A stretch of 64,000 nucleotides of DNA from a virus: IMG/VR virus record IMGVR_UViG_3300031251_000002, positions 32,001-96,000 of that record, one strand, 5' to 3'. Below are positions 1 to 64,000 of this stretch, one piece after another. The notes under the pieces are model-generated. The model made no database searches. It saw nothing but the letters and a program-made list of their open reading frames with translations, and was not told the DNA's origin. The translations under genes and the position numbers were made by a program. Numbering within the stretch: the stretch's first letter is position 1; each line of letters opens with the position of its first letter.

Positions 1-1165
1 GAACGCCGACAACGGTACTTACAAGATGATTACCGGTGTTGGCAAGAATGATGGGGTAGCACCAGCAGCAAACATTTTCATTACTGGGGATTGTTGGCAG
101 AGCTTTACCAGTTTGGCAGCGACTCCCGGTGTAGCGAAGTGGGTTGTCTGGATTGGGACTCCGGAGATGTGCGCTCCGTCCGGTGTGCCGGTCCCCGCTG
201 AGTACATTCAAGTGGCGCGACTTGACGGTGGACAGGGGCTTCGTTGGGTCGGTCAGATCCACGCGCCTCTTGTTAATCGGCTCGCACATTTCATCTACAC
301 GGCTGGCGACACAGTATGGGCACCGGAAGGGTTATACCCTCCGACGACATGGACGAAGTGTGATCTCAACGTTCTTGGTAGCTGCGTTTCGGGTCAGCCG
401 AGTCCTGCCGCCCAAGCTCCGCCCCAGCCGAACATTGATGGGTACACGTATTCGCTTGTAGGCGGCGGGCCGCAGTTCCATTGGACGATGGTGCGAAGTG
501 ATGTTCAGTTGCCAACCGCAACGCCTAACCTGACGCCGATTATCTCTGTTACCCCTTCTCGTACACCGACCAAGACGAAGACTGGGACGCCGGGGCCGTG
601 TGCGCCTCCTGCTCCGTGTCCAGCGACTCAGACGCCTATCGGGACTAGGACTGCGACTCCGGTTCCCTCGCCTACGCCAGCAGCTTCTGGATGTGGCGGC
701 GTGGACAAGTACACGCTCTGTCTTGGCGAGCGCTTCAAGGTCACGGCCCAGTGGGTCTCGACTTCGGGATCGGGCGCGGGGACGGCTGTTACCCTGACCG
801 ACGACACTGGAACCTTCTGGTTCTTCAGCGCTGGGAACTACGAGTTGATGGTCAAGGTGCTGGCTGGCTGCTCGACCAACTCCCACTACTGGGTCTTTGC
901 GGCGGGCCTGACGAACGTCAATGTCACCCTGACCGTGACGGATACTCAGACCGGGGCCATTAAAACGTACGTTAATCCGCAGGGGACGGCCTACCAGCCC
1001 ATTCAGGACACGACGGCATTCCAGTGCCCTGCCGCCCCCGCTCGGGCTTTAAAAGCCAGCGTAGAGAAGAAACCGTTGTCAAAAATCGGGAAGGGCGTTA
1101 CCATCACGCTCATGCTTCTGGCAGCGGCGGCTATCGGGATGATGACGAGAGAGTTTCGTGGCTGA
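1..1165 (+). CDS. Surface/secreted protein (5' end probably outside window): Pro/Thr linker, Acidobacteria-type C-terminal beta domain, C-terminal membrane anchor
   Basis: Frame open from the window edge; LCLGERFKV...TDDTGTFWFF...ELMVKVL..C..N.HYWVFAAGLTNV.VTLTVTDT.TG..KTY.NP.G...DTTAF domain; hydrophobic tail VTITLMLLAAAAIGMM. Confidence 0.75.
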   Translation, partial: NADNGTYKMITGVGKNDGVAPAANIFITGDCWQSFTSLAATPGVAKWVVWIGTPEMCAPSGVPVPAEYIQVARLDGGQGLRWVGQIHAPLVNRLAHFIYTAGDTVWAPEGLYPPTTWTKCDLNVLGSCVSGQPSPAAQAPPQPNIDGYTYSLVGGGPQFHWTMVRSDVQLPTATPNLTPIISVTPSRTPTKTKTGTPGPCAPPAPCPATQTPIGTRTATPVPSPTPAASGCGGVDKYTLCLGERFKVTAQWVSTSGSGAGTAVTLTDDTGTFWFFSAGNYELMVKVLAGCSTNSHYWVFAAGLTNVNVTLTVTDTQTGAIKTYVNPQGTAYQPIQDTTAFQCPAAPARALKASVEKKPLSKIGKGVTITLMLLAAAAIGMMTREFRG

Positions 1166-1571
1166 CATGGCTAAGTTGGCAATCGAGGAACGTGTTACCC
1201 GAATCGAAGAGGCGCTGAGAGCGTTGGAGTTGGAAACGAAGCCCCACTGGCCGGGGTGTGGCTGCTCCCTCCGCGCTTTCGCGGGTAAGCCGCCAGAGCC
1301 TCCCCTCCCGCCCCTCTGCCCTGCGTGTGGACGTTGGACTTGGCGGGTAGGTGGTTACTGCACCCGTCATTGTGAGAGCAAAGGTCCAGCGAAGACTTGC
1401 TCGCATGGCATATACGAGTGGGCTTGCACTCAGTCGCATCAGCCTCCGTACGCCGAATGCACCACCTGTAAGTCAGTAACCTGCTCCGGAAGTGGTTGCT
1501 GGCATGGCTTGTCTACGCACCTTCCCGGTGAAGGTTGCACGGTGAAGGGCTGTGGTTGTGAGCGCCCATGA
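1158..1571 (+). CDS. Cys/His-rich hypothetical protein
   Basis: Multiple CxxC; ends in C..H...H..C....C.C module. Confidence 0.6.
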   Translation: MADMAKLAIEERVTRIEEALRALELETKPHWPGCGCSLRAFAGKPPEPPLPPLCPACGRWTWRVGGYCTRHCESKGPAKTCSHGIYEWACTQSHQPPYAECTTCKSVTCSGSGCWHGLSTHLPGEGCTVKGCGCERP

Positions 1572-2014
1572 TTACTCATCTCGATTCCACCTGTCCGCAT
1601 CTGGTTGAGCTTAATCGGCTGAAGGCTGAGTCTGATGAAGTGCTGGAAGACTTTTACAATGAGGTCGAGAGCGCGTTGAAGTGCCAGCCCAAACCGAATG
1701 GCGAGTACGCGCATCTCGTTTACTGCAACGGCGACCCGCGAAAGCCGCCCGGAACCCCCGGTGTTTCTTGCTCCTGTCCTGTAGGCCGCGTTTGGCGTGA
1801 AGCTGCGGCCAAGATCGTTGAAGCCGCCCCCCGGTGTCGCATGTATGTCTGTGGGAGGAACGAAATTGCCGAAGCAGTTAGGCAGGGGAAGTGGACAGAC
1901 GAGACTCGCTGGACCGAAGAGGCCCCCGAAAAAGAGCCTCCCCGCACCGAAGCCCTCAAAGAACACTACGGCGAAGAGTGCGCGTACACCTGCCCCAAGC
2001 ACTCCTACCGATAA
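1568..2014 (+). CDS. Hypothetical protein
   Basis: 148-aa ORF coupled to upstream stop. Confidence 0.55.
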   Translation: MITHLDSTCPHLVELNRLKAESDEVLEDFYNEVESALKCQPKPNGEYAHLVYCNGDPRKPPGTPGVSCSCPVGRVWREAAAKIVEAAPRCRMYVCGRNEIAEAVRQGKWTDETRWTEEAPEKEPPRTEALKEHYGEECAYTCPKHSYR

Positions 2015-2222
2015 GGGTCCATGCACTGACGTTCTAAGGGCCGAAGCCATGAAGCTTCGGGACATGGGGCGTGTCAACGTCACCATCTGCTGGAACTGCA
2101 AGCCCGTCAACGCTTCCCTGAAGGAAGCCACGTTCGTCTGCATCTACTGCTGGCAATGCAAGCACTGGTACTTCAAGGGGCGGGATCTCACGGCACCCAA
2201 AGCTGTGGTAACATAGGCGATT

Positions 2223-2645
2223 ATGTTTGAGACACTGAAGAGTCGCGCCTTCTGGAATGGCTGGTGGACGGGAACCTTCTGGGGTCTGCTGGTCGGCAAT
2301 CTTGGTTTCACGATCTGGTATGCCTTCCACTGGCGCTGGATTGGGCTGGTCAACATCGTAGCTTTGGTGCTTTTGGTAACGGTCTGTCGAGACCGGTTCA
2401 AGCACAAGGACTGTGGTTGCTGGTTCGGTCAGTGCCACAACTGCCATCGCTTCTTCTGCGTCTCCCATAAGATCCTGAGTCCAGTTAACTGGCTGCTCTC
2501 GCTTCCGTGGGAGTACGCTTCTGTACGCGGCCATGTTCGGATGGAACGGGTCACATGGCGAATTCTCGAAAAGTGGATGGCGGTCGAGGGCTGGTACTTG
2601 ACGAAGTTCGATCAGGTCGTTGATGACACTGGTAAGCGTGGCTGA
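2223..2645 (+). CDS. Hypothetical membrane protein
   Basis: Two N-terminal hydrophobic helices, Trp-rich. Confidence 0.55.
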   Translation: MFETLKSRAFWNGWWTGTFWGLLVGNLGFTIWYAFHWRWIGLVNIVALVLLVTVCRDRFKHKDCGCWFGQCHNCHRFFCVSHKILSPVNWLLSLPWEYASVRGHVRMERVTWRILEKWMAVEGWYLTKFDQVVDDTGKRG

Positions 2646-3300
2646 GAATCTAGCGGTCGTGGTGTTCTTGGTGTTCTTCGTCGCCATTACGCGATGGACG
2701 TTCAAGGAGCGAGACGAGGTATGACGAGACAGGAGTTGAAGGAGTGCTTGCTGAGTGGCAGTCCCATTCCAGCATGGGGTGTGATTGTTATACTGATCGA
2801 GTGCGTTGCTCTGTTTGCATGGACGTATAGGTGGTGATTATGAAACCCGATGAGCCGAAGGACGAGAAGCGCTGCGAGACCTGTGCGCGGATGGCTGAAG
2901 CGTTTACGTACCTTCTCCGTGATGTGGTCTATCGTGCCCCCGAGGAGTTGACGGCGGAATACTACGTACGGCAGCTTGCCTTTCTGCGCGAAAAGTTCGT
3001 TGGTCGCGCATGAAGAACTGGCTTTGTCGGCTGGTAGGCCATGCGATGTGCATGAATCAGGGCCACTTCAACCCCCACAACGGCTGGCTTGATTCGCTCC
3101 ACTGCTTGCGTGGCTGTGGGAATTGGGATGCTGAAGACCCGGCTGCTCCTCGTCGCTGGCACAAGTGGATTGGTCGGTGTCGGATAGGCGAATGAACTGG
3201 CAGACCAAGCTGATTGCTTTAGTCATTGTCGGGGTCATCCTCTATGTGATAGAGTGGTGGGTAATCATTAGGGCACTGAAACGCGACGAAAGGGAGGCAC

Positions 3301-3603
3301 ATGAAGAACAGCGAGCGGGCCGAGAAGATCCTTTCGCGCCTCGTTGGTGAGGCGGGCGAGCTTGTTCAGGATCGAGATGGCTGTGACTACGCCTTCGATG
3401 AAGAGTCACGGTATCGAGAAGATTACTACGTGGCGCTTCACATCATCGAGGACGCGCTGGAAGAGGCCCTTGAGGATCCGGACAGCGAATTCCAGACGCT
3501 GAAGGCTGAGAACGATATGCTCCGCGAGGAGTTGGACGATCAGGATGTGTATTGCCAGACCTTCCACGTTAGGTCTGGTGAGGGCGAGGACGCGGTAACC
3601 TAG
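3301..3603 (+). CDS. Acidic hypothetical protein
   Basis: GGAGG RBS upstream; 100-aa ORF in co-oriented run. Confidence 0.55.
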   Translation: MKNSERAEKILSRLVGEAGELVQDRDGCDYAFDEESRYREDYYVALHIIEDALEEALEDPDSEFQTLKAENDMLREELDDQDVYCQTFHVRSGEGEDAVT

Positions 3604-3610
3604 GAGTAAC

Positions 3611-4795
3611 ATGCCGATTAAGCGTACGCTACAGTCGCGGGTGCCAGTCAAGATTTGGACTGAGGATGTGGCAAGCAACGCCATGGATCAGTTGAAGAAC
3701 ACGGCATCTCTGCCCTTCGTCTACCACCACGTAGCGGCCATGCCGGATGTCCACCTTGGCATTGGTGCTACGGTTGGCAGCGTCGTGGCTACGGTGGGTG
3801 CGGTAATGCCCGCCAGCGTTGGTGTGGATATCGGCTGCGGCATGATGTGGATCGAGACCGGATTGGACATCGGTGTTCTCGACGGCAAGCTGCCTGAGCT
3901 TCGCCACAGCATCGAGCGCGGCGTCCCGGTGGGCTTCAACTCCCACAAGGAGCCGAAGATCGCTGCCCAGATTTTCGGGAAGAATTTTGGTCGTCCGATT
4001 GAGGGGGCTGACGACGATGAGCTTATGGGAAAGAGCCTTTGTCAACTGGGTAGCTTGGGCGGCGGGAATCACTTCATCGAGGTGTGCGTCAATCTCGACA
4101 CGAACAAACTCTCAGTCATGCTCCACAGCGGATCACGCAATGTGGGAAAGACTGTGGCCGAACGGTACATCAACAAGGCCAAGCTCCACCACCTCATTAA
4201 ACTGCCCGACCCTGAACTGGCGTACTTTGCCGCCGGGACTGACGAGTTTGCTAACTATGTGAATGACGTTCAGTGGTGTCAGATGTACGCCATGCTGAAC
4301 CGGCAGATCATGATGGACGAGGTGCTGAAGGATCTCGCCCACTTGCTGGGGGTGGATCGGTACAACGCCCACGCGAGTCTGGGTGTTACTCAGAGCGTCA
4401 ACTGCCACCACAACTACATCGCTGAAGAGATTCATTTTGGACAGAAGGTTTTCGTAACTCGTAAGGGAGCGATCAATGCCGAGAAGGGAACGTGGGGAAT
4501 CATTCCGGGAAGTATGGGCACCGGTAGCTTCATCGTTAAGGGCCTTGGGAATCCGGAAAGCTTTAACTCTGCTCCCCACGGTGCTGGTCGTCGTATGTCT
4601 CGCGGTGAGGCAAAGCGGACGTTCACCGTCGCAGACCTTGAAGCTCAGACGAGTGGCGTAGAGTGTCGTAAGGATGCTGATGTTCTCGATGAGGCCCCGG
4701 CAGCATACAAGGATATCGGTGAGGTAATCACTAACTCGTCTGACTTGGTGACCGTCGAGGCACGGATCAAGCAGGTTCTTTGCGTCAAGGGGTAG
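3611..4795 (+). CDS. rtcB: RtcB family RNA ligase
   Basis: MPDVHLGIGATVG, VGVDIGCG, LGSLGGGNHFIE, LHSGSR, CHHNY, RKGA, PGSMG, SAPHGAGR, DEAPAAYKDI, C-terminal VKG. Confidence 0.97.
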   Translation: MPIKRTLQSRVPVKIWTEDVASNAMDQLKNTASLPFVYHHVAAMPDVHLGIGATVGSVVATVGAVMPASVGVDIGCGMMWIETGLDIGVLDGKLPELRHSIERGVPVGFNSHKEPKIAAQIFGKNFGRPIEGADDDELMGKSLCQLGSLGGGNHFIEVCVNLDTNKLSVMLHSGSRNVGKTVAERYINKAKLHHLIKLPDPELAYFAAGTDEFANYVNDVQWCQMYAMLNRQIMMDEVLKDLAHLLGVDRYNAHASLGVTQSVNCHHNYIAEEIHFGQKVFVTRKGAINAEKGTWGIIPGSMGTGSFIVKGLGNPESFNSAPHGAGRRMSRGEAKRTFTVADLEAQTSGVECRKDADVLDEAPAAYKDIGEVITNSSDLVTVEARIKQVLCVKG

Positions 4796-4796
4796 T

Positions 4797-4964
4797 ATGC
4801 TTCTTGACTTCATTTTCACTTGGTTGTTTAAGTCGCTGGCCTTGCTGTTCGTCTTTGGGGGCTTTGTTGGGATCCTGTATTTGATTGTTTTCGTGAACCC
4901 GTGGTGGGCGCTCTTGCTTGCTCCGTGGCTCGGATTAATCTTAGCCCTTCAGGAAGAGTCATGA
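4797..4964 (+). CDS. Small membrane protein (55 aa, not in ORF track)
   Basis: MLLDFIFTWLFKSLALLFVFGGFVGILYLIVFVNPWWALLLAPWLGLILALQEES*; fills the gap after rtcB. Confidence 0.6.
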   Translation: MLLDFIFTWLFKSLALLFVFGGFVGILYLIVFVNPWWALLLAPWLGLILALQEES

Positions 4965-5723
4965 CTGACCCCAACTTCACGGTGCGTGAAGGCGACCCCG
5001 AGCATGTGGCCTTTCATCGCCTCTACGATGCGCGTGGTAACACCGCTGAGTTGAGAGAAGCCCATCCTGAATACTGCTCGCAGTGCTTGTACTCGGCTGC
5101 GGCAGAGTGGTTCTATCTGGGCTGGCACTCGAAAGAGAAGTTCAAGTGTGGTGGCTGCGGACATGCTGCCTCTGCGGGCAAATACTGCTCGCTCCGCCCT
5201 GAGCCGGATGAGAGGGAAGAGCAGCGCTTGCGCGAATACGCTAAGGCTGATCTTTGTCCTCATGGCTACAAGCGCTGCTGTGGAAATAAAGCCGCTGACG
5301 AACTGCACCCCTAGCCTTCTGAAGAAGTGGAATTCCATTCTGAAGAAGCACGGGCTGCGTGTTATCCAGCCCGGTGATAACACTCGACAATTGAATGCGT
5401 CGAAGCGTAGACTTCTGGAAAGCAAGAGGAGGAAGCGTGAAAGTCGGCTCAGTAGTTCTGTTCAAGACAGAGGGCAGTCCAACGGAAGCACGGATCAGGA
5501 GAGTATCTGATAACGGCGCTGTGGTTGAAATCGAGTATCCACCCAATGGTTCTACGCTAAGTGTAAAGTGGGTGACGGCTGCTAGCATTCTGGATACGCT
5601 TGGCGAGAAGCCTGATGTGGTTCCTGAGGCCGCACCTGCTCCAGCACCCCCGCCTATCAATCCGCTTCCGGAAGGCATTGACACCTCGCGGTTCGATACT
5701 GCGTCCGGGCTGCATCAGAATCG

Positions 5724-6062
5724 TTGATGACGCCCCGGCGTACCCAGCTTCGCCGTCGTAGGCGGCTGTTCAACGATTTTGAGATTACCGACCGGCTCGG
5801 TAATCCGGTAGACACGCAATACCACTTCAACACTTCACCCTATCCGGGACATTTGGAACTGATCTCCGAACATCGGTACGAGACGTTTGAGATGATCTTT
5901 ACGGTTGTAGCGAAAGACGGCGATACGGATGCACAGGAAGTCCGGATACCGACCCGTGACGGTAGGCAGTTCCTTGCGGTCGGCATCCCAGTTCCGGCGT
6001 TGCGTGAAGGCCAGTTTTACCAGTTCCGGCTCAGTCTTGAAGCCTACATGAGTTTGAGGTAA
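5724..6062 (+). CDS. Hypothetical protein
   Basis: 112-aa ORF coupled to neighbours. Confidence 0.5.
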   Translation: MMTPRRTQLRRRRRLFNDFEITDRLGNPVDTQYHFNTSPYPGHLELISEHRYETFEMIFTVVAKDGDTDAQEVRIPTRDGRQFLAVGIPVPALREGQFYQFRLSLEAYMSLR

Positions 6063-6064
6063 TC

Positions 6065-6316
6065 ATGCCTTACATCACTCCGTTTGAGCGAGAGAAGTTC
6101 GACAGCCACTTGTGTGACTTTCCTTTCATCGCCTCGCCCGGTCAGTTGAATTATGTAATCAGCCGCTTGATGCTGGAGTACGTAAAGAACATGGGTGAAT
6201 CGTACGCGACCTACAACGCCTTGATTGGGGTTTGTGAGGCGGCGAAGCTGGAGCTTTACAGGAAGCTCGTTGCGCCGTACGAGGACGAGAAAGAGAAGAA
6301 GAATGGAAAGCTCTAA
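6065..6316 (+). CDS. Conserved phage protein (DUF6899-like)
   Basis: MPYI...PGQLNYVI...YNALIGVCEAAKLELYRKLVAPYEDEK..KNG pattern. Confidence 0.7.
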   Translation: MPYITPFEREKFDSHLCDFPFIASPGQLNYVISRLMLEYVKNMGESYATYNALIGVCEAAKLELYRKLVAPYEDEKEKKNGKL

Positions 6317-6590
6317 GCTGGAGGAGCGCTTCGTCTACGCGCAGGTGCAGGTGGACATCGCCACCGCTGTGCTGGCCGAGATTTCACAGCCCGTCCCGGC
6401 TGAAGACACGATTCCCTATCTGGATCGTTACTGGGCCGATATGGCGATTGGCTATCGGACCCTCGCGCATGAAGCCTTGATGAAACTGAAAAGTCTCGCT
6501 GAAAAAGTAAGCGAGTAACCTCCCAAACCCGGTCTCTGGAAGATTCTTCAATAGTCCGTCTTTGATGTAAGGGCGGAAGCTTGCTCAGGA

Positions 6591-9500
6591 GTGCCAATGA
6601 AAAAGCTGCTCGGATTGATCGTGCTGGTTGCGACTATGGGGATAGCGTGTTCGGCTCGCCCTCAGCCCCAGCAAGCGAGCGATAAGCTGCCGCCCCTCCC
6701 CAAGCCACCCATCGCGCTGCCGGTTGGCGACGAGGCGGTTGTTACGCCTCCTGTCATTGCCGCAGCGACCGAAGCCCTTGAGACTCTTCCGCGCACAACT
6801 CCCCTTCCTATTTCTGGGCGCTCCTTTGCCAAGTTCTCGACTGCCTCTGCTCCGATTGGCAATACCTACCTCGCGGCTGTGAACGGATCGGGCAACCTTT
6901 GTACGATTGATGCCCCGTGTAGTCGAGCCTACGTTTTTGGTAGTGGTACTCAGATTCACGGGGATGACGTTGTGTATTTCCGTGGTGGTATCTACACCGG
7001 TCTCAACGTCCAACTGACCGCCTCGGGCACCCTTGGCCATCCAATCATCTTTCGTAACTATCAGGATGGCACCTATTTGGGTGAACGAGTAATCTTCCGT
7101 GGTGGTGCTGCCGTTCAGAACGATGTCATCCTCAACAACACTGGTAGCTACAACTGGGTCTGGGGGATTGAGTTCGACCAGTTGCCGACCAACACCGTTC
7201 CTGCTGGCTCAGGAGAAACGAAGTCAGGTCGCGTGTCTTGGTATCAGGGATCGTGGCCTAGCGATATTGCGCTTTCGGATGCAATCAACTCCCTGCCACA
7301 AAGCGGTGCGTACGCTGCCCGCGATGGCCAGAAGTACATCAACATCTACTGCCACGACGTTCGTCAGTGCATCTCTAGCTGGGTAGAGACGACGAATCAG
7401 GAAATCTCAGGCATGCTGGCGATCAATGTCGGCTGGGACGAAGAGCCGGATCCTCTGTGCGGAACTGGCGGCGTCCACCCGGCATGCTTCACGCCCGCTC
7501 GCGGACATGGCTTTCCGGAGTACGTTCAGAACCAGAAGAACTACAGCGGTAATCCGCCCGGAAGCGTGTCGCCCGCTACGCCTTCTACGAAGTACACGCT
7601 GGGCAGTATCGGCCTTGGCGGCTTCACGGGCTGCTTCAAGCTCTATGGCTCAGGCGATCAGAACGAAGAGCAGAACTGGGTCGCTCGACAGAACACGACG
7701 GCTGACTGTGGAGCGCTGTCCACCTATGGCTTGCAGGATAACCTGCTGTTCGGAGGTGGTGGGGCCAATGACACCTACACCGTTGATCAGAACTACGAGT
7801 ACAACTGCTGTACCTTCAATGCTGGTCCGGGTGGTGCATGGGGACCGAACGACAACGGCATCGGTACTTGCACCAATGTCAACATCACTAACAACTTCGT
7901 AGGTTCGCCCTCGACATTTGGTAGTATTGGTGGAACGTCCTGCCACACCCCGACTACGCTGACAGGTAACTCGTTCATGGGTAACACGGTCAACCTGAAC
8001 CGTTCCCTGTACCCGTCCAATACCTACTACTCCTCGACTCCCGCTCAGCAGTTTGTCTTTGTCCGTGCGGATCCGTATGAACCGGGTCGCTGCACGATCA
8101 CAGTCTTCAACTACACGCTGGCTTCGACCGCGCCTGTCGATCTCTCGCAGTGCGGAATGGGCGATGGAACTTCTTGGCAGATTCGTGATGCCTACCGCTT
8201 CCATGGCGATGACAACAACGACACTGGTAACGTTGTCTATGCGGCAGGGACGTACTCGGCAGCGTCTCCAATCCTGAACCTGTCCATGGCAACGGGCACC
8301 CCGGTTGCTCCTGCGAACTGGTCCACGAAACCGGCTGCTGAGACATGGCATGCGCTGACGACTCGCGGCCCGCGCTTTGGTGTCTTCATCCTGCTGCCCT
8401 CGCCTGTGCTTGGCAATAGCTGGTACGCAGCCCCTGCCAACGGTGGCGCTTGCAGCACGATGAACGGCTCTACGTCCGGTACGGGATTGATCAACTGCCC
8501 GTGGGAGCTTCAGACGGCTCTCAACCAGACCTCGATCCATCCGGGCGATACGCTTTGGCTGCGCGGTGGAACCTATTCAGGGACGTATGTCAGCAACCTG
8601 TTGGGCAATACGAGTCAGCCGATTATGGTCAAGCAGTACCCCGGTGAGACGGTGAAGCTCGACGGCGGCACTACGTATGATTTCGGTCTCAACATCTGTG
8701 GTGGCTACACTTGGTTCTGGGATTTTGAAGTCTTCTCGTCATCGACGGATCGGACTTCGGACAACGAGGGTCCGTGGCCGACTGGCCTGAACCGTAGCAA
8801 TGGCGTGACTGGCTCTTGCCCGCCGAATGACTCTCAGAGTGGCGCTATCAAGGGCATCAAGCTCATTCACATGAAGATCCATGACATGGCTGGTGGAGCA
8901 AGCCCGTTCTCTCTGTTCAGCGATTTTGAGATGTACGGGACGACGATTTACAACACCGGATGGGCTTCACCGACAAACATCGGTCACGCGCATAACGTTT
9001 ACATGCAGAATGTCTTTGGTTACAAGCTGATTCAGGACAACCTGTTCTTCGGCGGGTACGCGGAAGACATGCAGCTTTACGGAACTGGTGCGGCATCGCT
9101 CAATGGCGTAACGATTGACGCGAACATCTATGCGGACTCCAGCACCTACGTTGTTAATCAGGGGCGCGAGTTGACGGTTGGTGGAACGTCCGACCTGAAT
9201 AACCTGACGGTTTCCAACAACCTGTTCTACCGTGGACCGAACGGAGACGCGGGTACGTCAGACTGGTACATGGGCTACAACTCGGCATGTCCCGGCGCTT
9301 CTATCACTGGCAACTTCGTTGGAACGGTTACGCTGTGGGGCAGCAACTGCACTGCACCGGCTACCGTTTCTGGTAACACGTTCATGGGTACTTTCAGCGG
9401 CCACTCGCAGTGGGCTGGCAATACCTTCTTGAACAACGTCTACCCGACGAGCGGCTTCAACATCTTCCCGAAGCCATCGAAGTACGAGGCGAACCGTGGG

Positions 9501-10712
9501 TGGATGGTTGTCTACAACTGGGCGAACGCCTCATCGGTCAACCTTGACCTGTCTCCGATTCTCGCACCGGGTACACCGTACACGGTCAAGAACGCGCTTA
9601 ACCCGCCTCAGGCTCCGATTGCGACAGGCACATACACTGGCGGCACGGTTAACATCTTGACTGGACCGTTCCCGATTGCTCCTGCGATTGGTGGTATCCC
9701 GGTTGCTCCGGGAGCGCCGTTCTCGCTTGGCCCGACGTTCAACGTCTTTGAGATCATCCCGACTGGGGGAAGCAGCGGAACGCCGACCCCGACACCGACT
9801 TCAGCCTTTACTCCAACTCCGACGAGGACGCCGACCCCGGTTCCTCCAACGAATACGCCGTCTCCGACTCCAACGCCCACGGCTACTCGTACACCGACCG
9901 CGACTCCGACAAAGGTTCCTACAGCAACCCCGACACCGGGCGGGCCGTGGCACACGTTCCTGAATTCGCCTGTAGTGTCTGCGCCGATGAACATCTCTGG
10001 CGGCTTCGTGAACGCGCCTACGGCTGAGACGGGTACGGCGGTCTATACGTTCACTACGCCGTACACTTCCACGGTCACCTTCTGGGTCTATGCAAATGAT
10101 GCGCTTGACACCGCAGACAGCTTCTACGCCAAGGTGGACTCTGGTTCTGAGGACATCTGGGATGTGGCTGGTAACGGGCCTTGGGGCAACTTCTTCCGCT
10201 GGGATCAGTCCAACGGACGCAACGGCACTGGCGTTGCTTTGACGCTCAACCCGCGTACGTGGGTAATCTCTGGGGCTGGAACGCACACGCTGATTCTCCG
10301 TGCCCGTGAAGCGGGAACGCAGATCAGTGTCGGCATCTATGTCTCGGCTGACCCGTCCTTCTCGCCGCTTACTCCGACTGCGACACCGACGTTCACTCCG
10401 TCGAACACGCCGACCAAGACGGCCACGCCGACCGCTACTCCGACGAAGACTCCAACTCCGACGAGTACGCCTACCAACACGCCGACTCGGACTAACACCC
10501 CGACGAATACACCGACTCGGACCTACACGCCGACTAACACCCCGACGTTTACTCCGTCGAACACTCCGACTGCGACGAATACCTTTACTCCGTCGAACAC
10601 GCCTACGAACACGCCTACGCCTACTCGTACGGCTACGCCGGGGTCTGTCTGTGTAACCATGACGTTCACTAACACCCCGACGTTTACTCCGACCCCGACA
10701 CCGACTCCATGA
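6591..10712 (+). CDS. Large putative lipoprotein: two tandem right-handed beta-helix (polysaccharide lyase/hydrolase-like) units, CBM-like domain, Pro/Thr linkers
   Basis: Signal MKKLLGLIVLVATMGIAC; duplicated GD.(V/L)..RGG.Y.G...G....PI....Y..GE.V...G unit; DSFYAKVD...GTHTLILRAREAG CBM-like module; long (PT)n tracts. Confidence 0.75.
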   Translation: MPMKKLLGLIVLVATMGIACSARPQPQQASDKLPPLPKPPIALPVGDEAVVTPPVIAAATEALETLPRTTPLPISGRSFAKFSTASAPIGNTYLAAVNGSGNLCTIDAPCSRAYVFGSGTQIHGDDVVYFRGGIYTGLNVQLTASGTLGHPIIFRNYQDGTYLGERVIFRGGAAVQNDVILNNTGSYNWVWGIEFDQLPTNTVPAGSGETKSGRVSWYQGSWPSDIALSDAINSLPQSGAYAARDGQKYINIYCHDVRQCISSWVETTNQEISGMLAINVGWDEEPDPLCGTGGVHPACFTPARGHGFPEYVQNQKNYSGNPPGSVSPATPSTKYTLGSIGLGGFTGCFKLYGSGDQNEEQNWVARQNTTADCGALSTYGLQDNLLFGGGGANDTYTVDQNYEYNCCTFNAGPGGAWGPNDNGIGTCTNVNITNNFVGSPSTFGSIGGTSCHTPTTLTGNSFMGNTVNLNRSLYPSNTYYSSTPAQQFVFVRADPYEPGRCTITVFNYTLASTAPVDLSQCGMGDGTSWQIRDAYRFHGDDNNDTGNVVYAAGTYSAASPILNLSMATGTPVAPANWSTKPAAETWHALTTRGPRFGVFILLPSPVLGNSWYAAPANGGACSTMNGSTSGTGLINCPWELQTALNQTSIHPGDTLWLRGGTYSGTYVSNLLGNTSQPIMVKQYPGETVKLDGGTTYDFGLNICGGYTWFWDFEVFSSSTDRTSDNEGPWPTGLNRSNGVTGSCPPNDSQSGAIKGIKLIHMKIHDMAGGASPFSLFSDFEMYGTTIYNTGWASPTNIGHAHNVYMQNVFGYKLIQDNLFFGGYAEDMQLYGTGAASLNGVTIDANIYADSSTYVVNQGRELTVGGTSDLNNLTVSNNLFYRGPNGDAGTSDWYMGYNSACPGASITGNFVGTVTLWGSNCTAPATVSGNTFMGTFSGHSQWAGNTFLNNVYPTSGFNIFPKPSKYEANRGWMVVYNWANASSVNLDLSPILAPGTPYTVKNALNPPQAPIATGTYTGGTVNILTGPFPIAPAIGGIPVAPGAPFSLGPTFNVFEIIPTGGSSGTPTPTPTSAFTPTPTRTPTPVPPTNTPSPTPTPTATRTPTATPTKVPTATPTPGGPWHTFLNSPVVSAPMNISGGFVNAPTAETGTAVYTFTTPYTSTVTFWVYANDALDTADSFYAKVDSGSEDIWDVAGNGPWGNFFRWDQSNGRNGTGVALTLNPRTWVISGAGTHTLILRAREAGTQISVGIYVSADPSFSPLTPTATPTFTPSNTPTKTATPTATPTKTPTPTSTPTNTPTRTNTPTNTPTRTYTPTNTPTFTPSNTPTATNTFTPSNTPTNTPTPTRTATPGSVCVTMTFTNTPTFTPTPTPTP

Positions 10713-11452
10713 AGTTGAAGGGCTTAGGGTGGCTCCTGTGCGCGGCTCTTGCCGTGACAGGGCCGCTCTTTGCCCAGACTCCGACACCCACCAATCCGCC
10801 ACCTACGGTCTGCTGGACTTGGACGCCTACCCCGACCAATACCCCGACCCCAACGGCAACCCCGACTAGGACTCCGACACCGACTCCCACGCCGCTTACC
10901 GGCCCGGAAACGGGCTTTGACATGGGGAACGTGGGGGTTGGCGGCTTTGACTCCTTCAACGGCCATGTCTGGTCCGTTTCAGGCGGTGGGGCGGATATTG
11001 GGGGAACAGCCGATGCGGGACGTATCCTGCCCATCACCATCGCCTCACAGGGGTACGTAATTGCTCACATTGCCTCTCAGACGCCATTTGAGGCCGGGGC
11101 CAAGGCTGGAATCATGGTTCGTGACTCCTTGGATCCTAGCGCCCCCAGCGTCTTTATCGGCTACAGCATCGGGACTGGGATCATCAGCATTCACCGGACG
11201 ACTCAAGGCGGTCCAACCACGACTGACTACAGCGCTTCTGGACCGACGACAACATGGCTGCTCATCTCCCGAGCGGGGACGCGCTTCCAGACTTGGAGAT
11301 CGGCTGATCGGCAGTCGTGGGTTCTGGTCAGCACGGTAACCATCAGCATGTCCAACTCGGCTCAGGCGGGGGTCATCGTTTCCTCGCATGATCTCGCCCA
11401 GCTTTCCACCGTCATCTTCGATACCTTCAAGGTAGTTTCTACCATCCCCTAA
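10709..11452 (+). CDS. Secreted Pro/Thr-rich protein with concanavalin-like (DUF1349-type) domain
   Basis: Signal peptide ending LFA-Q; GGGADIGGTAD...AKAGIMVRDSL...WL.ISRAG..F....SAD..W...G..VSSH. Confidence 0.75.
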   Translation: MKLKGLGWLLCAALAVTGPLFAQTPTPTNPPPTVCWTWTPTPTNTPTPTATPTRTPTPTPTPLTGPETGFDMGNVGVGGFDSFNGHVWSVSGGGADIGGTADAGRILPITIASQGYVIAHIASQTPFEAGAKAGIMVRDSLDPSAPSVFIGYSIGTGIISIHRTTQGGPTTTDYSASGPTTTWLLISRAGTRFQTWRSADRQSWVLVSTVTISMSNSAQAGVIVSSHDLAQLSTVIFDTFKVVSTIP

Positions 11453-11476
11453 AATTTGTGGTAACATCGTTCCGCT

Positions 11477-11761
11477 ATGAAAATATGGCTGGATGATCTG
11501 CGACCGGCCCCCAAGGGGTGGCTGTGGTGCAAGTCCGTTACCGAGGCACAGATTGCTCTGCGTAGCGGGGCAGTCGAGAACTTGTCTCTGGATCACGACT
11601 TGGGTAACCAAGACGATGGGGACGGGATCAAGCTCGTTCTCTGGCTCTGCGAGGCGGAGAAGTTCTGGCCTCGTTCCCGCCCGACCGTTCACAGCCGCAA
11701 TCCCGTAGGCCGCGAGAACATGCTTGCTTTGATCCAGAGGTACGGGCCGTATGAAGAGTAA
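11477..11761 (+). CDS. Cyclic-phosphate-processing receiver-domain protein
   Basis: IWLDDLRPAP.GW...LSLDHDLG...DG...WL...VHSRNPVGRENM. Confidence 0.85.
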   Translation: MKIWLDDLRPAPKGWLWCKSVTEAQIALRSGAVENLSLDHDLGNQDDGDGIKLVLWLCEAEKFWPRSRPTVHSRNPVGRENMLALIQRYGPYEE

Positions 11762-12125
11762 GAGGGTGTCCCCTAAGCCGAGGGAGTGGTGGGCGTACGA
11801 CAGCGGGCTTACGGATTCGGGACAAGTCTTGATGGGGTTCGCTATCCGAAACAGTCCGTGGAACGGAGATGTGCCGCGCATCCGCGTCCGCGAAGTCCTC
11901 CCCCGGAAGAAGGGGAAAAAGAAGTGATGTTCTGGAAGAGCAAGAAATCACCCCTACGGCTATACCCGTTCATCAAGGACCACCTCTGTCCTAAGTGCAA
12001 TCGGAACCTCCTAACGGGTGGGATTCATCGAACGTTCGATGATCAGGAATACCTGTGGCGTCTATGTTACGGGTGTGATGCGCGGATCTCTACAGAGGTC
12101 TGTCGTCCCGTACCGGAGGTTAAAG

Positions 12126-12434
12126 ATGCGTAAGCTGTCCGAGGTGGAGCGCAGGATCCTTCGCCGGATGCGGGCGCACCTGAAGAGTCTGGAGCGCTTT
12201 CCCCGCGATGGTGATTGGCAGAAGGGCTGGCGTACTGGGTTTACGGCAGCTATGAGTATGGTCGAGTTCGGAACTGCTGGGGCAACGGTTGTAGAAAGGA
12301 GAAAGTCCGTCGCTAAAGGACGAAGGATTTTCAAGCAGGTAATGCGGAGCATCATGAAAAGGGAAAAGGAAAAGGCTGAAAAGGAACGTAACGAAAGGCG
12401 TAACGATGTACAAGAGCAGGGAGCTTCAACGTAG
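12126..12434 (+). CDS. Basic hypothetical protein
   Basis: ATG after GGAGG; Arg/Lys-rich. Confidence 0.5.
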   Translation: MRKLSEVERRILRRMRAHLKSLERFPRDGDWQKGWRTGFTAAMSMVEFGTAGATVVERRKSVAKGRRIFKQVMRSIMKREKEKAEKERNERRNDVQEQGAST

Positions 12435-12606
12435 GCTAACAATGGCCGGATTCACTCTCGATCCCCGGTCGAAGCACATAAAGGTGTTTCAGGGTAATCT
12501 GTTGGTAACGATTCTCACCAAGAATGACTCGCCGGATCCCCACGCGGTCAAGAATACGATCTCATTGATACGCCGGAAGACCGGCATTGACATCAGGAAG
12601 TTTTGA
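12406..12606 (+). CDS. HicA-like small RNA-binding/RNase protein
   Basis: 66 aa; helix-GF-...SKHIKV...D.HAVKN.IS.IRR pattern. Confidence 0.55.
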   Translation: MYKSRELQRRLTMAGFTLDPRSKHIKVFQGNLLVTILTKNDSPDPHAVKNTISLIRRKTGIDIRKF

Positions 12607-13319
12607 TGGACACGGTGCGAGACAAGGATCTCAACGAAGAGGTCACGTTGGAGGATTGGTTTGCCGCCCAGCCAGCCAAGCAGCGGTGGCGGTGGGATCT
12701 GACGACTCCGTACGCGGCCTCGATGGAAGCGTGGGACGCGATCAAGGACTGGCAGAAAAAGCAATATCCGATTCGCCATTTTTTTCAGTCCAAGGCTCGT
12801 ATTTTCTTTTTCAGAAAATATCGGCAGTGGATCAAAGATCCGTGGTACTACTTCACCTGCATGGTCTGGAAGCGCTACAACCGCATTCACGTTAAATCTC
12901 TCCCGCCAACTTGGGTAGATCCATGCACCCTCCTTCCTCATGCAGTCTTCACCATTCTCGCTGATCACATCGAGCAGGGCGAAGGTGGACGCGAGAAGTT
13001 CGCCGCGTACACGAAGGATGTTGAGAAGTGGCTGGAGACTGCCAGCGCTAACCCCCAGTTCCCCGGTGAGGTTGCTTCATTGACCAAGCAGCTTTACGCC
13101 ATGACGACTCAGCTTGAGGTCTACGATTACTGGCAGGACCGGAAGCGCTACTTTGAAGCGGAAGATTACAACACGATCAAGGGCAAGGCTGACTTTGCCA
13201 CAAAGGGGGAGTACGACAAATACTTGCGCTGGTACTGGAAGGAAGAGAAGCGGCTTAACAAGCTTGAGGAAGACATGCTGATTAAGCTGATCAAGGTAAG
13301 ACGAAGCCTATGGACTTAG
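12603..13319 (+). CDS. Hypothetical phage protein
   Basis: 238-aa ORF, aromatic-rich, C-terminal LIKVRRSLWT. Confidence 0.7.
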   Translation: MMDTVRDKDLNEEVTLEDWFAAQPAKQRWRWDLTTPYAASMEAWDAIKDWQKKQYPIRHFFQSKARIFFFRKYRQWIKDPWYYFTCMVWKRYNRIHVKSLPPTWVDPCTLLPHAVFTILADHIEQGEGGREKFAAYTKDVEKWLETASANPQFPGEVASLTKQLYAMTTQLEVYDYWQDRKRYFEAEDYNTIKGKADFATKGEYDKYLRWYWKEEKRLNKLEEDMLIKLIKVRRSLWT

Positions 13320-13749
13320 GGGGGCTATGTTCACGATTCGCTTTTACACCAAGGACGGCAAGGCCGTTTACATGCAGTGTGATTCATCTGGTTTTGTTGA
13401 GACCCTCCAAGGAGAACCCGCCTTCACAGTTTGCGTTGAGATTACCGGAGGTGAATTCCTCCGTTTGAATCGTTTCAAGAAGAAGCCTCCCATTACCGGT
13501 CGGAGAGGCGTCATGGGGCGACGGACAAAGGCAAAGGCTACCGGCCAGATTGGATGCTGATATGAGTGAGATTGTTACTTGCCCCCAGTGTGGCAAGGAG
13601 TGGGAAAAGAAGTTCGGCCAGTCAAGCTACTACGATGATCGCATGACCAAGAGCTATTGCGCCGAGTGCCGCGAGGAGTACAACGCTGAATGCGAGCGTC
13701 TGGCTGAGGAGCGCGAGGTCGAGCGCGAGCAGTGGCGCAGGGAGAGGGA

Positions 13750-14043
13750 ATGAAGCCTGTTGCCAAGATGACGCTGCCTGAACTGGCTGAGATCATTGCA
13801 AAGAAGCACAGACTGTCTGATGGTGAGGCAAAGGCTATTCTCCAATCTACGTTTGGTGTGATAGTCAGAAACGTGAAACGTGGCCGAAGGGTTCAAGTCC
13901 CGAAGGTTGGGTTGTTTTACCTGCACCATCATCGTCGTTCTGTAAGAACTGGTAACCTGCCGGGACACGCTGGGAAGTCGTTTGTGGTTCCGGGACACCC
14001 GCACATCAAGTTCCGTATGAGTGACTGGCTGAGGGGGAAGTGA
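13750..14043 (+). CDS. HU/IHF family DNA-binding protein
   Basis: MTLPELAEIIA...G.RVQVPKVGLF...R..R...PG..GKSFVVPG...KFRMS. Confidence 0.85.
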   Translation: MKPVAKMTLPELAEIIAKKHRLSDGEAKAILQSTFGVIVRNVKRGRRVQVPKVGLFYLHHHRRSVRTGNLPGHAGKSFVVPGHPHIKFRMSDWLRGK

Positions 14044-14242
14044 TGTTCGGCTATCAGGGCATCCTTCACGAACCCGTTACTACCAAGCATTGCGCCACCT
14101 GCAATGGGCCATTGATCCAGAAGTGGATCTTCACCGAGACCGGGAATTCGTTCAGGTCGAGCAGCGTCTACCAGCACAAGTTGAGAGACTGCGTGATAGA
14201 GCTTGCTGAGCAGGTGGCGAAGCTGGAAGCGAAAGGGAAGAA

Positions 14243-14515
14243 GTGATGGATATCGAAGGCGGGATTCTTTTGTTCATCGCTGTCATCATCGCCCTCATTG
14301 TCTGGCGCATTGTGGTTATGGTCCGCAAGACGGGGCGGATGGAAGCTGCGTGTCCCTTCCAGCCGGGAACGACGGTGCGTCACAAGTCTGGTGGCTTCAG
14401 CCCGAACATGACGGTGTATCTTCTTCAGGGTTCCTTGGTATGGTGTCGCTGGTATGCTGATGGATTCTCTGCGAATCACTTCTATGCGGAGGAGTTGAAG
14501 AAGGTTGATGATTGA
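14243..14515 (+). CDS. Membrane-anchored DUF2158/YodC-like protein
   Basis: N-terminal TM helix then FQPG..V.HKSGG..P.MTV....V.C.WY. Confidence 0.65.
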   Translation: MMDIEGGILLFIAVIIALIVWRIVVMVRKTGRMEAACPFQPGTTVRHKSGGFSPNMTVYLLQGSLVWCRWYADGFSANHFYAEELKKVDD

Positions 14516-14540
14516 CGTAACATGTTACTTGTGCTATACT
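14512..14540 (+). promoter_or_regulatory. Sigma70-type promoter with a palindrome in the spacer
   Basis: TTGACG-17 nt-TATACT with extended -10 TG; GTAACATGTTAC palindrome at 14517-14528; GGAGGTG RBS follows. Confidence 0.75.
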
Positions 14541-14556
14541 TCGTACTGGAGGTGAC

Positions 14557-14742
14557 ATGAAGTCACGCATTGAGACAAGGCTCCGGTATCAGAAGTGGCC
14601 TCTCGTAGTCGAGATCAGCGAAGGAGGAGTCCGGGTGCTTCAGAAGGGTCGGAAGAATCAGAACCACCCGGAGCAGTTCATGTCATGGGACATGATCGCC
14701 AAGCGCGTCTTCCCCGGCGCGGTGGAGGGCCGGGATGCCTAA
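14557..14742 (+). CDS. Small hypothetical protein, first gene behind the sigma70 promoter
   Basis: Strong RBS, 61 aa. Confidence 0.65.
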   Translation: MKSRIETRLRYQKWPLVVEISEGGVRVLQKGRKNQNHPEQFMSWDMIAKRVFPGAVEGRDA

Positions 14743-15481
14743 GAGAAAGAAGCCTCTGACGGAGGCCCAGATCATCGCGGCTCTCAAGGCCCGCGAGCAG
14801 GACTGGGAGCAAGAGGCGGTGATCGAAGCGGCGATGAAGAGCATTGGATTGACGATGGTGGACGACGAGGACGCTGATCTGATTCGGAGGATTGCCCGTC
14901 CCGGCCTCGATGGTTTCATGGCATTGGTAACCTTAGCAAAACCGCCGGAAAAGTAGGAGATTTCAATGCCCAACCAGTCCGTGCTGGATTCTTTCTGTGA
15001 GGAGCTTGAGTCCCTTATTGACGAGCATAGGGTTGGTGAGGCGTTACCGGTTCCAGCTACAAAGACTCGCTTCCACACCGAGTGGGTCAAGTGCGCTGGT
15101 TGTACCAAGACCTATACCTTGATGTTGAACGTCGAAGACGCCGACTTCGTACCCGAGGGCGGTGGGGCAATCGTTTTGTTGTGCGTACATTGCAGGGATG
15201 GATATGGCCGGGGCTAAAAAAGAACTGCGGGTAATCTTCCAGTACCTGAAAGAAGATGGCATGGCGGAAGCTGTGGGCGATCTTGTTAGCCTTGTCCGGA
15301 CACAGGGGCTGGAGTCCTTTGACATCGTAGAGATCAGCGTGGATCGTCTCAATTCGTTTTCCGTTCCGGATTCCAACGTGGCGTTTGAGAAGCTGTTCGC
15401 TGGCGCGACCAACGAGTGCTTCGGTTGCCACCGGGAGATCGGGCGGTCGCATGCCGACGGGTGTCCGGTGGTGGGGAAGAG

Positions 15482-15919
15482 TTGAAGTTCCTGACCAAGT
15501 TCTTCTACGGCAGTCTGGACGGCCTACACCATAGCCGCTGTGATCAGTGTAACGAGAAGGGCGGCTTGTGGCGTGGGCGCGTTGGCGCTCCTGAGCTACG
15601 TGGCAAGCGCTTCCATGACTGGCGTCCTGAGCAAGAGCATGCCTGTACGTGGGACGGCGAAGACCCCAAGGATCCTGTCGAGCATGTCGTTGTCATTCAC
15701 CCAGAGCTACTCCGTCACAAGACTCTCATGGCAGATTGCGTCATCCACGAATGGTTCCATGTGATCGACCATACCGAGCGCTGCCGGGACACGCCGGGGT
15801 GGTATCTGCCCCATTCGGTAATCACCCGGCTAGCCACGGCCTTCGCCAAGTTCCTAGCTGAAAACAACCTAGAGATAGTCCAACACAAGATCGTGAAAGC
15901 GGAGCCAGAAGATGTGTAG
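15482..15919 (+). CDS. Putative zincin-like (HExxH) protein
   Basis: TTG start overlapping upstream stop; IHEWFHVI motif. Confidence 0.5.
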   Translation: MKFLTKFFYGSLDGLHHSRCDQCNEKGGLWRGRVGAPELRGKRFHDWRPEQEHACTWDGEDPKDPVEHVVVIHPELLRHKTLMADCVIHEWFHVIDHTERCRDTPGWYLPHSVITRLATAFAKFLAENNLEIVQHKIVKAEPEDV

Positions 15920-16244
15920 CCAGTTTTGGACTATCGAGTTCACCGTACCCTGCCCGGTCTGTCACCAGACGCAGATTTTCCAAGCCCAGACTCATGCCTT
16001 CGGGGAGATTGGAAGCTGTACCAACTACTACAAGACGGGCGATCTCGTAGAAGAGCTTGTGGGTAACCCAGAAGACGTTTTGCAGATAGACGACTTTGTG
16101 GTAACCTGCAAGGCTTGCAACACATGGTTGATGGCCGGTGCCGTCTTTGAGAACGGTCGGTTCATGGGGATCTACGAGTTCGGGATAGACAAGGGGATTG
16201 GTGATGCCGACAAGTGGGATGAGGGTTCTGACGATGGGGAGTGA
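15912..16244 (+). CDS. Zinc-ribbon hypothetical protein
   Basis: CPVC ... CKAC. Confidence 0.55.
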   Translation: MCSQFWTIEFTVPCPVCHQTQIFQAQTHAFGEIGSCTNYYKTGDLVEELVGNPEDVLQIDDFVVTCKACNTWLMAGAVFENGRFMGIYEFGIDKGIGDADKWDEGSDDGE

Positions 16245-16997
16245 GTTCACCCCGCCGGGATACGTGCGGAAGCTGTTCTGCCTCCCTTGCGCGGCTGGTG
16301 AGCATGATCTGAAGTACCACGGTGAGCTTGGTTGCTTGCGGGTAACCGATGCGATTCCGATGGACTGGCCCTGCAAGTGCGAGGAACGAAACTACGCCCG
16401 CAAGACGCAGAGGAGGATCATATGAACGAGGATCTCCCGCCCCCGGAAGGACGCGACGAATCTGATATCGAGTTCAGCGAAGGCGATATCATTGATGCGT
16501 ACGAAGCCTCCGCGCTGAAGGCCGTCCAGAAGGCAGCGTTCCTTCTTGGCCTCCTGCGGCGTATCTCTACGATCCTTGAGCCGACTGCCCAGTTGGCCAT
16601 GAACGCGGCTGCTCACGCTCCCGGCTGCTTGGCTGTTCCGGAGGATGGCGATGTGGTCGCTCCTGACAAGTGCATCTGCACCCTGCGCCCCATCCTTCAG
16701 GCATACCGTGAGTCTACTCAAGTCAGTCAGAGTCCCACAGCGACGAACGTTTTGATGTCAGAAGAGTGAAGACTTTTCTCAAGGTCTGGCTGGGCGTCAT
16801 CGGGATCTGCTTGATTTTCCTTGGTGGCCTTGCCCTGCTGAACGTGATCTTCATCTTCTTTCATCGTTGGGGCGAGAAAGGCGATACGGTCTTCCTCTTC
16901 CTATGCGGGACGGCCTTTGTCGCATGGGTGGTTAGTTCGTTTATTGATTGAGAGGGGGCGATAAGTCGAACAGAAATGTGGAGCGGTGTAACAGTAA

Positions 16998-18215
<1,218 letters not shown>

Positions 18216-18260
18216 GCGTAAACTCGCGTTGCTTTTCCCGTAAGTGGGTCGAATTTTTTA

Positions 18261-18297
18261 GGGGTGGCCTACCTCCGTGGGTCACCCCACTTTTTTT
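18261..18297 (+). terminator. Intrinsic terminator
   Basis: GGGGTGGCCTAC/GTGGGTCACCCC stem followed by T7. Confidence 0.75.
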
Positions 18298-18556
18298 GGG
18301 GTGCGTTAATGAAAGTCATTGATGTCAACGGCTGCGATTGCGTCGAGCATCTCCGGATGCGGGCTATCGAGACTCAGGGCATTCTGATTGGGATGCACTA
18401 CGCGCTGAGCCTGACGAAAGACGAGTCCCGGTATGCGTATCTGAATGATGATGTCATTAACGAGATCCGCGCTTCACTGGAGACGGAGCATTCCGAGCCG
18501 CCTGTCCGTCTGAAACTTGTTGACTCCCCCGAGGCTCAGAAGGACAATAAACTCAA

Positions 18557-19000
18557 ATGAATCGCCCTCGCGTTTATCTCGCAGGACCGATAGACGGCTA
18601 TGCGTTGACTGAGGTTTCGGCGTGGCGGGATTATGCCCGCCATCAGTTCGATCAGGCTGAGATCGACGCTTACTCGCCGGTTCGCTTTGAGGATCCCAAG
18701 ACGACGCCCGCCTTTGTGGTCAAGGCATTCACCGCACCGGCTGGAATCGTGGCCAAGGATCGGCATTACCTCTCGACCTGCGATCTCGTCCTGATGAATC
18801 TCAAGGGTGCGAAACATGTTAGCAAAGGCAGCATGATTGAGGTAGGATGGGCCGATGCGTGGCGTAAGCCCCTTGTGACCGTGATAGACGAGGGCAACGT
18901 CCACCTACCCAATCCGATGTTGGAGAAGATGATCGAGGAGTTCCGGGTCAGCGATCTGGACGAGGGCATCGAGATTGCGATCAGGCTACTCCTGCCGTGA
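18557..19000 (+). CDS. Nucleoside 2-deoxyribosyltransferase-like protein
   Basis: VYLAGPI...WR...YSP...D...L..CDLVL...SKGSMIEVGWA....KP. Confidence 0.85.
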   Translation: MNRPRVYLAGPIDGYALTEVSAWRDYARHQFDQAEIDAYSPVRFEDPKTTPAFVVKAFTAPAGIVAKDRHYLSTCDLVLMNLKGAKHVSKGSMIEVGWADAWRKPLVTVIDEGNVHLPNPMLEKMIEEFRVSDLDEGIEIAIRLLLP

Positions 19001-19244
19001 AGATGCGACAGGTTGACGGTTACAACACCAGCACTCGTTTTTGCCTCTGCGGAGATTCCTTTACGTGGGAAGGTCCGAGTTCTGAGTTGACGACATGGAT
19101 GGCCGTCCATGAGTCTCACGCAACCCCGGCTTTAGTCTGCCCAGCGTGTGGCGCGGCCTTGGACATCCGGTCTTGCAAAAAGGTTTGCACTAACCGGCCA
19201 AGTTGTGGATACTTTGAAAGCTGCAATGAATTCTGAGGTAACCA

Positions 19245-19622
19245 ATGTCTTTTGACCCGCACACCAAGGTAATCGTGTCCGTTCAAGATGTCTTTGGACA
19301 GGCGTCCTGTGAAGACCATCCGATTAACTGTGTAACCGAAGCTGAGGTTGCGAACGCTGAAACCCTGTTCTCTGCTTTCCGGTGCCTCTGCACTGGATGG
19401 GGTCAGAACTGCGAGAGTTGGTGTGATACCGAGTCCTTCGCTGTCGCCAAGCTTCAGGATGGCCGCTTCTTGGTAGTCTGGGAAAACGCCGACTCTAGCG
19501 GCCATGGTTGCCAGTGTGATGGTGGGGCTGGCGTTTACTCGACGCTGAAGGATGCCGTCAGGCTTGGACTGGGCACGGATCAGCGCAAGCTTTTCGAGGA
19601 GCAGTCGTGCCTAGGATCGTAG
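19245..19622 (+). CDS. Hypothetical protein
   Basis: GAGGT RBS; 125-aa ORF. Confidence 0.6.
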   Translation: MSFDPHTKVIVSVQDVFGQASCEDHPINCVTEAEVANAETLFSAFRCLCTGWGQNCESWCDTESFAVAKLQDGRFLVVWENADSSGHGCQCDGGAGVYSTLKDAVRLGLGTDQRKLFEEQSCLGS

Positions 19623-20245
19623 CGATCAGCGATACGCACTGCCAGATGGGGAAGGTGAAACTCCCCGATGGGGACATCCTCATCCACGCGGGCGATCTGA
19701 CGAACCGTGGTTCAATTCGTGAGACTTCGATGGAGATGACGATCCTGAATCAGCTTGCGGACCGGTTCAAGCATGTCATCTACGTAGCAGGTAACCACGA
19801 CTGGCTTCCGTACATGGATCGTAACGTGGCTAGCTCCCTACTTGGTCGAGTCCAGTACCTTGAGGATTCGATGATCGAAGTCGAGGGGTTGAGGATCTAC
19901 GGTTCGCCTTGGACGCCGCTGTTCATGGACTGGGCCTTCATGCTGCCCCGGCAGGGAGAGGCGATCCGCGCCAAGTGGGACAAGATTCCTGATGGTGTAG
20001 ACGTTTTGGTAACACATGGGCCAGCGTACGGGATCCTTGATCAGAACCCGCAGGGGTTTGCGGTTGGCTGCGAGCAGTTGACCTCGGCTCTTTCAGTCAT
20101 GGCAGTTCCGCCCAAGCATCACATCTTTGGCCACATTCACGATTCGTATGGGACGCACGTAGGCGAGAAGACGAAGAGTTACAATGTCGCGGTTTGCAAC
20201 GAGCGATACCAGCCGTTGAACAAGCCGACTGTCATCGAGGTATAG
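19607..20245 (+). CDS. Calcineurin-like metallophosphoesterase (MPPED/239FB-like)
   Basis: ISDTH, IHAGDLT, AGNHD, IYGSPWTP, LVTHGP, HIFGHIH. Confidence 0.93.
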   Translation: MPRIVAISDTHCQMGKVKLPDGDILIHAGDLTNRGSIRETSMEMTILNQLADRFKHVIYVAGNHDWLPYMDRNVASSLLGRVQYLEDSMIEVEGLRIYGSPWTPLFMDWAFMLPRQGEAIRAKWDKIPDGVDVLVTHGPAYGILDQNPQGFAVGCEQLTSALSVMAVPPKHHIFGHIHDSYGTHVGEKTKSYNVAVCNERYQPLNKPTVIEV

Positions 20246-20500
20246 ATGCTGCCTGTCAACATCAACACTGAAGAAGCTTTCGATACTGTCGAGTTCAACG
20301 AAGAGTCCAAGCGGATATCAGGGAAGATCGTAGATGCAGCCAAATACTTCACGATGATTATCAACTCCAACCTCTACAATTGCGCTGAGAAGACGCTGAC
20401 AATCCGCAAGGTTCAGGAGGCAGTCTTCTGGGCCAATGCAACGATCAAGGCGAATCAGGTAAAGCGGAAAGAGAAGCACGTTCTGGTGGAGGAGAAGTGA
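20246..20500 (+). CDS. Acb2/Tad1-like helical hairpin protein (candidate cyclic-nucleotide sponge)
   Basis: F...I.DAAKYF..II...AEKTLTIRKVQEAVFWANATI resembles the EKSLAxxKLEEAxMWANAAI family pattern. Confidence 0.65.
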   Translation: MLPVNINTEEAFDTVEFNEESKRISGKIVDAAKYFTMIINSNLYNCAEKTLTIRKVQEAVFWANATIKANQVKRKEKHVLVEEK

Positions 20501-20733
20501 AGCTGTCAGCCAGCCATAAGAAGGTTCTACACCACTTGGCGCTTCGGTTCCCAGCAACAGTATCCCCGGCTTCGATAGGTGCAGAGGTTAACGGTGAGGG
20601 CGCGAAGTGGGCCGCTCCGATTTGCGCCAAGCTGAACGAGAAGAAACTGATCGACCGTAACGAACTCGGCCACTATAGGATTAACGACGATGGGATCGCA
20701 GCGTTACGGGAGACGATGGGTGATAAGGATTAG
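20497..20733 (+). CDS. Small winged-helix-like protein
   Basis: LS...KKVL..L...SPASIG...L.EKKLIDR..GHYRI..G. Confidence 0.55.
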   Translation: MKLSASHKKVLHHLALRFPATVSPASIGAEVNGEGAKWAAPICAKLNEKKLIDRNELGHYRINDDGIAALRETMGDKD

Positions 20734-21125
20734 CCTTCTGACTTTGACATTGGCTGGTCTGTGGTTGTTGCAGAGAAGCAATGCACGGTGGGTATCGCGT
20801 GTTACTTCTGACTACGGTCCAGATACATGGGGCGTATGAAAGGAAGTATGAATACTGAAGAGTTTCTCAAGTTCATCGAGAACAAGCAGCAGACTGAGGA
20901 TTGCATTTACTCCAACTTCGACCATTGCTTTGACTCAACAATGGTGGAGCAGGTGGAGAAAGGCGCATACGCCCAGCATGCGGCGTACAACTTCTGTGGC
21001 TACGTCTGGAAGGACAACGAAGGTTGGCATGAGGCCCAGATGGTGTACGGCAGTGTTGTTCGTATCCTGCATGCCGCGACGGCAGAGGCGGTAATCAAAG
21101 AAGCGAATGAGTGCGGGGGCACGGA

Positions 21126-21449
21126 TTGAAAAAGATTCTGACAGTCTGTGAGGGGGGTAACGTTCGATCCGTTGGCTTGGCGTACGCGCTGAAGTCCAAC
21201 GGTCAGGACGCGGTAGCGGCTAGCTGGCGCTTCAACACCAAAGAGACACTGGCCATGCTGTACCGATGGGCTGACTTCATCGTGGTCATGCAGCCCGAGA
21301 TGATGGAGCATATTCCGAATCGCTATAAGCCCAAGCTCCGCTGCATAGACGTTGGTCCGGATCGCTTCGGGTCTGCCTTCCACCCGGAGTTGCAGGGGAT
21401 CTTTCAGGCGCACATGCTGGACTGGCAAGCCCGAGACTTTGAGCTATGA
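21126..21449 (+). CDS. Low-molecular-weight protein-tyrosine-phosphatase-like protein
   Basis: KILTVCEGGNVRS P-loop (CX5R), WADFIVVM. Confidence 0.8.
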   Translation: MKKILTVCEGGNVRSVGLAYALKSNGQDAVAASWRFNTKETLAMLYRWADFIVVMQPEMMEHIPNRYKPKLRCIDVGPDRFGSAFHPELQGIFQAHMLDWQARDFEL

Positions 21450-21653
21450 CGAAATTTCAGGAAGCTGAGGCTCGCTGGAATCGTGTTACCGAGGAAGCTC
21501 TAGCGAAGCGGAAAGCAATGTTCTTGGCCGGGGTTTCTTTTGAGCTAGTTCAGGCCGAGTGGAAGCGAACCATCCCAGCGGAGTTGGATCTCTGGTTGTC
21601 GGCGTTGGCTGAAGAGAATCCATGGATGGCTCCCGCGCTGACTTGGAGGCCAG

Positions 21654-22484
21654 ATGACCCTGATTGAGATGCTGGAGCATCGGGCTGCAAGCTTCTATCA
21701 GGGCGTCCTAGAGGGCAAGGCTCTGGCCACCCACGCGGCCCCGTCCAATACTGCCCGTCAGGCCCTAGCCCTAAAGGCCCGTAATTTCCTTCGTACGGAC
21801 CCTTATGGGCGCAAGGCCAGCCCGTCCTACCACGCAGACATGGAGGCGCAGTTCAAGGCCCTCCAGACGGCCTTCAGAGCCAAATTACGGGGTCTGTACC
21901 GGAACTGGGAGAAGACTGGGAACATTGACGCCTTCAAAGCCCAGTCCGAGAAGGTTTTCAAGGACCACTACACCAAGGTCTTCCAGCTAGGCATGACCTC
22001 TGGCGACCTGAGCCGTCACACCAATCCCGGTGCCCGCCGAGTCCGAGCGGCGCTGGTGACGCCCGCTGATCGGGCTTGGATCGCCTCCGCCGCCAAGGAG
22101 GAACTCGGCTTCTGGAAGAAGTTCCTGTCGGATCTGCGGTTCGGTCGGGTCGGCGGGGATCCATTCAAGCGGATTGACATGTACGTGAAGTCCGCTGAGG
22201 CTCCGTATCACGCGGGCAAGGTTGTAGCTCTGCCCCACCAGACAGGCATTCGCTGGCGCTACAGCCCAATCGTGGAGAAGCACTGCGCGGGTTGCCTGTA
22301 CTTGGCCAGCCAAGGGCCGTACACGAAAGAGTCCCTTCCCTGCACCCCACGGGACGGGTCAACCCTCTGCCGATTCAACTGCAAATGCGAACTTGATTAC
22401 TTCGACATCACAGCCGAGGAGTATGTTAAGCTCTCCCGAAAGAGTAAGACATGGCTACTGAGCAGAGTCAAAAGTCGCAGGTAA
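21654..22484 (+). CDS. MuF / SPP1 gp7-like minor head protein
   Basis: C-terminal HCAGC....GPY....LP..P.DG.T.C.FNCKC.L. Confidence 0.7.
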   Translation: MTLIEMLEHRAASFYQGVLEGKALATHAAPSNTARQALALKARNFLRTDPYGRKASPSYHADMEAQFKALQTAFRAKLRGLYRNWEKTGNIDAFKAQSEKVFKDHYTKVFQLGMTSGDLSRHTNPGARRVRAALVTPADRAWIASAAKEELGFWKKFLSDLRFGRVGGDPFKRIDMYVKSAEAPYHAGKVVALPHQTGIRWRYSPIVEKHCAGCLYLASQGPYTKESLPCTPRDGSTLCRFNCKCELDYFDITAEEYVKLSRKSKTWLLSRVKSRR

Positions 22485-22864
22485 AGCATTGTAAGAAGCA
22501 CGGTCGCGTCTGGCACTATGCCGTTCGCTACTGGGCACAAGTAATCCGCCACCCCGGCGTGATTAAAAATCCCCTCTCGACCAGCGAGAATCCGATTCTT
22601 CGCCGCCGCAAGGTGCGCTTTGTCTGTAAGGCATGCCAGCGGGTGATGCATGCCCGACGGAAGAGGAAGAAGGCCAAGGCAGATAAGGCTTGGGCGCTTG
22701 CTAACCCGGATAAGGTGAAAGCCGCGCAGAGGAAATACTACCTGCGTAACAAAGAGCGTCGTCATGCAGCTTCGCGTCGTTGGCGGCAGCGTAAGGCAGC
22801 GGCGGATCCGGCGTGGGCAGCAGCTTCACTGGAACGCTTGAAGAGTTGGAAGAAGAAGGCATGA
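22451..22864 (+). CDS. Highly basic protein resembling the DNA-binding part of homing endonucleases, with no nuclease domain
   Basis: CKKHG...CKAC, W..ANPDKVKAAQRKYY.RNKE. Confidence 0.5.
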   Translation: MATEQSQKSQVKHCKKHGRVWHYAVRYWAQVIRHPGVIKNPLSTSENPILRRRKVRFVCKACQRVMHARRKRKKAKADKAWALANPDKVKAAQRKYYLRNKERRHAASRRWRQRKAAADPAWAAASLERLKSWKKKA

Positions 22865-22932
22865 TCTTTTTGGTTTTACTGGCGATCATGGCTGTAGTTC
22901 TCTTCTTTACAGAAGCAGACGATGAACCTTGA
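22861..22932 (+). CDS. 23-aa hydrophobic peptide
   Basis: MIFLVLLAIMAVVLFFTEADDEP*, ATGA-coupled to upstream gene. Confidence 0.45.
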   Translation: MIFLVLLAIMAVVLFFTEADDEP

Positions 22933-22957
22933 CACAGTAAACACCGGTCTCTAAAAT
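22929..22957 (+). promoter_or_regulatory. Sigma70-type promoter
   Basis: TTGACA-17 nt-TAAAAT. Confidence 0.75.
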
Positions 22958-22976
22958 CGCATCAATCTCGGGTACG

Positions 22977-23028
22977 GGGCGGGAAGTGGGGCTTAGTCCT
23001 TTCGACCACTTCCCGCCCTTTTCTTTTT
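22977..23028 (+). terminator. Intrinsic terminator
   Basis: 13-bp stem GGGCGGGAAGTGG/CCACTTCCCGCCC then TTTTCTTTTT. Confidence 0.85.
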
Positions 23029-23070
23029 CTCCTAAAAACATAAGCTGTCGTCTCTGTTAACCCCTTAGAA

Positions 23071-23203
23071 GTTGATTCTTCTACAGGTGGCGTAACTGTT
23101 CAAAATTGACTGGACGCGCTTAGTAGGCTTGATCGTCACATGGTTCCCCATCTTTCTGGCCATGTGGTATCTCGTTAGTCTCCCACCTGACTGAGAAATC
23201 AAC
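23071..23203 (+). ncRNA. Candidate structured RNA in the leader of the polyprotein gene
   Basis: Nested pairings GTTGATT/AATCAAC, CAGGTGG/CCACCTG, GACTGGACG/CGTTAGTC, TCACATGGTT/GGCCATGTGG. Confidence 0.5.
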
Positions 23204-23244
23204 CTATTTGCCGGTTTTCAAGCCTTCGCTGGGATTGTTCAAAC

Positions 23245-26200
23245 ATGAGTAGAGAGAACCTTCGCGGTGTCATCAGCGGTCTGCCGAAGACCCTCATTGA
23301 CACGCCTGTTACCCCAGACGCCCAACCCCTGATGGAAGTCAAACCATCTGACTTCAAGCCTTGCGCTCGCTGCAACGGTACGGGTAAGGTAGACGGCAAG
23401 CAGTGTGTTCTCTGTCAGGCCAAGGGGACGATGCTCCACCGGCCTGTTCCCGAGTCGAAGTCCATTCTCTCTGAGGTCTGTCAGGCATGCGGTGGTCACG
23501 GCGCACAGGGGCTGAAGACCTGTGTAATCTGTCAGGGCGAGCCATTCATGGTTAACTTCACGAACGAAGCTGTGGATCCTCTCTGCTCATGTCGGCATCC
23601 ATTTAGTAAGCATACGAGCCGTCCCGGTGATATCGCTGGTCACGCGGGCGCATGTACTAGCAATCCAACCATCCCACCGAAGCCCGGATTTGGGTGTCGC
23701 TGTCAATACTTTTCCTTGAAGCCGAACGAGCCTGATCCTTGGACTATCGAGAAACAGTTCCATGAAGCAGTTCTTCCTCATAAATATGATGTTAGCTGCC
23801 AGTGCGGTTGGTCGTGTGTTGGAAAGCACAGCGTTCTTAGTGATGCGACCGAGTGTGCCTATCATCATGAGGGATCAGGATCAGGCCACAACTGTGAGAT
23901 TGAAGATAAGGGCACGGGTCTGACCTTCAACTCTATGGGCAGCATCACTGATTACTACGAGTCCGCCGAACCTCCCGATACGCAGCCTGAGTTGACCTGT
24001 AAGAAGTGCGATAAGCGCTTTTCTCCCGATGACGCGGAGTGGAAAGCAGCCCAGCGCGGCGACCCCTTCGTTTGTGCCGAGTGCAAGGCCAAGAAGAAGA
24101 CGAACGAAGCTGTGAATGAGATGGCTGATGCTATCAAGGCCAAGATCAAGGCGCAGCTTCAGGGCAAATACCCTGATGATGTTCTCAAGAAGGCTTTAGC
24201 TAGGACAGAGCGCTGGCAAAAGGCCGCATACGGCAGCAAGGACTGGTCAAGTCATCAGGATGAGTCAGGCTACGACAACCTCGTTGGGACTGTAGAACTG
24301 TACGCTGATGAGATTACCAAAGAGCAGGCTGGCAAGACGGGTCCAACTGCTAACCAGAGCCAGTTTGGTATCTGGTCGCCTAACGTTAGAAACCGCAAGG
24401 GTGAAGCTGAGGGTACGAGCTACAAGGGCTTCTGGCTTGACCAAGACAGTTCAAATCCGCACACAGGCTATCCCGGTGGGATGTGGTACGCGCTGACCAA
24501 GAGTGGCGTACCTGTTACAGACGGTGCTCCGTCCATCGAAGCTCTCAAGAAAGAGATCGACAAGATTGTGGCTCATGGCGCGGATGCGAACCGTTGCCCG
24601 TGTTGCGAGACTGTCGAGAAAGTCCTGTACGGCGTGAAGAACGGCGACGAGGACTGGCAGGAGCAGCTTCTTCTCAGTGGTCCCAACGCGACAGACGCGA
24701 ACATCGAGAAGGTCAAACAGCTAGCGGCCAAGGACGGCTTTGGGAAGTTTCGCGTTGCTTCGATTGACCTGAGCAAGCCGCCCGACTTTACCAAGGCTCT
24801 GCGGAAGAACGAGGCTGATGACCATTGTCGTGTCCGTGGGACCGACGGTGAGACACGGATCTGCGGCGAGAGGAAGCCCTGTCCCCTTCACGACGACGAA
24901 GGCCGGAAGGGCGAAGCCAACTCCTATCGCCACCCCAAGACCGGCCAGTTCGACGCCAAGGAAGGCGACTGCTGGGCGTGTGAGGGATCAGGGACGAAGG
25001 AAGACGGACAGGGCCGCTGCGCGATGTGCGATGGTGGCAAGAAGCTCCCCAACCAAGGTAACAACCTGAAGCGAAACGAGGGGCGGGACTACTCAGCAAA
25101 GGTTACTGGCCCGAGCGCAGTTGCTTTGAAGCGTCTTGCGACAGAAGCCGCGAAGCACCAACTCACATCCGAGCAGCAGGGTGCGGTGAACATGGTTCAG
25201 CGGGATACAGTTTCTATCCTCGCACGGCCCAAGCTCGCTCTAGAGATTAAGATGGTGTTGGATTTCGCTATCCTGCATCAGCCATTGAAGCAGGGCGAAT
25301 CTGACGACCGTTGTGGTTACTGCGGTCACACGCCGGTTGCTCACGATCCGAAGATGAGTCTCGGTTCTGGCCTCTGCACGGGTGGCCTTGGCTGCGACTG
25401 CCGTCAGTTCCAAAAGGGCAGTGCGTGGGTCGAAGCGACCGGTACGGCCATGGTCGCGGGCGCGGAGCCACAGGCTGATGTGGCCTTCAAGGGCGACGAT
25501 CTAAAGGGCGATAGCGATTACGGAGACCGCGACGAGGATTGGTCGATTACCAACACGACCGATCTTCCGCGAAACGAGGGCACAGTGGACGATCTACCAG
25601 TTAACATCAAGCGCATGTGGAAGAACGATGAGTTCCATTGTCCAATCTGTGACCTGAGCATTGGCAAGAACCTGCTGGGTGACATACCTCACGCCCTAGC
25701 GGCTCAGCACCTGTCACAAGCCCACCCCGGCGACAAGGCGTCCATCCTAGCGGGCAACTTTGAGCCAAAGATGGGATCTGCGGCCTCGTACATCAAAATG
25801 GAAGCTGAGGACAAGAAGATCGTTTTCAAGTGTCAGGAGTGCGGCAAGAAGCTCCCCGGTACGGCCCGCAAATGCTCCAAGTGCGGCTCTGAGGACATTG
25901 ATCTAGCTGAAGCCTACATGGACAACACCAAATGCGAGACTTGTGACCACGCCTCACGGTTGCACAACGAAGGCGAAGGCCGCTGCTTTGCCGAAGTGAA
26001 CGATGAGGGCGGTGGGACTGATTGCCGATGCAAGAAGTTCGTTCGCGGTAAGAACGAGGCTGGAGACTACTGCCCGAAGTGCGACCACGCGATGAAGGAT
26101 CATTCGGCCAATGGTTGCGAAGTCTGTGCGGATCACGGGGAGAAGTGCAACGTAGTTGATGAGGCCAACACTTGGTTGATGGCCCGCTCCTCGTCCCAGC

Positions 26201-27807
26201 CGAAGCTGGCCGAGCCGACCTTTACCCACGCGGACGCTATCGAGGCGTGGCAGAACTTCCGCATGCCCGCTGATATTGAGCGCCGCAAGCAGCTACAGAA
26301 GTTCTGGCTCCAGCAGCATCAGGACTTCTCCGTGGGCGGTAGTCAGTTCAACGACCCGGATGCTGAGGCACATCGTTACTACTACAAGCTGTTACTTCAG
26401 ACGTTGGGCGTCAAGGTAGCTGAAGAGGTTACACGTTGGACTGAAACTACGTCCGGCTCGGTGCATAGACCCGGCATTGACACCTATACTGGTTATAGCG
26501 AAATGAACGAAGCCATGCAGTGCTTCTGCGGCCACTCCAAGACGGCGCATGAGGATGGCGTAGGCAAGTGTAGCAGCAGCGGGAACACCTCTGCGGGTGC
26601 GTGTCTCTGCAAGAGCTACAGGAATCGTCCTGTCAAGGAAGCCTTCCCCAACGACGGCCCCGGTGAGGACATGGGCACAGACATGCCTGAGATGGGCGAC
26701 GACGAGTGGACACGCAACGTGATTACTGGCGACGGCACCGGCTCGACAGTCGGCGTCGAGGATAAGAATGAGGCCGAAGAGCTTCGATGGAAGGCTGGAG
26801 ATATCGTGATAATTCGTTCGCATAACAGCGAACCGGGTCACGGTCTTTCCTATTCGGCTGCTGCCATCGTTGCTTTCGAGGATGGCGTTGCTGGCGGATG
26901 GGATGTGTACGATGGAGCGAGCTTGGATGCGCCGACTTTGGAAACGAGCTTCTACGGCTTCAGCGTACTCCGTGTAAGGCGGGGGACGGCGGGGAAGAAT
27001 GAGGCCGAAGAGGTTACTTCTCCTCTCAACACCTATCTCGCTGTTCACAGCAAGAAGGGCAAGATCCAACTCAAGGCTGCGACGACCTATCAAGCTCAGC
27101 AGCTAGCTGCCAAGCAGATGGGTGTCCCTAAGCCGTTTGAGATTTCGATCCACCTGATTGGCAAAGCAGACGGTACACCCGTTCCCGTCCATGTCGAAAG
27201 CACTAATACTACGCCCTATGTTAAGCCGTTACAGGCTTTCTCCTATCGCGTAGGTCAGAAGTACGACTCCGCATACAACTCAAAGCTGGCACAGGCAGTC
27301 GGTCGGATCGTGGTTCCGGCCAGCCATATCTTTGAACCTGATAGCGTGGCGGATGCGAACGACTGCGATCTCTACACGACGATGATCGCCTTGCGGCTGA
27401 AGGAGCTTGGTTACTTACTGCTAAGCCCACAGGACAAGGCGGAGTGGGAGACTCTTTCAACGAAATTCATGCAGGACGTTCAGGCATACGCTGGACACTA
27501 CGATAAGCATGAGTCAATCGCGCCAGACGATGGGACGCGCATCTCGTCTGACTGGGGCGACATCTGGGGCGACCCGACCAAGAGCGGGATTACTCCTCGC
27601 CATGAGACGGCTGAGGCGGTCCTCGCGTCGATCTCCCTGCTCCAGTCTGCTTTTGTAGAGGGTGTTGAGACACTAACCATGTGCCACAACTGCGGTCATG
27701 CGGAGCATTTCCACCTCCTTGGAGCAGCCCTTGGCGCACAAGGGTTTGCTGATAATTCAACAGCTTGTTACGTAGATGGCTGCACTTGCGGGATGTTTAC
27801 AGCATGA
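23245..27807 (+). CDS. 1520-aa multidomain polyprotein of zinc-finger and other micro-domains (putative internal head protein)
   Basis: DnaJ-type CxxCxGxG, C2H2, zinc ribbons and repeated CxCxHxxxH...CxC modules separated by NEA/GEA/NEG/GES-type linkers. Confidence 0.85.
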   Translation: MSRENLRGVISGLPKTLIDTPVTPDAQPLMEVKPSDFKPCARCNGTGKVDGKQCVLCQAKGTMLHRPVPESKSILSEVCQACGGHGAQGLKTCVICQGEPFMVNFTNEAVDPLCSCRHPFSKHTSRPGDIAGHAGACTSNPTIPPKPGFGCRCQYFSLKPNEPDPWTIEKQFHEAVLPHKYDVSCQCGWSCVGKHSVLSDATECAYHHEGSGSGHNCEIEDKGTGLTFNSMGSITDYYESAEPPDTQPELTCKKCDKRFSPDDAEWKAAQRGDPFVCAECKAKKKTNEAVNEMADAIKAKIKAQLQGKYPDDVLKKALARTERWQKAAYGSKDWSSHQDESGYDNLVGTVELYADEITKEQAGKTGPTANQSQFGIWSPNVRNRKGEAEGTSYKGFWLDQDSSNPHTGYPGGMWYALTKSGVPVTDGAPSIEALKKEIDKIVAHGADANRCPCCETVEKVLYGVKNGDEDWQEQLLLSGPNATDANIEKVKQLAAKDGFGKFRVASIDLSKPPDFTKALRKNEADDHCRVRGTDGETRICGERKPCPLHDDEGRKGEANSYRHPKTGQFDAKEGDCWACEGSGTKEDGQGRCAMCDGGKKLPNQGNNLKRNEGRDYSAKVTGPSAVALKRLATEAAKHQLTSEQQGAVNMVQRDTVSILARPKLALEIKMVLDFAILHQPLKQGESDDRCGYCGHTPVAHDPKMSLGSGLCTGGLGCDCRQFQKGSAWVEATGTAMVAGAEPQADVAFKGDDLKGDSDYGDRDEDWSITNTTDLPRNEGTVDDLPVNIKRMWKNDEFHCPICDLSIGKNLLGDIPHALAAQHLSQAHPGDKASILAGNFEPKMGSAASYIKMEAEDKKIVFKCQECGKKLPGTARKCSKCGSEDIDLAEAYMDNTKCETCDHASRLHNEGEGRCFAEVNDEGGGTDCRCKKFVRGKNEAGDYCPKCDHAMKDHSANGCEVCADHGEKCNVVDEANTWLMARSSSQPKLAEPTFTHADAIEAWQNFRMPADIERRKQLQKFWLQQHQDFSVGGSQFNDPDAEAHRYYYKLLLQTLGVKVAEEVTRWTETTSGSVHRPGIDTYTGYSEMNEAMQCFCGHSKTAHEDGVGKCSSSGNTSAGACLCKSYRNRPVKEAFPNDGPGEDMGTDMPEMGDDEWTRNVITGDGTGSTVGVEDKNEAEELRWKAGDIVIIRSHNSEPGHGLSYSAAAIVAFEDGVAGGWDVYDGASLDAPTLETSFYGFSVLRVRRGTAGKNEAEEVTSPLNTYLAVHSKKGKIQLKAATTYQAQQLAAKQMGVPKPFEISIHLIGKADGTPVPVHVESTNTTPYVKPLQAFSYRVGQKYDSAYNSKLAQAVGRIVVPASHIFEPDSVADANDCDLYTTMIALRLKELGYLLLSPQDKAEWETLSTKFMQDVQAYAGHYDKHESIAPDDGTRISSDWGDIWGDPTKSGITPRHETAEAVLASISLLQSAFVEGVETLTMCHNCGHAEHFHLLGAALGAQGFADNSTACYVDGCTCGMFTA

Positions 27808-29930
27808 AGCTGGTGGAAGCATTTTTCGTAGGGACCAAGCCCGATGGATCCAAGGAAGTTTTCCAAGGCTCCCGGAACCCGACGACAGAAACGCATCCCC
27901 GGTTTAAGTCCATCGCTGGCCCGTTCAGCGAAGAAGAGGCTAAGAAAATGGCTGGCGACGAAAAGAAAGAAGCCCTCAAGCGAGAACTGATGGGAGAGCT
28001 TTCAGATGGTTACGTATCCTGTACCAAGTGTGGTGTGGTTCCCGAGAAAAGCTGTCCGCACAGTGCGCCCTTTAAGAGCGTGACAAAAAAGAACGAGTCC
28101 TCTGGCGTAGTGATCACCGCGCCCGGTGCTGGTGACACTCCTGAGACTCTCCTGAAGGCGATCCCGCGCACGATGGATGCTTCTGCGTTCATCAGCCACA
28201 TCGGTGATCTCGTCGTTGCTGGCAAGGGTGCTGCGCCGACTGACATGAAGTTGACTGGCGAGCCAATTACTCCGAGCGACGTTACCATGATGGCTCAGTG
28301 CAAGATTGGCGAAGCTGAGAATGTCTTTGACAAACATGCACTGAAGATTGCTAAAGACACCCTGAAGATTGCTAAAGACACCCTGAAGATGCATCCAGCG
28401 GTGGTAGGCGTCATGGGCGGCACCACGCACGAAGGTGCCCATCAGACTATCAAGCGCATCACTGGCAAAGACCAGTCCTGCACCCAAGACGGCTGTCCTT
28501 ACAAGCAGACCGGGAAGACCGAATCCCGCGAACTGCGCGAAGGCTCCAGCATCTGCAACTGTGGGGACTCTGAGAACGACCACTACAAGGATCCGCCGTC
28601 TTCTTGCAGCCGCTGTGCTTGCGACTCGTTTGAGTCCAACAGCCTCCCGGATAAGGCGAAGGCTCCTGCTGCAAAGGACAAACCAGTGGACAAGAAGGAA
28701 TCCCTCAAGCGCGAGCTTTTGGGTGAGGATAACTTTGTAACATGCGTTGGGTGCGGCAAAGAAACTCTGTCGCGTGACGCTGCTAATCTTAATGACCGTG
28801 GAAAGTGGGCGAGTCCGCCAGAGGGAAAGCCACATTGCCGGTCTTGCGATATGTATGGGCCACCTGACAATGGTGGTAAGTCGTCTCCCGGTGTCGCTGG
28901 TTATACGAGCCGGGAAGCCGGGTCGGGACCGGCTAAAAAGAATGAGTCGGATGCCTACGACCGCGATTTCACCTGCAAGATGTGCGGTAAGACTGACGAC
29001 GGCCCGGAGTTCGTAGTTGCTGGCAAGCACCCGGTTTGCAAGGCATGCAAAGAGAAGAAGGATCCAGACAAGCCGATTAAGCTGCGCGGGGAATCCACAA
29101 GTAACGATAAAAACTGCCAAGCGTGTGGTGCTTCCGGTGCGTCCCCAAGGGATAGAGGCAACGGTCGAGTTCTCAACCTCTGCTCAACCTGCACTTCTAA
29201 GAAGGCCGAAGGCGCGGTCTTTGCATCCAATGCTAGCCTACATAAGAAGTACCCCGGTCCTGCGGCTGACGCTCAGTCTGACAAAGCTCGAAAGTCCGTA
29301 CCGAACACAGTTTGCAATTTCTGCACTAACCCGGTGACGCCACCGGCAACCGTTTGTGACACTTGCTATGACAAGTTCAACAAGAAGAAGGAATCTAAGG
29401 AGAAACCTATGAAGACCAAGCCAGTTGGCGAGCAGTTTCATGCTCTGGCCAACGCTGCCATCAAGATGATGGTTAGCATTCAGGAGTCCCCGCGAGCGGG
29501 GCGGGTGACCCCGCTACTGGCGCGGTTGGACAAGGTAGCGAACAAGGCAGCGGATGCTGTCGCCGCGAAGATGATGGGGGAGAACCAAGGTTACGAGTTC
29601 CCCGCGCTCTTCAAGGAGTTGAAGGAGATCCACGCCAAGCTCAGGACCGCAATGGGCGAAGGCTGGCACATGTATCCGGCTCTCGGGCTGGGCAATGACT
29701 TCAACATGGGTGGCGATGGTCGCGAGATGTCGCCAGAGCTTTCTGGTGTTGATCCGGTCGAGGGCATGGTTGCTGCGGCAGTCCCGCTCGACGCTGGTGC
29801 CAACAAGATGGAGAACGTTAACAAGTACGTTGACAGTCTCCTGAAGGAAGACGATGACGAGAAGTGCGATACCTGTGGTGGTGTTGACAAGCACGACAGG
29901 AACAAGCACGACGCGGATTTCAAAGGCTAA
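27804..29930 (+). CDS. Second Cys-rich multidomain polyprotein (putative internal head protein)
   Basis: ATGA-coupled start MKLVEA; linkers KKEALKRELMGE, KKNES (x2), KKESLKRELLGE, LRGES, KKES; many CxxC pairs. Confidence 0.85.
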   Translation: MKLVEAFFVGTKPDGSKEVFQGSRNPTTETHPRFKSIAGPFSEEEAKKMAGDEKKEALKRELMGELSDGYVSCTKCGVVPEKSCPHSAPFKSVTKKNESSGVVITAPGAGDTPETLLKAIPRTMDASAFISHIGDLVVAGKGAAPTDMKLTGEPITPSDVTMMAQCKIGEAENVFDKHALKIAKDTLKIAKDTLKMHPAVVGVMGGTTHEGAHQTIKRITGKDQSCTQDGCPYKQTGKTESRELREGSSICNCGDSENDHYKDPPSSCSRCACDSFESNSLPDKAKAPAAKDKPVDKKESLKRELLGEDNFVTCVGCGKETLSRDAANLNDRGKWASPPEGKPHCRSCDMYGPPDNGGKSSPGVAGYTSREAGSGPAKKNESDAYDRDFTCKMCGKTDDGPEFVVAGKHPVCKACKEKKDPDKPIKLRGESTSNDKNCQACGASGASPRDRGNGRVLNLCSTCTSKKAEGAVFASNASLHKKYPGPAADAQSDKARKSVPNTVCNFCTNPVTPPATVCDTCYDKFNKKKESKEKPMKTKPVGEQFHALANAAIKMMVSIQESPRAGRVTPLLARLDKVANKAADAVAAKMMGENQGYEFPALFKELKEIHAKLRTAMGEGWHMYPALGLGNDFNMGGDGREMSPELSGVDPVEGMVAAAVPLDAGANKMENVNKYVDSLLKEDDDEKCDTCGGVDKHDRNKHDADFKG
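28341..28390 (+). repeat. Perfect 21-bp tandem duplication (LKIAKDT x2)
   Basis: CTGAAGATTGCTAAAGACACC twice plus partial third copy. Confidence 0.95.
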
Positions 29931-29950
29931 GTTTTACAAGGAGGAGAATC

Positions 29951-30382
29951 ATGATTGCTGTTAGAAAGATGCTCATCGCTACTGCGCTAGCTCTCGCTAG
30001 TGTCGTGGCATGCAAGAAGGCGGCAGCACCAGCCCCGGCTGTTGTTCCCGCCCCGGTCGTATCGGTAGCCCCGAGCGTACCGACTGTCCCGGTCCCACCG
30101 GCTACCCAGCCACCTGTCAAGCAGGTTTGCAAGCCGGGTGAGTCCATCGGTGTCGGCGCGGGCGCGGGCAAGTTCGTGTGCAAGGTTTGCAATTCCGATG
30201 GTACGGCGTGGGGCGCTCCCGGTCCATGCCCGGTAGGCTCACCGGCCCCGGCTCCGAAGCCAACCATCAAGCCTGTCTGCAAAGAAGGCGACAAGACGGG
30301 CGGCGTAGGCGGTCCGAACGGTCAGATCATGTGCAACGTGTGCAAGGGCGGGCAGTGGGTACAGGATCTCGGTTGTAAGTAA
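29951..30382 (+). CDS. Putative lipoprotein with two small Cys-rich repeats
   Basis: Lipobox-like LASVVAC; Pro-rich linker; VCK.G...C.VC...G..W....C twice. Confidence 0.7.
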   Translation: MIAVRKMLIATALALASVVACKKAAAPAPAVVPAPVVSVAPSVPTVPVPPATQPPVKQVCKPGESIGVGAGAGKFVCKVCNSDGTAWGAPGPCPVGSPAPAPKPTIKPVCKEGDKTGGVGGPNGQIMCNVCKGGQWVQDLGCK

Positions 30383-30466
30383 CTCCGTAAGCGTCCCGCC
30401 TGCTGTGGGTAACCTAACTAAGAAAGGGGGACTTGCAGAGACGGTAAAGCAGTTAACGGAGGAAAC

Positions 30467-30664
30467 ATGTTCGACAAGCATCGTAAGCACAAGGACGAGG
30501 ACTGTGAGTGTGAGGCACCCTGCAATGAAGAGATTCTCTCTATTGACCTCTTGTTCGACATCTTGGACACGCTGGTAGAGATTAAGGATTTGTTGAAGGG
30601 GATGCAGCCACCGCCACAGGAAGCAAAACTGGTGATCCCAATTGGGACACCAACAGAACAATAA
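30467..30664 (+). CDS. Small hypothetical protein
   Basis: GGAGG RBS; ends IPIGTPTEQ. Confidence 0.6.
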   Translation: MFDKHRKHKDEDCECEAPCNEEILSIDLLFDILDTLVEIKDLLKGMQPPPQEAKLVIPIGTPTEQ

Positions 30665-30675
30665 GGAGTTCTACA

Positions 30676-30972
30676 ATGGCAACAGTTCTAACTGACTCAC
30701 AGAAGGTTACGGTCGGCCCGGTTTCGGCAGTTGACGCGAAGGGCAACGCGGCTCCGCTCGGCGGCGCTCTCGTTTTCTCGGCGTCGAATGCCAACGTTAC
30801 CCTAGCCCCGTCTGCCGATGGTCTCTCCTGCGATGTCATCGCGGGTTCGACCCTAGGCGACGTTCAGCTATCGGTTACGGACGGCGTTCTCACCGGCACG
30901 GCGGATTTCACCGTCATCGCTGGTGCTGAGGCGTCCCTGTCCCTCCCGGTCGGCGCTCCGGTAGCCCAGTAA
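30676..30972 (+). CDS. Small Ig-like virion-associated protein
   Basis: AAGGAG RBS; beta-rich, DAKGN.AP, ends LPVGAPVAQ. Confidence 0.6.
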   Translation: MATVLTDSQKVTVGPVSAVDAKGNAAPLGGALVFSASNANVTLAPSADGLSCDVIAGSTLGDVQLSVTDGVLTGTADFTVIAGAEASLSLPVGAPVAQ

Positions 30973-30991
30973 GGTTTCTCAGGTAATCTTT

Positions 30992-31027
30992 GGCCCGCCT
31001 GCTCAATTGGGGCGGGCGGGCCTTTTT
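30992..31027 (+). terminator. Intrinsic terminator
   Basis: GGCCCGCCTGCTC/GGGCGGGCGGGCC stem then T5. Confidence 0.75.
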
Positions 31028-31038
31028 ACAGGAACGAA

Positions 31039-31431
31039 ATGGACGCCAAGGCACGAGACAAGGCAGAGAAGCTCATCCGGCTCTCCGCTTCTAATCACCA
31101 GAACGAAGCCGATATGGCTGCGCGCAACGCATGCAAGATCATTCGTGAGAATGGCTTTAGCCTGCATGAGCCAGCCCCGACACGTTCTGCGCCACAGGTC
31201 GTCCGTGAAGTGGTTCGGCAGGTTGTCCGCGTCCCAGACCCCGAGAGCTATGATCGTGGCTATCGAACTGGTTACAGTGAGGGAACGAAGCAGCTTCCCC
31301 CGGTGCCAGAGGTTGATATAGAGAAAGAGCGGGCCGCGTACATGGAGGCCGCACAAGCGGATTCGCGCAAGAAGATGCGCGTTGTCATGGAGCTAATGGC
31401 CCTGTTACGGGAAGAGGACAAGTACACGTAA
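31039..31431 (+). CDS. DUF2786-like N-terminal domain protein
   Basis: KAEKLIRLSAS.HQNEA..AA..A.KII.ENG. Confidence 0.6.
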   Translation: MDAKARDKAEKLIRLSASNHQNEADMAARNACKIIRENGFSLHEPAPTRSAPQVVREVVRQVVRVPDPESYDRGYRTGYSEGTKQLPPVPEVDIEKERAAYMEAAQADSRKKMRVVMELMALLREEDKYT

Positions 31432-32876
31432 TGGATAGCGCAACACTCTGGTATCTCTATCAGAACTACGGATCGAAGGAAGGCCCTCCGATGAGGGCGA
31501 AGCCTCAGATCAAGCAAGGCGTAGAAGCTGATATGAAGAAGGGCGAGTTCACCATCGAGCGATCTGGTGAGACGCCTGACGGCCAGCAGGTTGTGGTGGC
31601 CACTGTTGACCAGCACGTTGCTTTGATCGTGGACAAAGAGATCAAGGACATGTGGGACATCACCAAGCGCGATGCCGCGCTGGCTGTCTTTGATCGCATG
31701 ATTAAGGTCGGCGCTGAGAAGGTTCGTCCGTACTCGGTAGACGCCAAGCCGGTGGACGAAGCACTCCTTCGGAAAGACGACTTGGAGTTGCTGAAGCACC
31801 TCTGGACGACTGCCAAAGAGAGCAACAACGAGTACGAAAAACACCCGGATATCGAGCATGCGGATAAGGTGATTGTTAACCTGAAGTCCCTAGTAGCCGC
31901 GTGTCAGTCGTACGGTTCGTCAGAGTGGCTGAACGCTGCTCAGACGATCCTCGGTCGTTTGGACAGGCAGACAATGATGGCCGTGGACAACCCCCGTTCG
32001 ATGGGGATGAAGAACGGTGGACTACCGAGTACCTACGAGTTCGACCATGTACAGAACTTGCTTCATACGACTATCAAGCTAGCGTGGGATCAGACAGCCC
32101 CCGGCGGTGAGTCTCCGCGCATGTGGGAAGGCTGGAACCGGGATCGGTCCGGCAAGCTCACGCACTCGTCTGGTGCAGTCATCCGTCAGTCGGCTAACCC
32201 TGAGGAGACTGGCAAATGGCTGGTGTACCTACCGGGTAAGGCCATGAAGCCCAAGGCATTCGATACGGTGTCTGACGCTAAGGCGTATGCCCGCAAGAAC
32301 CTCAAGGAGTGGGTGCTTGGCGAGGCATCGTCCATCTACGAGTCACCGACAGGCGAGTGTTACAGAGACGCATATCAGTACGTGAAGGCCCACCCGAACG
32401 CGATGTTGGTGCAGGGGGCTACTCATCCGATTGATGGGGCGAAGCCCGCCTACAACCACGCATGGGCAGAGGATGGCGGGACTGTGATCGAGCCGTGGTG
32501 GGGGCAGACACCGAAGGACAAGTGGTACGCCCACTTCCGGCCTACAGACGTTCACAAGTACAACTCCCATGAGGCAAAGGTCAAGGTGCTTAGCCACAAG
32601 AACTATGGTCCATGGGATGCCGCGGTTGTTGCCGACGATCCTGAGAACGTTCGTCGTGCGATGGTGGGTGAGGCAAAACCTCCTCGTCGTGGACAGGGCG
32701 GGTCAGCCGATAGCCAAGCGGTGAAGGACTTCATTCGCAATCGCGGTCGCATGGGATCAGGCCCCCCACCGCCCGCTGATGGCGTGTGGGAACTTGAGAA
32801 GCTGAAGAAGTGCGATTGTGGCGAGGTCTACTTGAAGGCCGACGCTACGACAGTCTGTCCGAAATGTGGCAAGTGA
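31431..32876 (+). CDS. Third multidomain putative head protein including a papain/transglutaminase-like domain
   Basis: Linkers GVEA, MWEG, LGEA, IYES, VGEA; GECY...VQG...HAWAE...VIEP module; C-terminal zinc ribbon. Confidence 0.7.
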   Translation: MDSATLWYLYQNYGSKEGPPMRAKPQIKQGVEADMKKGEFTIERSGETPDGQQVVVATVDQHVALIVDKEIKDMWDITKRDAALAVFDRMIKVGAEKVRPYSVDAKPVDEALLRKDDLELLKHLWTTAKESNNEYEKHPDIEHADKVIVNLKSLVAACQSYGSSEWLNAAQTILGRLDRQTMMAVDNPRSMGMKNGGLPSTYEFDHVQNLLHTTIKLAWDQTAPGGESPRMWEGWNRDRSGKLTHSSGAVIRQSANPEETGKWLVYLPGKAMKPKAFDTVSDAKAYARKNLKEWVLGEASSIYESPTGECYRDAYQYVKAHPNAMLVQGATHPIDGAKPAYNHAWAEDGGTVIEPWWGQTPKDKWYAHFRPTDVHKYNSHEAKVKVLSHKNYGPWDAAVVADDPENVRRAMVGEAKPPRRGQGGSADSQAVKDFIRNRGRMGSGPPPPADGVWELEKLKKCDCGEVYLKADATTVCPKCGK

Positions 32877-32901
32877 AGATTTTTGAAGGAAACGAGCTAA
32901 C

Positions 32902-33282
32902 ATGGCAACAGTAGACAAGACGATTTCAATCGTAGGTACGCTTCAGTCAGCGGATCTGGTTACTCGGATCAAGCTCGATGACATCATGATGGCGACAGGT
33001 CGCCTGACGAAGCTGTTTGAGTTTGAGGCCACGCTGGCGGCAGCGACGGTCAACCAAGCGGTTAGCCTTCAGGACGCCACGGTGGCGAATTTCGTGTTCG
33101 CTCGCGTAGACGTTGTTGACGGCGGCGATTGTACGATCACTGTTACCCCACAGGGCGGTTCGGCCACAGCCATCGTTTGCAACGGTGGGGAAATCTGGCT
33201 GAACAAGACTGCGATCACAGCGATTACTGTCAGCAGCACATCTGGCGCGAACGTGAAGATCATTGGCGGAGGAATCGCTTAG
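32902..33282 (+). CDS. Probable virion structural protein
   Basis: Beta-rich Thr/Val/Ala composition. Confidence 0.55.
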   Translation: MATVDKTISIVGTLQSADLVTRIKLDDIMMATGRLTKLFEFEATLAAATVNQAVSLQDATVANFVFARVDVVDGGDCTITVTPQGGSATAIVCNGGEIWLNKTAITAITVSSTSGANVKIIGGGIA

Positions 33283-33284
33283 CC

Positions 33285-33749
33285 ATGCCGGGTTATAACA
33301 GGTATAAGCGCAGTGGAGACTGCGTGTTGTGTGGAACATGGCGACAGTCGTTGCATCGGGACCATATCGTTCCTAAGTTCAAAGGCGGTTCCGATGAGCC
33401 AAGCAACTGGCAGTTTATCTGTGCGAATTGTCATGAGGACAAGACGCGCCTTGACTTGAAGGGGAGAAAGCGACCGCCCCGTTCCAAGGAAACCAAGGAA
33501 AAAATTCGTGCTGCTGTCTCTAAACCGCGCAACCTGTCACCGGAACAGCGCAAGAGTATTTCTGAGCGAATGTCAAAACTTCACACCGGTAATCAGTACA
33601 ACGTCGGGAAGAAAAATGGGCCAATGATGCTTTCGCCGGAAGAGCGAGCTAGGCGGGCTGAACATTTACGTAACGTGGCTAAGACGATCAATATAGGCCG
33701 TAAGCGCCCCGATGTGGCAGAACGGAATCGACAGCGTGTTACCCGTTAG
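33285..33749 (+). CDS. HNH homing endonuclease with NUMOD3-like DNA-binding tail
   Basis: CVLCG...HRDHIVPKFKGGSDEPSNWQFICANCHEDKT; SKETKEKI, SPEQRKSIS repeats. Confidence 0.9.
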   Translation: MPGYNRYKRSGDCVLCGTWRQSLHRDHIVPKFKGGSDEPSNWQFICANCHEDKTRLDLKGRKRPPRSKETKEKIRAAVSKPRNLSPEQRKSISERMSKLHTGNQYNVGKKNGPMMLSPEERARRAEHLRNVAKTINIGRKRPDVAERNRQRVTR

Positions 33750-34497
33750 TACGTTTGTTGACACCCTGTTGTTGGAAGGGGTGTTCGATCAAGGGATTTT
33801 GAAAGCCATCTTCATGGCTGGTGGTGCTGGGTCTGGCAAGTCGGCTGTCGCGGCTGACTTGTTTGACATCCCAGACTCTAACGATGTCCGGTATGTCAGC
33901 TTTAGCTCTGGCGGGCTGAAGCTGGTCAACCCGGACAGAGCGTTCGTTCACGGTCTGATCAAGGCGGGGTACGATCCCAAGAAGTTAGCTGACATCCCGG
34001 ACGAGGAGTTTGATCGAGTCATCGGTGGCGACCACCCCGGTCCCGGCACGATTCGGGCGATTGCCAAGCAGCTTGCGGTCAAGGTCTATGACATGAACAA
34101 GGATGGGCGTCTTGGCATGCTGATCGACGGGACCGGCGGCAACCTTCCGAAGATTCAGGGCCAGAAAGAAGACCTTGAGAGCATCGGTTACGACACGTAC
34201 ATGGTGTTTGTTAACACCCGCCTTGAGGTCGCCTTGGCCCGGAACAAGAAACGCTCGCGGGTAGTCAAGGACGAGGTTGTTATCAGTACGTGGCATGAGG
34301 TGCAAGCGAACCTAGAAACTTATCGTTCAATGTTTGGCAGTCACTTCACGATCATTGAAAATTCGGCTGATCAGCGTAACATCACAGCAGCGGCAAACAG
34401 CGCTGTTCGTGGGTTCATGTCGCAGCCGGTTCAGAATCCAATAGGGCAAGAATGGATACAGAACATGACGAAGATTCGCCAGCGGGCGGAGAAATAG
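33712..34497 (+). CDS. P-loop kinase (zeta-toxin/AAA_33-like); start uncertain (33712 or 33736)
   Basis: KAIFMAGGAGSGKS, LVNPD, LIDGTG, GYDTYMVFVNT.LEVALARN..R.R. Confidence 0.85.
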   Translation: MWQNGIDSVLPVSTFVDTLLLEGVFDQGILKAIFMAGGAGSGKSAVAADLFDIPDSNDVRYVSFSSGGLKLVNPDRAFVHGLIKAGYDPKKLADIPDEEFDRVIGGDHPGPGTIRAIAKQLAVKVYDMNKDGRLGMLIDGTGGNLPKIQGQKEDLESIGYDTYMVFVNTRLEVALARNKKRSRVVKDEVVISTWHEVQANLETYRSMFGSHFTIIENSADQRNITAAANSAVRGFMSQPVQNPIGQEWIQNMTKIRQRAEK

Positions 34498-34672
34498 ATT
34501 TCAAGGATTTGGTGGATCTGGTGTTCGGCCTTGCTGTCACAGCCACCTTTGAAGAGCTACGTTACTTCAAGTCACGGATGGAACAGGTCATACTGAAAAC
34601 AAGGGGAGAAACCCCGCTACGTTCACAGCATAAGTCCCGTCCAAAACGGAGCGGGCGAATTTAGGAGAAAAT

Positions 34673-35176
34673 ATGTCTCACGAAAAGATTTGGGTTTGCC
34701 CTCATTGCAACTTCTCACAGATCCAGCTTGGACCCGGCGATCCGCATGCGCTGAACAACGCTCCTGTGCGCCAGTTCATCGAGTACATCTGCCACCACTG
34801 CGGAAACCGCATGACACCTCCGGGCGGTCTATTCACCGAAGGTGGGGCGCGTAACAACGCTGCTCCGGGTGCCGAACTGTCGGCGGCTGGCAAGCTCCTG
34901 TCGATCACCTGCGCTAACTTCGCTCACACTGGGACTGGCACGGCGATTATCACACTCGACGCAGATGCTGAGGATGATGGCTCACACAACGACGGTCTAG
35001 TTGTTAACCTGACCTCTGGCAGCGGCGCGCACATGACAATTCCGGCAACGGCGGTTGTTCCTGCTGGTTCGCGTACGGTCAGCGTTACGGTTACTGGCGT
35101 CGGCGCTGGCACCTCGCTGTTGACTGCGGCGGCTACTGGTAGCGTGAGCAAGACTGTTACGGCTACGGCCACCTAG
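34673..35176 (+). CDS. Zinc ribbon plus Ig-like domain protein
   Basis: CPHC...CHHCG; C-terminal V.LTS.....T.PAT.VVPAG...SVTVTGVGAG. Confidence 0.65.
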   Translation: MSHEKIWVCPHCNFSQIQLGPGDPHALNNAPVRQFIEYICHHCGNRMTPPGGLFTEGGARNNAAPGAELSAAGKLLSITCANFAHTGTGTAIITLDADAEDDGSHNDGLVVNLTSGSGAHMTIPATAVVPAGSRTVSVTVTGVGAGTSLLTAAATGSVSKTVTATAT

Positions 35177-35184
35177 GAGTCCCT

Positions 35185-35589
35185 ATGCCTCCTATTGATA
35201 GCTCTGATATCAAGAAGGATGCGCTGCACAAAGAGCTTGGCGTCCCAACGGATAAGAAGATCCCGGACGCCGAGCTTCAGGCAGCGAAGAACTCTTCTGA
35301 TCCGAAAGAGCGCAAGCGAGCCACCTTTGCCCTCAATGCAAAGAAGTGGAACCACGAATCGGTCACCCGGTTCGTTGATTCACTGGCAGAGGGCGGTTTA
35401 TCAGCGCGAGAGCTAGACATGCAGTCTGGTGACATCACCACTTCCATGTACGGCGGTTCGGCGTCTGAGTGGGCTGCGATGCCAATGACAACGCCTTGTG
35501 ATCGACCGACCTGTGATCATCCCAAGGGGAATCACAAGACTATGAATCTGCACCCCTGCTCCCGGTGTTCGTGCCCCGCTTACATATGA
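35185..35589 (+). CDS. Small multidomain putative head protein
   Basis: ALHKELGVP.DKKIP...RA.FA.NAKKW domain, NHES/LAEG linkers, C-terminal C.H...H...C..C.C module. Confidence 0.7.
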   Translation: MPPIDSSDIKKDALHKELGVPTDKKIPDAELQAAKNSSDPKERKRATFALNAKKWNHESVTRFVDSLAEGGLSARELDMQSGDITTSMYGGSASEWAAMPMTTPCDRPTCDHPKGNHKTMNLHPCSRCSCPAYI

Positions 35590-36011
35590 AGTTTGAAACA
35601 CCACGAATCGCGGCTGAGTGGGCTGGAGCGCCCGTTCCCGGTGGGACGGTTACGCTCAACCCAGCTTTGCGGCAGATGGTTACTGACATCCAGACGTACG
35701 CCATGACGACGTACGGTTGGGAGTTTTTCATCACCTGTCTTCTGCGGACGCCAGCGGAGAACGAGGCCGAGTACAACAACGACGGCCATCACGATCTTGG
35801 CGTCCATGTTATCGGCAATGGCGGAGACATCAGGACGAAGGACCAGAATCCGACCACGGTACAGGCGGTTGCGAACTGGGTTAACCGTCAGTGGACGTAT
35901 GACCCGTCTCGACCGCACTTTCTGGTTGCTCTCTATGAGGGACAGGGCTTCGGTTCTTCGGCCACACACCTCCACATTCAGGTAAACATCCACACCGTAA
36001 TGAACTCATAA
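35586..36011 (+). CDS. Peptidase M15-like endolysin / cell-wall peptidase
   Basis: IT..LRT; H-x6-D (HVIGNGGD); HLHIQ. Confidence 0.75.
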   Translation: MKFETPRIAAEWAGAPVPGGTVTLNPALRQMVTDIQTYAMTTYGWEFFITCLLRTPAENEAEYNNDGHHDLGVHVIGNGGDIRTKDQNPTTVQAVANWVNRQWTYDPSRPHFLVALYEGQGFGSSATHLHIQVNIHTVMNS

Positions 36012-36062
36012 TTCAAGGGGTTTTGGGGAAACTCACGCCTCTCTTGGATTTTTAAGGTGGCT

Positions 36063-36836
36063 ATGTCTAATTTCGACGGCTTCTACGAACACATCCTCGT
36101 TCTGCCGGAACAGGAGTGGAGAAACCAGCTTCGTGAGAACGATGCGCTGGTAGGCCGTCTGCGCGATCACGGTGCCGCTGTCACACCTGACGGTGTTCTT
36201 GTAGTCGAGGCTGAAAGACTTTACCGGGTCACTCTCCTACTACGCGAACACAACCTTACGTGGCGCTTCGATCCTGCCTTTGCCGTCGAGACTGCCTTGA
36301 CCGAGAGCGACCCGGTTACCTTGATGAACAGGATGCTTTACGATCCAGAAGAACCCTATAGCTGGGAAGATCGAAAGCCTCTTAAGTGGTATCCAGAAGG
36401 CGAAGAGATCGAAGACGCCATGGACGACTACGATAAGTCCCTCCCTAACCACGCGGATCAGACGCTTCAGATGCCGCAGGATGGCGTGAAGGCGTCTAAC
36501 GTCGCAGCCAAGGCATTGGATCATGGCTGGCAGGATCCCTCTCTCGCTGCGGTCGGTGAGGGCAAGGAAGGCGCGAAGAAAATCAAGAACGAGGCCGGGA
36601 CCGAATCCACTGATCCGGACTTCAACCCGTGCCCTGCGTACATGGAAGGCTTCTGCCGCGTAGACGGACGAGTATGCCTGTACAACAAAGAAACCTTTGA
36701 GGACTGTCCGAAGTTCAACACTGCTCTGATCATTACCAAAGGCAACATGGCCATCCCTCCGGGTTCGGAGGACGATGAAGATTACGGCGGCGGCGCTTTT
36801 GGCGACAAAGACGATCCGCTAGCGGGTGAGAACTAG
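36063..36836 (+). CDS. Acidic hypothetical protein, probably head-associated
   Basis: Linker-like LTES, VGEG, IKNEA; small Cys cluster. Confidence 0.6.
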   Translation: MSNFDGFYEHILVLPEQEWRNQLRENDALVGRLRDHGAAVTPDGVLVVEAERLYRVTLLLREHNLTWRFDPAFAVETALTESDPVTLMNRMLYDPEEPYSWEDRKPLKWYPEGEEIEDAMDDYDKSLPNHADQTLQMPQDGVKASNVAAKALDHGWQDPSLAAVGEGKEGAKKIKNEAGTESTDPDFNPCPAYMEGFCRVDGRVCLYNKETFEDCPKFNTALIITKGNMAIPPGSEDDEDYGGGAFGDKDDPLAGEN

Positions 36837-37243
36837 TGGCCAGCATTCTTACCAACGATGGTGAGCAGCTTCTTCTGGAATGCTTGCTGGTCGGTCGAGC
36901 CATCCCTGCTACCTATCAGGTTGGCCTGACCAACGCGGTTCTAGTAGTGACTGATAACCTAGCGACAGCCGTGGCTGGTGAACCGTCTGGGTTTGGGTAT
37001 GCCCGAATCACAATGGAGCAGAGCAACGTTGGCTGGGTTACTTCCGCGCTCGATTCCGGGCATTGGAAGATCACCGGGAAGAACGTTACGTGGACTGCCT
37101 CGGGCGGTGCCATCGGCCCGTTCCAGAACGTCTTCCTGACAGACGGGACCATCGTTGTCGGCTTCTGGAATACCACAGCAACCAGTATCCCTGACACTAC
37201 GTCATTTACCTTTACCCCAAGCATCAAAGAGACTTCAGCATGA
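36836..37243 (+). CDS. Virion structural protein
   Basis: GE..LL...YQVGL...EPSG.GYAR...VTWTASGG.IGP; similar in pattern to 47887-48453. Confidence 0.6.
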   Translation: MASILTNDGEQLLLECLLVGRAIPATYQVGLTNAVLVVTDNLATAVAGEPSGFGYARITMEQSNVGWVTSALDSGHWKITGKNVTWTASGGAIGPFQNVFLTDGTIVVGFWNTTATSIPDTTSFTFTPSIKETSA

Positions 37244-37474
37244 ACGGGGCTGCGGTGGTTGTCCGGACCAATCCGTGTGTCCATGGTGAGAGGAGCGCGG
37301 ATTTGTGTAGTTTTTGTCAGGACATCCATCCGCCTGATGCAACGATTCAGGACGAGATGAACGAATTGAGCAAACGTCAACTAATCATTACCGAGAAAGT
37401 GAGTCTGGCTATGCTGCTTCGACGCATTTTTTTAGGCAAGCGGACTGCGCGGGAGATTCCGCAAGGCTTTGGTA

Positions 37475-37708
37475 ATGGAGGGCTTTGAGCGTCAGGGAAC
37501 GGATAGCTGGAACGAGTGGCGCAAGTTCGTACTGAATGAACTGACTCGCTATAGCGGAGCTATCATCACCCTTGACGATAAGATCAACGAACTGAGAATC
37601 GAAGTGGCGATGTTGAAAGTAAAGGCATCCCTGTTCGGATCCTTGGCGGGTCTAGCAACTACGATTCTTCTCCACTTTCTGCTCTCGCTTGTTCCAGTAG
37701 CGAAATGA
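37475..37708 (+). CDS. Holin-like / membrane-anchored coiled-coil protein
   Basis: WNEW..FVL.EL.R coiled coil, LKVKA then TM helix. Confidence 0.5.
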   Translation: MEGFERQGTDSWNEWRKFVLNELTRYSGAIITLDDKINELRIEVAMLKVKASLFGSLAGLATTILLHFLLSLVPVAK

Positions 37709-38091
37709 CCATTCTGGACGATATCGGTCCGTACAGAAGCTCCTCTCCTTCTGTTGTAGAGATCAAGATCGAGCGAGGGATTTTGTGCGTCATGCTGAGT
37801 GGTGAGGTCACGCTGGTCGAAGCTTCGACCGTTAAGAAGATGGTTGCACAAGCAACGGACTCTTCGCTCAAGCCGACTGGCGTCATTCTGGACTTGACCA
37901 AAGCGGGCCACATCTACAGCCCAGCGCTGGGCCGGTTACTGTACCTCCGCAGTCTTTCAGTTCCGGTAACCATTGTTGCTTCACCGGTTCATGTTGCGCT
38001 GCTAGAGAGCCTTGGTCTGACTGCGGTATTCAAGCTGTCTACCACTGTAACAGATGCGATTGCTTATCTGAGGAAACCAGATGCAGTTTGA
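37705..38091 (+). CDS. STAS-domain anti-sigma-factor antagonist (SpoIIAA/RsbV-like)
   Basis: V.LSGEV...A..VK...VILDLT...IYSPALG.LL...LE..GL..VF......DA. Confidence 0.8.
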   Translation: MTILDDIGPYRSSSPSVVEIKIERGILCVMLSGEVTLVEASTVKKMVAQATDSSLKPTGVILDLTKAGHIYSPALGRLLYLRSLSVPVTIVASPVHVALLESLGLTAVFKLSTTVTDAIAYLRKPDAV

Positions 38092-38452
38092 TCGACACTC
38101 TGTTGAAGCGGATCTTTTCCACCTTGGCTGTGATCGAGTCCGGGCTTTCAGCATGTCAGCCGCGATAGCGGAGATTGTTCTGAACGCTGAGGAGCGCAAG
38201 CAGGGCTATGTAATCAGCTATCAGGCTGATGAGACCTACGTGCTGGTGGATGTCATGCACTACAACGCCCTCGCGCCGACGCTGGCGCAGACGCTGCGTA
38301 AGGTCAAGATATCGGCCCCTCGCGGGCGCGGTTACGCAATGGCGCGTTCTTTGGTCAAGGATCTACAGGTCATCGCTGACCGGCCAAAGGCGGGCTTTAC
38401 AGTGCGTTTGCTGGACGACAAGAAGCGCCCCGCTGACGGTGAAATTGTGTAG
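38081..38452 (+). CDS. Anti-sigma factor / GHKL Ser kinase (SpoIIAB/RsbW-like), divergent
   Basis: AIAEIVLNA (N box), GRGYAMARSLV.DL.V, G.TVRL; overlaps the STAS gene. Confidence 0.75.
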   Translation: MQFDRHSVEADLFHLGCDRVRAFSMSAAIAEIVLNAEERKQGYVISYQADETYVLVDVMHYNALAPTLAQTLRKVKISAPRGRGYAMARSLVKDLQVIADRPKAGFTVRLLDDKKRPADGEIV

Positions 38453-38572
38453 TACACCTGAAAAACGGTTTCCTTAGTTTTTCAGGGACTTCGCTTTAGT
38501 AACGCCACATCTTGTGCATTCTTATCGTAGGGACACTGTAACCATCGTTTTGATTGATTAGGAGACATCTCC

Positions 38573-38851
38573 ATGTCAGGTCTTGCTTTCGATATTCAGG
38601 AAATCCCAGTTAAGCTAGATACCCTAGATGCTACTGACCCAGTAGATCGTAATCTTCAGGGTTGCCGCAGCCTATCGGCTGGAATCGCTTCCGTTCTACG
38701 GGCGATTGAGGCTCCGGGCACCGGCAAGTTCTTCCGTCCTACCCACATTGCTGCGGCCAATCAGGCTACGTACGAGACGTACGTTGGCAACGCAATGAGC
38801 GCGGTGACGGATCTTCTCACGGCTCTAGCGGCGATTGCAGTTCAGTCCTAA
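38573..38851 (+). CDS. Hypothetical protein, first gene of the head module
   Basis: AGGAG RBS, 92 aa. Confidence 0.65.
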   Translation: MSGLAFDIQEIPVKLDTLDATDPVDRNLQGCRSLSAGIASVLRAIEAPGTGKFFRPTHIAAANQATYETYVGNAMSAVTDLLTALAAIAVQS

Positions 38852-38857
38852 GCTATC

Positions 38858-39487
38858 TTGAACTTCAAGACAGCACTGGCGGTTCTGGTGGTGGGTCTGG
38901 CCTCTGCTTACGCGGAGGCCCAGACTGCCACGCCTACACCGTCTAAGACGCCAACGCCGACCAATACATTCACGGCGACGAACACTTTCACGCCGTCGAA
39001 TACACCGACCGTTACGGCTCGTAGGCCCATCTTCCCGTACACGCCTTCGATCACCCCGGTTCTCTCCGCTACGCCTACGCCAACTGTTACGAATACGGCA
39101 ACAGTGACGAATACACCAACCAAGACATTTACTCCGACTTTGACTTGGACGGCTCGTCCTCAGTTCCCGGCGCTGACCTTTACGAACACGCCGACAGCTT
39201 CCAAGACGCCAACGGTTACATTGACTGTCACACCGACAGCAACGTTTACGAAGACGTATACCCCGCTCCCGGTGTATACGCCAACCGTTCGTCAGCCACT
39301 CCCATCGTGGACCCCAAGCAGCACGGCTACCAACACCCGGACGTTCACGAACACACGGACGAGTACACCGACATTTACGCCGACCACGACCGCGACCCGG
39401 ACCGGGACGCCAACGAAGCGTCCGTCCCCGACGATCACTAAGACGGCAACCCCGACGAATACACCAACGAAGACCCCAACACCATAG
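38858..39487 (+). CDS. Secreted mucin-like Thr/Pro protein
   Basis: Signal peptide ending AEA-Q; remainder almost entirely TPT repeats. Confidence 0.7.
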
Positions 39488-39921
39488 TGTCAACTCTAAG
39501 TGTTCTACTCAATGCTGTCCTCCGAGCCTCTGCGACCCCTGCTCAGGAGCCGCCCATTTCGCTCCTCACCGAAGTGCGGCGGCTCCCATCTTTCTGGAAT
39601 CTGGCAGAGACTGAGGATGATGTACCAGCCTTTCGAGTTGTCTATCGTCTCCCGAGCGATCTCATGGGGTTCGGGTGCATGGATCTCTATCGGGGCAACC
39701 GGTATGAAGGCACTGTAGAAGCCTTCTCAATTTTGAAACTACAACGTGAATATGGATTCAATCAGCTTGAGGCCGAACGGTTTTGTGACTATGCGTGGAA
39801 CTTTCGCTGGGTGCTGCTTAACAGCAGCAACCGCCGGTACACGCAGGAGCTTTCGCTTCACCGGATCCTCGATGCTGTTGACCTCGGAACTAATGATCTC
39901 GTCATCGGAGAAGAAGGATAA
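39487..39921 (+). CDS. Hypothetical protein
   Basis: 144-aa ORF filling the gap before the protease. Confidence 0.55.
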   Translation: MSTLSVLLNAVLRASATPAQEPPISLLTEVRRLPSFWNLAETEDDVPAFRVVYRLPSDLMGFGCMDLYRGNRYEGTVEAFSILKLQREYGFNQLEAERFCDYAWNFRWVLLNSSNRRYTQELSLHRILDAVDLGTNDLVIGEEG

Positions 39922-39924
39922 TCT

Positions 39925-41889
39925 ATGAGCGTCCTCCGCGATACCGCGATCTTCTCTGGTTTCAAACTTACCGAAGGCGTTACTAACGCTACGACCGGGC
40001 GTAAGCCATTGGTTGTTGAAGGCGTTTTTCAACGTGCAGATGTTCTCAACGCTAATCACCGGGTTTACCCGAAGGCTCTTTGGGAGAAGGTTCTAACGAA
40101 CTCTTCGCTCAAGGAGGCTCTTAACAACCGCCGCATGTTCGGTGAAGTCGATCACCCAGCGGATTGGCGTATGGCGCTTGCTCGTACATCACATGTCATC
40201 ACTGACCTGAAGATGGACGAGAGTGGCAACATCATCGGTAAGGCAGAAATCCTCCCGACCCCGACTGGCCTTGTTCTAGAAGCGATTCTACGGGCTGGCT
40301 GTGAGGTTGGCATTTCTTCGCGTGGAACCGGCTCAACATCCTCGACCAACGAAGGTCATGAGGTTGTTGGTGAAGACTACCAGCTAGAGACCTTTGATTT
40401 CGTAGCAACACCCTCGACACCGGGGGCGTATCCGAAAATGGTTATGGAGACTATGGAACGCGCCCAAGCGATGGAAGCGCGGATCATGGATAGTTTATTT
40501 AAGTCTGTTACCCCTGCGAAGAAGGAGGAGGTTAATGAGATGAGTCTTGATGGCTACCGTGCCTTGGAGCGCGAAGCCTCAGAACTGATCCGGATCAAGG
40601 TCAAAGGCATTGATGCTGCGACCCGTACTCTCGTTCTCAATAAGATCGAAGAGACCATGGGCAAGGTGATCAAGGCTGGTGAGGCGGATAAGACCGTCGC
40701 CGTCCTGTCCGAGTCAATGCTGAAGTCGCTTGAGAAGAAGCGTTCCAAGCTATCGCCGGTTACGGAAGAGGATGTTCTACCACAGGAAACCAACGTTCCT
40801 GATTACTCTAGTGCGGCTGCGGACAAGCTAGAGGATGACGGTGACGATGATGCTGATGACAAGGAAGCCGACGACGAGAAGTCGTCCAAAGAGGAAAATC
40901 GCGCAATGAAAAAGTTCAATCGTCTCTTTACTGAAGACGATGACATGCCCGAGTTCCTTAAGAAGAAGGCTGACAAGGCTGACGGCAAAGACAGCGATGA
41001 CAAGGACGAGGCTGAAGAGGTGAGCAGCGCGGACTCCAATTCTCCGATGGAGGATGAGGAGACGGCGGGTGAAGTTACTTCTGACATCAACGCCGAGATC
41101 CCGAACGTTTCCGCTGAGTCGATTGACCGCCGCGTGTCCGCATTCCTTAGGGAAGAGATGCCAGACAACTTCAAGAAGGATGACGACAAGGACAGCGATG
41201 ACGACGACGACAAGGACGAAGACGCTGCTTCTGAGTATTCACCTGAGAAGCCTGTCAACTCATCGGATGACATCGTGACCGCTACCGAGTCGGATATCCG
41301 TGGCTTGATGAAGGTTCTTTCCAAGAACCCGGCCAAGCTGGAGTCCTTCATCCGTGGAACCATCAAGATGGTTAACGCGGAGCGCAAGGCTCGTCGCGTA
41401 TCGGAAGCCAAGGCCATCAAGTTTGGCAAGGTTGCCGAGGCCGTGATCAAACGCCACAAGAAGGCGTCCAAGGTCAACGAGGCCGCTGGTCCGCTAGCTG
41501 CCAAGTACAAGTTCGTTTGCGAGGCTGTGGCCGAGCTACAGCGTCGTTATTTCTCTCTCAAGAACAAGTTCCTCATCTCAGAGGCCCTGATCGAAGCGGG
41601 CGTTCCGAGCAAGGAGCGGGCGGAATGGGTTCAGACTCTCTCGACCCTGACCACACGCGAGCAGCTTGTCCGTGGTATTCAGAAGGTAAAAGCGCTCTAC
41701 ACCGAGGAGGACGAGAAGCCATCCGACGACAAGAAGGATGACGAGCAGTCTGACGAGAAGAGCGAGTCTACAAAACAGCCGAAACCGGGCGCAGAGAATC
41801 TCTCTGAGTCCAAAGACAAGCACGACATCTTCATTACCGAAGGTGCCGCAATTTTTGCAAACGCCCGCTCAAAGCGTGGCTTGCGCTAA
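39925..41889 (+). CDS. T4 gp21-like prohead protease fused to an acidic/coiled-coil scaffold region
   Basis: VEGVFQRADV.N.NHRVYP, FGEVDHP, SHVI..L, GKAEILPTP.G, VGISSRGTGS, FDFVATPSTPGAY; Asp/Glu/Lys-rich C-terminal two thirds. Confidence 0.93.
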   Translation: MSVLRDTAIFSGFKLTEGVTNATTGRKPLVVEGVFQRADVLNANHRVYPKALWEKVLTNSSLKEALNNRRMFGEVDHPADWRMALARTSHVITDLKMDESGNIIGKAEILPTPTGLVLEAILRAGCEVGISSRGTGSTSSTNEGHEVVGEDYQLETFDFVATPSTPGAYPKMVMETMERAQAMEARIMDSLFKSVTPAKKEEVNEMSLDGYRALEREASELIRIKVKGIDAATRTLVLNKIEETMGKVIKAGEADKTVAVLSESMLKSLEKKRSKLSPVTEEDVLPQETNVPDYSSAAADKLEDDGDDDADDKEADDEKSSKEENRAMKKFNRLFTEDDDMPEFLKKKADKADGKDSDDKDEAEEVSSADSNSPMEDEETAGEVTSDINAEIPNVSAESIDRRVSAFLREEMPDNFKKDDDKDSDDDDDKDEDAASEYSPEKPVNSSDDIVTATESDIRGLMKVLSKNPAKLESFIRGTIKMVNAERKARRVSEAKAIKFGKVAEAVIKRHKKASKVNEAAGPLAAKYKFVCEAVAELQRRYFSLKNKFLISEALIEAGVPSKERAEWVQTLSTLTTREQLVRGIQKVKALYTEEDEKPSDDKKDDEQSDEKSESTKQPKPGAENLSESKDKHDIFITEGAAIFANARSKRGLR

Positions 41890-41904
41890 CCGGAGGAAGA
41901 TTCA

Positions 41905-43314
41905 ATGGCCGACCTTTTTGAATCAGTCCTAAGCAAAGGTAAGCACCTTGCCGAGAACGACTGGCGGGCTTACTTTGCTGCACAGGACGGCACCCTAGCT
42001 CTAGATGAGTCTAGCCGTGCGTTGACTGCCTATCTCCTAGAGGTAGAAAAGCAGTACATCAAGAATCTTGATGAGGACACGCGAATTGCCTCAATCGGAT
42101 CTTTCGAGAAGTACGTCTTCCCGATCATCCGTGCGGTATTCCCGAACCTCGTCGCAACCGAGCTAGTCTCGGTTCAGCCCATGCAGGGACCAACCTCGTT
42201 GGTGTTCTACATGGACTTCAAGGCTGGATCCAAGAAGGGTTCAGTCAACCTCGGTGACACGCTTATCTCGTCCCGTACGGGTCAGCAGGCGTCCACCAGC
42301 TACTCAGGCGAGCTAGTTGACGCTGAGCAGGCTTACACGGGCGACGGCGCGACGGTTACCTTCACGGGTGCCAACCTGTCGTACTTCCCGCTTCGTCCTC
42401 TGTCGATCACGGTCAGCACCCTCGTTGGCGCTGTCCTGAAGACGGCTGTTGACGATGGCAATGGCAACCTCGTTGGTGCTGGTTACACGACCGGCGCTGG
42501 CGAAAACACCATCAACTACTCCACTGGCGCAATCAACCTCAAGTTCTCGGTTGCTCCGGATTCCAACGCGATCACCGTTGCGTACAACTACGCTTCGGAA
42601 GCTTCACTACAGGTTCCGCAGATTGATGTCAGCATCACCTCGGTCCCGGTGACGGCTCGTCCGCGTAAGCTCCGTGCCCGTTGGTCAGTTGAAGCCGCTG
42701 CCCAGCTTCGCGCCGTTCACGGTGCGGACGTTGAGACAGAAGTAACAACGGCCATGGCCGAAGAGATCCGTTTCGACATCGACCGCGAGATCATCAACGA
42801 TCTCACCACGGTTGCTGCCGCTCCGGACAACTCGACCCACGATTTCTGGTTCTACACCGCCGCGCCGACCGGCATCTCGTTCTTTGAACACAAGATGACG
42901 ATCCTCGATACGTTCATCGCTCACTCCAACTACATCTTCAGCCAGACGCGCCGTGCAACTGGTAACTGGATCGTAGCTGGCGTCAACGTTTGCTCGATCA
43001 TCGAGTCGCTCCCAGTGTTCAAGGCGATCTCGGTAACCGGTTCGGGCGTTGTGTACATGGGCGACCTCATGGGCCGTTGGAGGGTCTACAAGGATCCTTA
43101 CATGGCTACCGACTCGTTCCTCGTTGGTCACCGTGGTGCGTCGTACATGGACACGGGCTACATCTACGCTCCGTGGATCCCGCTGTACACGACTCCTACC
43201 GTGTACCTCGATGACTTTGTTGGCCGTAAGGGTCTCCTGACTGAGTACGCGAAGAAGATCGTCAACGGTCTCTTCTACACTCAGGGCCACATCGTTCACG
43301 GTTCACACCCGTAA
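41905..43314 (+). CDS. Major capsid protein (T4 gp23-like)
   Basis: FPIIRAVFPNL.A.ELVSVQPM.GP.SLVFY, VTARPRKLRARWS.EAA..L.A.HG.D.E, EI..DIDREII..L, GNWIV, GYIYAPWIPL. Confidence 0.96.
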   Translation: MADLFESVLSKGKHLAENDWRAYFAAQDGTLALDESSRALTAYLLEVEKQYIKNLDEDTRIASIGSFEKYVFPIIRAVFPNLVATELVSVQPMQGPTSLVFYMDFKAGSKKGSVNLGDTLISSRTGQQASTSYSGELVDAEQAYTGDGATVTFTGANLSYFPLRPLSITVSTLVGAVLKTAVDDGNGNLVGAGYTTGAGENTINYSTGAINLKFSVAPDSNAITVAYNYASEASLQVPQIDVSITSVPVTARPRKLRARWSVEAAAQLRAVHGADVETEVTTAMAEEIRFDIDREIINDLTTVAAAPDNSTHDFWFYTAAPTGISFFEHKMTILDTFIAHSNYIFSQTRRATGNWIVAGVNVCSIIESLPVFKAISVTGSGVVYMGDLMGRWRVYKDPYMATDSFLVGHRGASYMDTGYIYAPWIPLYTTPTVYLDDFVGRKGLLTEYAKKIVNGLFYTQGHIVHGSHP

Positions 43315-43339
43315 TAGTCTCTAGTTACTCGGTTCATCT

Positions 43340-43376
43340 GGGGCGGCGGTAGATAGTCCGCCGCCCCTTTTCTTTT
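43340..43376 (+). terminator. Intrinsic terminator after the capsid gene
   Basis: GGGGCGGCGG/CCGCCGCCCC stem then TTTTCTTTT. Confidence 0.88.
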
Positions 43377-43386
43377 AGGGGGCGCT

Positions 43387-44130
43387 GTGCAGCTATCACG
43401 CGGACAGTTAAACGCCTATCTGTTGAGAAAGCTAGGTCAGCCCTTTTTCAAGGTTGAGCTAGACGAGGATCAACTCAACGACGCGGTAGTGGATGCCCTG
43501 CTGTGCTACAGCCGGTGGAAGCCGGTTCGTCTGTACCGTGCCTTTGCCGGTCAGAACGGCATTCTGAAGCTTGACTCAACTACGACACCAGCAGTTCCGG
43601 TCGGTGCCAACGGCATCCTTGACTGGAGCTTTGTTAACAATCTCGCGCAGGGGAACCCGAACATTGAGTCCCAGATGTTGTCTGGGACATTCGCGTACTA
43701 TGGCGTTCGGTCACCTCTGTACGACCTTCGCTTCCTAGAGTACCAGCGCGAGTGGATCCGCTTTGCGGGTAAGGCGCTGAACTCCTACCCGGACCTTGCC
43801 TTCCGTCTCAATGAAGAAACCGGTGTGCCAACGCTGTGGCTCTACTCGCCCGGTGCGGCCACGGACTTTGATGTGACGTTCTCGATGCAGCACACGCCCG
43901 ATCTCAAGAGCATCCCGGACTTCGATGAGCCACGGATCAAGGGTCTGGCTCTTGCGGCAGCGAAGAAGACTTTGGGTCAGATTCGTTCTAAGTACGACAA
44001 GATTCTTGTCGCCAATACGACCATGCAGCTTAATGGTCCTGCCCTTGTTACTGAAGGTGAGGAAGAGTGGAATGCTGAAGAGAGCCGCCTGATCAAGTCG
44101 GTTGCGGATCAGATTCCAATCTGGGTCTAA
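43387..44130 (+). CDS. Neck / head-tail adaptor protein (T4 gp13-like)
   Basis: YLLRKLG.P...VEL..DQL...V.DAL; LA.AK..LG.IRSKY.....LNG..L..EG..E. Confidence 0.85.
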   Translation: MQLSRGQLNAYLLRKLGQPFFKVELDEDQLNDAVVDALLCYSRWKPVRLYRAFAGQNGILKLDSTTTPAVPVGANGILDWSFVNNLAQGNPNIESQMLSGTFAYYGVRSPLYDLRFLEYQREWIRFAGKALNSYPDLAFRLNEETGVPTLWLYSPGAATDFDVTFSMQHTPDLKSIPDFDEPRIKGLALAAAKKTLGQIRSKYDKILVANTTMQLNGPALVTEGEEEWNAEESRLIKSVADQIPIWV

Positions 44131-44131
44131 T

Positions 44132-46267
44132 ATGGCACGACTAGCAGTAGACATCCCTATCGGTTCGCTGGCAACCTACGTCTATCCGGGCGGATATGAC
44201 TCCACCAAGCTCGGCCTTGGCCCGCTCATGCGGCAGGACTCATCCGGGTTCGTTGGGCCGTATACGACAGTTGTTGGCCATCCGGTTGAGCAGACGACAA
44301 ACGTTCCGTCCTTCATGCCGTGGGCCATGCAGTGGTCCAGCACGATTGACTGGATCTTTCTTGCGGATCAGGCTGCGGCTGGAACGACCCGTCGAATCAA
44401 CTACTACACCTACAACCGGTCTACTGGTGTCCTGAACTGGGCTGGCTGCATCATCACTACTCCGCCTTCAGGAACCAACCACACGATCCGTGCGCTTCGT
44501 ATGACCTACGACCTCCATACGGTCGGAACGGTTGCTGTCACTGGAACTACAGTGACTGGGACTTCAACCAAGTTCTCAACGGATCGTGCGTGTGTCGGTA
44601 ACCGCATTGGCTTTGGCAGCACGGATCCTACGCAGATTGTTACTTGGTACGAAATCTCTGCCATCGGTAGCGACAGTTCGATCACCCTGACGACCTCGGC
44701 TGGGACCATCGGATCCGGCTCCACATACGTGATCGAGGATCTTCGCGCAGTTACCCTGAACACGGCTGCGACTACGACAAACGGCGGCATGTTCGTGACC
44801 AAGGGCCTACGGCCCGAGATTTTCATTCAGACGACTGGAACCACCGTTGCCGCCGCTACGACGGTTGATAATGCCCGCTTTACGTACTGGCTTGCGGATG
44901 CTTCTACTGTTACCAATATCACCGGATTCGGTCTGGCGTTGCCGCCTGTTGTGGACAAGCAGACACAGTATGCGTACGCGCTCGATACGGTCGCCAACCC
45001 CGTCTGCTTCAAGTACAACCTTCGCGCTGCCCTGTCCTTGACCGCCGGTAAGGACACAACGTCTCTTGTGTTCAAGACTGGCTCGGGTGGTGCGCTTTCT
45101 GGTACAGCGTCACAGGTTAACAATGCTCGCTATGCCTCGACCAACCATGGTCCGGGGAACGGTTTGAACTGTATCTACTTCACGACGACAACCAAGATTT
45201 ATCGAACCAACGATGTTTCGACGTTCTCAGCCGCCTCTACGACATGGGTGGCCGACTCGGCTTCGGAGATTCCGCCGGGTGGCGTGAATACGTTTGCCGC
45301 TTCGTCGCTGATGAACTGCATCGAGTATTCATCGTTGATTGACCGTTTCGTTATTGCGGTCAACGCGACAACAACTCCGTTTCGCTCCTACCTAACCCAG
45401 TACCGCACCGATGCTGGCCAGTTTGATCAGGCGTTCGGGCTTGATAACCGCCAGATCGACCAAACGACCGTTGACTCCACCACGACCCCGGTTCCTACAT
45501 TGACGGGTGGCCCGTATACGATTTGGGAGACGGCTGGACTGTGTTACTTGGCGGGCATCGGTACGACTGCAATCACCAACCGCCTGTACGTTGTTCCGTT
45601 GCTGGCGGACTGGGAGTACGCTTCGGTCTCTAACTGTCGCGTGGTCTTTCCGGCCATCTCGACGCCGAATGCCAACAAGTACGTTCGTGCGTACGCTTGC
45701 ACAGACGAGATCATTGGAACTGGAACCTCTGGACACAATTTGGGGTTGCCGACTGAAGCGTATCGGATGTACTACCGAACCTCAGGCATCTCTGACAACT
45801 CTGGCTCTTGGACGCTGCTTGGAGATTCACATGATCTGACAGGCGTTGCTGGGGCGTCACAGATTCAGTTGATGGCTGAGTTCCGCATGCTCGGACCCAT
45901 CATGATTCCGGCCCGTCTTCTTGTGGTCGGGGTTGTCTATGACGACCTGACGACAGATTCCCACTACCAGCCTTCTGCCACGCTTTCCTCTGCTTCGACC
46001 AAGAAGTTCGCATGGCGCTTCTCGACTGCGTTTGGAACCACGGTTCCAGCCTTGCGAGTTCGGTTGATAGATGCGGTCTCGGGTGGCGTGTACGTAGACG
46101 ATAACACGGGCGCTCCGACTGGAACCTTTGAGGCGTCTACGAACGGCGGCTCTACGTGGTCGGCGTGGACGAATGCCGACAAGGGCAACGATACGACGTA
46201 CCTCCGGTACACCCCGGCTTCGCTTGGGGACAACCTGACCATTCGTGCGTTGTTGACGCTGAACTAA
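44132..46267 (+). CDS. Large virion structural protein (beta-rich, fibre/collar-associated)
   Basis: GTVAVTGTTVTGTSTKF...Y.I..I.SD.SITL module typical of fibre proteins; position in structural cluster. Confidence 0.65.
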   Translation: MARLAVDIPIGSLATYVYPGGYDSTKLGLGPLMRQDSSGFVGPYTTVVGHPVEQTTNVPSFMPWAMQWSSTIDWIFLADQAAAGTTRRINYYTYNRSTGVLNWAGCIITTPPSGTNHTIRALRMTYDLHTVGTVAVTGTTVTGTSTKFSTDRACVGNRIGFGSTDPTQIVTWYEISAIGSDSSITLTTSAGTIGSGSTYVIEDLRAVTLNTAATTTNGGMFVTKGLRPEIFIQTTGTTVAAATTVDNARFTYWLADASTVTNITGFGLALPPVVDKQTQYAYALDTVANPVCFKYNLRAALSLTAGKDTTSLVFKTGSGGALSGTASQVNNARYASTNHGPGNGLNCIYFTTTTKIYRTNDVSTFSAASTTWVADSASEIPPGGVNTFAASSLMNCIEYSSLIDRFVIAVNATTTPFRSYLTQYRTDAGQFDQAFGLDNRQIDQTTVDSTTTPVPTLTGGPYTIWETAGLCYLAGIGTTAITNRLYVVPLLADWEYASVSNCRVVFPAISTPNANKYVRAYACTDEIIGTGTSGHNLGLPTEAYRMYYRTSGISDNSGSWTLLGDSHDLTGVAGASQIQLMAEFRMLGPIMIPARLLVVGVVYDDLTTDSHYQPSATLSSASTKKFAWRFSTAFGTTVPALRVRLIDAVSGGVYVDDNTGAPTGTFEASTNGGSTWSAWTNADKGNDTTYLRYTPASLGDNLTIRALLTLN

Positions 46268-46440
46268 TGGCCTTGACTGACATCGTTTTTGGCGAGGGCG
46301 ACGAGGCGGGGTTTCTGGTGCAGACCGGAACGGGAAGCTATTCAGGCACCCTGACTGACGCCGTAACGAACGAGACGATGACTACTAAGGTTCCTCTTAG
46401 CGGAGGAGCGCCCTCAGGCTCCGTCATTCAGGTGTCGTAA
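46267..46440 (+). CDS. Small structural protein (57 aa)
   Basis: TAATG-coupled on both sides; MALTDIVFGEG... Confidence 0.6.
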   Translation: MALTDIVFGEGDEAGFLVQTGTGSYSGTLTDAVTNETMTTKVPLSGGAPSGSVIQVS

Positions 46441-46961
46441 TGGCCGTTCGGCGCTCCACCCCACTGATCGTGAGCTTCGCAGCGATTGACAGTTCCCTGC
46501 GCCCTGCGCGTAAGACGGGGATTACCTTCTCATCCGGGGACAGCAAGATTTCCAAGGATGGGGGTTCGTTCGCCAACACCGGGAATCTGCCTGCTGAGAT
46601 TGGTTCGACGGGGAGGTATTCGCTTTCTCTGTCGGCGGCGGAAGCAAACGCGGCATGGGTCCATGTCTCGGTTGAGCATACGGGCATGGATCCCGTGGAC
46701 ATCACCATCGGTACGAACGCTGATCCGTCTGGCTCAGTAGTTTCCAACGGGGGTAACACTGCCTCGACCTTCAAAACAGATCGCTCTGAAGCGACGACTG
46801 ACTTTTGGAAGGATGCCCTCCTACTCTTCACTTCTGGCTCCTTGGCAGGGCAGGTCAAGAAAGTCTCGGCCTTTGACGGGACTACCAAGTTCGTCACTCT
46901 GTCTTCAGCCTTCACAGCGGCTCCATCAGCCGCTGACCTGTTTGTGTTGATCAACGCATGA
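46440..46961 (+). CDS. Virion structural protein
   Basis: ISKDGGSFA...EIG.TG.YSLSL.AAE; D.W....L.FTSG.LAGQ...V..F.G. Confidence 0.65.
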   Translation: MAVRRSTPLIVSFAAIDSSLRPARKTGITFSSGDSKISKDGGSFANTGNLPAEIGSTGRYSLSLSAAEANAAWVHVSVEHTGMDPVDITIGTNADPSGSVVSNGGNTASTFKTDRSEATTDFWKDALLLFTSGSLAGQVKKVSAFDGTTKFVTLSSAFTAAPSAADLFVLINA

Positions 46962-47878
46962 GCTTCATCCTTTTCGATAGCTTCCAGACTGGGACGACCT
47001 ACGACATGTCGCTGGACATGGGGGCTGTTACTTCCGGCTTCTCTAACGCCGAGAACCTCAGTGCGGTTGGTAGCCTTGGGCTAGCTGCCGCTTCCGGTCT
47101 CACGGAGATCAGCGATCTCACGGCTGTCAGTGCCCTTTCGCTTTCTGCCATCCCGGCTATCTCGGAGACGGGCCTGCTGCTCCTGTTCCCGATCCTAGGG
47201 TTGCCTGCGACCTCGGACTTCGGGGAGTCTTCCTCCCTCCTGACTGCCGGTTCGACTAACTTATCGGCCACGACGGGCATGGGCCAGAGTGGTGGCCTTA
47301 TCGCTCTGGGGGCCTTGAGCCTTGGCGTGTCGGCAGCGTTGGCCGATAGCGGTGGACTGCTGCTAGAGGGCACCCTATCGCTCCCTGCCTCGTCTGCGCT
47401 TTCTCAGACTCAGACAGCGGCTTTGGGCGCTGCCGTAGCGTTCTCGGGCGCTTCTGGGCTGGCTGAAGCCTCTACATTGGCCGCTATTTCGTCCCTGAGC
47501 CTCCCTGCGGCCTCCGGGCTGCTTGGAGGGGGCCTTCTGGCCGCTGTTGCCTCTTTGCCCCTCTCAGCGGCTTCTGGCCTGTCCGAGACGGGCGGGTTGG
47601 CGTTCTCGGCTACGCTGGAACTAGACGCCACCTCGGCCTTTAACAGCTTGCCGGGATTGGCCTTCGATGTCGCTACGCAGCTTTCCGTAGCTGCCGATAC
47701 GGTAGTAATCAATGTGGTTAATTTTTCAAGCATTTTGACCCTAACGGGTATCTCGGGTTGGATTATTGATAGTGAGGTTTCAGGCGCAGCGCCGCCCTCT
47801 GCAACTTACAAGCTTCCGCTGTCCATGGTGTTGGATGCCCCGGCCCCATTTCAAGCGGTGATTCGTAGAACGAAATAA
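46958..47878 (+). CDS. Low-complexity Ala/Ser/Gly/Leu repeat structural protein
   Basis: About 21-aa LSL.A.SG repeats. Confidence 0.6.
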   Translation: MSFILFDSFQTGTTYDMSLDMGAVTSGFSNAENLSAVGSLGLAAASGLTEISDLTAVSALSLSAIPAISETGLLLLFPILGLPATSDFGESSSLLTAGSTNLSATTGMGQSGGLIALGALSLGVSAALADSGGLLLEGTLSLPASSALSQTQTAALGAAVAFSGASGLAEASTLAAISSLSLPAASGLLGGGLLAAVASLPLSAASGLSETGGLAFSATLELDATSAFNSLPGLAFDVATQLSVAADTVVINVVNFSSILTLTGISGWIIDSEVSGAAPPSATYKLPLSMVLDAPAPFQAVIRRTK

Positions 47879-47886
47879 GGAGATTT

Positions 47887-48453
47887 ATGGATTTCACGCA
47901 TAAGAGCAAGAGCGACATGGGACAGGCAGCGGGGCTGGAAGCGGGTGCGTCTTCCTCTCTCGGGGCTTCTCCTCACACACACTACAAGGTTGAGTGCTTC
48001 GCTCCAGACGGTTCACTTCGTTGGGTTGAGGACTTCGACAACATCGTAGTCACGGCTGGCAAGAACATCCTCCTAGACTCGACTATCAAGACGGGTGTTA
48101 CCTCACCAACATGGTATGTCGGTCTGAAGGATACGGGCACCGTGTCTGCCGCTGACACCATGGCCTCGCACTCGGGCTGGGCTGAGCTTGGCGCTTCGAC
48201 ACCAACGTACTCAAACGCCACGCGCCCTGCCTTCACACCGGGTTCGATTTCAGCCGGTTCGGTTGACAACTCGGGAGCCAAGGCTGTGTTCAACATCAAT
48301 GCGACCCGGACTGTCTACGGGTGCTTCCTAGCGAACAACAGCACGGTTGATGGAACGACAGGCACGTTGTACGGAGCGGGCGATTTTGCCTCCTCCCGTT
48401 CGGTTATTTCGGGCGATACACTAAATGTCACAGTTACTTTGACAATCACTTAA
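47887..48453 (+). CDS. Virion structural protein
   Basis: N.VV..GKN.LLD...WYVGL...Y....RP...F.INAT.TVYG.FL...GDTLNVT. Confidence 0.7.
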   Translation: MDFTHKSKSDMGQAAGLEAGASSSLGASPHTHYKVECFAPDGSLRWVEDFDNIVVTAGKNILLDSTIKTGVTSPTWYVGLKDTGTVSAADTMASHSGWAELGASTPTYSNATRPAFTPGSISAGSVDNSGAKAVFNINATRTVYGCFLANNSTVDGTTGTLYGAGDFASSRSVISGDTLNVTVTLTIT

Positions 48454-48481
48454 ATCGCCAGACAGATTGTGAGTTCATGCT

Positions 48482-48513
48482 GCTGGCGTCCCGTTTGGAC
48501 GCCAGCGGTTTTT
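48482..48513 (+). terminator. Probable intrinsic terminator
   Basis: GCTGGCGTCC/GGACGCCAGC stem then GGTTTTT. Confidence 0.7.
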
Positions 48514-48532
48514 AGACTGAAGGACTTCGCTG

Positions 48533-49495
48533 ATGGCGGTTAGTTATTTCATTGCCCCGCCGGGGGTTTCTTTTGGTGACTCCACCTTAGGAAACACCGC
48601 TGGTGACACGGGGACAGTCGGGGGCCGACTCGTCCTTGCCGGTGGCAATAACATAACCCTGAGCGGCTCGTCCTCGGGCGCGTCACTAACCCTGACGATT
48701 TCGGGGCCGAACGGCGGGGGTGCAGGTGTTTCGACACTTGGCAACACGCTAGGCGCGACCGGAACTGTCGGTGGCCAGCTAGTCTTTGCTGGTGGTAGCA
48801 ACATCACGCTGAGCCAGTCTACGAATGGCAACTCAGCAACCATCACAATCCTAGGGGTCAACCCTTCGGCTGGCACTCAGACAGCCGGTATCTCCAACCT
48901 AGGTAACACGCTTGGCACCTCCGGTGTCATCACCGGTTCGGCCATTGAACTAGTCTTTGCGGGTGGTAACAACATTACGTTGAGCCAGAGTCTCAACGGT
49001 AGCTCGGCCACGATCACAGTTATCGGTCCGACTATCGCCTCATCTTTGACAGCAATCAACCTTTCGGCAGGTACGACAAGTAACAACCTATCTGCCTTCG
49101 TTCTGAGTAACTCAAACAACATCAGTTTTGGTCTCAACGGGTCAACGATCACAGCGATAGTAACCGTTGCCTCCAGTCTGACGGCGATCAATGTTTCGGC
49201 AGGTACGACCAGTAACAATCTCTCGGCTCTCAGTTTCAACAACGCTAACGGGGTCACCTTTGGACTCAATGCCTCGACAATCACCGCTTCGGTCGCTGCT
49301 CAGTCAAACCAGACTCTCGGCATGTATGCCATTGGGACTACGGCAGGGGCGGCGTCATCAACAACTATGGATGCGCGTAGCATCTCGTTCTCTGCATTTG
49401 GACCAATGAGTTTAGGCTTTTCAGCATCGTCGGTTTTGTTGTCGCTTGATGGCGCACTGTATAGCCCGATGCATGCATTTTTAGGAGGCATCTAA
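48533..49495 (+). CDS. Repetitive fibre-like protein 1
   Basis: Three GNT.G...LV.AGG.NITLS repeats and two SAGTTSNNLS repeats; ends AFLGGI. Confidence 0.7.
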   Translation: MAVSYFIAPPGVSFGDSTLGNTAGDTGTVGGRLVLAGGNNITLSGSSSGASLTLTISGPNGGGAGVSTLGNTLGATGTVGGQLVFAGGSNITLSQSTNGNSATITILGVNPSAGTQTAGISNLGNTLGTSGVITGSAIELVFAGGNNITLSQSLNGSSATITVIGPTIASSLTAINLSAGTTSNNLSAFVLSNSNNISFGLNGSTITAIVTVASSLTAINVSAGTTSNNLSALSFNNANGVTFGLNASTITASVAAQSNQTLGMYAIGTTAGAASSTTMDARSISFSAFGPMSLGFSASSVLLSLDGALYSPMHAFLGGI

Positions 49496-49920
49496 TGCCG
49501 TTCACGCAGAACATCAACCCCACGTTTCCCAAGCAGCCACAGAACGGGAAGATCCAGATCCTCAACGGAACTGGAACAGCGAACGTCACGGTCTACACCG
49601 CTGGCGCGAGCGGCACCAAGGTGGTTGCGATCCTAGTCTCCAGTACGGACACCTCGCCCCGCGATGTCCAGATCAAGGTTACCAACGGCGGCACCGACTA
49701 CGTTTTGGGCACCAAGACCATTCCCGCCAACTCGGGAACTGCTGCCGGAACTGCCGCAGTGAACCTTCTTGACCCGAACGTAATCGTCGGTCTTCCGCTA
49801 GATAGTGACGGCAACCCGTTCATCTATCTGATCTCAGGGGACACCTTGACCGCTGCCGCGCTGACTACAGTGACTTCGGCTAAGGCAATCAACATCAACG
49901 CGGTTGTGGCTGACTTCTAA
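49495..49920 (+). CDS. Fibre-associated small protein 1
   Basis: Paralogue of 51972-52394 (YTA...G.K...I...STDTS.R...GGTDY..GT..IP...GT). Confidence 0.7.
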   Translation: MPFTQNINPTFPKQPQNGKIQILNGTGTANVTVYTAGASGTKVVAILVSSTDTSPRDVQIKVTNGGTDYVLGTKTIPANSGTAAGTAAVNLLDPNVIVGLPLDSDGNPFIYLISGDTLTAAALTTVTSAKAININAVVADF

Positions 49921-49941
49921 AGTCTAGATAGAGAGTTAAAA

Positions 49942-51963
49942 ATGGCTGATTTCCCTCTTCCGGGCCAACGCCCGACAACCCCTGCGATTCGGTCCATCGC
50001 AGTCAGCGGAAACACGCTCGGAACCACCATTTCTGTCCTTCACCGTTTCTTGCCGATTAACGCAACGGGACAGATTAGCGCGGGATTCAGCAACGGTTCG
50101 CTGTTGCTGTCCGTCCCGTCAATGGGAGTTTCAGCCGGTACAACCTCCGCATCGCTAGCGGCAGTCACGTTTGCTAACGGTAATGGTGTCAGCTTCGGGC
50201 TGAATGGATCCACCGTTACCGCAAGCATTGCGACCTCGCTGACCAACTTCAACATCTCCGCCGGTACAACTTCTAACAACCTATCGGCGTTGACGTTCGC
50301 CAACGGTAACAACGTCTCCTTCGGTCTGAACAACTCGACGCTCACCGCATCGGTTGCAACGTCGCTGACCAACATCAATTTCTCGGCAGGTACGACCTCG
50401 GCTAACCTGTCAGCGCTAACGTTCTCCAACTCTAACGGCATCAGCTTCGGACTGAACGCGGGTACGGTTACCGCTTCGGTTAACGCCATTGCAAACATCA
50501 ACGTCAGCGCCGGTACGACCTCCAACAACCTGACGCAGATTACTTTCAGCAACGCGAACAACGTCAGCTTCGGTCTCAACGCCTCGACCCTCACGGCTTC
50601 TATCGCTACCTCGCTGACCGCGATCAACCTGTCAGCCGGTACGACTTCCAACAACCTATCGGCGTTCACGCTCTCCAACAGCAACGGCCTGAGCTTCGGC
50701 TTGAACGGGTCTACCATTACCGGTAGCTACACCGTCCCGGTTGTGTCCAACGCTATTCAAAGCGTTTCTAGCGCGACCAACTCAGGAACTGGAGTTTCTC
50801 AGTTCGCTGCTCATGACCACGTTCACGCTGGAGTCGGCCCGGAAGGTGTTTCGACACTTGGCAACACGCTAGGAAATACCGGCGTGTTGATGGGTCGAGT
50901 TGTCTGGGCCGGTGGCAACAACATCACCCTGTCCGTCTCCTCGTCTAACAACAACGCTCAGACCATCACGATCATTGGTCCGACCATCGCTTCCTCGCTG
51001 ACCAACATCAACCTCTCAGCAGGAACAACCTCCAACAACCTCTCGGCGTTCACCCTGAGCAACTCCAACGGAGTCTCGTTCGGCTTGAACGGCAGCACGG
51101 TTACCGCTTCTATCGCTACCTCACTGACAGCCATCAACCTGTCGGCTGGTACGACGAGTAACAACCTGTCAGCGTTCACCATGAGCAACGCTAACAACGT
51201 TTCGTTCGGGCTGAACGGTTCGGTCATCACAGCTACTGCAACGGTTGCGACCAGCTTGACCAACATCAACTTCTCGGCTGGCACGACCTCCAACAACCTG
51301 TCAGCGATCACGTTCAGCAACTCCAACGGAGTGTCGTTCGGACTGAACGCCAGCACCGTGACGGCTTCTATTGCTACCTCGCTCACGGCGATCAACCTCT
51401 CGGCAGGTACAACCTCTAACAACCTGTCTGCGTTCACCATGAGCAACGCTAACAACGTGAGCTTCGGGTTGAACGGGTCAGTGATTACAGCTAGCGCGAC
51501 CGTAGCTTCGTCACTGACGGCGGTTAACATCTCGGCAGGTACGACTAGTAACAACCTGTCAGCGTTCACGTTCAGCAACGCCAACAACGTCAGCTTTGGA
51601 TTGAACGCTTCTACGATTACTGCATCAATCGCTACCAGCCTGACAGCCATCAACATCTCGGCAGGAACAACCTCAGGTAACCTGAGCGCCTTCACGTTCA
51701 GCAACGCAAACAGCATCACCTTTGGTTTGAATGCCTCTACGATCACGGCCAGCTTCTCGCAGTCAGTTCAGACGCAGGGGTTTGTCAACAGCATTTCCGT
51801 CCTTGGAAACACGGCTGGAACCGTCTCGGCTGGAACCGGTTTCTTGGCTCTGGCAGGTGGCAATAACATTACACTTTCAGGGTCTACGGCTGCTGGCAGC
51901 ATGACTCTTTCGATAGTTGGTAATGAGATTCAGTTCAATTACGCCTTCCTCGGCGGCGTGTAA
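49942..51963 (+). CDS. Repetitive fibre-like protein 2
   Basis: Eleven copies of a ~42-aa INLSAGTTSNNLSAFT.SN.N.VSFGLN.ST.TAS repeat; DHVH motif; ends AFLGGV. Confidence 0.8.
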   Translation: MADFPLPGQRPTTPAIRSIAVSGNTLGTTISVLHRFLPINATGQISAGFSNGSLLLSVPSMGVSAGTTSASLAAVTFANGNGVSFGLNGSTVTASIATSLTNFNISAGTTSNNLSALTFANGNNVSFGLNNSTLTASVATSLTNINFSAGTTSANLSALTFSNSNGISFGLNAGTVTASVNAIANINVSAGTTSNNLTQITFSNANNVSFGLNASTLTASIATSLTAINLSAGTTSNNLSAFTLSNSNGLSFGLNGSTITGSYTVPVVSNAIQSVSSATNSGTGVSQFAAHDHVHAGVGPEGVSTLGNTLGNTGVLMGRVVWAGGNNITLSVSSSNNNAQTITIIGPTIASSLTNINLSAGTTSNNLSAFTLSNSNGVSFGLNGSTVTASIATSLTAINLSAGTTSNNLSAFTMSNANNVSFGLNGSVITATATVATSLTNINFSAGTTSNNLSAITFSNSNGVSFGLNASTVTASIATSLTAINLSAGTTSNNLSAFTMSNANNVSFGLNGSVITASATVASSLTAVNISAGTTSNNLSAFTFSNANNVSFGLNASTITASIATSLTAINISAGTTSGNLSAFTFSNANSITFGLNASTITASFSQSVQTQGFVNSISVLGNTAGTVSAGTGFLALAGGNNITLSGSTAAGSMTLSIVGNEIQFNYAFLGGV

Positions 51964-51971
51964 GGTAATGT

Positions 51972-52394
51972 ATGGCAGCTAACCTTCCAATCTATCCGGC
52001 CTCTCTCGCTAACGCCGGGGTTGTACTGAACAACGCTTCCGGCACCTCGCTGGTGACTTTCTACACCGCTACCGGTAACGGCGCGAAGATTGAAAGCATA
52101 TCGGCTACCAGTACGGATACCTCTGCCCGTGTCTTGGTCGTCACCATCAACGTCGGTGGCACTGATTACACGGTTGGCACAGTCAACATTCCAATCACTG
52201 CGGGTACAGACGCGGCAGCGACTGCGGCGGTCAGCATCCTTGAGAACAACTCCATGATGCCGTGGGTTCGCAGGGACAGCAATGGACGCGCTTACCTGTA
52301 CCTCCAGTCGGGTAACATCCTGAAGTTCAACTCTCAGGTAACAATCACCTCAACAAAGGTGATTCACATCGTAGGACAAATCGGCGTCTACTAA
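51972..52394 (+). CDS. Fibre-associated small protein 2
   Basis: Paralogue of 49495-49920. Confidence 0.7.
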   Translation: MAANLPIYPASLANAGVVLNNASGTSLVTFYTATGNGAKIESISATSTDTSARVLVVTINVGGTDYTVGTVNIPITAGTDAAATAAVSILENNSMMPWVRRDSNGRAYLYLQSGNILKFNSQVTITSTKVIHIVGQIGVY

Positions 52395-54526
52395 TGTTTG
52401 GTGAGAATGATCCAAAGGCCCGAGGCCAAGTAGACAGCATCTCTCTGGCGGGGAATACCGCCGGTAATACGAGTGCTGGCACAGGACCGCTGGTTCTAGC
52501 CGGTGGTAACAACATTACTCTGTCCGCGCAGACCGCCATTCAGGGCGGTATGTCGGTTACTGTCTCCGGGCCTACCGTCATCCTTGACGCGCAGGGCATC
52601 AGCACGGGCGGCAATACGGCTGGTCAGACCGGCCTTGTCAGCCAGCAGCTTGTCTTTGTCGGCGGCAACAACATCACCCTGTCCGGTAGCGTTAACGCTC
52701 AGTCGGCAACGATTACCATCTCTGCCGGTGGCGGTGGTGCGGTTAATATCAGCGCTGGAACGACAAGTAACAACTTAAACGCACTCACGTTCGCGGATAG
52801 CAATGGTTTGAGTTGGGGCCTGAACGCTTCAACGATAACCGTTAGCTACACCGTCCCCCCGGTAAACACTGCCAACACCGCGATCCAATCAGTTCAGGGT
52901 TTCGTTTCCGCTGGAACTATGACGAGCTATGCTCGGGCGGATCATGCTCATGCTGGTGTTGCTAAACTATTTTTTGGATCAAACACGAAATCTGGTGGTG
53001 GACCGCTAACGATTACGGGCGATCCGTACGTTTCGTTGTCGTTTGATACGGCTGTTAATCAGGTTACGATTGACTGGCTTGGTCAACAGGCCACTACAGT
53101 ATCGGCTGTTACGTCCGCAAACGTGCTTGGAACTGCATCCAGTTCGTTTGCTATGCAGGACCATCAACACGCAGGTGTTGGCCTTGCTGGCGTGTCCAAC
53201 ATCGGAAACACTCTGGGTAACACGGCTGTCCTCCCCGGTCAGGTTGTCTTTGCTGGTGGTAACAACATCACACTTTCGATGTCCACCAGCGCCAACAACA
53301 ACATGACGATCACCATCTCTGCTGCGAACGGCGGCGGGGCAGGGTACACGGCTGGAATGTCCACGCAAGGAAACACAGCCGGTAACACTGGCATGGTGAC
53401 TGGACAACTTCAGCTTGTAGGATCGAACAACCTGACGCTCTCTGGATCAACGAACGCCGGATCCATGACGATCACCATTTCCGGTCCGTCGGCTGGGGGC
53501 ATGGGCGTTTCGACGCTCGGCAACTCGGCTGGAACGACGGGCACCGTTGGTGGCCAGATGGTCATGGTGGCTTCAGGCGGAGTCACCCTATCTCAGTCCA
53601 CGAACGGAAACTCGGGAACGATCACAATCACTGTTACCCCGAACGCCACGGCCTCATGGTTTGAGCCAGAAATCTATGGCGGTACGACGACAGGAACACA
53701 GGCTAACGGAACTGTCTATGTTCGACCGTTCTATGTTAACAACTACATATCGGCATATCGCGGTCAGATGCTGATGCAGATGACCAGCCAGAGCAACACG
53801 ACGATGAGCTTCTCCGGATCTGTTTCTGGAGGAAATGCCTCGTCGGCATCTGGATCGTGGGGTCTAAGCGGATCACTTTATGTCATGTCCCGAATCAGCA
53901 CCGGCACGGACGCCCATAGCTCTTTGATTGGTACTTTCTTTTCTCAGACCTACACCATGAGCATGGGTATGTCTAACTCGGTTAGCTGGTCTACCAACGC
54001 CTCCTCCGCTTCAGTTTCATGGACGACGGGCGGCAAGATTGGTTTCCTAAGCTCGATTGACTCAGCGGGTGGCGTTACTTACGGCAACTCAAGCACCACT
54101 TCATCGAACAGCTTTTCAAGCACCAGCACGAACGCTCACAGCTTCAGTTCGTCGGCTACTGTCAGCTTTGCATCCCAGCACCTCAGCCAGATCCGACCAA
54201 TTTTCTTCCCGATGGGCACAGCCCTTACTCCGGGCGAGTATTGGTTGGCCCACATTCAATCGACAAACACTGGTAGCACTAACCAAGGGTTGCAACAGCA
54301 GTGTCAGATGAACTCGGTTGGCTTGGTTTACTACACGACGCAGATTGGAACCCAGTATCAGGAAGTCGGCAACTCCGTGACCATCGCATCGAGCAACCTC
54401 ATGTGGGGGCTTGGCTCCTATAGTTCGTCAGGTAACTTGACGGCTGTTAGTGGAATTCCAATCTCACAGATTTCAAACATGAGCGGTTATTCGCTGTTCT
54501 TCCAGTTGCTCGCACAGGTGAAGTAA
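52394..54526 (+). CDS. Repetitive fibre-like protein 3 with C-terminal globular domain
   Basis: Five GN(T/S).G...TLS repeats, ARADHAH and DHQH motifs, non-repetitive C-terminus. Confidence 0.75.
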   Translation: MFGENDPKARGQVDSISLAGNTAGNTSAGTGPLVLAGGNNITLSAQTAIQGGMSVTVSGPTVILDAQGISTGGNTAGQTGLVSQQLVFVGGNNITLSGSVNAQSATITISAGGGGAVNISAGTTSNNLNALTFADSNGLSWGLNASTITVSYTVPPVNTANTAIQSVQGFVSAGTMTSYARADHAHAGVAKLFFGSNTKSGGGPLTITGDPYVSLSFDTAVNQVTIDWLGQQATTVSAVTSANVLGTASSSFAMQDHQHAGVGLAGVSNIGNTLGNTAVLPGQVVFAGGNNITLSMSTSANNNMTITISAANGGGAGYTAGMSTQGNTAGNTGMVTGQLQLVGSNNLTLSGSTNAGSMTITISGPSAGGMGVSTLGNSAGTTGTVGGQMVMVASGGVTLSQSTNGNSGTITITVTPNATASWFEPEIYGGTTTGTQANGTVYVRPFYVNNYISAYRGQMLMQMTSQSNTTMSFSGSVSGGNASSASGSWGLSGSLYVMSRISTGTDAHSSLIGTFFSQTYTMSMGMSNSVSWSTNASSASVSWTTGGKIGFLSSIDSAGGVTYGNSSTTSSNSFSSTSTNAHSFSSSATVSFASQHLSQIRPIFFPMGTALTPGEYWLAHIQSTNTGSTNQGLQQQCQMNSVGLVYYTTQIGTQYQEVGNSVTIASSNLMWGLGSYSSSGNLTAVSGIPISQISNMSGYSLFFQLLAQVK

Positions 54527-55200
54527 TGAGCGTCCAGATTAAAACTAATCTTGGCGGGCTTGGCTATCCCGCTGCTCTTGCTAACTACACTCCAATGAGC
54601 TTTTCCCTTTGGGTCCGCTTCATCACGTTCAATGGGACTTCGCAGCCCATGTTCGACATGGAAGACGCCGTGGACTCGCAGTTCAGCGCCTATATGGGCA
54701 ATGGGACCGCCGGTCCTCACCTGATGGACATGTCTACACGGGAAGCCGGGACAGATTTTCTCTTTGGCCCAAACGTTGCTCTCGGAGATTGGCATTGCTA
54801 TCAAGGAGCAGTCAACGATGCCTCTGATGGCGGTGTTTACGGGTATATCGACAGCGCCCAGTTTTTCAACACGTACACACCTATTGCGGTTAGCGGAACA
54901 GTTAACATCAACGCTGTTGGTGCCTACGGTAGCGGAGCTTCGTGGTGCAATGCCTACGTCTCACAATGTCGAGTCTGGACGGCTAAGTTGACATGGGAAG
55001 AGTTGGCTATTGAGCGCACCTCAGCAACGCATGTTAAAACAGCTAACTTATATGCCTCATGGCCGTTGTTAACGAACTTGCTTGACACTTCTGGGAACGG
55101 ACGGTCCTTGGTTCCAACTGGCACCATCTCGACAGACTACGCATTTGACTCGTCAACAGAGCCGCCTTTGTTTCCGCGCAGTCTTTGGTTGACACGGTAA
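54526..55200 (+). CDS. LamG/concanavalin A-like domain protein
   Basis: SFSLWV...GDWH....YID...V...RVW...LT.EE...L.A.WPL...D.SGNGR.L. Confidence 0.8.
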   Translation: MSVQIKTNLGGLGYPAALANYTPMSFSLWVRFITFNGTSQPMFDMEDAVDSQFSAYMGNGTAGPHLMDMSTREAGTDFLFGPNVALGDWHCYQGAVNDASDGGVYGYIDSAQFFNTYTPIAVSGTVNINAVGAYGSGASWCNAYVSQCRVWTAKLTWEELAIERTSATHVKTANLYASWPLLTNLLDTSGNGRSLVPTGTISTDYAFDSSTEPPLFPRSLWLTR

Positions 55201-55217
55201 GTAACGGCTTTTAAAAT
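55189..55217 (+). promoter_or_regulatory. Sigma70-type promoter for the glycosyltransferase/methyltransferase genes
   Basis: TTGACA-17 nt-TAAAAT; similar in spacer to the 22929 promoter. Confidence 0.75.
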
Positions 55218-55236
55218 CACAAGTTAGAGGGTAACA

Positions 55237-55968
55237 ATGAGTAAAGCGGGCAAGCTAACACAAGAAGCCATTGGGTTTCACAACGCCAATATCGCAGCCG
55301 CTCAGACGCGGTTGGTTCAGGGCAGCAGCTACAAAGACGTATCCACGATCTGTGTTGTGCCAACGCGGGGGATGATCTCCGCCAAGGTGGTCCAATACTG
55401 GATGGGGATGATGAGTCCGATGAACCAGAAGTTCATGCGGATTTTCATGAGCGGGCTAGAGGTGGGCGAGGCGTACGAACAGGCAGTGGATCAGATCCTC
55501 GCGCACCCAGACCTGTCGAAGTGGAAGTACATCCTAACGCTTGAGGAGGACAACTGTCCGCCTCCGGACGGGCTGCTTAAGCTAATCGAGTCCATTGAGA
55601 TGCACAAGCTCGATGCGGTTGGTGGCCTTTACTGGACAAAAGGCGAGGGCGGTCAGCCGATGATCTACGGCAACCCCGGTGAGATGCCAAGAAACTTCAT
55701 CCCGCAGGTTCCGATTCAGAACGCGGTTCAGCCGTGTAACGGTCTTGGAATGGGGTTCACGCTCTTCCGGATGGACATGTTCAAGTCCGGCAAGATCGCT
55801 CGTCCATTCTTCAAGACCGTGCAGGAGTACAAGCCCTACGTCGGCGGTTCGACGTTCACTCAGGACTTGTTCTTTTTCAACAAGGCGTGTGATCAAGGGT
55901 TCAAGTTCGCTTCAGACAATCGAGTTCTCGTTGGGCACTATGATGCCCCTAATGATTTCATGTGGTGA
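55237..55968 (+). CDS. GT-A fold (GT2-like) glycosyltransferase
   Basis: VVPTRG, YILTLEEDN (DxD-like), VGGLYW, GMGFTLF, QDLFF...G.K...D.RV.VGHYD. Confidence 0.8.
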   Translation: MSKAGKLTQEAIGFHNANIAAAQTRLVQGSSYKDVSTICVVPTRGMISAKVVQYWMGMMSPMNQKFMRIFMSGLEVGEAYEQAVDQILAHPDLSKWKYILTLEEDNCPPPDGLLKLIESIEMHKLDAVGGLYWTKGEGGQPMIYGNPGEMPRNFIPQVPIQNAVQPCNGLGMGFTLFRMDMFKSGKIARPFFKTVQEYKPYVGGSTFTQDLFFFNKACDQGFKFASDNRVLVGHYDAPNDFMW

Positions 55969-55978
55969 GTAACAAGGA

Positions 55979-56557
55979 GTGTATGTGGCTAAAAGTAAAG
56001 CAAAGCTAAAAGCGGTCTCCTCGGTAGTCGAAGCTGAACCCCTGAAGATCGACCTCGGCTGCGGGCAAAACAAGAAGCCCGGATTCACGGGGATTGATAT
56101 CGCTGCGGCTCCGGGCGTGGACATCGTTCACGACCTGATGGTGATGCCGTGGCCGTTTAAGAACGACTCGGTTGGCGAGGTCTTCTCGTCCCACACGATT
56201 GAGCATTTCACCGGCCCCCAGCGCGTCAAGTTCATGGAAGAGCTTTGGCGGGTGATGCAGGTGGGCGCAAACGCGACGTTCGTCTTCCCGTACTACAGTT
56301 CTTCACGGGCAATTCAGGATCCGTTTCACGCATGGCCCCCGTTGTGCGAAGCCTCCTTCCTGTACTTCAACAAGGGCTGGATGATCGCCAACAAGCTAGA
56401 CCACTACAACATCAAGTGTGACTTCGACTTCACCTACGGTTACGCCTTCAGCGGCCAGTTAGTAAATCGCCCTCAGGAGATGCGGGACTTTGCTATTCGC
56501 AACTACATCAATGCGGTTGATGACCTCCATGTAACACTTACTAAGAGGGCCGGATGA
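55979..56557 (+). CDS. Class I SAM-dependent methyltransferase
   Basis: KIDLGCG.NKKPGF.GID....GVD.VHDL...WPF..DSV.....H.IEH...E.WRV...DP.H. Confidence 0.9.
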   Translation: MYVAKSKAKLKAVSSVVEAEPLKIDLGCGQNKKPGFTGIDIAAAPGVDIVHDLMVMPWPFKNDSVGEVFSSHTIEHFTGPQRVKFMEELWRVMQVGANATFVFPYYSSSRAIQDPFHAWPPLCEASFLYFNKGWMIANKLDHYNIKCDFDFTYGYAFSGQLVNRPQEMRDFAIRNYINAVDDLHVTLTKRAG

Positions 56558-57342
56558 GTGATTACCCACCACTAAAGAATGCTGCGTACACAGCCCGCTT
56601 CCCGCTCTTCAACGCCCTCGGTTTCCTGACCGGGGCAAGCGGGTTTGTGTCCAACGTACAGCAAGATGGTGGGTCATTCGCTGCGACGACCAACACGGTT
56701 ACTGAGGATGCGGACGGCTTCTATCACCTAGCCCTGACCAGCGGTGAGATGAACGGGGACCAGATTCAGGTGGTCATTACGGCCACTGGAGCGTCCCCTG
56801 TGGCGATTGAGATCCACACGGTTGTCCGTCAGACCAAGGATCTCCTGTTCCCCAACACCTCGGGCCGTGGTCTCAACGTGGACGCGGCTGGCGAGGCCGA
56901 TGCGAACGTGGCCAAGTGGCTGACGGTTACGCCAAACGGTCTCCAGTCAGGTCGCGTGGACAGCTACACAGGAGCCATGGCGGCTGGGGTAATCACGGCC
57001 AGTGTTGTGGACACGACGCTCGATGTCTACACGGCTATCGTCACATTGACCCTAGACAGCACCAACACCAAGGACCGCTACCTTGTCGAGTTCTACAAGA
57101 ACGCGGTTCCGTGCGCCCATGGCGATGTCACTTCGCCAACGATTACGGTCTTCACGGAAGCCAGCGGCTCGATGCTCATCAACGCCGCTACGTTGACTGA
57201 AGTCAGCACGACCGGGTATTACTCGTACGATGAGGGCACGAATCGAATCACCAGAGGTTTGGGTTACTACGCCAAGACAAGTGCGACGATTGGCTCAGGA
57301 ACCCGTACGTGGGTAACGTCCGTGGTAACACGCGACGTATAA
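56554..57342 (+). CDS. Virion structural protein, N-terminus paralogous to 46440-46961
   Basis: DGGSFA..TN...E...G.Y.L.LT..E.N. Confidence 0.65.
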   Translation: MSDYPPLKNAAYTARFPLFNALGFLTGASGFVSNVQQDGGSFAATTNTVTEDADGFYHLALTSGEMNGDQIQVVITATGASPVAIEIHTVVRQTKDLLFPNTSGRGLNVDAAGEADANVAKWLTVTPNGLQSGRVDSYTGAMAAGVITASVVDTTLDVYTAIVTLTLDSTNTKDRYLVEFYKNAVPCAHGDVTSPTITVFTEASGSMLINAATLTEVSTTGYYSYDEGTNRITRGLGYYAKTSATIGSGTRTWVTSVVTRDV

Positions 57343-57354
57343 GGGTATGCTGCT

Positions 57355-58674
57355 ATGCCCCTCCTTTTCCCACGCCGGATCTGGCCCGGTTTCTTCGACC
57401 AGCCATCCGCTTCGTTCGGCAATTTCTACTTCAACAGCCTAACCCTGTCCGCAATAGCCGGGTTTGCCGATACCGGTCTGTTGTCTGCTATCGGCTCGCT
57501 GAACCTCTCAGCAACCCCAGACTTCGTTCCAACTGACACCGCCTTCATGGTGGGGTCAGTTACCCTGTCTGGAGCGAGCGGCTTCTCAGTTACCGGGGAT
57601 CGTGGCATCTTCACCAACCTATCGCTTTCAGCGACAGGGGACATCGCGCTGGCCTCCAAGCTCGATGCGGTTGGAAACCTGACGATCACTGGTTCTTCTG
57701 CCCTCACGACAACGGATACGCTGGATGCTCTCGCGTCCTTACTGATCACAACCGGTACGGCGTTTTTCGATCCGACCTTTGGTAACAACTCGACTGGAAC
57801 GCTAGACTTTACCTGCGGTGCAACCATGAGCGTGGTTGGGCAGGTAGTCGCTTTCAACTCGTTGACCCTAGCGGCCTCGCCTACGTTCAACACATCGGCC
57901 CTGCTGACTGCGCTAGCGAATCTTTCGTTGTCTGCCCTGTCTGGCTTCTCAGACTCGGCGCAGTTGGTAACCTCAGGTGCGCTCACCCTTTCTGGCTCTG
58001 CGGCGTTCAGCGGTACAGGCAATTTCGTAGCGACTCTGACGCTGAACCTTTCCGCGATACCGGGTTTCTCAGAGAGCGTCACCAACGCGGCTGCTGGCAA
58101 CCTGTCCTTAACCGTTACTGGGAACATCTCTGATCTGGCACTCCTGAACGCGGTGGGCAGCGCCAACCTAGCCGTCGTGGCCGGTATCCCAGTAGTCGGC
58201 AACGCCGACCTTCACGTTCTGTTCGACTTGAACAGTAGCGTTGGCCTCTTCCCGTTGGGTGGGCTGAACATTGATACCAGCCTCTCCCTCAGCGCGGCTC
58301 CGACCTTCTTTGGCAGCATCACAAACACGTTTGACGCCTCACTCTCGCTGGATGCAGTAGCGAGCGACTTCAACGCAGCGGTGTTCGTGGGCAACGCGGC
58401 CACCCTGTCCTTGCCTGCTGGAGCCACGGTCAGCCCGATCACGCAGGCTGATCTCGTTGGCCATATCAACCTGACAACGACTGCGCTGTGGTTCGCTGAG
58501 ATCGCTTTCTTCATCGCCCCGGTTTACACCGTTCCGTTCTATCTGGCGCTACTCACCTCGACACCGACAGAGCTTGAGGTTGTCCGAGTAACCCCTATCA
58601 GTGTTGCTTTGACGGTCGATACGCCAACCAACGTGGTTCTAGAATCCGATACACCCAAGACGTTAATTCATTGA
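57355..58674 (+). CDS. Low-complexity repeat structural protein, paralogue of 46958-47878
   Basis: About 21-aa L.LSA..GF repeats. Confidence 0.6.
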   Translation: MPLLFPRRIWPGFFDQPSASFGNFYFNSLTLSAIAGFADTGLLSAIGSLNLSATPDFVPTDTAFMVGSVTLSGASGFSVTGDRGIFTNLSLSATGDIALASKLDAVGNLTITGSSALTTTDTLDALASLLITTGTAFFDPTFGNNSTGTLDFTCGATMSVVGQVVAFNSLTLAASPTFNTSALLTALANLSLSALSGFSDSAQLVTSGALTLSGSAAFSGTGNFVATLTLNLSAIPGFSESVTNAAAGNLSLTVTGNISDLALLNAVGSANLAVVAGIPVVGNADLHVLFDLNSSVGLFPLGGLNIDTSLSLSAAPTFFGSITNTFDASLSLDAVASDFNAAVFVGNAATLSLPAGATVSPITQADLVGHINLTTTALWFAEIAFFIAPVYTVPFYLALLTSTPTELEVVRVTPISVALTVDTPTNVVLESDTPKTLIH

Positions 58675-58681
58675 GGTTTAA

Positions 58682-59023
58682 ATGCTGAACCCTTTCACAC
58701 TTGTAGAAGATGATCTGCTGCCGTCGCTTGTTGCCTTTCTTCGCAACGCGGATGGGTCGCCCATGGACCTCACCAGCACGAACGTGAAGTTCTGTATGAG
58801 TACCCAAGACCTGTCCGATGTTCGGATTGACCATGCCCCCTGCACGGTAGTGGATGCCGTGAACGGGAAGGTGCAATACGACTGGGTAGAGCCAAACACC
58901 GCTACCCCCGGCACCTTCGCTGCCCAATTTAAGGTGATCGTAACAACCCTTGCAGGCGACAAGGTAATGACGGTTCCGACCGAGGAGCCGCTGCTGATCG
59001 TTATCGTCCCGAGGCAGGCATGA
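58682..59023 (+). CDS. BppU N-terminal-like structural protein
   Basis: D.LPSL...L...DG.P.DLT...V.F.M...VVDA.NG.VQY.W....T..PG.F.AQF.V. Confidence 0.7.
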   Translation: MLNPFTLVEDDLLPSLVAFLRNADGSPMDLTSTNVKFCMSTQDLSDVRIDHAPCTVVDAVNGKVQYDWVEPNTATPGTFAAQFKVIVTTLAGDKVMTVPTEEPLLIVIVPRQA

Positions 59024-59532
59024 CCGATCCGAAGTTCCCGGCACCCCCGGATGCTGAGGGGTGGGCATCGTTTCAGAGCGAAATTTACAGCACGATGATG
59101 CAGCGGGTCACGGTCTACCCGTACACAACGAAGGTTGTTACCTTAGCTGACAACACGTATGGAGAAGACATGGCGCAGGAGTGGCCAGAGTGGCTTTCCT
59201 ACGTCACGCCTGTCTACATCGCCGTCAGGCCGGGTTGGAAGACCAAAGTCACCGCAGAAGGCGTGGATGAGGAACGCCCGCTAACCCTTTGCTTTGACAG
59301 GGACTTAATCCTCAAATCGGGGAAACCACTTCCGGCGACCGGGTTTTTGATCTACATCCAAGGCGAATACTACCGGGTCATGCAGGACAACCCGGCTGAC
59401 TACTTTGCTAACCTCGACCGGGTATTCACACATGTCGTATTAGTTCAGCGTTATCGCACAGAAAGTGTCTCCCGAGGGGATATTACAGGTGAGGAACCAC
59501 CGGTAGATCGCTCTGATTACCCCCATGAGTAA
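59020..59532 (+). CDS. Head-closure / neck protein (gp14-like)
   Basis: V..Y...N.YGE...G.D....L...F....L....P..G.LI...GEYY.V; position. Confidence 0.6.
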   Translation: MTDPKFPAPPDAEGWASFQSEIYSTMMQRVTVYPYTTKVVTLADNTYGEDMAQEWPEWLSYVTPVYIAVRPGWKTKVTAEGVDEERPLTLCFDRDLILKSGKPLPATGFLIYIQGEYYRVMQDNPADYFANLDRVFTHVVLVQRYRTESVSRGDITGEEPPVDRSDYPHE

Positions 59533-59974
59533 CATGCTTCCAAATTTTTCTCTTGATGATTTGTCGTATGGTTCCGGTAGTTACTTTGTATTCTCGGGCT
59601 AGAGTAGTTTGTGAGACTTTGGGGTAAAGCTTCAATATGTTAAGAACATCGCTTTCGGTGAGTTTTGCACGTACATGGCCTTCTCCGTGTGGTGTTCGTC
59701 CTTTTATGGTCTTGTCAGCCGCGTTGTCTGACCGGTTACCGAGAAACAGGTGGGCTGGGTTACAGCAGGGGGGATTATCACAATGATGCAAAACACACCC
59801 ACCCGGAGGGATTGGTCCGCGAGTCAATTCCCACGCCATCCGGTGTGCAAAGATCGAAGCGCGAGCCGTTCCGGGGCGATGAAACCACCCATAACCAGTT
59901 CGATGGGTAGCGGCTTGCCATTTCCAGCAATCGTGGGGTCCGAGGACTTGCACCTTGCTCCAGAATTTTGTCAT
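59483..59974 (-). CDS. HNH homing endonuclease with C-terminal HTH
   Basis: FWSKV...CW.W...GYG.F...AHR.AWEL..GPIP.G..VLH.CDNPPCCNP.HL.LG...DN..D...KGR; AKLTE.DV...LAREY.V. Confidence 0.93.
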   Translation of the reverse strand: MTKFWSKVQVLGPHDCWKWQAATHRTGYGWFHRPGTARASIFAHRMAWELTRGPIPPGGCVLHHCDNPPCCNPAHLFLGNRSDNAADKTIKGRTPHGEGHVRAKLTESDVLNILKLYPKVSQTTLAREYKVTTGTIRQIIKRKIWKHVTHGGNQSDLPVVPHL

Positions 59975-59988
59975 ATGGGGAGTATACA

Positions 59989-60348
59989 GTGAATGAATCT
60001 CTTCGGGCTGTAATCACCCAGCAGATGCTTCAGGAAGCCATTGATCAGGACAAGGCGGTAATCAACGCCAAGCTGGCGCTGGCTCAGTCATACATTGATA
60101 AGGCTCATGGCTTGATGCAGGAAGTCAACGATCAGACGGACCAGACGGCTTCCCGCGTTCGGGCTGCGGGCGTTACTCCTAAGGTGGATCCGTCTGCAAT
60201 CAAAGCTGATGCCTACGACACGACCTCCGCACTTGCCAAGGCGAGCTACTCGCTCGGACGCATGCTCGGCAAGGTGGCGGTGTTCTTTGCTGGAATGGCA
60301 GTTGGTGGTCTGGTTGGCGGGGGTAACAATTACAAGCCCTCTCTCTGA
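59989..60348 (+). CDS. Hypothetical helical protein with a hydrophobic Gly-rich C-terminus
   Basis: GGGGAG RBS then GTG; NES/LQEA sites; VAVFFAGMAVGGLVGGG. Confidence 0.6.
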   Translation: MNESLRAVITQQMLQEAIDQDKAVINAKLALAQSYIDKAHGLMQEVNDQTDQTASRVRAAGVTPKVDPSAIKADAYDTTSALAKASYSLGRMLGKVAVFFAGMAVGGLVGGGNNYKPSL

Positions 60349-60881
60349 TGCAGATCACGCAAGAAGGGGCGCAGCCGGTTGGGCTGATGCTCCCCTACGA
60401 CAAGCGTGGCGAGACAGTCTCTTCGACTGTCAAAGGCAAGATGCTGTCATCGGCTCGCTGGCTGGCGCGAGAGATCAGGAAACGAATCCGCGATCAGGTC
60501 TACAACTGGCCTGACCTGACCGAACGATACTTGCAATGGAAGGAAGAACAGGGGCTTGATACACGGACACTGATTGCTTACGGCTACTACATAAACGCCA
60601 TCCAAGCATGGGAAACCAAAGGTGGGGTTGTTGTAGGAGTCGAGGATCGTGTTCACCGTGTCTCAGGCATCCCGTTACGGCTGATTGGTCTGTGGCTGGA
60701 GTACGGAACCTTCAACCCTGATGGCTCTGTTCGCATGCCAGCGCGGCCTCACTGGAGACCGACGATTCTAGACTGGAAGAACAACAAGTACCGAAGCGAC
60801 CGGAGAGAGATTCAGAAGATGATGGCGGATGACGCCAAGAAGTCTCTCCGGACGGCGTTACGAAAGACACTAAAGCGATGA
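60348..60881 (+). CDS. Neck/tail-completion protein (HK97 gp10-like)
   Basis: LIA.G.Y.NAI...WLEYGT...RMPARPHWRP. Confidence 0.75.
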   Translation: MQITQEGAQPVGLMLPYDKRGETVSSTVKGKMLSSARWLAREIRKRIRDQVYNWPDLTERYLQWKEEQGLDTRTLIAYGYYINAIQAWETKGGVVVGVEDRVHRVSGIPLRLIGLWLEYGTFNPDGSVRMPARPHWRPTILDWKNNKYRSDRREIQKMMADDAKKSLRTALRKTLKR

Positions 60882-61723
60882 CTGCTCCTACATACACGCT
60901 GCGTACCAATCCGTTCGTTGTCTACGACAACGCGGTGCAGGCTTTTCTTGAGCAGACGGTGGTGGGCGACAAGGGCAAGCTGGAGTCGGTTCCTATCAAT
61001 TTCGCTACCCCTCGAAAAGAGTTTGCGTCCCAGCTAACCCTCAATCCCAAGAACGTCGATCCGATTACACGGACAACGCCGGTTGACAACCCACGTACTC
61101 AGAAGACGGTTCCGTACCCGACGCTTGGCATTCTTCGGATGTCGCCAGTGTTTGACTCCTCTCGCTTTCGTCCACTCGTAGAGCGGAAGCTGAAGATCCT
61201 CGACCGTAATCGTGCATGGATGCAAGCGCGGTATGCCCTTCCGTGGGATCTTCAGTACCAGATTGACATGCGAGCCAAGTACCGGACGCACCTCAATCAG
61301 ATGATCAACAACATGTTTCTGAAGTTCTACGAGCCATGGATGCCCGTCACCGTTGACTGGGGTGACCCATACGGTGTTAAGAACGTGTACATGCACTTGG
61401 AGGGCTTGACCGACAACTCGGTGCTGGAGGTTGAGGACGAGAACAAGGACCGTGTTCTTCGTGCAACGGCTACGCTGACGCTCAAGGCATGGTTCCTTCA
61501 GAAGCTCACCCAGACGCCGACTGCTCTTCAGATTTACACGGACATCTACGCCGTTCCCATCTGGGAGAGCGTCGAGGACGCGGAAGCGGAGAACGAGACG
61601 ACGTTAATCGAGTCTCACGAAATCTCAGCCGATGCGTTGGCAAAGCAGGTAGACGATGCCGCAGCCGAGAAGGCTGCGCTGGAAGAGAAGGAAGAACGCC
61701 GTCATTGGGTTCACAAACTATAG
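60878..61723 (+). CDS. Tail terminator / sheath stabiliser (gp15-like)
   Basis: VPI.FATP.K...P.L.I.R....D..R...PW.L.YQID...D.S.LE.....R..R.T..L.LKAW. Confidence 0.7.
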   Translation: MTAPTYTLRTNPFVVYDNAVQAFLEQTVVGDKGKLESVPINFATPRKEFASQLTLNPKNVDPITRTTPVDNPRTQKTVPYPTLGILRMSPVFDSSRFRPLVERKLKILDRNRAWMQARYALPWDLQYQIDMRAKYRTHLNQMINNMFLKFYEPWMPVTVDWGDPYGVKNVYMHLEGLTDNSVLEVEDENKDRVLRATATLTLKAWFLQKLTQTPTALQIYTDIYAVPIWESVEDAEAENETTLIESHEISADALAKQVDDAAAEKAALEEKEERRHWVHKL

Positions 61724-61730
61724 GTGATTT

Positions 61731-62525
61731 ATGGCAGACCAGATTCCAGACGATAAGAAGGCGGGACGTTTCGTGATTCCGGTTGACTACATCAACGCAG
61801 CAACGGGTGTTACAGACGAGGACGCCTTGAAGGTAATGAATGCCCTCCAGATTCAGCTAGATCGTGACTTCGCCCCAGTATGGGGTGTTGACTGCGCCTT
61901 GACCTTCGTTGGCAAGGGCAAGGCAGGAGCCAAGGATCATTGGTGGCTCGTCCTGCTCGACACCGCAGATCAGGCTGGTGCCCTTGGCTACCACGACCTG
62001 ACCGACACCGGCCTCCCAATTGGCAAGGTCTTCGTCAAGACAACCATGGACGATGGCGGGCAGTGGAGCGTCACATCTTCACATGAATTGATGGAGATGC
62101 TGATCGACCCGTGGATCAACCTCTGCGTCCTGACTCAGAGCTTCCCCGGCGCGGGTGGGGAACTAGTCCTAGTCGCCTACGAAGTTGCCGACGCACCCGA
62201 AGACGACCAGTTCGGCTACCCGATCAACGGGGTTCAGGTTTCAGATTTTGTCTACCCAGCCTACTTTGAGGAGTCGCCGGTATCGAGCGCCAAGCTTGAC
62301 CATCTCGGCCACATTACCTCCCAGTTCCAGATCCTCTCGGGCGGCTACCTGTCCATGATGGCGCTTAAGGGCGCGTCTGGCTGGCGACAGGTTACTAACC
62401 GTGCCAACGTTTCGGCTCGCGCTGCGTATCGTGATCTTCCGCAGGTTGGCTCTCGTCGTGAGCGCCGTCAGCGCGGGGTTTCCAACTATATGAATTCCAA
62501 CGTGTTAGCAGGACCGGGAGCCTAG
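61731..62525 (+). CDS. Putative zinc metallopeptidase-like protein
   Basis: GALGYHD, SHELMEMLIDP, YEVAD..E, VSDFVYP.YF. Confidence 0.6.
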   Translation: MADQIPDDKKAGRFVIPVDYINAATGVTDEDALKVMNALQIQLDRDFAPVWGVDCALTFVGKGKAGAKDHWWLVLLDTADQAGALGYHDLTDTGLPIGKVFVKTTMDDGGQWSVTSSHELMEMLIDPWINLCVLTQSFPGAGGELVLVAYEVADAPEDDQFGYPINGVQVSDFVYPAYFEESPVSSAKLDHLGHITSQFQILSGGYLSMMALKGASGWRQVTNRANVSARAAYRDLPQVGSRRERRQRGVSNYMNSNVLAGPGA

Positions 62526-62527
62526 GT

Positions 62528-62692
62528 ATGTCGAAGTCTATTGCGGAGTTCGTGGATGCCTTGGTAGGCAAGGAACTTGATGAGATCACTACTACAGGTG
62601 ACATCGCCATTGTTCCGATGGGTATGAAGAAAAAGCCAGATCCGGAAGACGACGTAGACGCTTTGGACAAAGAGGCCAAGGTAAAGGATTGA
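62528..62692 (+). CDS. Small acidic putative head protein (54 aa, not in ORF track)
   Basis: MSKSIAEFVDALVGKELDEITTTGDIAIVPMG...*. Confidence 0.65.
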   Translation: MSKSIAEFVDALVGKELDEITTTGDIAIVPMGMKKKPDPEDDVDALDKEAKVKD

Positions 62693-62756
62693 CTTTTTAA
62701 CAGTTTCGGTCGGTTAACCCCCTAAATCTGGATACTTAGGAAAGAAGGGAGATTCT

Positions 62757-62993
62757 ATGCCAGCTATGGTTCGGATTCAGAACAAGCAAGCACAGACGCT
62801 CAACATCCTCCTCATGGAGAATGGCAAGGCGTCAACGAAGTCTCTCCTACCTCGCGCAATCGTGGACGTTGAGGCCAGCGCTCTAACTAGGACAGTATTT
62901 GACCTAGTGCAGCGCGGTCACATCGCCCTCAACGCGGTCGGTATGGAAGAGGCCAAGCCTGAGAAGGCGTCCAAGAAGAAGGACGAACTGTAA
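62757..62993 (+). CDS. Small protein preceding the tail sheath
   Basis: GGGAG RBS; 78 aa. Confidence 0.7.
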   Translation: MPAMVRIQNKQAQTLNILLMENGKASTKSLLPRAIVDVEASALTRTVFDLVQRGHIALNAVGMEEAKPEKASKKKDEL

Positions 62994-63215
62994 GTATTGG
63001 ATTGCAGGAAACATGGTGCAAAGGTTATCTGGAGATAGCGCTAGCTAAGAGAAAATCCAAAAGGGCTTCGTCGTCAAAAGTGATGGCCAAGCGGTTATGC
63101 CTTCCGTAACTCTTAGATGCTCTGCCTCAAGACCATGTTCCCCCGGTGGGTCACACGAAGAAAAACGTGGTTCCTGCTTTCGTATTCAACACCAAACAAG
63201 ACTTTGAAATACTTA
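62991..63215 (+). ncRNA. Candidate multi-branched structured RNA upstream of the tail sheath gene
   Basis: At least eight mutually compatible helices plus a possible pseudoknot (see findings). Confidence 0.55.
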
Positions 63216-63230
63216 ACAGGAGACTAACGC

Positions 63231-64000
63231 ATGGCCACCTTTGTGTCCCCCGGCGTATACGTGATTGAACAAGACTTCAGTCTGTATATCCCGAACCTAT
63301 CAACTACAATCCTCGGTCTCGTTGGAGCGGCCCAGAAAGGCCCTCTGAACGAAGCGACCCAGATTACCTCGGCAGTTGAATTCATTCAGACGTTTGGTGA
63401 ACCTGCGCCAACGATGTTTGGTCCATACGCCGCCCTCCAGTACCTACAGGAAGGCAGCACGATGTACTACTGCCGTGTGGCTGGTCCGGATGCCTACACG
63501 GCACTCTTCCAGATCCCCTCGGCAGAGACGGGTGGAACCGACGTAGCGGCTGTTGCAGCAACTGCGCTTCCGGGTCCGTTCGCCATCACCCTCTCGACCA
63601 ACGACACGCTGACGATCACTGAGATTGATTACTCCAGCGGTTCGTACGTCACGACGGTTCGTACGATCACCCTGACAGCGGGTGGCGCTCGCACAGCGAC
63701 TCAGATCCTTGCTGACATCACCGGCACGGCGGGTTACGCGAGCTTCAATTTCACAGCCGCCATTCCCGGTGGCTTGCTGACGATTACCGACAAGAACAAG
63801 ACCAACCAGAAGGGTTTCGTTGTCGGTGGCAATGCGCGGATCACCCTCGGTTTCGATAGCGTTGAACACTACGGTGTAGACGTTACGGCCCTCCCAGCAA
63901 CAATCGCTGGCTCTCAGTCCCAGCCGTTCAACATCTCCGGATCCAACGACACCCTGAAGATCGTTGAGAACGATCTTCGCTCTGGCTCCCCGGCGGTGCT
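63231..64000 (+). CDS. Tail sheath protein (gp18-like), truncated by window end
   Basis: MATFVSPGVYVIEQDFSLY...LGLVGAAQKGPLNE...ITS..EF..TFGEP...YL.EG...Y..RV. Confidence 0.95.
   Translation, partial: MATFVSPGVYVIEQDFSLYIPNLSTTILGLVGAAQKGPLNEATQITSAVEFIQTFGEPAPTMFGPYAALQYLQEGSTMYYCRVAGPDAYTALFQIPSAETGGTDVAAVAATALPGPFAITLSTNDTLTITEIDYSSGSYVTTVRTITLTAGGARTATQILADITGTAGYASFNFTAAIPGGLLTITDKNKTNQKGFVVGGNARITLGFDSVEHYGVDVTALPATIAGSQSQPFNISGSNDTLKIVENDLRSGSPAV

Follow-up and report, generated by a model that had tools for sequence, protein, structure and literature searches.

Two adjacent genes of a metagenomic, T4-like phage genome (IMG/VR record), called ORF1 and ORF2, encode arrays of small independently folding modules, and linkers made of a glutamate and a following small residue lie at the module borders. 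The window in which they were analysed is a stretch of 64,000 nucleotides. Three things underlie this description: where free-standing homologs begin and end, where sequence blocks shuffled between relatives have their edges, and where AlphaFold confidence has its edges. As to the role of the arrays, we lean towards the explanation that the two products are polyproteins of about 31 modules in all, which would be loaded into the prohead, cut at the linker Glu by the phage's Peptidase_S77 (S77) protease, carried in the capsid and delivered to the host as effectors. The features are collected in Table 1.

Table 1. Positions of the features discussed, counted from the first nucleotide of the window.
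Feature	Position	Strand	Description or evidence
Sigma-70-like promoter (TTGACA-17-TAAAAT, 11/12), then GC-rich hairpin and T-run	22929..23030	+	in the gap before ORF1
ORF1	23245..27807	+	1520-aa putative polyprotein, about 22 modules, 64 Cys
ORF1 N-terminal leader, aa 1-31	23245..23337	+	MSRENLRGVISGLPKT...AQPLME, ends Leu-Met-Glu; direct reading, kept in P0003
Module A, aa 456-523	24610..24813	+	beta-beta-alpha-beta; flanked by Glu455 and RKNE523-A
Module D, aa 779-853	25579..25803	+	C-x2-C...H-x4-H finger after PRNE778-G; homologs P0122 (63 aa), P0138
Zinc-ribbon module, aa 854-889	25804..25911	+	ends DLAE889-A; weak Pfam Zn_Ribbon_1 match
Module B, aa 1177-1253	26773..27003	+	SH3-like beta-barrel; flanked by DKNE1176-A and GKNE1253-A
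Module aa 1319-1423	27199..27513	+	starts HVE1318-STNTTPYVKP; start recurs in P0005 62-98, after LLRE-STC
ORF2	27804..29930	+	708-aa putative polyprotein, about 9 modules
ORF2 extended spacer, copy 1	27963..27998	+	KKEALKRELMGE; contains K-K-E-A site and M-G-E site
ORF2 extended spacer, copy 2	28692..28727	+	KKESLKRELLGE; contains K-K-E-S and L-G-E
ORF2 C-terminal domain, 178 aa	29394..29927	+	directly after KKKE-S, probably helical; 70% identity to P0005
259-aa protein	36057..36836	+	one KIKNE-AG linker (linker-type site), then Cys-rich micro-domain
Prohead protease	39925..41889	+	Peptidase_S77 (aa 1-200) and acidic scaffold-like C-terminal part; Pfam PF03420 2e-23
Major capsid protein, Gp23-type	41905..43314	+	Pfam Gp23 8e-68

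Both reading frames have the extent given in a preliminary description of this DNA, and ORF2 is recorded in the database as a 708-aa protein. The ATG of ORF2 overlaps the stop codon of ORF1 as ATGA, which suggests translational coupling, and a 4-base overlap also exists between the counterparts in the related phage. Segmentation of ORF1 and ORF2 gave about 31 modules (22 + 9) of 34-178 aa each, including zinc fingers, zinc ribbons, an SH3-like barrel, a small alpha/beta domain and helical pieces, while Pfam returned weak zinc-finger matches in the two proteins and nothing else. The products had been called strings of unrelated short domains. Short domains they are, but not all are unrelated, since one C-x-C-x-H...H...C...C-x-C micro-domain occurs in five copies within ORF1. 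Likewise, the pieces had been supposed to be mostly zinc-binding, which agrees with about 60% of the modules (at least 3 Cys) and not with the remainder (0 or 1 Cys).

In the linker the Glu is fixed and followed by a small residue (Ala/Ser/Gly), usually with Lys/Arg two or three residues earlier, so that the form joining modules is basic-(N/G/K/T)-Glu-(Ala/Ser/Gly). We counted the pattern [KR].?[NGKT]E[AGS] and found 14 occurrences in ORF1 and 11 in ORF2, against shuffle means of 1.55 and 1.11 (0 of 2000 shuffles reach these counts). For the narrower NE[AGS], ORF1 holds 10 against a shuffle mean of 0.90 and a shuffle maximum of 5 (0 of 2000 reach 10), and NEA is the top over-represented tripeptide of ORF1 (7 observed, 0.34 expected, Poisson 8e-8). 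The linker motif has a density of 9-15 per 1000 aa in the two proteins; for the rest of the genome (48,348 aa) the figure is 0.56. In the related phage, the motif occurs 12 times in P0003 (2.1 shuffled; 0 of 2000 shuffles) and 8 times in P0005 (1.3 shuffled; 1 of 2000). Synonymous variation among the linker codons shows that conservation concerns the peptide and not the DNA. The enrichment is thus strong, present in both ORFs, repeated in an independent relative and located at the protein level; the recurring linker of the preliminary description is borne out.

Glu stands in each of the 22 proposed linkers and at the edges of the homology blocks, in most cases with Ala/Ser/Gly after it, which is a feature of the sequence only. 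As read from the linker sequences, P3 is Lys/Arg in about 15 of the 22, while Leu, Met or Val occupies it in only a minority. The borders with these T4-like residues are L-M-E31, L-A-E889-A, V-D-E973-A and the L-G-E/M-G-E of the ORF2 spacers. Some orthologous linkers in P0003 have Asp, Glu or Val at P1' and not a small residue. Besides, ORF2 contains two copies of a longer 12-residue spacer, KKE[AS]LKREL[LM]GE, whose L-G-E in the second copy fits the T4-type Leu-x-Glu motif; P0005 has this spacer three times, between unrelated modules.

The module types of ORF1 and ORF2 are probably also present in other phages as free-standing tiny genes, and free-standing homologs sit in clusters of tiny phage genes. 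Modules A and B match families of free-standing viral proteins of 60-80 aa. For module A, 49 of the 88 homologs above the local BLAST cut-off are free-standing (<=90 aa), and their termini project to 455 and 522, with the flanking Glu at 455 and 523. For module B, 25 of 46 homologs are free-standing, with termini projecting to 1177 and 1249 and flanking Glu at 1176 and 1253. The AlphaFold pLDDT is 96-98 over about 457-519 in module A (linkers <60) and over about 1180-1249 in module B, which has weak SH3 fold matches, and it drops to 45-60 at the linkers of both. A free-standing homolog of the zinc-ribbon module, P0132 (46 aa), stops at ...EDIDLA, one residue short of the Glu. Homolog termini, block edges and pLDDT edges, three independent measures, therefore agree in placing the linkers at domain boundaries, as had been proposed, and the linkers of modules A and B lie outside the AlphaFold cores. 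One motif match, LHNEGEG (ORF1 909/911), falls within a Cys module and is not a linker.

We found one related phage, which contains the same modules in a different order. ORF1 has a single homolog there, P0003 (1414 aa), and ORF2 corresponds to P0005. Of the nine homology blocks with P0003 and P0005, six start at or within 3 residues of a linker Glu and five exactly at E[AGS]; such positions make up 2.4% of ORF1, and the coincidence has a chance probability of about 1e-6 by a binomial estimate. ORF2 and P0005 share no more than the linkers, with the 12-residue spacer among them, and a C-terminal part of about 180 aa; the remainder is unrelated, which means that the linker is conserved and the cargo replaced. 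The start of module 1319-1423 recurs in P0005, so modules move between the two genes.

These observations bear on the question whether the chains are cut at all. They might stay intact as beads on a string, e.g. as a multivalent zinc-finger hub for host targets or nucleic acid, with Glu-small as a hinge. As a rule, a passive hinge varies in sequence and has a high content of Gly, Ser or Pro, whereas here the Glu persists at those borders that were compared, whichever gene or phage is considered, while the surrounding modules change. The modules are also entire free-standing proteins elsewhere, hence the chain is not needed for their function. The intact chain would accord with linker P3 residues that match neither the known S77 motifs nor the phage's own Leu-x-Glu sites, and some polyvalent proteins are delivered without processing (PMC5512222). 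We regard it as a minor possibility.

If the linkers are cut, the candidate enzyme is the gp21-like protease beginning at 39925, whose earlier identification holds. It matches the PHROG head maturation protease family (2e-46), and its H77/S132/D158, which can be aligned to T4 gp21, do not vary among 30 homologs. The T4 gp21 motif has Leu/Ile at P3, and we know of no characterised S77 enzyme with a basic P3 consensus. Ser/Ala/Gly is preferred at P3 in phiKZ and Ala in SPN3US, so the Lys/Arg of the linkers does not fit P3 of the T4, phiKZ or SPN3US enzymes. All published S77-family enzymes cleave after Glu (PMC5694885, PMC9026906); T4 gp21, phiKZ gp175, the 201phi2-1 protease and SPN3US gp245 cut C-terminal to Glu and cleave propeptides multiply (PMC5694885, PMC9026906, PMC10052503). 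With an intact triad, and with relatives that all cleave behind Glu where they have been characterised, this protease is a plausible enzyme for the cutting of the linkers.

Similar sites had been reported in the scaffold part and the capsid protein. Among the 27 linker-type sites outside ORF1 and ORF2, three are in the protease-scaffold protein (KLTE17-G, KAGE253-A and KVNE520-A) against about 0.36 expected by residue share (an estimate). The N-terminal L-T-E17 is nearly invariant among homologs, and the scaffold KVNEA is absent from a 58%-identical ortholog. No basic-x-Glu-small motif was found in the N-terminus of the capsid protein; its LLE46-VE aligns with the T4 gp23 maturation site LTE65-A. 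Judged from capsid LLE46 and protease L-T-E17, the phage's own S77 sites are likely Leu-x-Glu. The basic P3 of the linkers differs from these sites, which speaks against the explanation towards which we lean. The 259-aa protein at 36057..36836 is a possible further substrate.

Under the explanation that we favour, each ORF1 or ORF2 chain would be loaded into the prohead in one piece. For ORF1, entry would be by way of the conserved leader of 31 residues ending in Leu-Met-Glu, a candidate capsid-targeting propeptide whose counterpart in P0003 is MSENLRQVLAGLPKT...AQPLME and in which no likeness to the T4 targeting peptide was seen by eye. For ORF2, the conserved C-terminal domain would serve this purpose, as a candidate anchor or targeting part. 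Inside the prohead, the only place where the studied S77 relatives act, the gp21-type protease would cut behind each linker Glu and free some thirty proteins of 4-13 kDa, which would stay in the capsid, enter the host with the DNA and act as T4 internal proteins do, that is, as pre-made host-takeover or anti-defence factors. In this way many small proteins could travel on a single targeting signal, and related phages could re-sort the collection by swapping entire modules at the linkers.

The genomic setting is less typical of head genes. A gap of 380 bp precedes ORF1 and contains the promoter of Table 1; nine sites of the genome score at least 10/12 as sigma-70-like promoters, all on the + strand. 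The operon lies outside any head module, with the portal about 38 kb off and neighbours including a phosphoesterase, a zeta-toxin-like kinase and an HNH-like gene. The MuF-like head gene reported just upstream was not confirmed: PF04233 has no match at E<=10 genome-wide, and the gene at 21654-22484 matches only PHROG 24776 (no function assigned there), its VG15 match being sub-threshold. No MuF or LPD marker was found in the ORF1/ORF2 operon either. A position among accessory genes, with an own sigma-70-like promoter and no head-gene cluster, is a point against packaging.

The same setting, together with a basic P3 unlike known S77 specificity, would suit cutting in the cytoplasm by a non-head protease of host or phage, the pieces being ordinary intracellular proteins that are never packaged. 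This is distinctly improbable, for no second protease was found among the genes examined of this genome, and the enzyme that the phage does encode belongs to a family whose signature is Glu at P1 followed by Ala/Ser/Gly at P1'. No cytoplasmic Glu-specific processing protease is known to us in bacteria or phages. The chains could also be filler of the prohead core, cut like T4 gp22, gp67 and gp68 into functionless pieces that exit before DNA entry. T4-type cores are indeed degraded at many Glu sites, and further core proteins are conceivable in a phage with a protease-scaffold fusion, but the pieces are folded 4-13 kDa domains and not short peptides, and the modules come from widespread free-standing phage families that are rapidly exchanged between relatives, a pattern that fits effectors and not scaffolds; we hold this very improbable. 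The DNA-condensing role also proposed earlier is unlikely because ORF1 is acidic (Asp+Glu 14.2% vs Lys+Arg 11.2%), most modules being neutral or acidic.

More broadly, tailed phages in general may deliver small host-takeover or anti-defence libraries as packaged polyproteins, with lineage-specific cut linkers and freely mobile modules, a generalization that we consider doubtful and raise tentatively. In such a scheme, the tiny early genes of other phages would be the source fused into polyproteins, and the cut site would be basic-x-Glu-small here and [Phe/Tyr]-x-x-Gly-Gly in other giants with module A. If true, it would be an undescribed general delivery route, in which whole modules pass between polyproteins and free-standing genes.

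No description of a Glu-linked mini-domain polyprotein array was found in the literature searched, and several known systems share parts of its design. In T4, the proteins IPI, IPII, IPIII and Alt carry a capsid-targeting sequence that is cut off by the gp21 protease, and they are ejected with the DNA. Similarly, a Gp23-type capsid protein and a protease of the gp21 type (S77) are encoded by this phage, its putative cargo units are small (4-13 kDa) and each begins directly behind a Glu that a small residue follows, a hypervariable body stands behind a conserved processing signal, and the conserved ORF1 leader ends in Leu-x-Glu. Unlike T4, where each cargo has one gene and a 10-residue targeting peptide, about 31 units are joined in two chains, and P3 is mostly basic and not Leu/Ile. 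The units have no sequence similarity to the internal proteins of T4; most are rich in Cys, and they are not basic. For the inner-body and ejection proteins of phiKZ, 201phi2-1 and SPN3US, S77 cuts after Glu, often at multiple sites, and the motif is lineage-specific; however, cutting there mainly strips large proteins of N-terminal propeptides, with Ser/Ala/Gly-x-Glu or Ala-x-Glu as the sites, and these proteins have neither homology to ORF1 and ORF2 nor interchangeable mini-domain arrays. RNA-virus polyproteins (e.g. picornavirus 3C sites) also use a single chain with short repeated protease-specific junctions between independent products, but realm, protease fold and purpose differ, and the cutting proposed here would occur within an assembled capsid shell.

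Polyvalent proteins are giant multi-domain proteins of phages and conjugative elements (Iyer, Burroughs, Anand, de Souza, Aravind 2017; PMC5512222). Like them, the present array of about 31 modules, whose order is shuffled in P0003/P0005, is mosaic with fast-changing domain order, and co-travel with DNA and processing into parts are proposed for polyvalent proteins (PMC5512222) as for this array. The link is indirect, through module A alone, which ends a 2592-aa methylase-helicase giant and elsewhere adjoins an LPD1-bearing polyvalent protein; the modules are thereby connected with proteins for which delivery along with the DNA is supposed (PMC5512222). Polyvalent proteins comprise 2-15 domains, most of them enzymatic, bear MuF, LPD or zincin-peptidase markers and are proposed to undergo autoproteolysis (PMC5512222), whereas Pfam found none of their hallmark domains (MuF, LPD, zincin-like peptidase, ArdC-N and others) in ORF1 or ORF2, whose tiny modules are non-enzymatic and lack a built-in peptidase, and in which it is the head protease that the short, conserved linker with its Glu suggests. 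The ORF1/ORF2 array would thus be a variant on the cargo of T4 internal proteins and of polyvalent proteins.

The stop codon of ORF1 is overlapped by the ATG of ORF2 at position 27804, as ATGA. When the two polyproteins were cut in silico at the supported Glu positions, ORF1 gave about 22 modules and ORF2 gave 9, of 34-178 aa, and roughly 60% of the modules contain at least 3 Cys. A micro-domain of the type C-x-C-x-H...H...C...C-x-C is found in five copies in ORF1, and the first module of ORF1 resembles the DnaJ zinc-finger domain (aa 38-99, E 0.004), beyond which the PDB sequence search returned nothing. BLAST for paralogs of parts of ORF1 and ORF2, both in the rest of the genome and within the two ORFs, gave nothing significant. 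Besides, the same zinc micro-domain ends two other small phage proteins, and a third protein carries a single KIKNE↓AG linker (the arrow marks the border after Glu) followed by a Cys-rich module, indicating that the module and linker system extends past the two giant genes. The coordinates of these and the other features are collected in the table.

Features of the polyprotein arrays, the head genes and their surroundings (window positions unless another sequence is named)
Feature	Coordinates	Counterpart or evidence
ORF1	23245-27807 (+)	1520 aa
ORF2	27804-29930 (+)	708 aa
Shared module	ORF1 936-973	P0003 57-94
Shared module	ORF1 17-108	P0003 91-177
Shared module	ORF1 557-610	P0003 203-255
Shared module	ORF1 455-617	P0003 682-841
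Module A	ORF1 456-523	
Module B	ORF1 1177-1253	
Loci noted with the GG-linker arrays	L014:4814-13174; L015:1578-3851	
Small proteins ending in the zinc micro-domain	35185-35589; genome 29461-29859 (window -2540..-2142)	
Protein with one linker and a Cys-rich module	36057-36836	KIKNE↓AG
Region with promoter upstream of ORF1	22929-23030	TTGACA-17-TAAAAT (11/12)
HNH-like endonuclease ORF	33129-33749	HRDHIVPKFKGG...CANCH
Zeta-toxin/AAA-like kinase gene	33712-34497	Pfam Zeta_toxin 1e-6
T-P-T / T-N-T / T-F-T repeat protein, 209 aa	38858-39487	PHROG 15511
144-aa gene	39487-39921	
Prohead protease of the Peptidase_S77 type with a long acidic C-terminal fusion	39925-41889	Pfam 2e-23, PHROG 2e-46
Gp23-type major capsid protein	41905-43314	Pfam 8e-68
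1373-aa protein	6591-10712	PHROG 15511 (part)

The preliminary description had proposed that Glu-containing linkers join the modules, and their enrichment against shuffled sequence is borne out. NE[AGS] occurs 10 times in ORF1, while the shuffle mean is 0.90 and none of 2000 shuffles reaches 10; in an unbiased test, NEA turned out to be the top-ranked tripeptide of ORF1 (7 observed, 0.34 expected). A broader pattern, [KR].?[NGKT]E[AGS], is found 14 times in ORF1 and 11 times in ORF2 (1.55 and 1.11 in shuffles, respectively), which makes it 16-27 times as dense there as in the remaining proteome. The same enrichment was seen again in P0003 and P0005, the homologs of ORF1 and ORF2 in a related phage. 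The linker codons vary synonymously from site to site, which points to selection on the peptide. A helix N-cap formed by N-E-A was rejected, since what follows the motif is in most cases the non-helical start of a Cys module. A Shine-Dalgarno or internal start function of the linker DNA was rejected on the synonymous codon variation and the lack of a start codon at a fixed distance, and a DNA-level recombination signal on the lack of invariance at the nucleotide level.

The linkers also mark domain boundaries, as had been proposed, which is supported by the termini of free-standing homologs, the starts of homology blocks and the drop of pLDDT at linkers. With ORF1 aa 321-1520 as the query, an exhaustive search by HMMER gave 157 proteins, almost all of which match one of two modules; in local BLAST, module A has 88 relatives and module B has 46, mostly free-standing proteins of 60-80 aa. 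Projected on ORF1, the free-standing relatives of module A have a median start at 455 and end at 522 (flanking Glu at 455 and 523), while for those of module B the corresponding positions are 1177 and 1249 (flanking Glu at 1176 and 1253). A zinc-ribbon homolog of 46 aa stops one residue short of Glu889. With the alignments of these proteins as input, AlphaFold pLDDT is 96-98 for about 457-519 and 1180-1249, vs 45-60 at linkers; one long MAFFT alignment made for structure prediction (A1) was discarded because it stacked unrelated module families. In the fold search, module B came out as SH3-like, though its matches were weak, and nothing clear was obtained for module A. Both fall within viral hypothetical clusters of the ESM Atlas, and fold and feature searches yielded no function for either module beyond this generic resemblance. 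The free-standing homologs occur in runs of tiny genes on phage contigs, one of which is T4-like. Module A also forms the end of a 2592-aa methylase-SNF2 helicase protein and is contained in a 1057-aa protein (P0085) near a polyvalent protein bearing an LPD1 domain.

Only one related phage was found (ENA sample ERZ1426817), in which P0003 (1414 aa) and P0005 (559 aa) show the same 4-base overlap; no close relatives of ORF1 or ORF2 were found in IMG/VR and GenBank phages, and the loci of distant protease relatives (L002-L006) have no Cys-rich polyprotein close to the protease. The modules common to ORF1 and P0003 share 43-80% identity in a different order, and the ORF1 module 1318-1356 is found in the ORF2 of the related phage. 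Six of the nine homology blocks start on or at most 3 residues from a linker Glu, five of them precisely at an E[AGS] site. As sites of this kind make up 2.4% of ORF1, we estimate the chance of this coincidence at about 1e-6. ORF2 and P0005 have nothing in common except the linkers and the C-terminal ~180 aa, which begins directly after KKKE↓S. These linkers include a 12-residue spacer, KKE[AS]LKREL[LM]GE, of which ORF2 has two copies and P0005 has three, between unrelated modules.

Several AT-rich phage proteins (P0072, P0085, P0073, P0065, P0081 and P0079) are likewise arrays which contain module A, but the linker that recurs in them is a different one, [F/Y/M/L]-x-[K/D/E/S]-G-G, such as YAKGG and FEKGG. 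In three tested proteins it occurs 5-10 times each, vs <1 in shuffles. P0085 lies directly after a protein of 1725 aa that has 10 of these linkers and is itself downstream of a giant protein with the LPD1 polyvalent-protein domain. A literature search found no phage paper on the [FY]AKGG motif. The motif may be another kind of linker at which polyproteins can be cleaved.

The window spans bases 32001-96000 of an IMG/VR virus record that is 166,450 bp long and complete by CheckV, and the closest capsid proteins of GenBank phages share just 37-39% identity with the Gp23-type capsid protein encoded here. The T4-type portal gene is about 38 kb upstream of ORF1. In the prohead protease, His77, Ser132 and Asp158 align with T4 gp21 and are invariant in 30 homologs; Leu-x-Glu17 close to the N-terminus is nearly invariant among homologs and hence may be an autoprocessing site. 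The C-terminal region of the protease is about 450 aa, very acidic and probably helical, with no separate scaffold gene between this fusion and the capsid gene, and protease homologs of 500-670 aa have the same fused build. Just upstream, with only one gene intervening, is a protein of 209 aa that has a signal-like segment at its N-terminus and is made up almost wholly of repeats; its sole match is PHROG 15511, of unknown function.

Does the head protease cut the linkers? T4 gp21 has the cleavage consensus Leu/Ile-x-Glu, usually with Ala next. The enzymes of T4, phiKZ, 201phi2-1 and SPN3US all cleave C-terminal to Glu, while P3 is lineage-specific (Ser/Ala-x-Glu in phiKZ, Ala-x-Glu in SPN3US), and the propeptides of these systems bear several cleavage sites (PMC5694885, PMC9026906, PMC10052503). 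Like known S77 sites, the linkers have Glu at P1 followed by a small P1' residue, and of 27 linker-type sites outside ORF1 and ORF2, 3 are in the protease-scaffold protein. However, four observations count against the link: P3 is Lys or Arg in about 15 of 22 linkers; LTE65↓A, the site in the T4 capsid protein, is aligned with LLE46↓VE in the capsid protein here; the protease has the nearly invariant Leu-x-Glu17; and KVNEA of the scaffold part is not kept in P0157, an ortholog with 58% identity. These observations indicate that the native motif of the protease is probably Leu-x-Glu. A minority of borders have Leu, Met or Val at P3, namely LAE889↓A, VDE973↓A, the LGE/MGE sites of the ORF2 spacers, and LME31, with which the conserved leader of ORF1 ends.

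S77 enzymes act inside proheads, so their substrates must be in the prohead. Besides, the hypervariable cargo is framed by conserved parts, the N-terminal leader of ORF1 and the C-terminal domain of ORF2, which we count for packaging. Both points argue, indirectly, that the chains may be packaged in capsids. On the whole we lean, with some reserve, towards a model in which the S77 protease cuts after Glu inside the capsid and the pieces stay there as cargo. A DNA-condensing role, suggested at first as an option, is argued against by the acidity of ORF1, and the MuF-like head gene placed upstream is not supported, since the genome contains no MuF domain.

The operon lies outside the head module, with neighbours including metallophosphoesterase, zeta-toxin-like kinase and HNH-like genes. 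The HNH-like ORF overlaps the start of the kinase gene, and both lie in the stretch that leads from the polyprotein operon to the head genes. A sigma-70-like promoter precedes ORF1, and the same promoter sequence precedes the gene at 55237; nine promoter-like sites in the genome score at least 10/12, every one on the + strand, while the T4 late promoter TATAAATA is absent from the window. About 20 nt past the promoter of ORF1, and 215 nt before ORF1, there is a 13-bp GC-rich hairpin with a T-run. This element might terminate the genes upstream, act as a leader or attenuator, or represent a small RNA of about 65 nt.

If the model is true, about thirty different pre-made small proteins would enter each capsid via one targeting signal and one protease, and the cargo set would be re-sorted through module swapping. 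Tiny "hypothetical" phage protein families would gain a function as injected cargo, and the linkers would give a simple sequence rule to find such cargo in metagenomes. Such arrays could also serve as a natural scaffold to package many foreign small proteins in T4-like capsids. Our literature search turned up no account of such arrays. Distinctive of the present ones are the number and small size of the modules, the zinc-finger content, the basic P3 and the exact correspondence of modules to free-standing proteins. Among the classes described, polyvalent proteins (Iyer et al. 2017, PMC5512222) come nearest, but ORF1 and ORF2 lack their hallmark domains. In working terms the nearest analogy is the internal-protein system of T4, from which the present one differs in that the proteins are fused into arrays; under the model, the three or four proteins of that system would be widened to a combinatorial arsenal.

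Follow-up and report, generated by a model that had tools for sequence, protein, structure and literature searches.

The window analysed here is a stretch of 64,000 nucleotides from a 166-kb phage genome from rhizosphere soil, which belongs to a distant relative of T4. Within it lies an open reading frame (Table 1) that encodes one chain of 1520 amino acids, P0001, in which a leader is followed by about 17 small modules of 35-170 amino acids. The modules are mostly unrelated, and many of them contain CxxC or C-x-C-x-H zinc knuckles; zinc ribbons, Cys/His knuckles, an SH3-like barrel and a beta-beta-alpha-beta domain are all represented. Flexible Glu-Ala/Gly/Ser junctions, 10 of which have the form x-N-E-A/G, connect the modules. 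A search of P0001 against Pfam and PHROG gave no family above threshold. The leader, with its T4-type L-x-E end, is a candidate for capsid targeting. Downstream of the P0001 gene are those for a head-maturation protease (assigned to Peptidase_S77 with E = 2e-23) and the major capsid protein. The phage genome encodes a RecA/UvsX-type recombinase; an integrase was looked for in the same genome and none was found.

Table 1. Features of the polyprotein locus and its surroundings, with positions numbered from the start of the window.
Feature	Position	Strand	Basis
Bead-string polyprotein gene P0001	23245..27807	+	ORF, 1520 aa
N-terminal leader, aa 1-31, end L-M-E	23245..23337	+	conserved in P0002 alignment
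Linker repeat T1 (TNEAV), end of shared module A	23560..23574	+	
Linker repeat T2 (TNEAV), 15 nt identical to T1	24100..24114	+	
Module D, aa 455-521, beta-beta-alpha-beta mini-domain	24607..24807	+	homology; AF2
Linker repeat K1 (KNEA+G), left edge of 208-aa block missing from P0002	24805..24817	+	
G-E-A junction E557|A558, start of shared module C (elsewhere in P0002)	24910..24918	+	
Non-linker 15-nt repeat GGCAAGAAGCTCCCC (GKKLP), within zinc ribbon; other copy 25843-25857	25036..25050	+	
Linker repeat R1 (RNEG, 12 nt), end of module C	25071..25082	+	
V-E-A junction E730|A731, right edge of 208-aa block missing from P0002	25429..25437	+	
Linker repeat R2 (RNEG), end of shared module E	25569..25580	+	
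A-E-A junction E889|A890, left edge of 84-aa block missing from P0002	25906..25914	+	
Linker repeat K2 (KNEA+G), start of module B (near N-terminus in P0002)	26050..26062	+	
D-E-A junction E973|A974, right edge of 84-aa block missing from P0002	26158..26166	+	
11-nt repeat GAAGAGGTTAC (EEVT); other copy 27007-27017	26422..26432	+	
Linker repeat E1 (KNEAEE, 18 nt; rarer Asn codon AAT)	26764..26781	+	
77-codon unit, SH3-like beta-barrel module, aa 1180-1249	26782..26994	+	homology; AF2
Linker repeat E2 (KNEAEE), 18 nt identical to E1	26995..27012	+	
H-E-S junction E1423|S1424, start of shared C-terminal module H	27508..27516	+	
Second bead-string gene, K-K-(N)-E-S and G-E-S/A junctions (listed from TTG 27765; first ATG 27804)	27804..29930	+	
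Head-maturation protease, Pfam Peptidase_S77 (T4 gp21 family), long C-terminal extension	39925..41889	+	
Major capsid protein, distant T4 gp23 type	41905..43314	+	

Four pairs of repeated linker-coding DNA had been reported in a first-pass annotation of the window, and all four were confirmed, each lying inside the P0001 reading frame. The copies of AAGAATGAGGCCGAAGAG (KNEAEE; E1 and E2) are spaced by 231 nt, or 77 codons, and those of ACGAACGAAGCTGTG (TNEAV; T1 and T2) by 540 nt, or 180 codons; the remaining pairs are AAGAACGAGGCTG (KNEA+G; K1 and K2) and GCGAAACGAGGG ((K/P)RNEG; R1 and R2). Each of the four sequences has two copies in the window and no further one in the rest of the 166-kb genome, the repeat begins at a codon boundary in three of the four pairs, and the match extends beyond the N-E-A/G core (T..V, K..EE). 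The reported identity at synonymous positions holds in all four repeats, which are exact; in the RNEG pair the third position of the Gly codon differs. The peptide motif NE[AG] occurs 10 times in P0001 against 0.54 expected from composition, an 18-fold enrichment, and 19 times in the ~46,000 residues of the remaining proteome.

The sole relative of P0001 that was found, P0002, was compared with it as protein. Eight homology blocks are common to the two chains, two of them relocated (P0001 929-974 and 557-610), module-sized clean indels occur at P0001 522-729, P0001 889-972, P0002 36-103 and P0002 615-681, and the stretch between blocks G and H is replaced throughout. The domain content is thus not fixed, in keeping with the annotation's view of the enclosed domains as unrelated and exchangeable, and its expectation that breakpoints would fall at linkers is also upheld: 9 of the 14 block ends in P0001 (p ~1e-4) and 9 of the 15 in P0002 (p ~2e-4) are no more than 2 residues away from a Glu-Ala/Gly/Ser junction, and 3 of 14 from a strict N-E-A/G site (p = 0.016), with the caveat that BLAST block ends may be drawn to E-A residues common to both proteins. 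A 24-aa indel with respect to P0002 has its left edge at the listed copy of GAAGAGGTTAC. From these alignments P0001 is very probably a modular chain with breakpoints at its junctions, and its content evolves quickly as whole modules are gained, lost and relocated in frame, with breaks at the junctions. Breakpoints at domain borders are also expected from selection alone after random illegitimate events. In contigs from four other samples the gene is unchanged, and these contained no deletion variants or new joints.

Two of the modules correspond to whole stand-alone small genes, in which the stop codon stands where the P0001 linker begins. The 77-codon unit has end-to-end homology with stand-alone viral proteins of 65-75 aa; its AF2 model has pLDDT >94, with weak fold matches to SH3, and both KNEAEE copies fall within the low-pLDDT flanks of the domain. 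Homologues of module D comprise dozens of stand-alone proteins of 60-90 aa as well as modules of other polyproteins, and in its AF2 model (pLDDT >90 for aa 457-508) the linkers likewise lie outside the folded domain. These units speak for the cassette-like exchange proposed in the annotation. Of the linker pairs, that of KNEAEE alone has a lineage-specific module neatly between its copies. The same modules are found in other phage bead-strings between different linkers (AKGG, x-N-P), which means that linker homology cannot be a requirement for their transfer between lineages. One module-sharing bead-string, P0064 of a T4-like phage, is encoded with a T4-type portal on one side and an S77 protease with gp23 on the other.

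The exact repeats of 12-18 nt are probably copies of linker DNA related by common descent, as opposed to independent solutions for one peptide, and they would then have been left behind when short-homology or illegitimate recombination took place at linkers, whether by insertion, copying or short-patch conversion. An origin of the linker DNA identity in recombination or copying at linkers is a tentative reading of the sequence that we would hold at slightly less than even strength, while the best explanation of the whole, a cleaved cargo chain carrying linker-level recombination footprints, is held with middling confidence. If two linker copies were later to recombine, the modules between them would be lost or duplicated precisely in frame, with a single linker left intact. 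At 12-18 nt the repeats are short if homologous exchange is to be efficient, and only the KNEAEE pair matches the simple picture of an insert with a duplicated linker; the interpretation of the linker repeats as domain-exchange points is partly supported.

Common descent could also operate without crossover at linkers, if modules move by random illegitimate events of which only the products that preserve domains and cut sites survive, and if identical linkers arise separately from templated copying or gene conversion as protease preference drifts. This is a rather unlikely account of the repeats, since the KNEAEE pair exactly brackets a module that is missing from P0002 and is a free gene elsewhere, since three of the four identical pairs join neighbouring sites (chance 0.035), and since no known mechanism copies patches of 12-18 nt between unrelated flanks at such a rate. 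It does accommodate, as does recombination at linkers, the differences between linkers at homologous positions in P0001 and P0002 (TNEAV and TKQEG; RNEGT and RQEDK), from which it follows that the N-E-A/G form spread or was lost after divergence, and which indicate concerted linker change within the gene. Favourable to it as well are the K and R pairs, which do not bound lineage-specific inserts and enclose modules in the same order in P0002, the lineage-specific linkers with which other phages carry the same modules, and the occurrence of non-linkers in two of the five DNA-identical peptide pairs, GKKLP and ADAN (24580/27349).

Selection and chance together would account for the repeats if a single protease or structural need fixes the linker peptide, the linker DNA having no role in recombination, and if the silent-site identity reflects codon bias, codon context and the choice of pairs after the fact. 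This combination is unlikely. In 2000 synonymous-codon shuffles, with the protein and the codon counts of the gene held constant, the mean number of repeats of at least 12 nt was 2.3 against 7 observed (7 is reached in 24 of 2000, p = 0.012), and the 3 observed repeats of at least 15 nt were reached in 7 of 2000 (p = 0.0035), a moderate whole-gene excess, which counts in favour of selection and chance. The individual linker pairs are identical in 0.6%, 3.1%, 8.3% and 10.6% of shuffles, and all four are identical at once in 0 of 2000. An empirical null, in which isolated identical peptide pairs in this gene are compared with those genome-wide, gives DNA identity for 2 of 6 pairs of 5 residues against 2 of 927 (Fisher p = 2e-4) and for 1 of 1 pair of 6 residues against 0 of 75 (Fisher p = 0.013). 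AAG, AAC and GAG are preferred codons, and across the genome pairs of identical 4-residue peptides have identical DNA 1.6 times more often than independent codon choice predicts; against this, both KNEAEE copies contain the minority codon AAT (9 of the 55 Asn codons of the gene), both copies of the R pair share the rare CGA, and the four KNEA sites show two codon versions and not one preferred version. Codon bias alone, which the annotation had named as the competing source of the repeats, does not have the power to explain the silent-site identity of the linker pairs.

The repeated peptides RKGEA, GKNEA, AEEVT and QLAAK, the first three of which are linker-like, do not have identical DNA in P0001. 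No repeat of at least 15 nt was found in eight other long phage genes except in one Pro/Thr low-complexity gene. Linker DNA repeats were sought in the adjacent bead-string gene and in the polyproteins P0078 and P0064 and none were found, and the absence of the effect from that gene and from three other polyproteins speaks for selection and chance. The effect is seen again in an unrelated polyprotein with AKGG linkers, L005, in which 4 of 4 repeats of at least 12 nt sit at linkers, 2 repeats have at least 17 nt (p = 0.001) and a 14-nt repeat flanks module D, and which provides a partial replication.

Among known systems, the annotation had likened the array to an integron. The likeness is one of analogy, in that both have ordered exchangeable units with a repeated site at each boundary; integron identity is excluded by the lack of an IntI integrase and of attC-type imperfect inverted repeats, and the P0001 units are not separate genes. 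In the PeSL cassettes of T4-type phages (Arbiol et al. 2010, PMC2839356; Comeau et al. 2014, PMC4122927) short repeated DNA motifs also flank variable modules; when adjacent copies recombine, modules are removed, added or swapped, and mini-circles may be released. This is the known mechanism closest to the crossover at linkers proposed in the annotation, but PeSLs, as intergenic promoter-terminator elements, shuffle whole genes and greatly exceed 12-18 nt in length, whereas the P0001 repeats are coding and in frame within one ORF. The glycine-rich motifs of the gp38 adhesin and tail-fibre motifs (Trojet et al. 2011, PMC3157838) are likewise short conserved motifs inside an ORF, lying between hypervariable segments with exchanges in or near them; they form the structural core of one domain, while the P0001 linkers separate unrelated, independently folding domains and are probably protease sites.

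The T4 internal proteins IPI-III and Alt are targeted to the capsid, where the prohead protease gp21 (S77) processes them, and enter the host together with the DNA by injection. P0001 may be a capsid-cargo polyprotein of comparable function, loaded into the prohead, where the head protease would cleave it behind Glu to give many small proteins that would be ejected along with the DNA. This phage shares with T4 an S77 protease and a gp23-type capsid protein; in addition, the candidate leader of P0001 terminates in L-x-E, its junctions place Glu at P1 and a small residue at P1', and its modules are small proteins of the expected cargo kind. A difference is that the T4 proteins are separate genes each with a leader while P0001 fuses many units in a 1520-aa frame. 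Proteases of the S77/gp21 type in T4, phiKZ and SPN3US cut C-terminal to Glu (PMC5694885), and the S77 protease, as the candidate enzyme, somewhat probably cuts the P0001 junctions. At P3 the N-E-A/G linkers carry T, K or R, residues that are polar or basic and unlike the hydrophobic P3 of the T4 L/I-x-E sites or the small P3 of the phiKZ-type A/S/G-x-E sites, and canonical L-x-E sites occur elsewhere in the phage; the S77 protease may therefore not cut these linkers.

An uncleaved protein, either a long multi-zinc-finger chain for DNA/RNA binding or scaffolding or an intact polyvalent protein with N-E-A/G as a flexible spacer, would suit a P3 outside the known S77-type motifs and the possible full-length transfer of polyvalent proteins (PMC5512222), but is very unlikely given that the enriched Glu-small-residue motif lies exactly between independently folding modules, that modules occur as free small proteins, that the gene stands upstream of the protease and capsid genes as P0064 does, and that the conserved leader ends in L-M-E. 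The polyvalent proteins of phages and conjugative elements (Iyer et al. 2017, PMC5512222) also combine many unrelated domains in one polypeptide of a mobile element, with joint delivery and proteolytic release proposed. They differ in having an embedded peptidase, where the modules of P0001 would be freed in trans, at a regular linker, by the head protease, and in their signature domains, where P0001 consists of mini-domains and no LPD, MPTase or other polyvalent signature domain was found in it. Proteins that have modules in common with P0001 carry Pfam LPD domains or adjoin LPD proteins.

The four exact linker repeats that the first-pass annotation had reported were recovered where it had placed them, each occurring exactly twice, all in the single ORF that encodes the bead-string polyprotein P0001, and none elsewhere in the 166,450-bp virus record that contains the window. 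The repeats are direct, in frame and 12-18 nt long, three of the four start at a codon boundary, and the peptides that they encode are KNEAEE, TNEAV, KNEA plus one base, and (K/P)RNEG. These are repeated DNA motifs flanking variable modules, as in the PeSL and GRM systems of T4-type phages, and three of the four exact pairs occupy neighbouring sites (chance 0.035). The linker core N-E-[A/G] is found ten times in P0001 (asparagine at 107, 287, 522, 611, 777, 908, 937, 1088, 1175 and 1252), compared with an expectation of 0.54 from composition, while the remaining approximately 46,000 residues of the proteome contain 19 occurrences, which is about the number predicted by composition. The peptide KNEAG occurs again in another head-region gene, where it has 11 nt (AAGAACGAGGC) in common with the polyprotein linkers and differs from them at the third positions of the Ala and Gly codons.

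The identity expected at silent sites from codon usage, which the first-pass annotation had proposed to compute, was evaluated with two null models, and the observed identity exceeds both. The first consists of 2000 shuffles of synonymous codons within the P0001 gene, which preserve the protein and its codon counts. Seven repeats of at least 12 nt are observed against a shuffle mean of 2.3, a count reached by 24 of the 2000 shuffles, and the three repeats of at least 15 nt are matched in 7 of 2000. The individual linker pairs are identical in 0.6%, 3.1%, 8.3% and 10.6% of shuffles, and all four at once in none (0/2000). Repeats of at least 15 nt are absent from eight other long genes of the phage, the exception being a Pro/Thr low-complexity gene. 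Exact DNA repeats of 16-24 nt (TNTPTFTP and similar) are abundant in the Pro/Thr-rich tail of a 1373-residue protein, and ORF 38858-39487 is likewise P/T-rich in composition.

The second null, which absorbs codon-context effects, consists of isolated identical peptides in unrelated contexts of the same genome. Genome-wide, 2.1% of four-residue pairs, 2 of 927 five-residue pairs and none of 75 six-residue pairs are identical in DNA, while the corresponding counts within the polyprotein are 2 of 17, 2 of 6 (p 2e-4) and 1 of 1 (p 0.013). The DNA identity of the linkers beyond codon usage is therefore real. Further apparent signs of shared descent are that members of a pair also have residues outside the N-E-A/G core in common, that the minority Asn codon AAT stands in both KNEAEE copies and the rare Arg codon CGA in both copies of the RNEG repeat, that two codon versions are used among the four K-N-E-A sites, each at two of them, and that identical pairs tend to be neighbours. 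The members of each identical pair resemble copies of a single stretch of DNA. Two non-linker pairs are also identical in DNA (GKKLP, inside two zinc ribbons, and ADAN). DNA identity is lacking in four repeated peptides, of which RKGEA, GKNEA and AEEVT are linker-like.

Whether modules have moved was assessed by comparison with P0002, a 1414-residue protein from an ENA assembly and the only relative found by word-index searches among 5.8 billion clustered proteins. No relative was found in 50,697 phage records by tblastn of P0001 and blastn of the capsid region, or in IMG/VR by pattern scans based on the capsid protein and on P0001 and P0002, and a metagenome scan gave single-module matches only. 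By BLASTP and global alignment the two proteins have eight blocks in common, at 45-80% identity, which differ in order and content. Residues 929-974 of P0001 correspond to 50-95 of P0002, ahead of the first shared module there, and residues 557-610 correspond to 203-255, which in P0002 precede module D (682-748) rather than follow it. Blocks 522-729 (208 aa) and 889-972 (84 aa) are confined to P0001, and blocks 36-103 and 615-681 to P0002; between shared blocks G and H the sequence is wholly different, the P0001 side including the 77-codon unit that lies between the KNEAEE copies.

Typical block edges, marked here by a slash, are K/NEA...WV/EA, LA/EA...VD/EA and KH/ES. Block ends are no more than two residues away from a Glu-Ala/Gly/Ser dipeptide in 9 of 14 cases in P0001 (p ~1e-4) and 9 of 15 in P0002 (p ~2e-4), relative to random positions, and at a strict N-E-A/G in 3 of 14 (p 0.016), although in this protein-level comparison E-A residues in common can pull alignment ends toward themselves. 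The earlier interpretation of domain exchange at linkers is partly borne out: content is not fixed, and relocations and module-sized indels tend to break at junctions of Glu with a small residue; at the protein level, the two sequences show what appears to be module exchange at linkers. The linkers at homologous positions differ (TNEAV/TKQEG, RK-NEAD/KK-ESKG, RNEGT/RQEDK and KNEAG/KKEATG), so the N-E-A/G form spread or was lost after the two proteins diverged. The change is a concerted one, for which a preference of the protease or copying from linker to linker could be responsible, alone or together.

The modules themselves are small and largely without annotation. Searches of P0001 against Pfam and PHROGs gave no family above threshold, with weak sub-threshold zinc-ribbon matches only, and six modules and their free homologues likewise had no match; P0001 contains 17 CxxC pairs and several C-x-C-x-H knuckles. 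A "shorter" search returned nothing, and exhaustive HMMER searches later returned many small homologues of two modules, which are members of large families whose stand-alone proteins are 60-90 residues long. Free proteins that match the 77-codon unit from end to end have their initiator Met 1-5 residues before the first conserved Trp, and the free genes of module D have their stop codon exactly where N-E-A starts in P0001. Folded with alignments, both modules are predicted to be compact domains with floppy flanks. Residues 457-508 of module D are modelled as a beta-beta-alpha-beta unit (pLDDT >90), for which a PDB fold search gave no clear structural match and the ESM Atlas no usable one. Residues 1180-1249 are modelled as a beta barrel (pLDDT >94), with weak SH3-type matches in the PDB fold search and sub-threshold leads only in the ESM Atlas, and both KNEAEE copies fall within its low-confidence predicted flanks.

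The same modules are found, with different linkers, in other long bead-string proteins of phages (see table). In the AKGG-type gene of locus L005 all four repeats of at least 12 nt lie at linkers, two of them at least 17 nt long (p 0.001), and a 14-nt repeat flanks module D. In four other genes some linkers have repeats of 13-16 nt that are not clearly significant, and the genes of P0078 and P0064 have no DNA repeats at their linkers. The effect of linker-DNA identity is real in the P0001 gene and is not universal. The gene upstream in L005 encodes a HEWGH zinc-metallopeptidase motif, which suggests a different processing enzyme for the AKGG linker class. Neighbours of P0064 carry inteins (an RNR alpha and an 894-residue protein with an HNH domain). 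Module D also makes up the C terminus of P0130 (2592 aa), a giant methylase/helicase-like protein that carries an intein-like insert, an arrangement that looks like the classical polyvalent-protein architecture.

Features of the polyprotein region and of related loci (window positions unless a locus is named)
Feature	Position	Remarks
P0001 gene	23245-27807 (+)	1520 aa
TNEAV pair	23560, 24100
KNEA(+G) pair	24805, 26050
RNEG pair	25071, 25569
KNEAEE pair	26764, 26995
Module D	24607-24807	aa 455-521
77-codon unit	26782-26994	aa 1180-1249
Second bead-string gene	27804-29930	directly downstream, overlaps end of first
Zeta-toxin-like P-loop kinase	33712-34497	22-residue leader ending L-L-E/G (aa 20-22)
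KNEAG in head-region gene	36585-36599	ORF 36057-36836
Peptidase_S77 (T4 gp21-type) prohead protease	39925-41889	PF03420, E 2.3e-23
Major capsid protein, distant gp23-type	41905-43314	tblastn matches are T4-like phages
Pro/Thr-rich tail	9783-10712	ORF 6591-10712
Free module D genes, examples	L002 1301-1510; L003 6038-6241
Bead-string polyproteins, AT-rich phages	L005 3-1541 and 1578-3851; L006, L007, L008	[A/E]-K-G-G linker every 50-100 residues
P0069, P0070, P0078, P0082		linker [A/E]-K-G-G
P0117		linker x-N-P
P0064, 2574 aa	L009 10001-17725	linker hydrophobic-x-E-S; between T4-type portal and S77 protease plus gp23

The source of the window is, from its gene content, a phage, and like the phages that have T4-type internal proteins it encodes an S77 (gp21-type) prohead protease. 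Proteases of this family from T4, phiKZ and SPN3US cut after Glu, which occupies P1, and the P3 residue is L or I in T4 and A, S or G in giant phages (PMC5694885). All ten N-E-A/G sites have Glu at P1 and Ala or Gly at P1', and the junctions lie between folded domains. The head protease would cut P0001 after the linker Glu, and P0001 may be packaged into the capsid. The P3 residues of these sites (T, K, R, H or M) are unlike those of the family rule, which counts against S77 cutting there. The leader of P0001 (aa 1-31), which is conserved in P0002, ends in L-M-E and does not resemble the T4 capsid-targeting sequence. Canonical L-x-E sites occur elsewhere in the phage, for example in the leader of the zeta-like kinase, a canonical T4-type cut site which suggests that the kinase may be a further packaged protein.

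If P0001 is cut and packaged in this manner, one late gene would fill the capsid with small proteins, in an assortment that can change, which reach the host before gene expression, and its modules would be likely to act in counter-defence or takeover. This assortment could be reshuffled module by module with the reading frame and processing sites intact, many uncharacterised mini-domains, including the two families that also exist as free phage genes, would become candidate injected effectors, and regular Glu junctions adjoining an S77 protease would provide a rule for recognizing cargo genes in uncultured phages.

Exchange between linker copies would delete the modules between them or duplicate them, in either case in frame, and crossovers may fall inside the linker DNA. 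The linkers might then serve twice, as head-protease cut sites in the protein and as short recombination sites in the DNA, allowing in-frame trading of cargo within a population by general recombination only; we regard this combined reading as tentative and rather doubtful. Linker-to-linker exchange would under this reading possibly proceed via excised module circles like the PeSL mini-circles, and the gene would be a coding-frame cassette array. The genome encodes a RecA/UvsX-type recombinase. Since linkers differ between lineages that have the same modules, linker homology could serve exchange only within a lineage.

Duplication of one linker around an inserted module, as in target-site duplication, fits the KNEAEE pair, since P0002 lacks the enclosed module and the module is free elsewhere, and possibly the TNEAV pair; it does not account for all four, because the modules inside the KNEA(+G) and RNEG pairs follow one another in P0002 as they do in P0001. 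The sequence is present as Logan contigs in 15 rhizosphere metagenome runs. No deletion joints were found in the contigs of four other runs (X3-X6), which are identical to the window and, as contigs, drop rare variants; one X3 contig spans both KNEAEE copies. Single low-depth contigs show an in-frame CCT insertion behind 26685, in the acidic spacer of block G (X5), and a C>T change at 23265 (X6).

Integron cassettes are moved by an IntI-type tyrosine recombinase and are each bounded by attC sites, imperfect inverted repeats of 57-141 bp. The integron-like array envisaged by the first-pass annotation is not an integron, since the P0001 repeats are 12-18 nt in-frame direct repeats and no tyrosine integrase (PF00589) was found in the 166-kb genome by a search that was positive in 14 of 14 control genomes. 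Linkers as internal ribosome-binding or start sites can be dismissed: although six of the ten sites contain GAGG, none of these is followed by a start codon, and GAGG is missing from the TNEAV pair.

No published description of head-protease polyproteins of this kind was found in the literature, where the closest concepts are the T4 internal proteins and the polyvalent proteins, phage and plasmid polypeptides with 2 to 15 or more unrelated domains (PMC5512222). With its approximately 17 modules, two of them folded separately, and its piecemeal sharing with other proteins, P0001 combines at least two unrelated domains in one polypeptide, but none of the polyvalent signature domains (LPD families, MPTase, ArdC-N and others) was found in it or its modules by Pfam; LPD11 (in P0070) and LPD1 (in the L008 locus) occur only in distant proteins or loci with module D. 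For the DNA-level idea the closest concept is PeSL-mediated shuffling with mini-circles (PMC2839356), and exchange at conserved motifs has been described inside gp38 (PMC3157838). If true, the proposed reading would extend both concepts, the T4 internal proteins and the shuffling of modules at short conserved motifs, into one system.

The second bead-string gene of the phage has no DNA repeats at its linkers. It encodes zinc knuckles and junctions of the forms K-K-(N)-E-S, G-E-S and G-E-A, and it contains a 29-nt tandem duplication that encodes LKIAKDT twice (~28341-28390).
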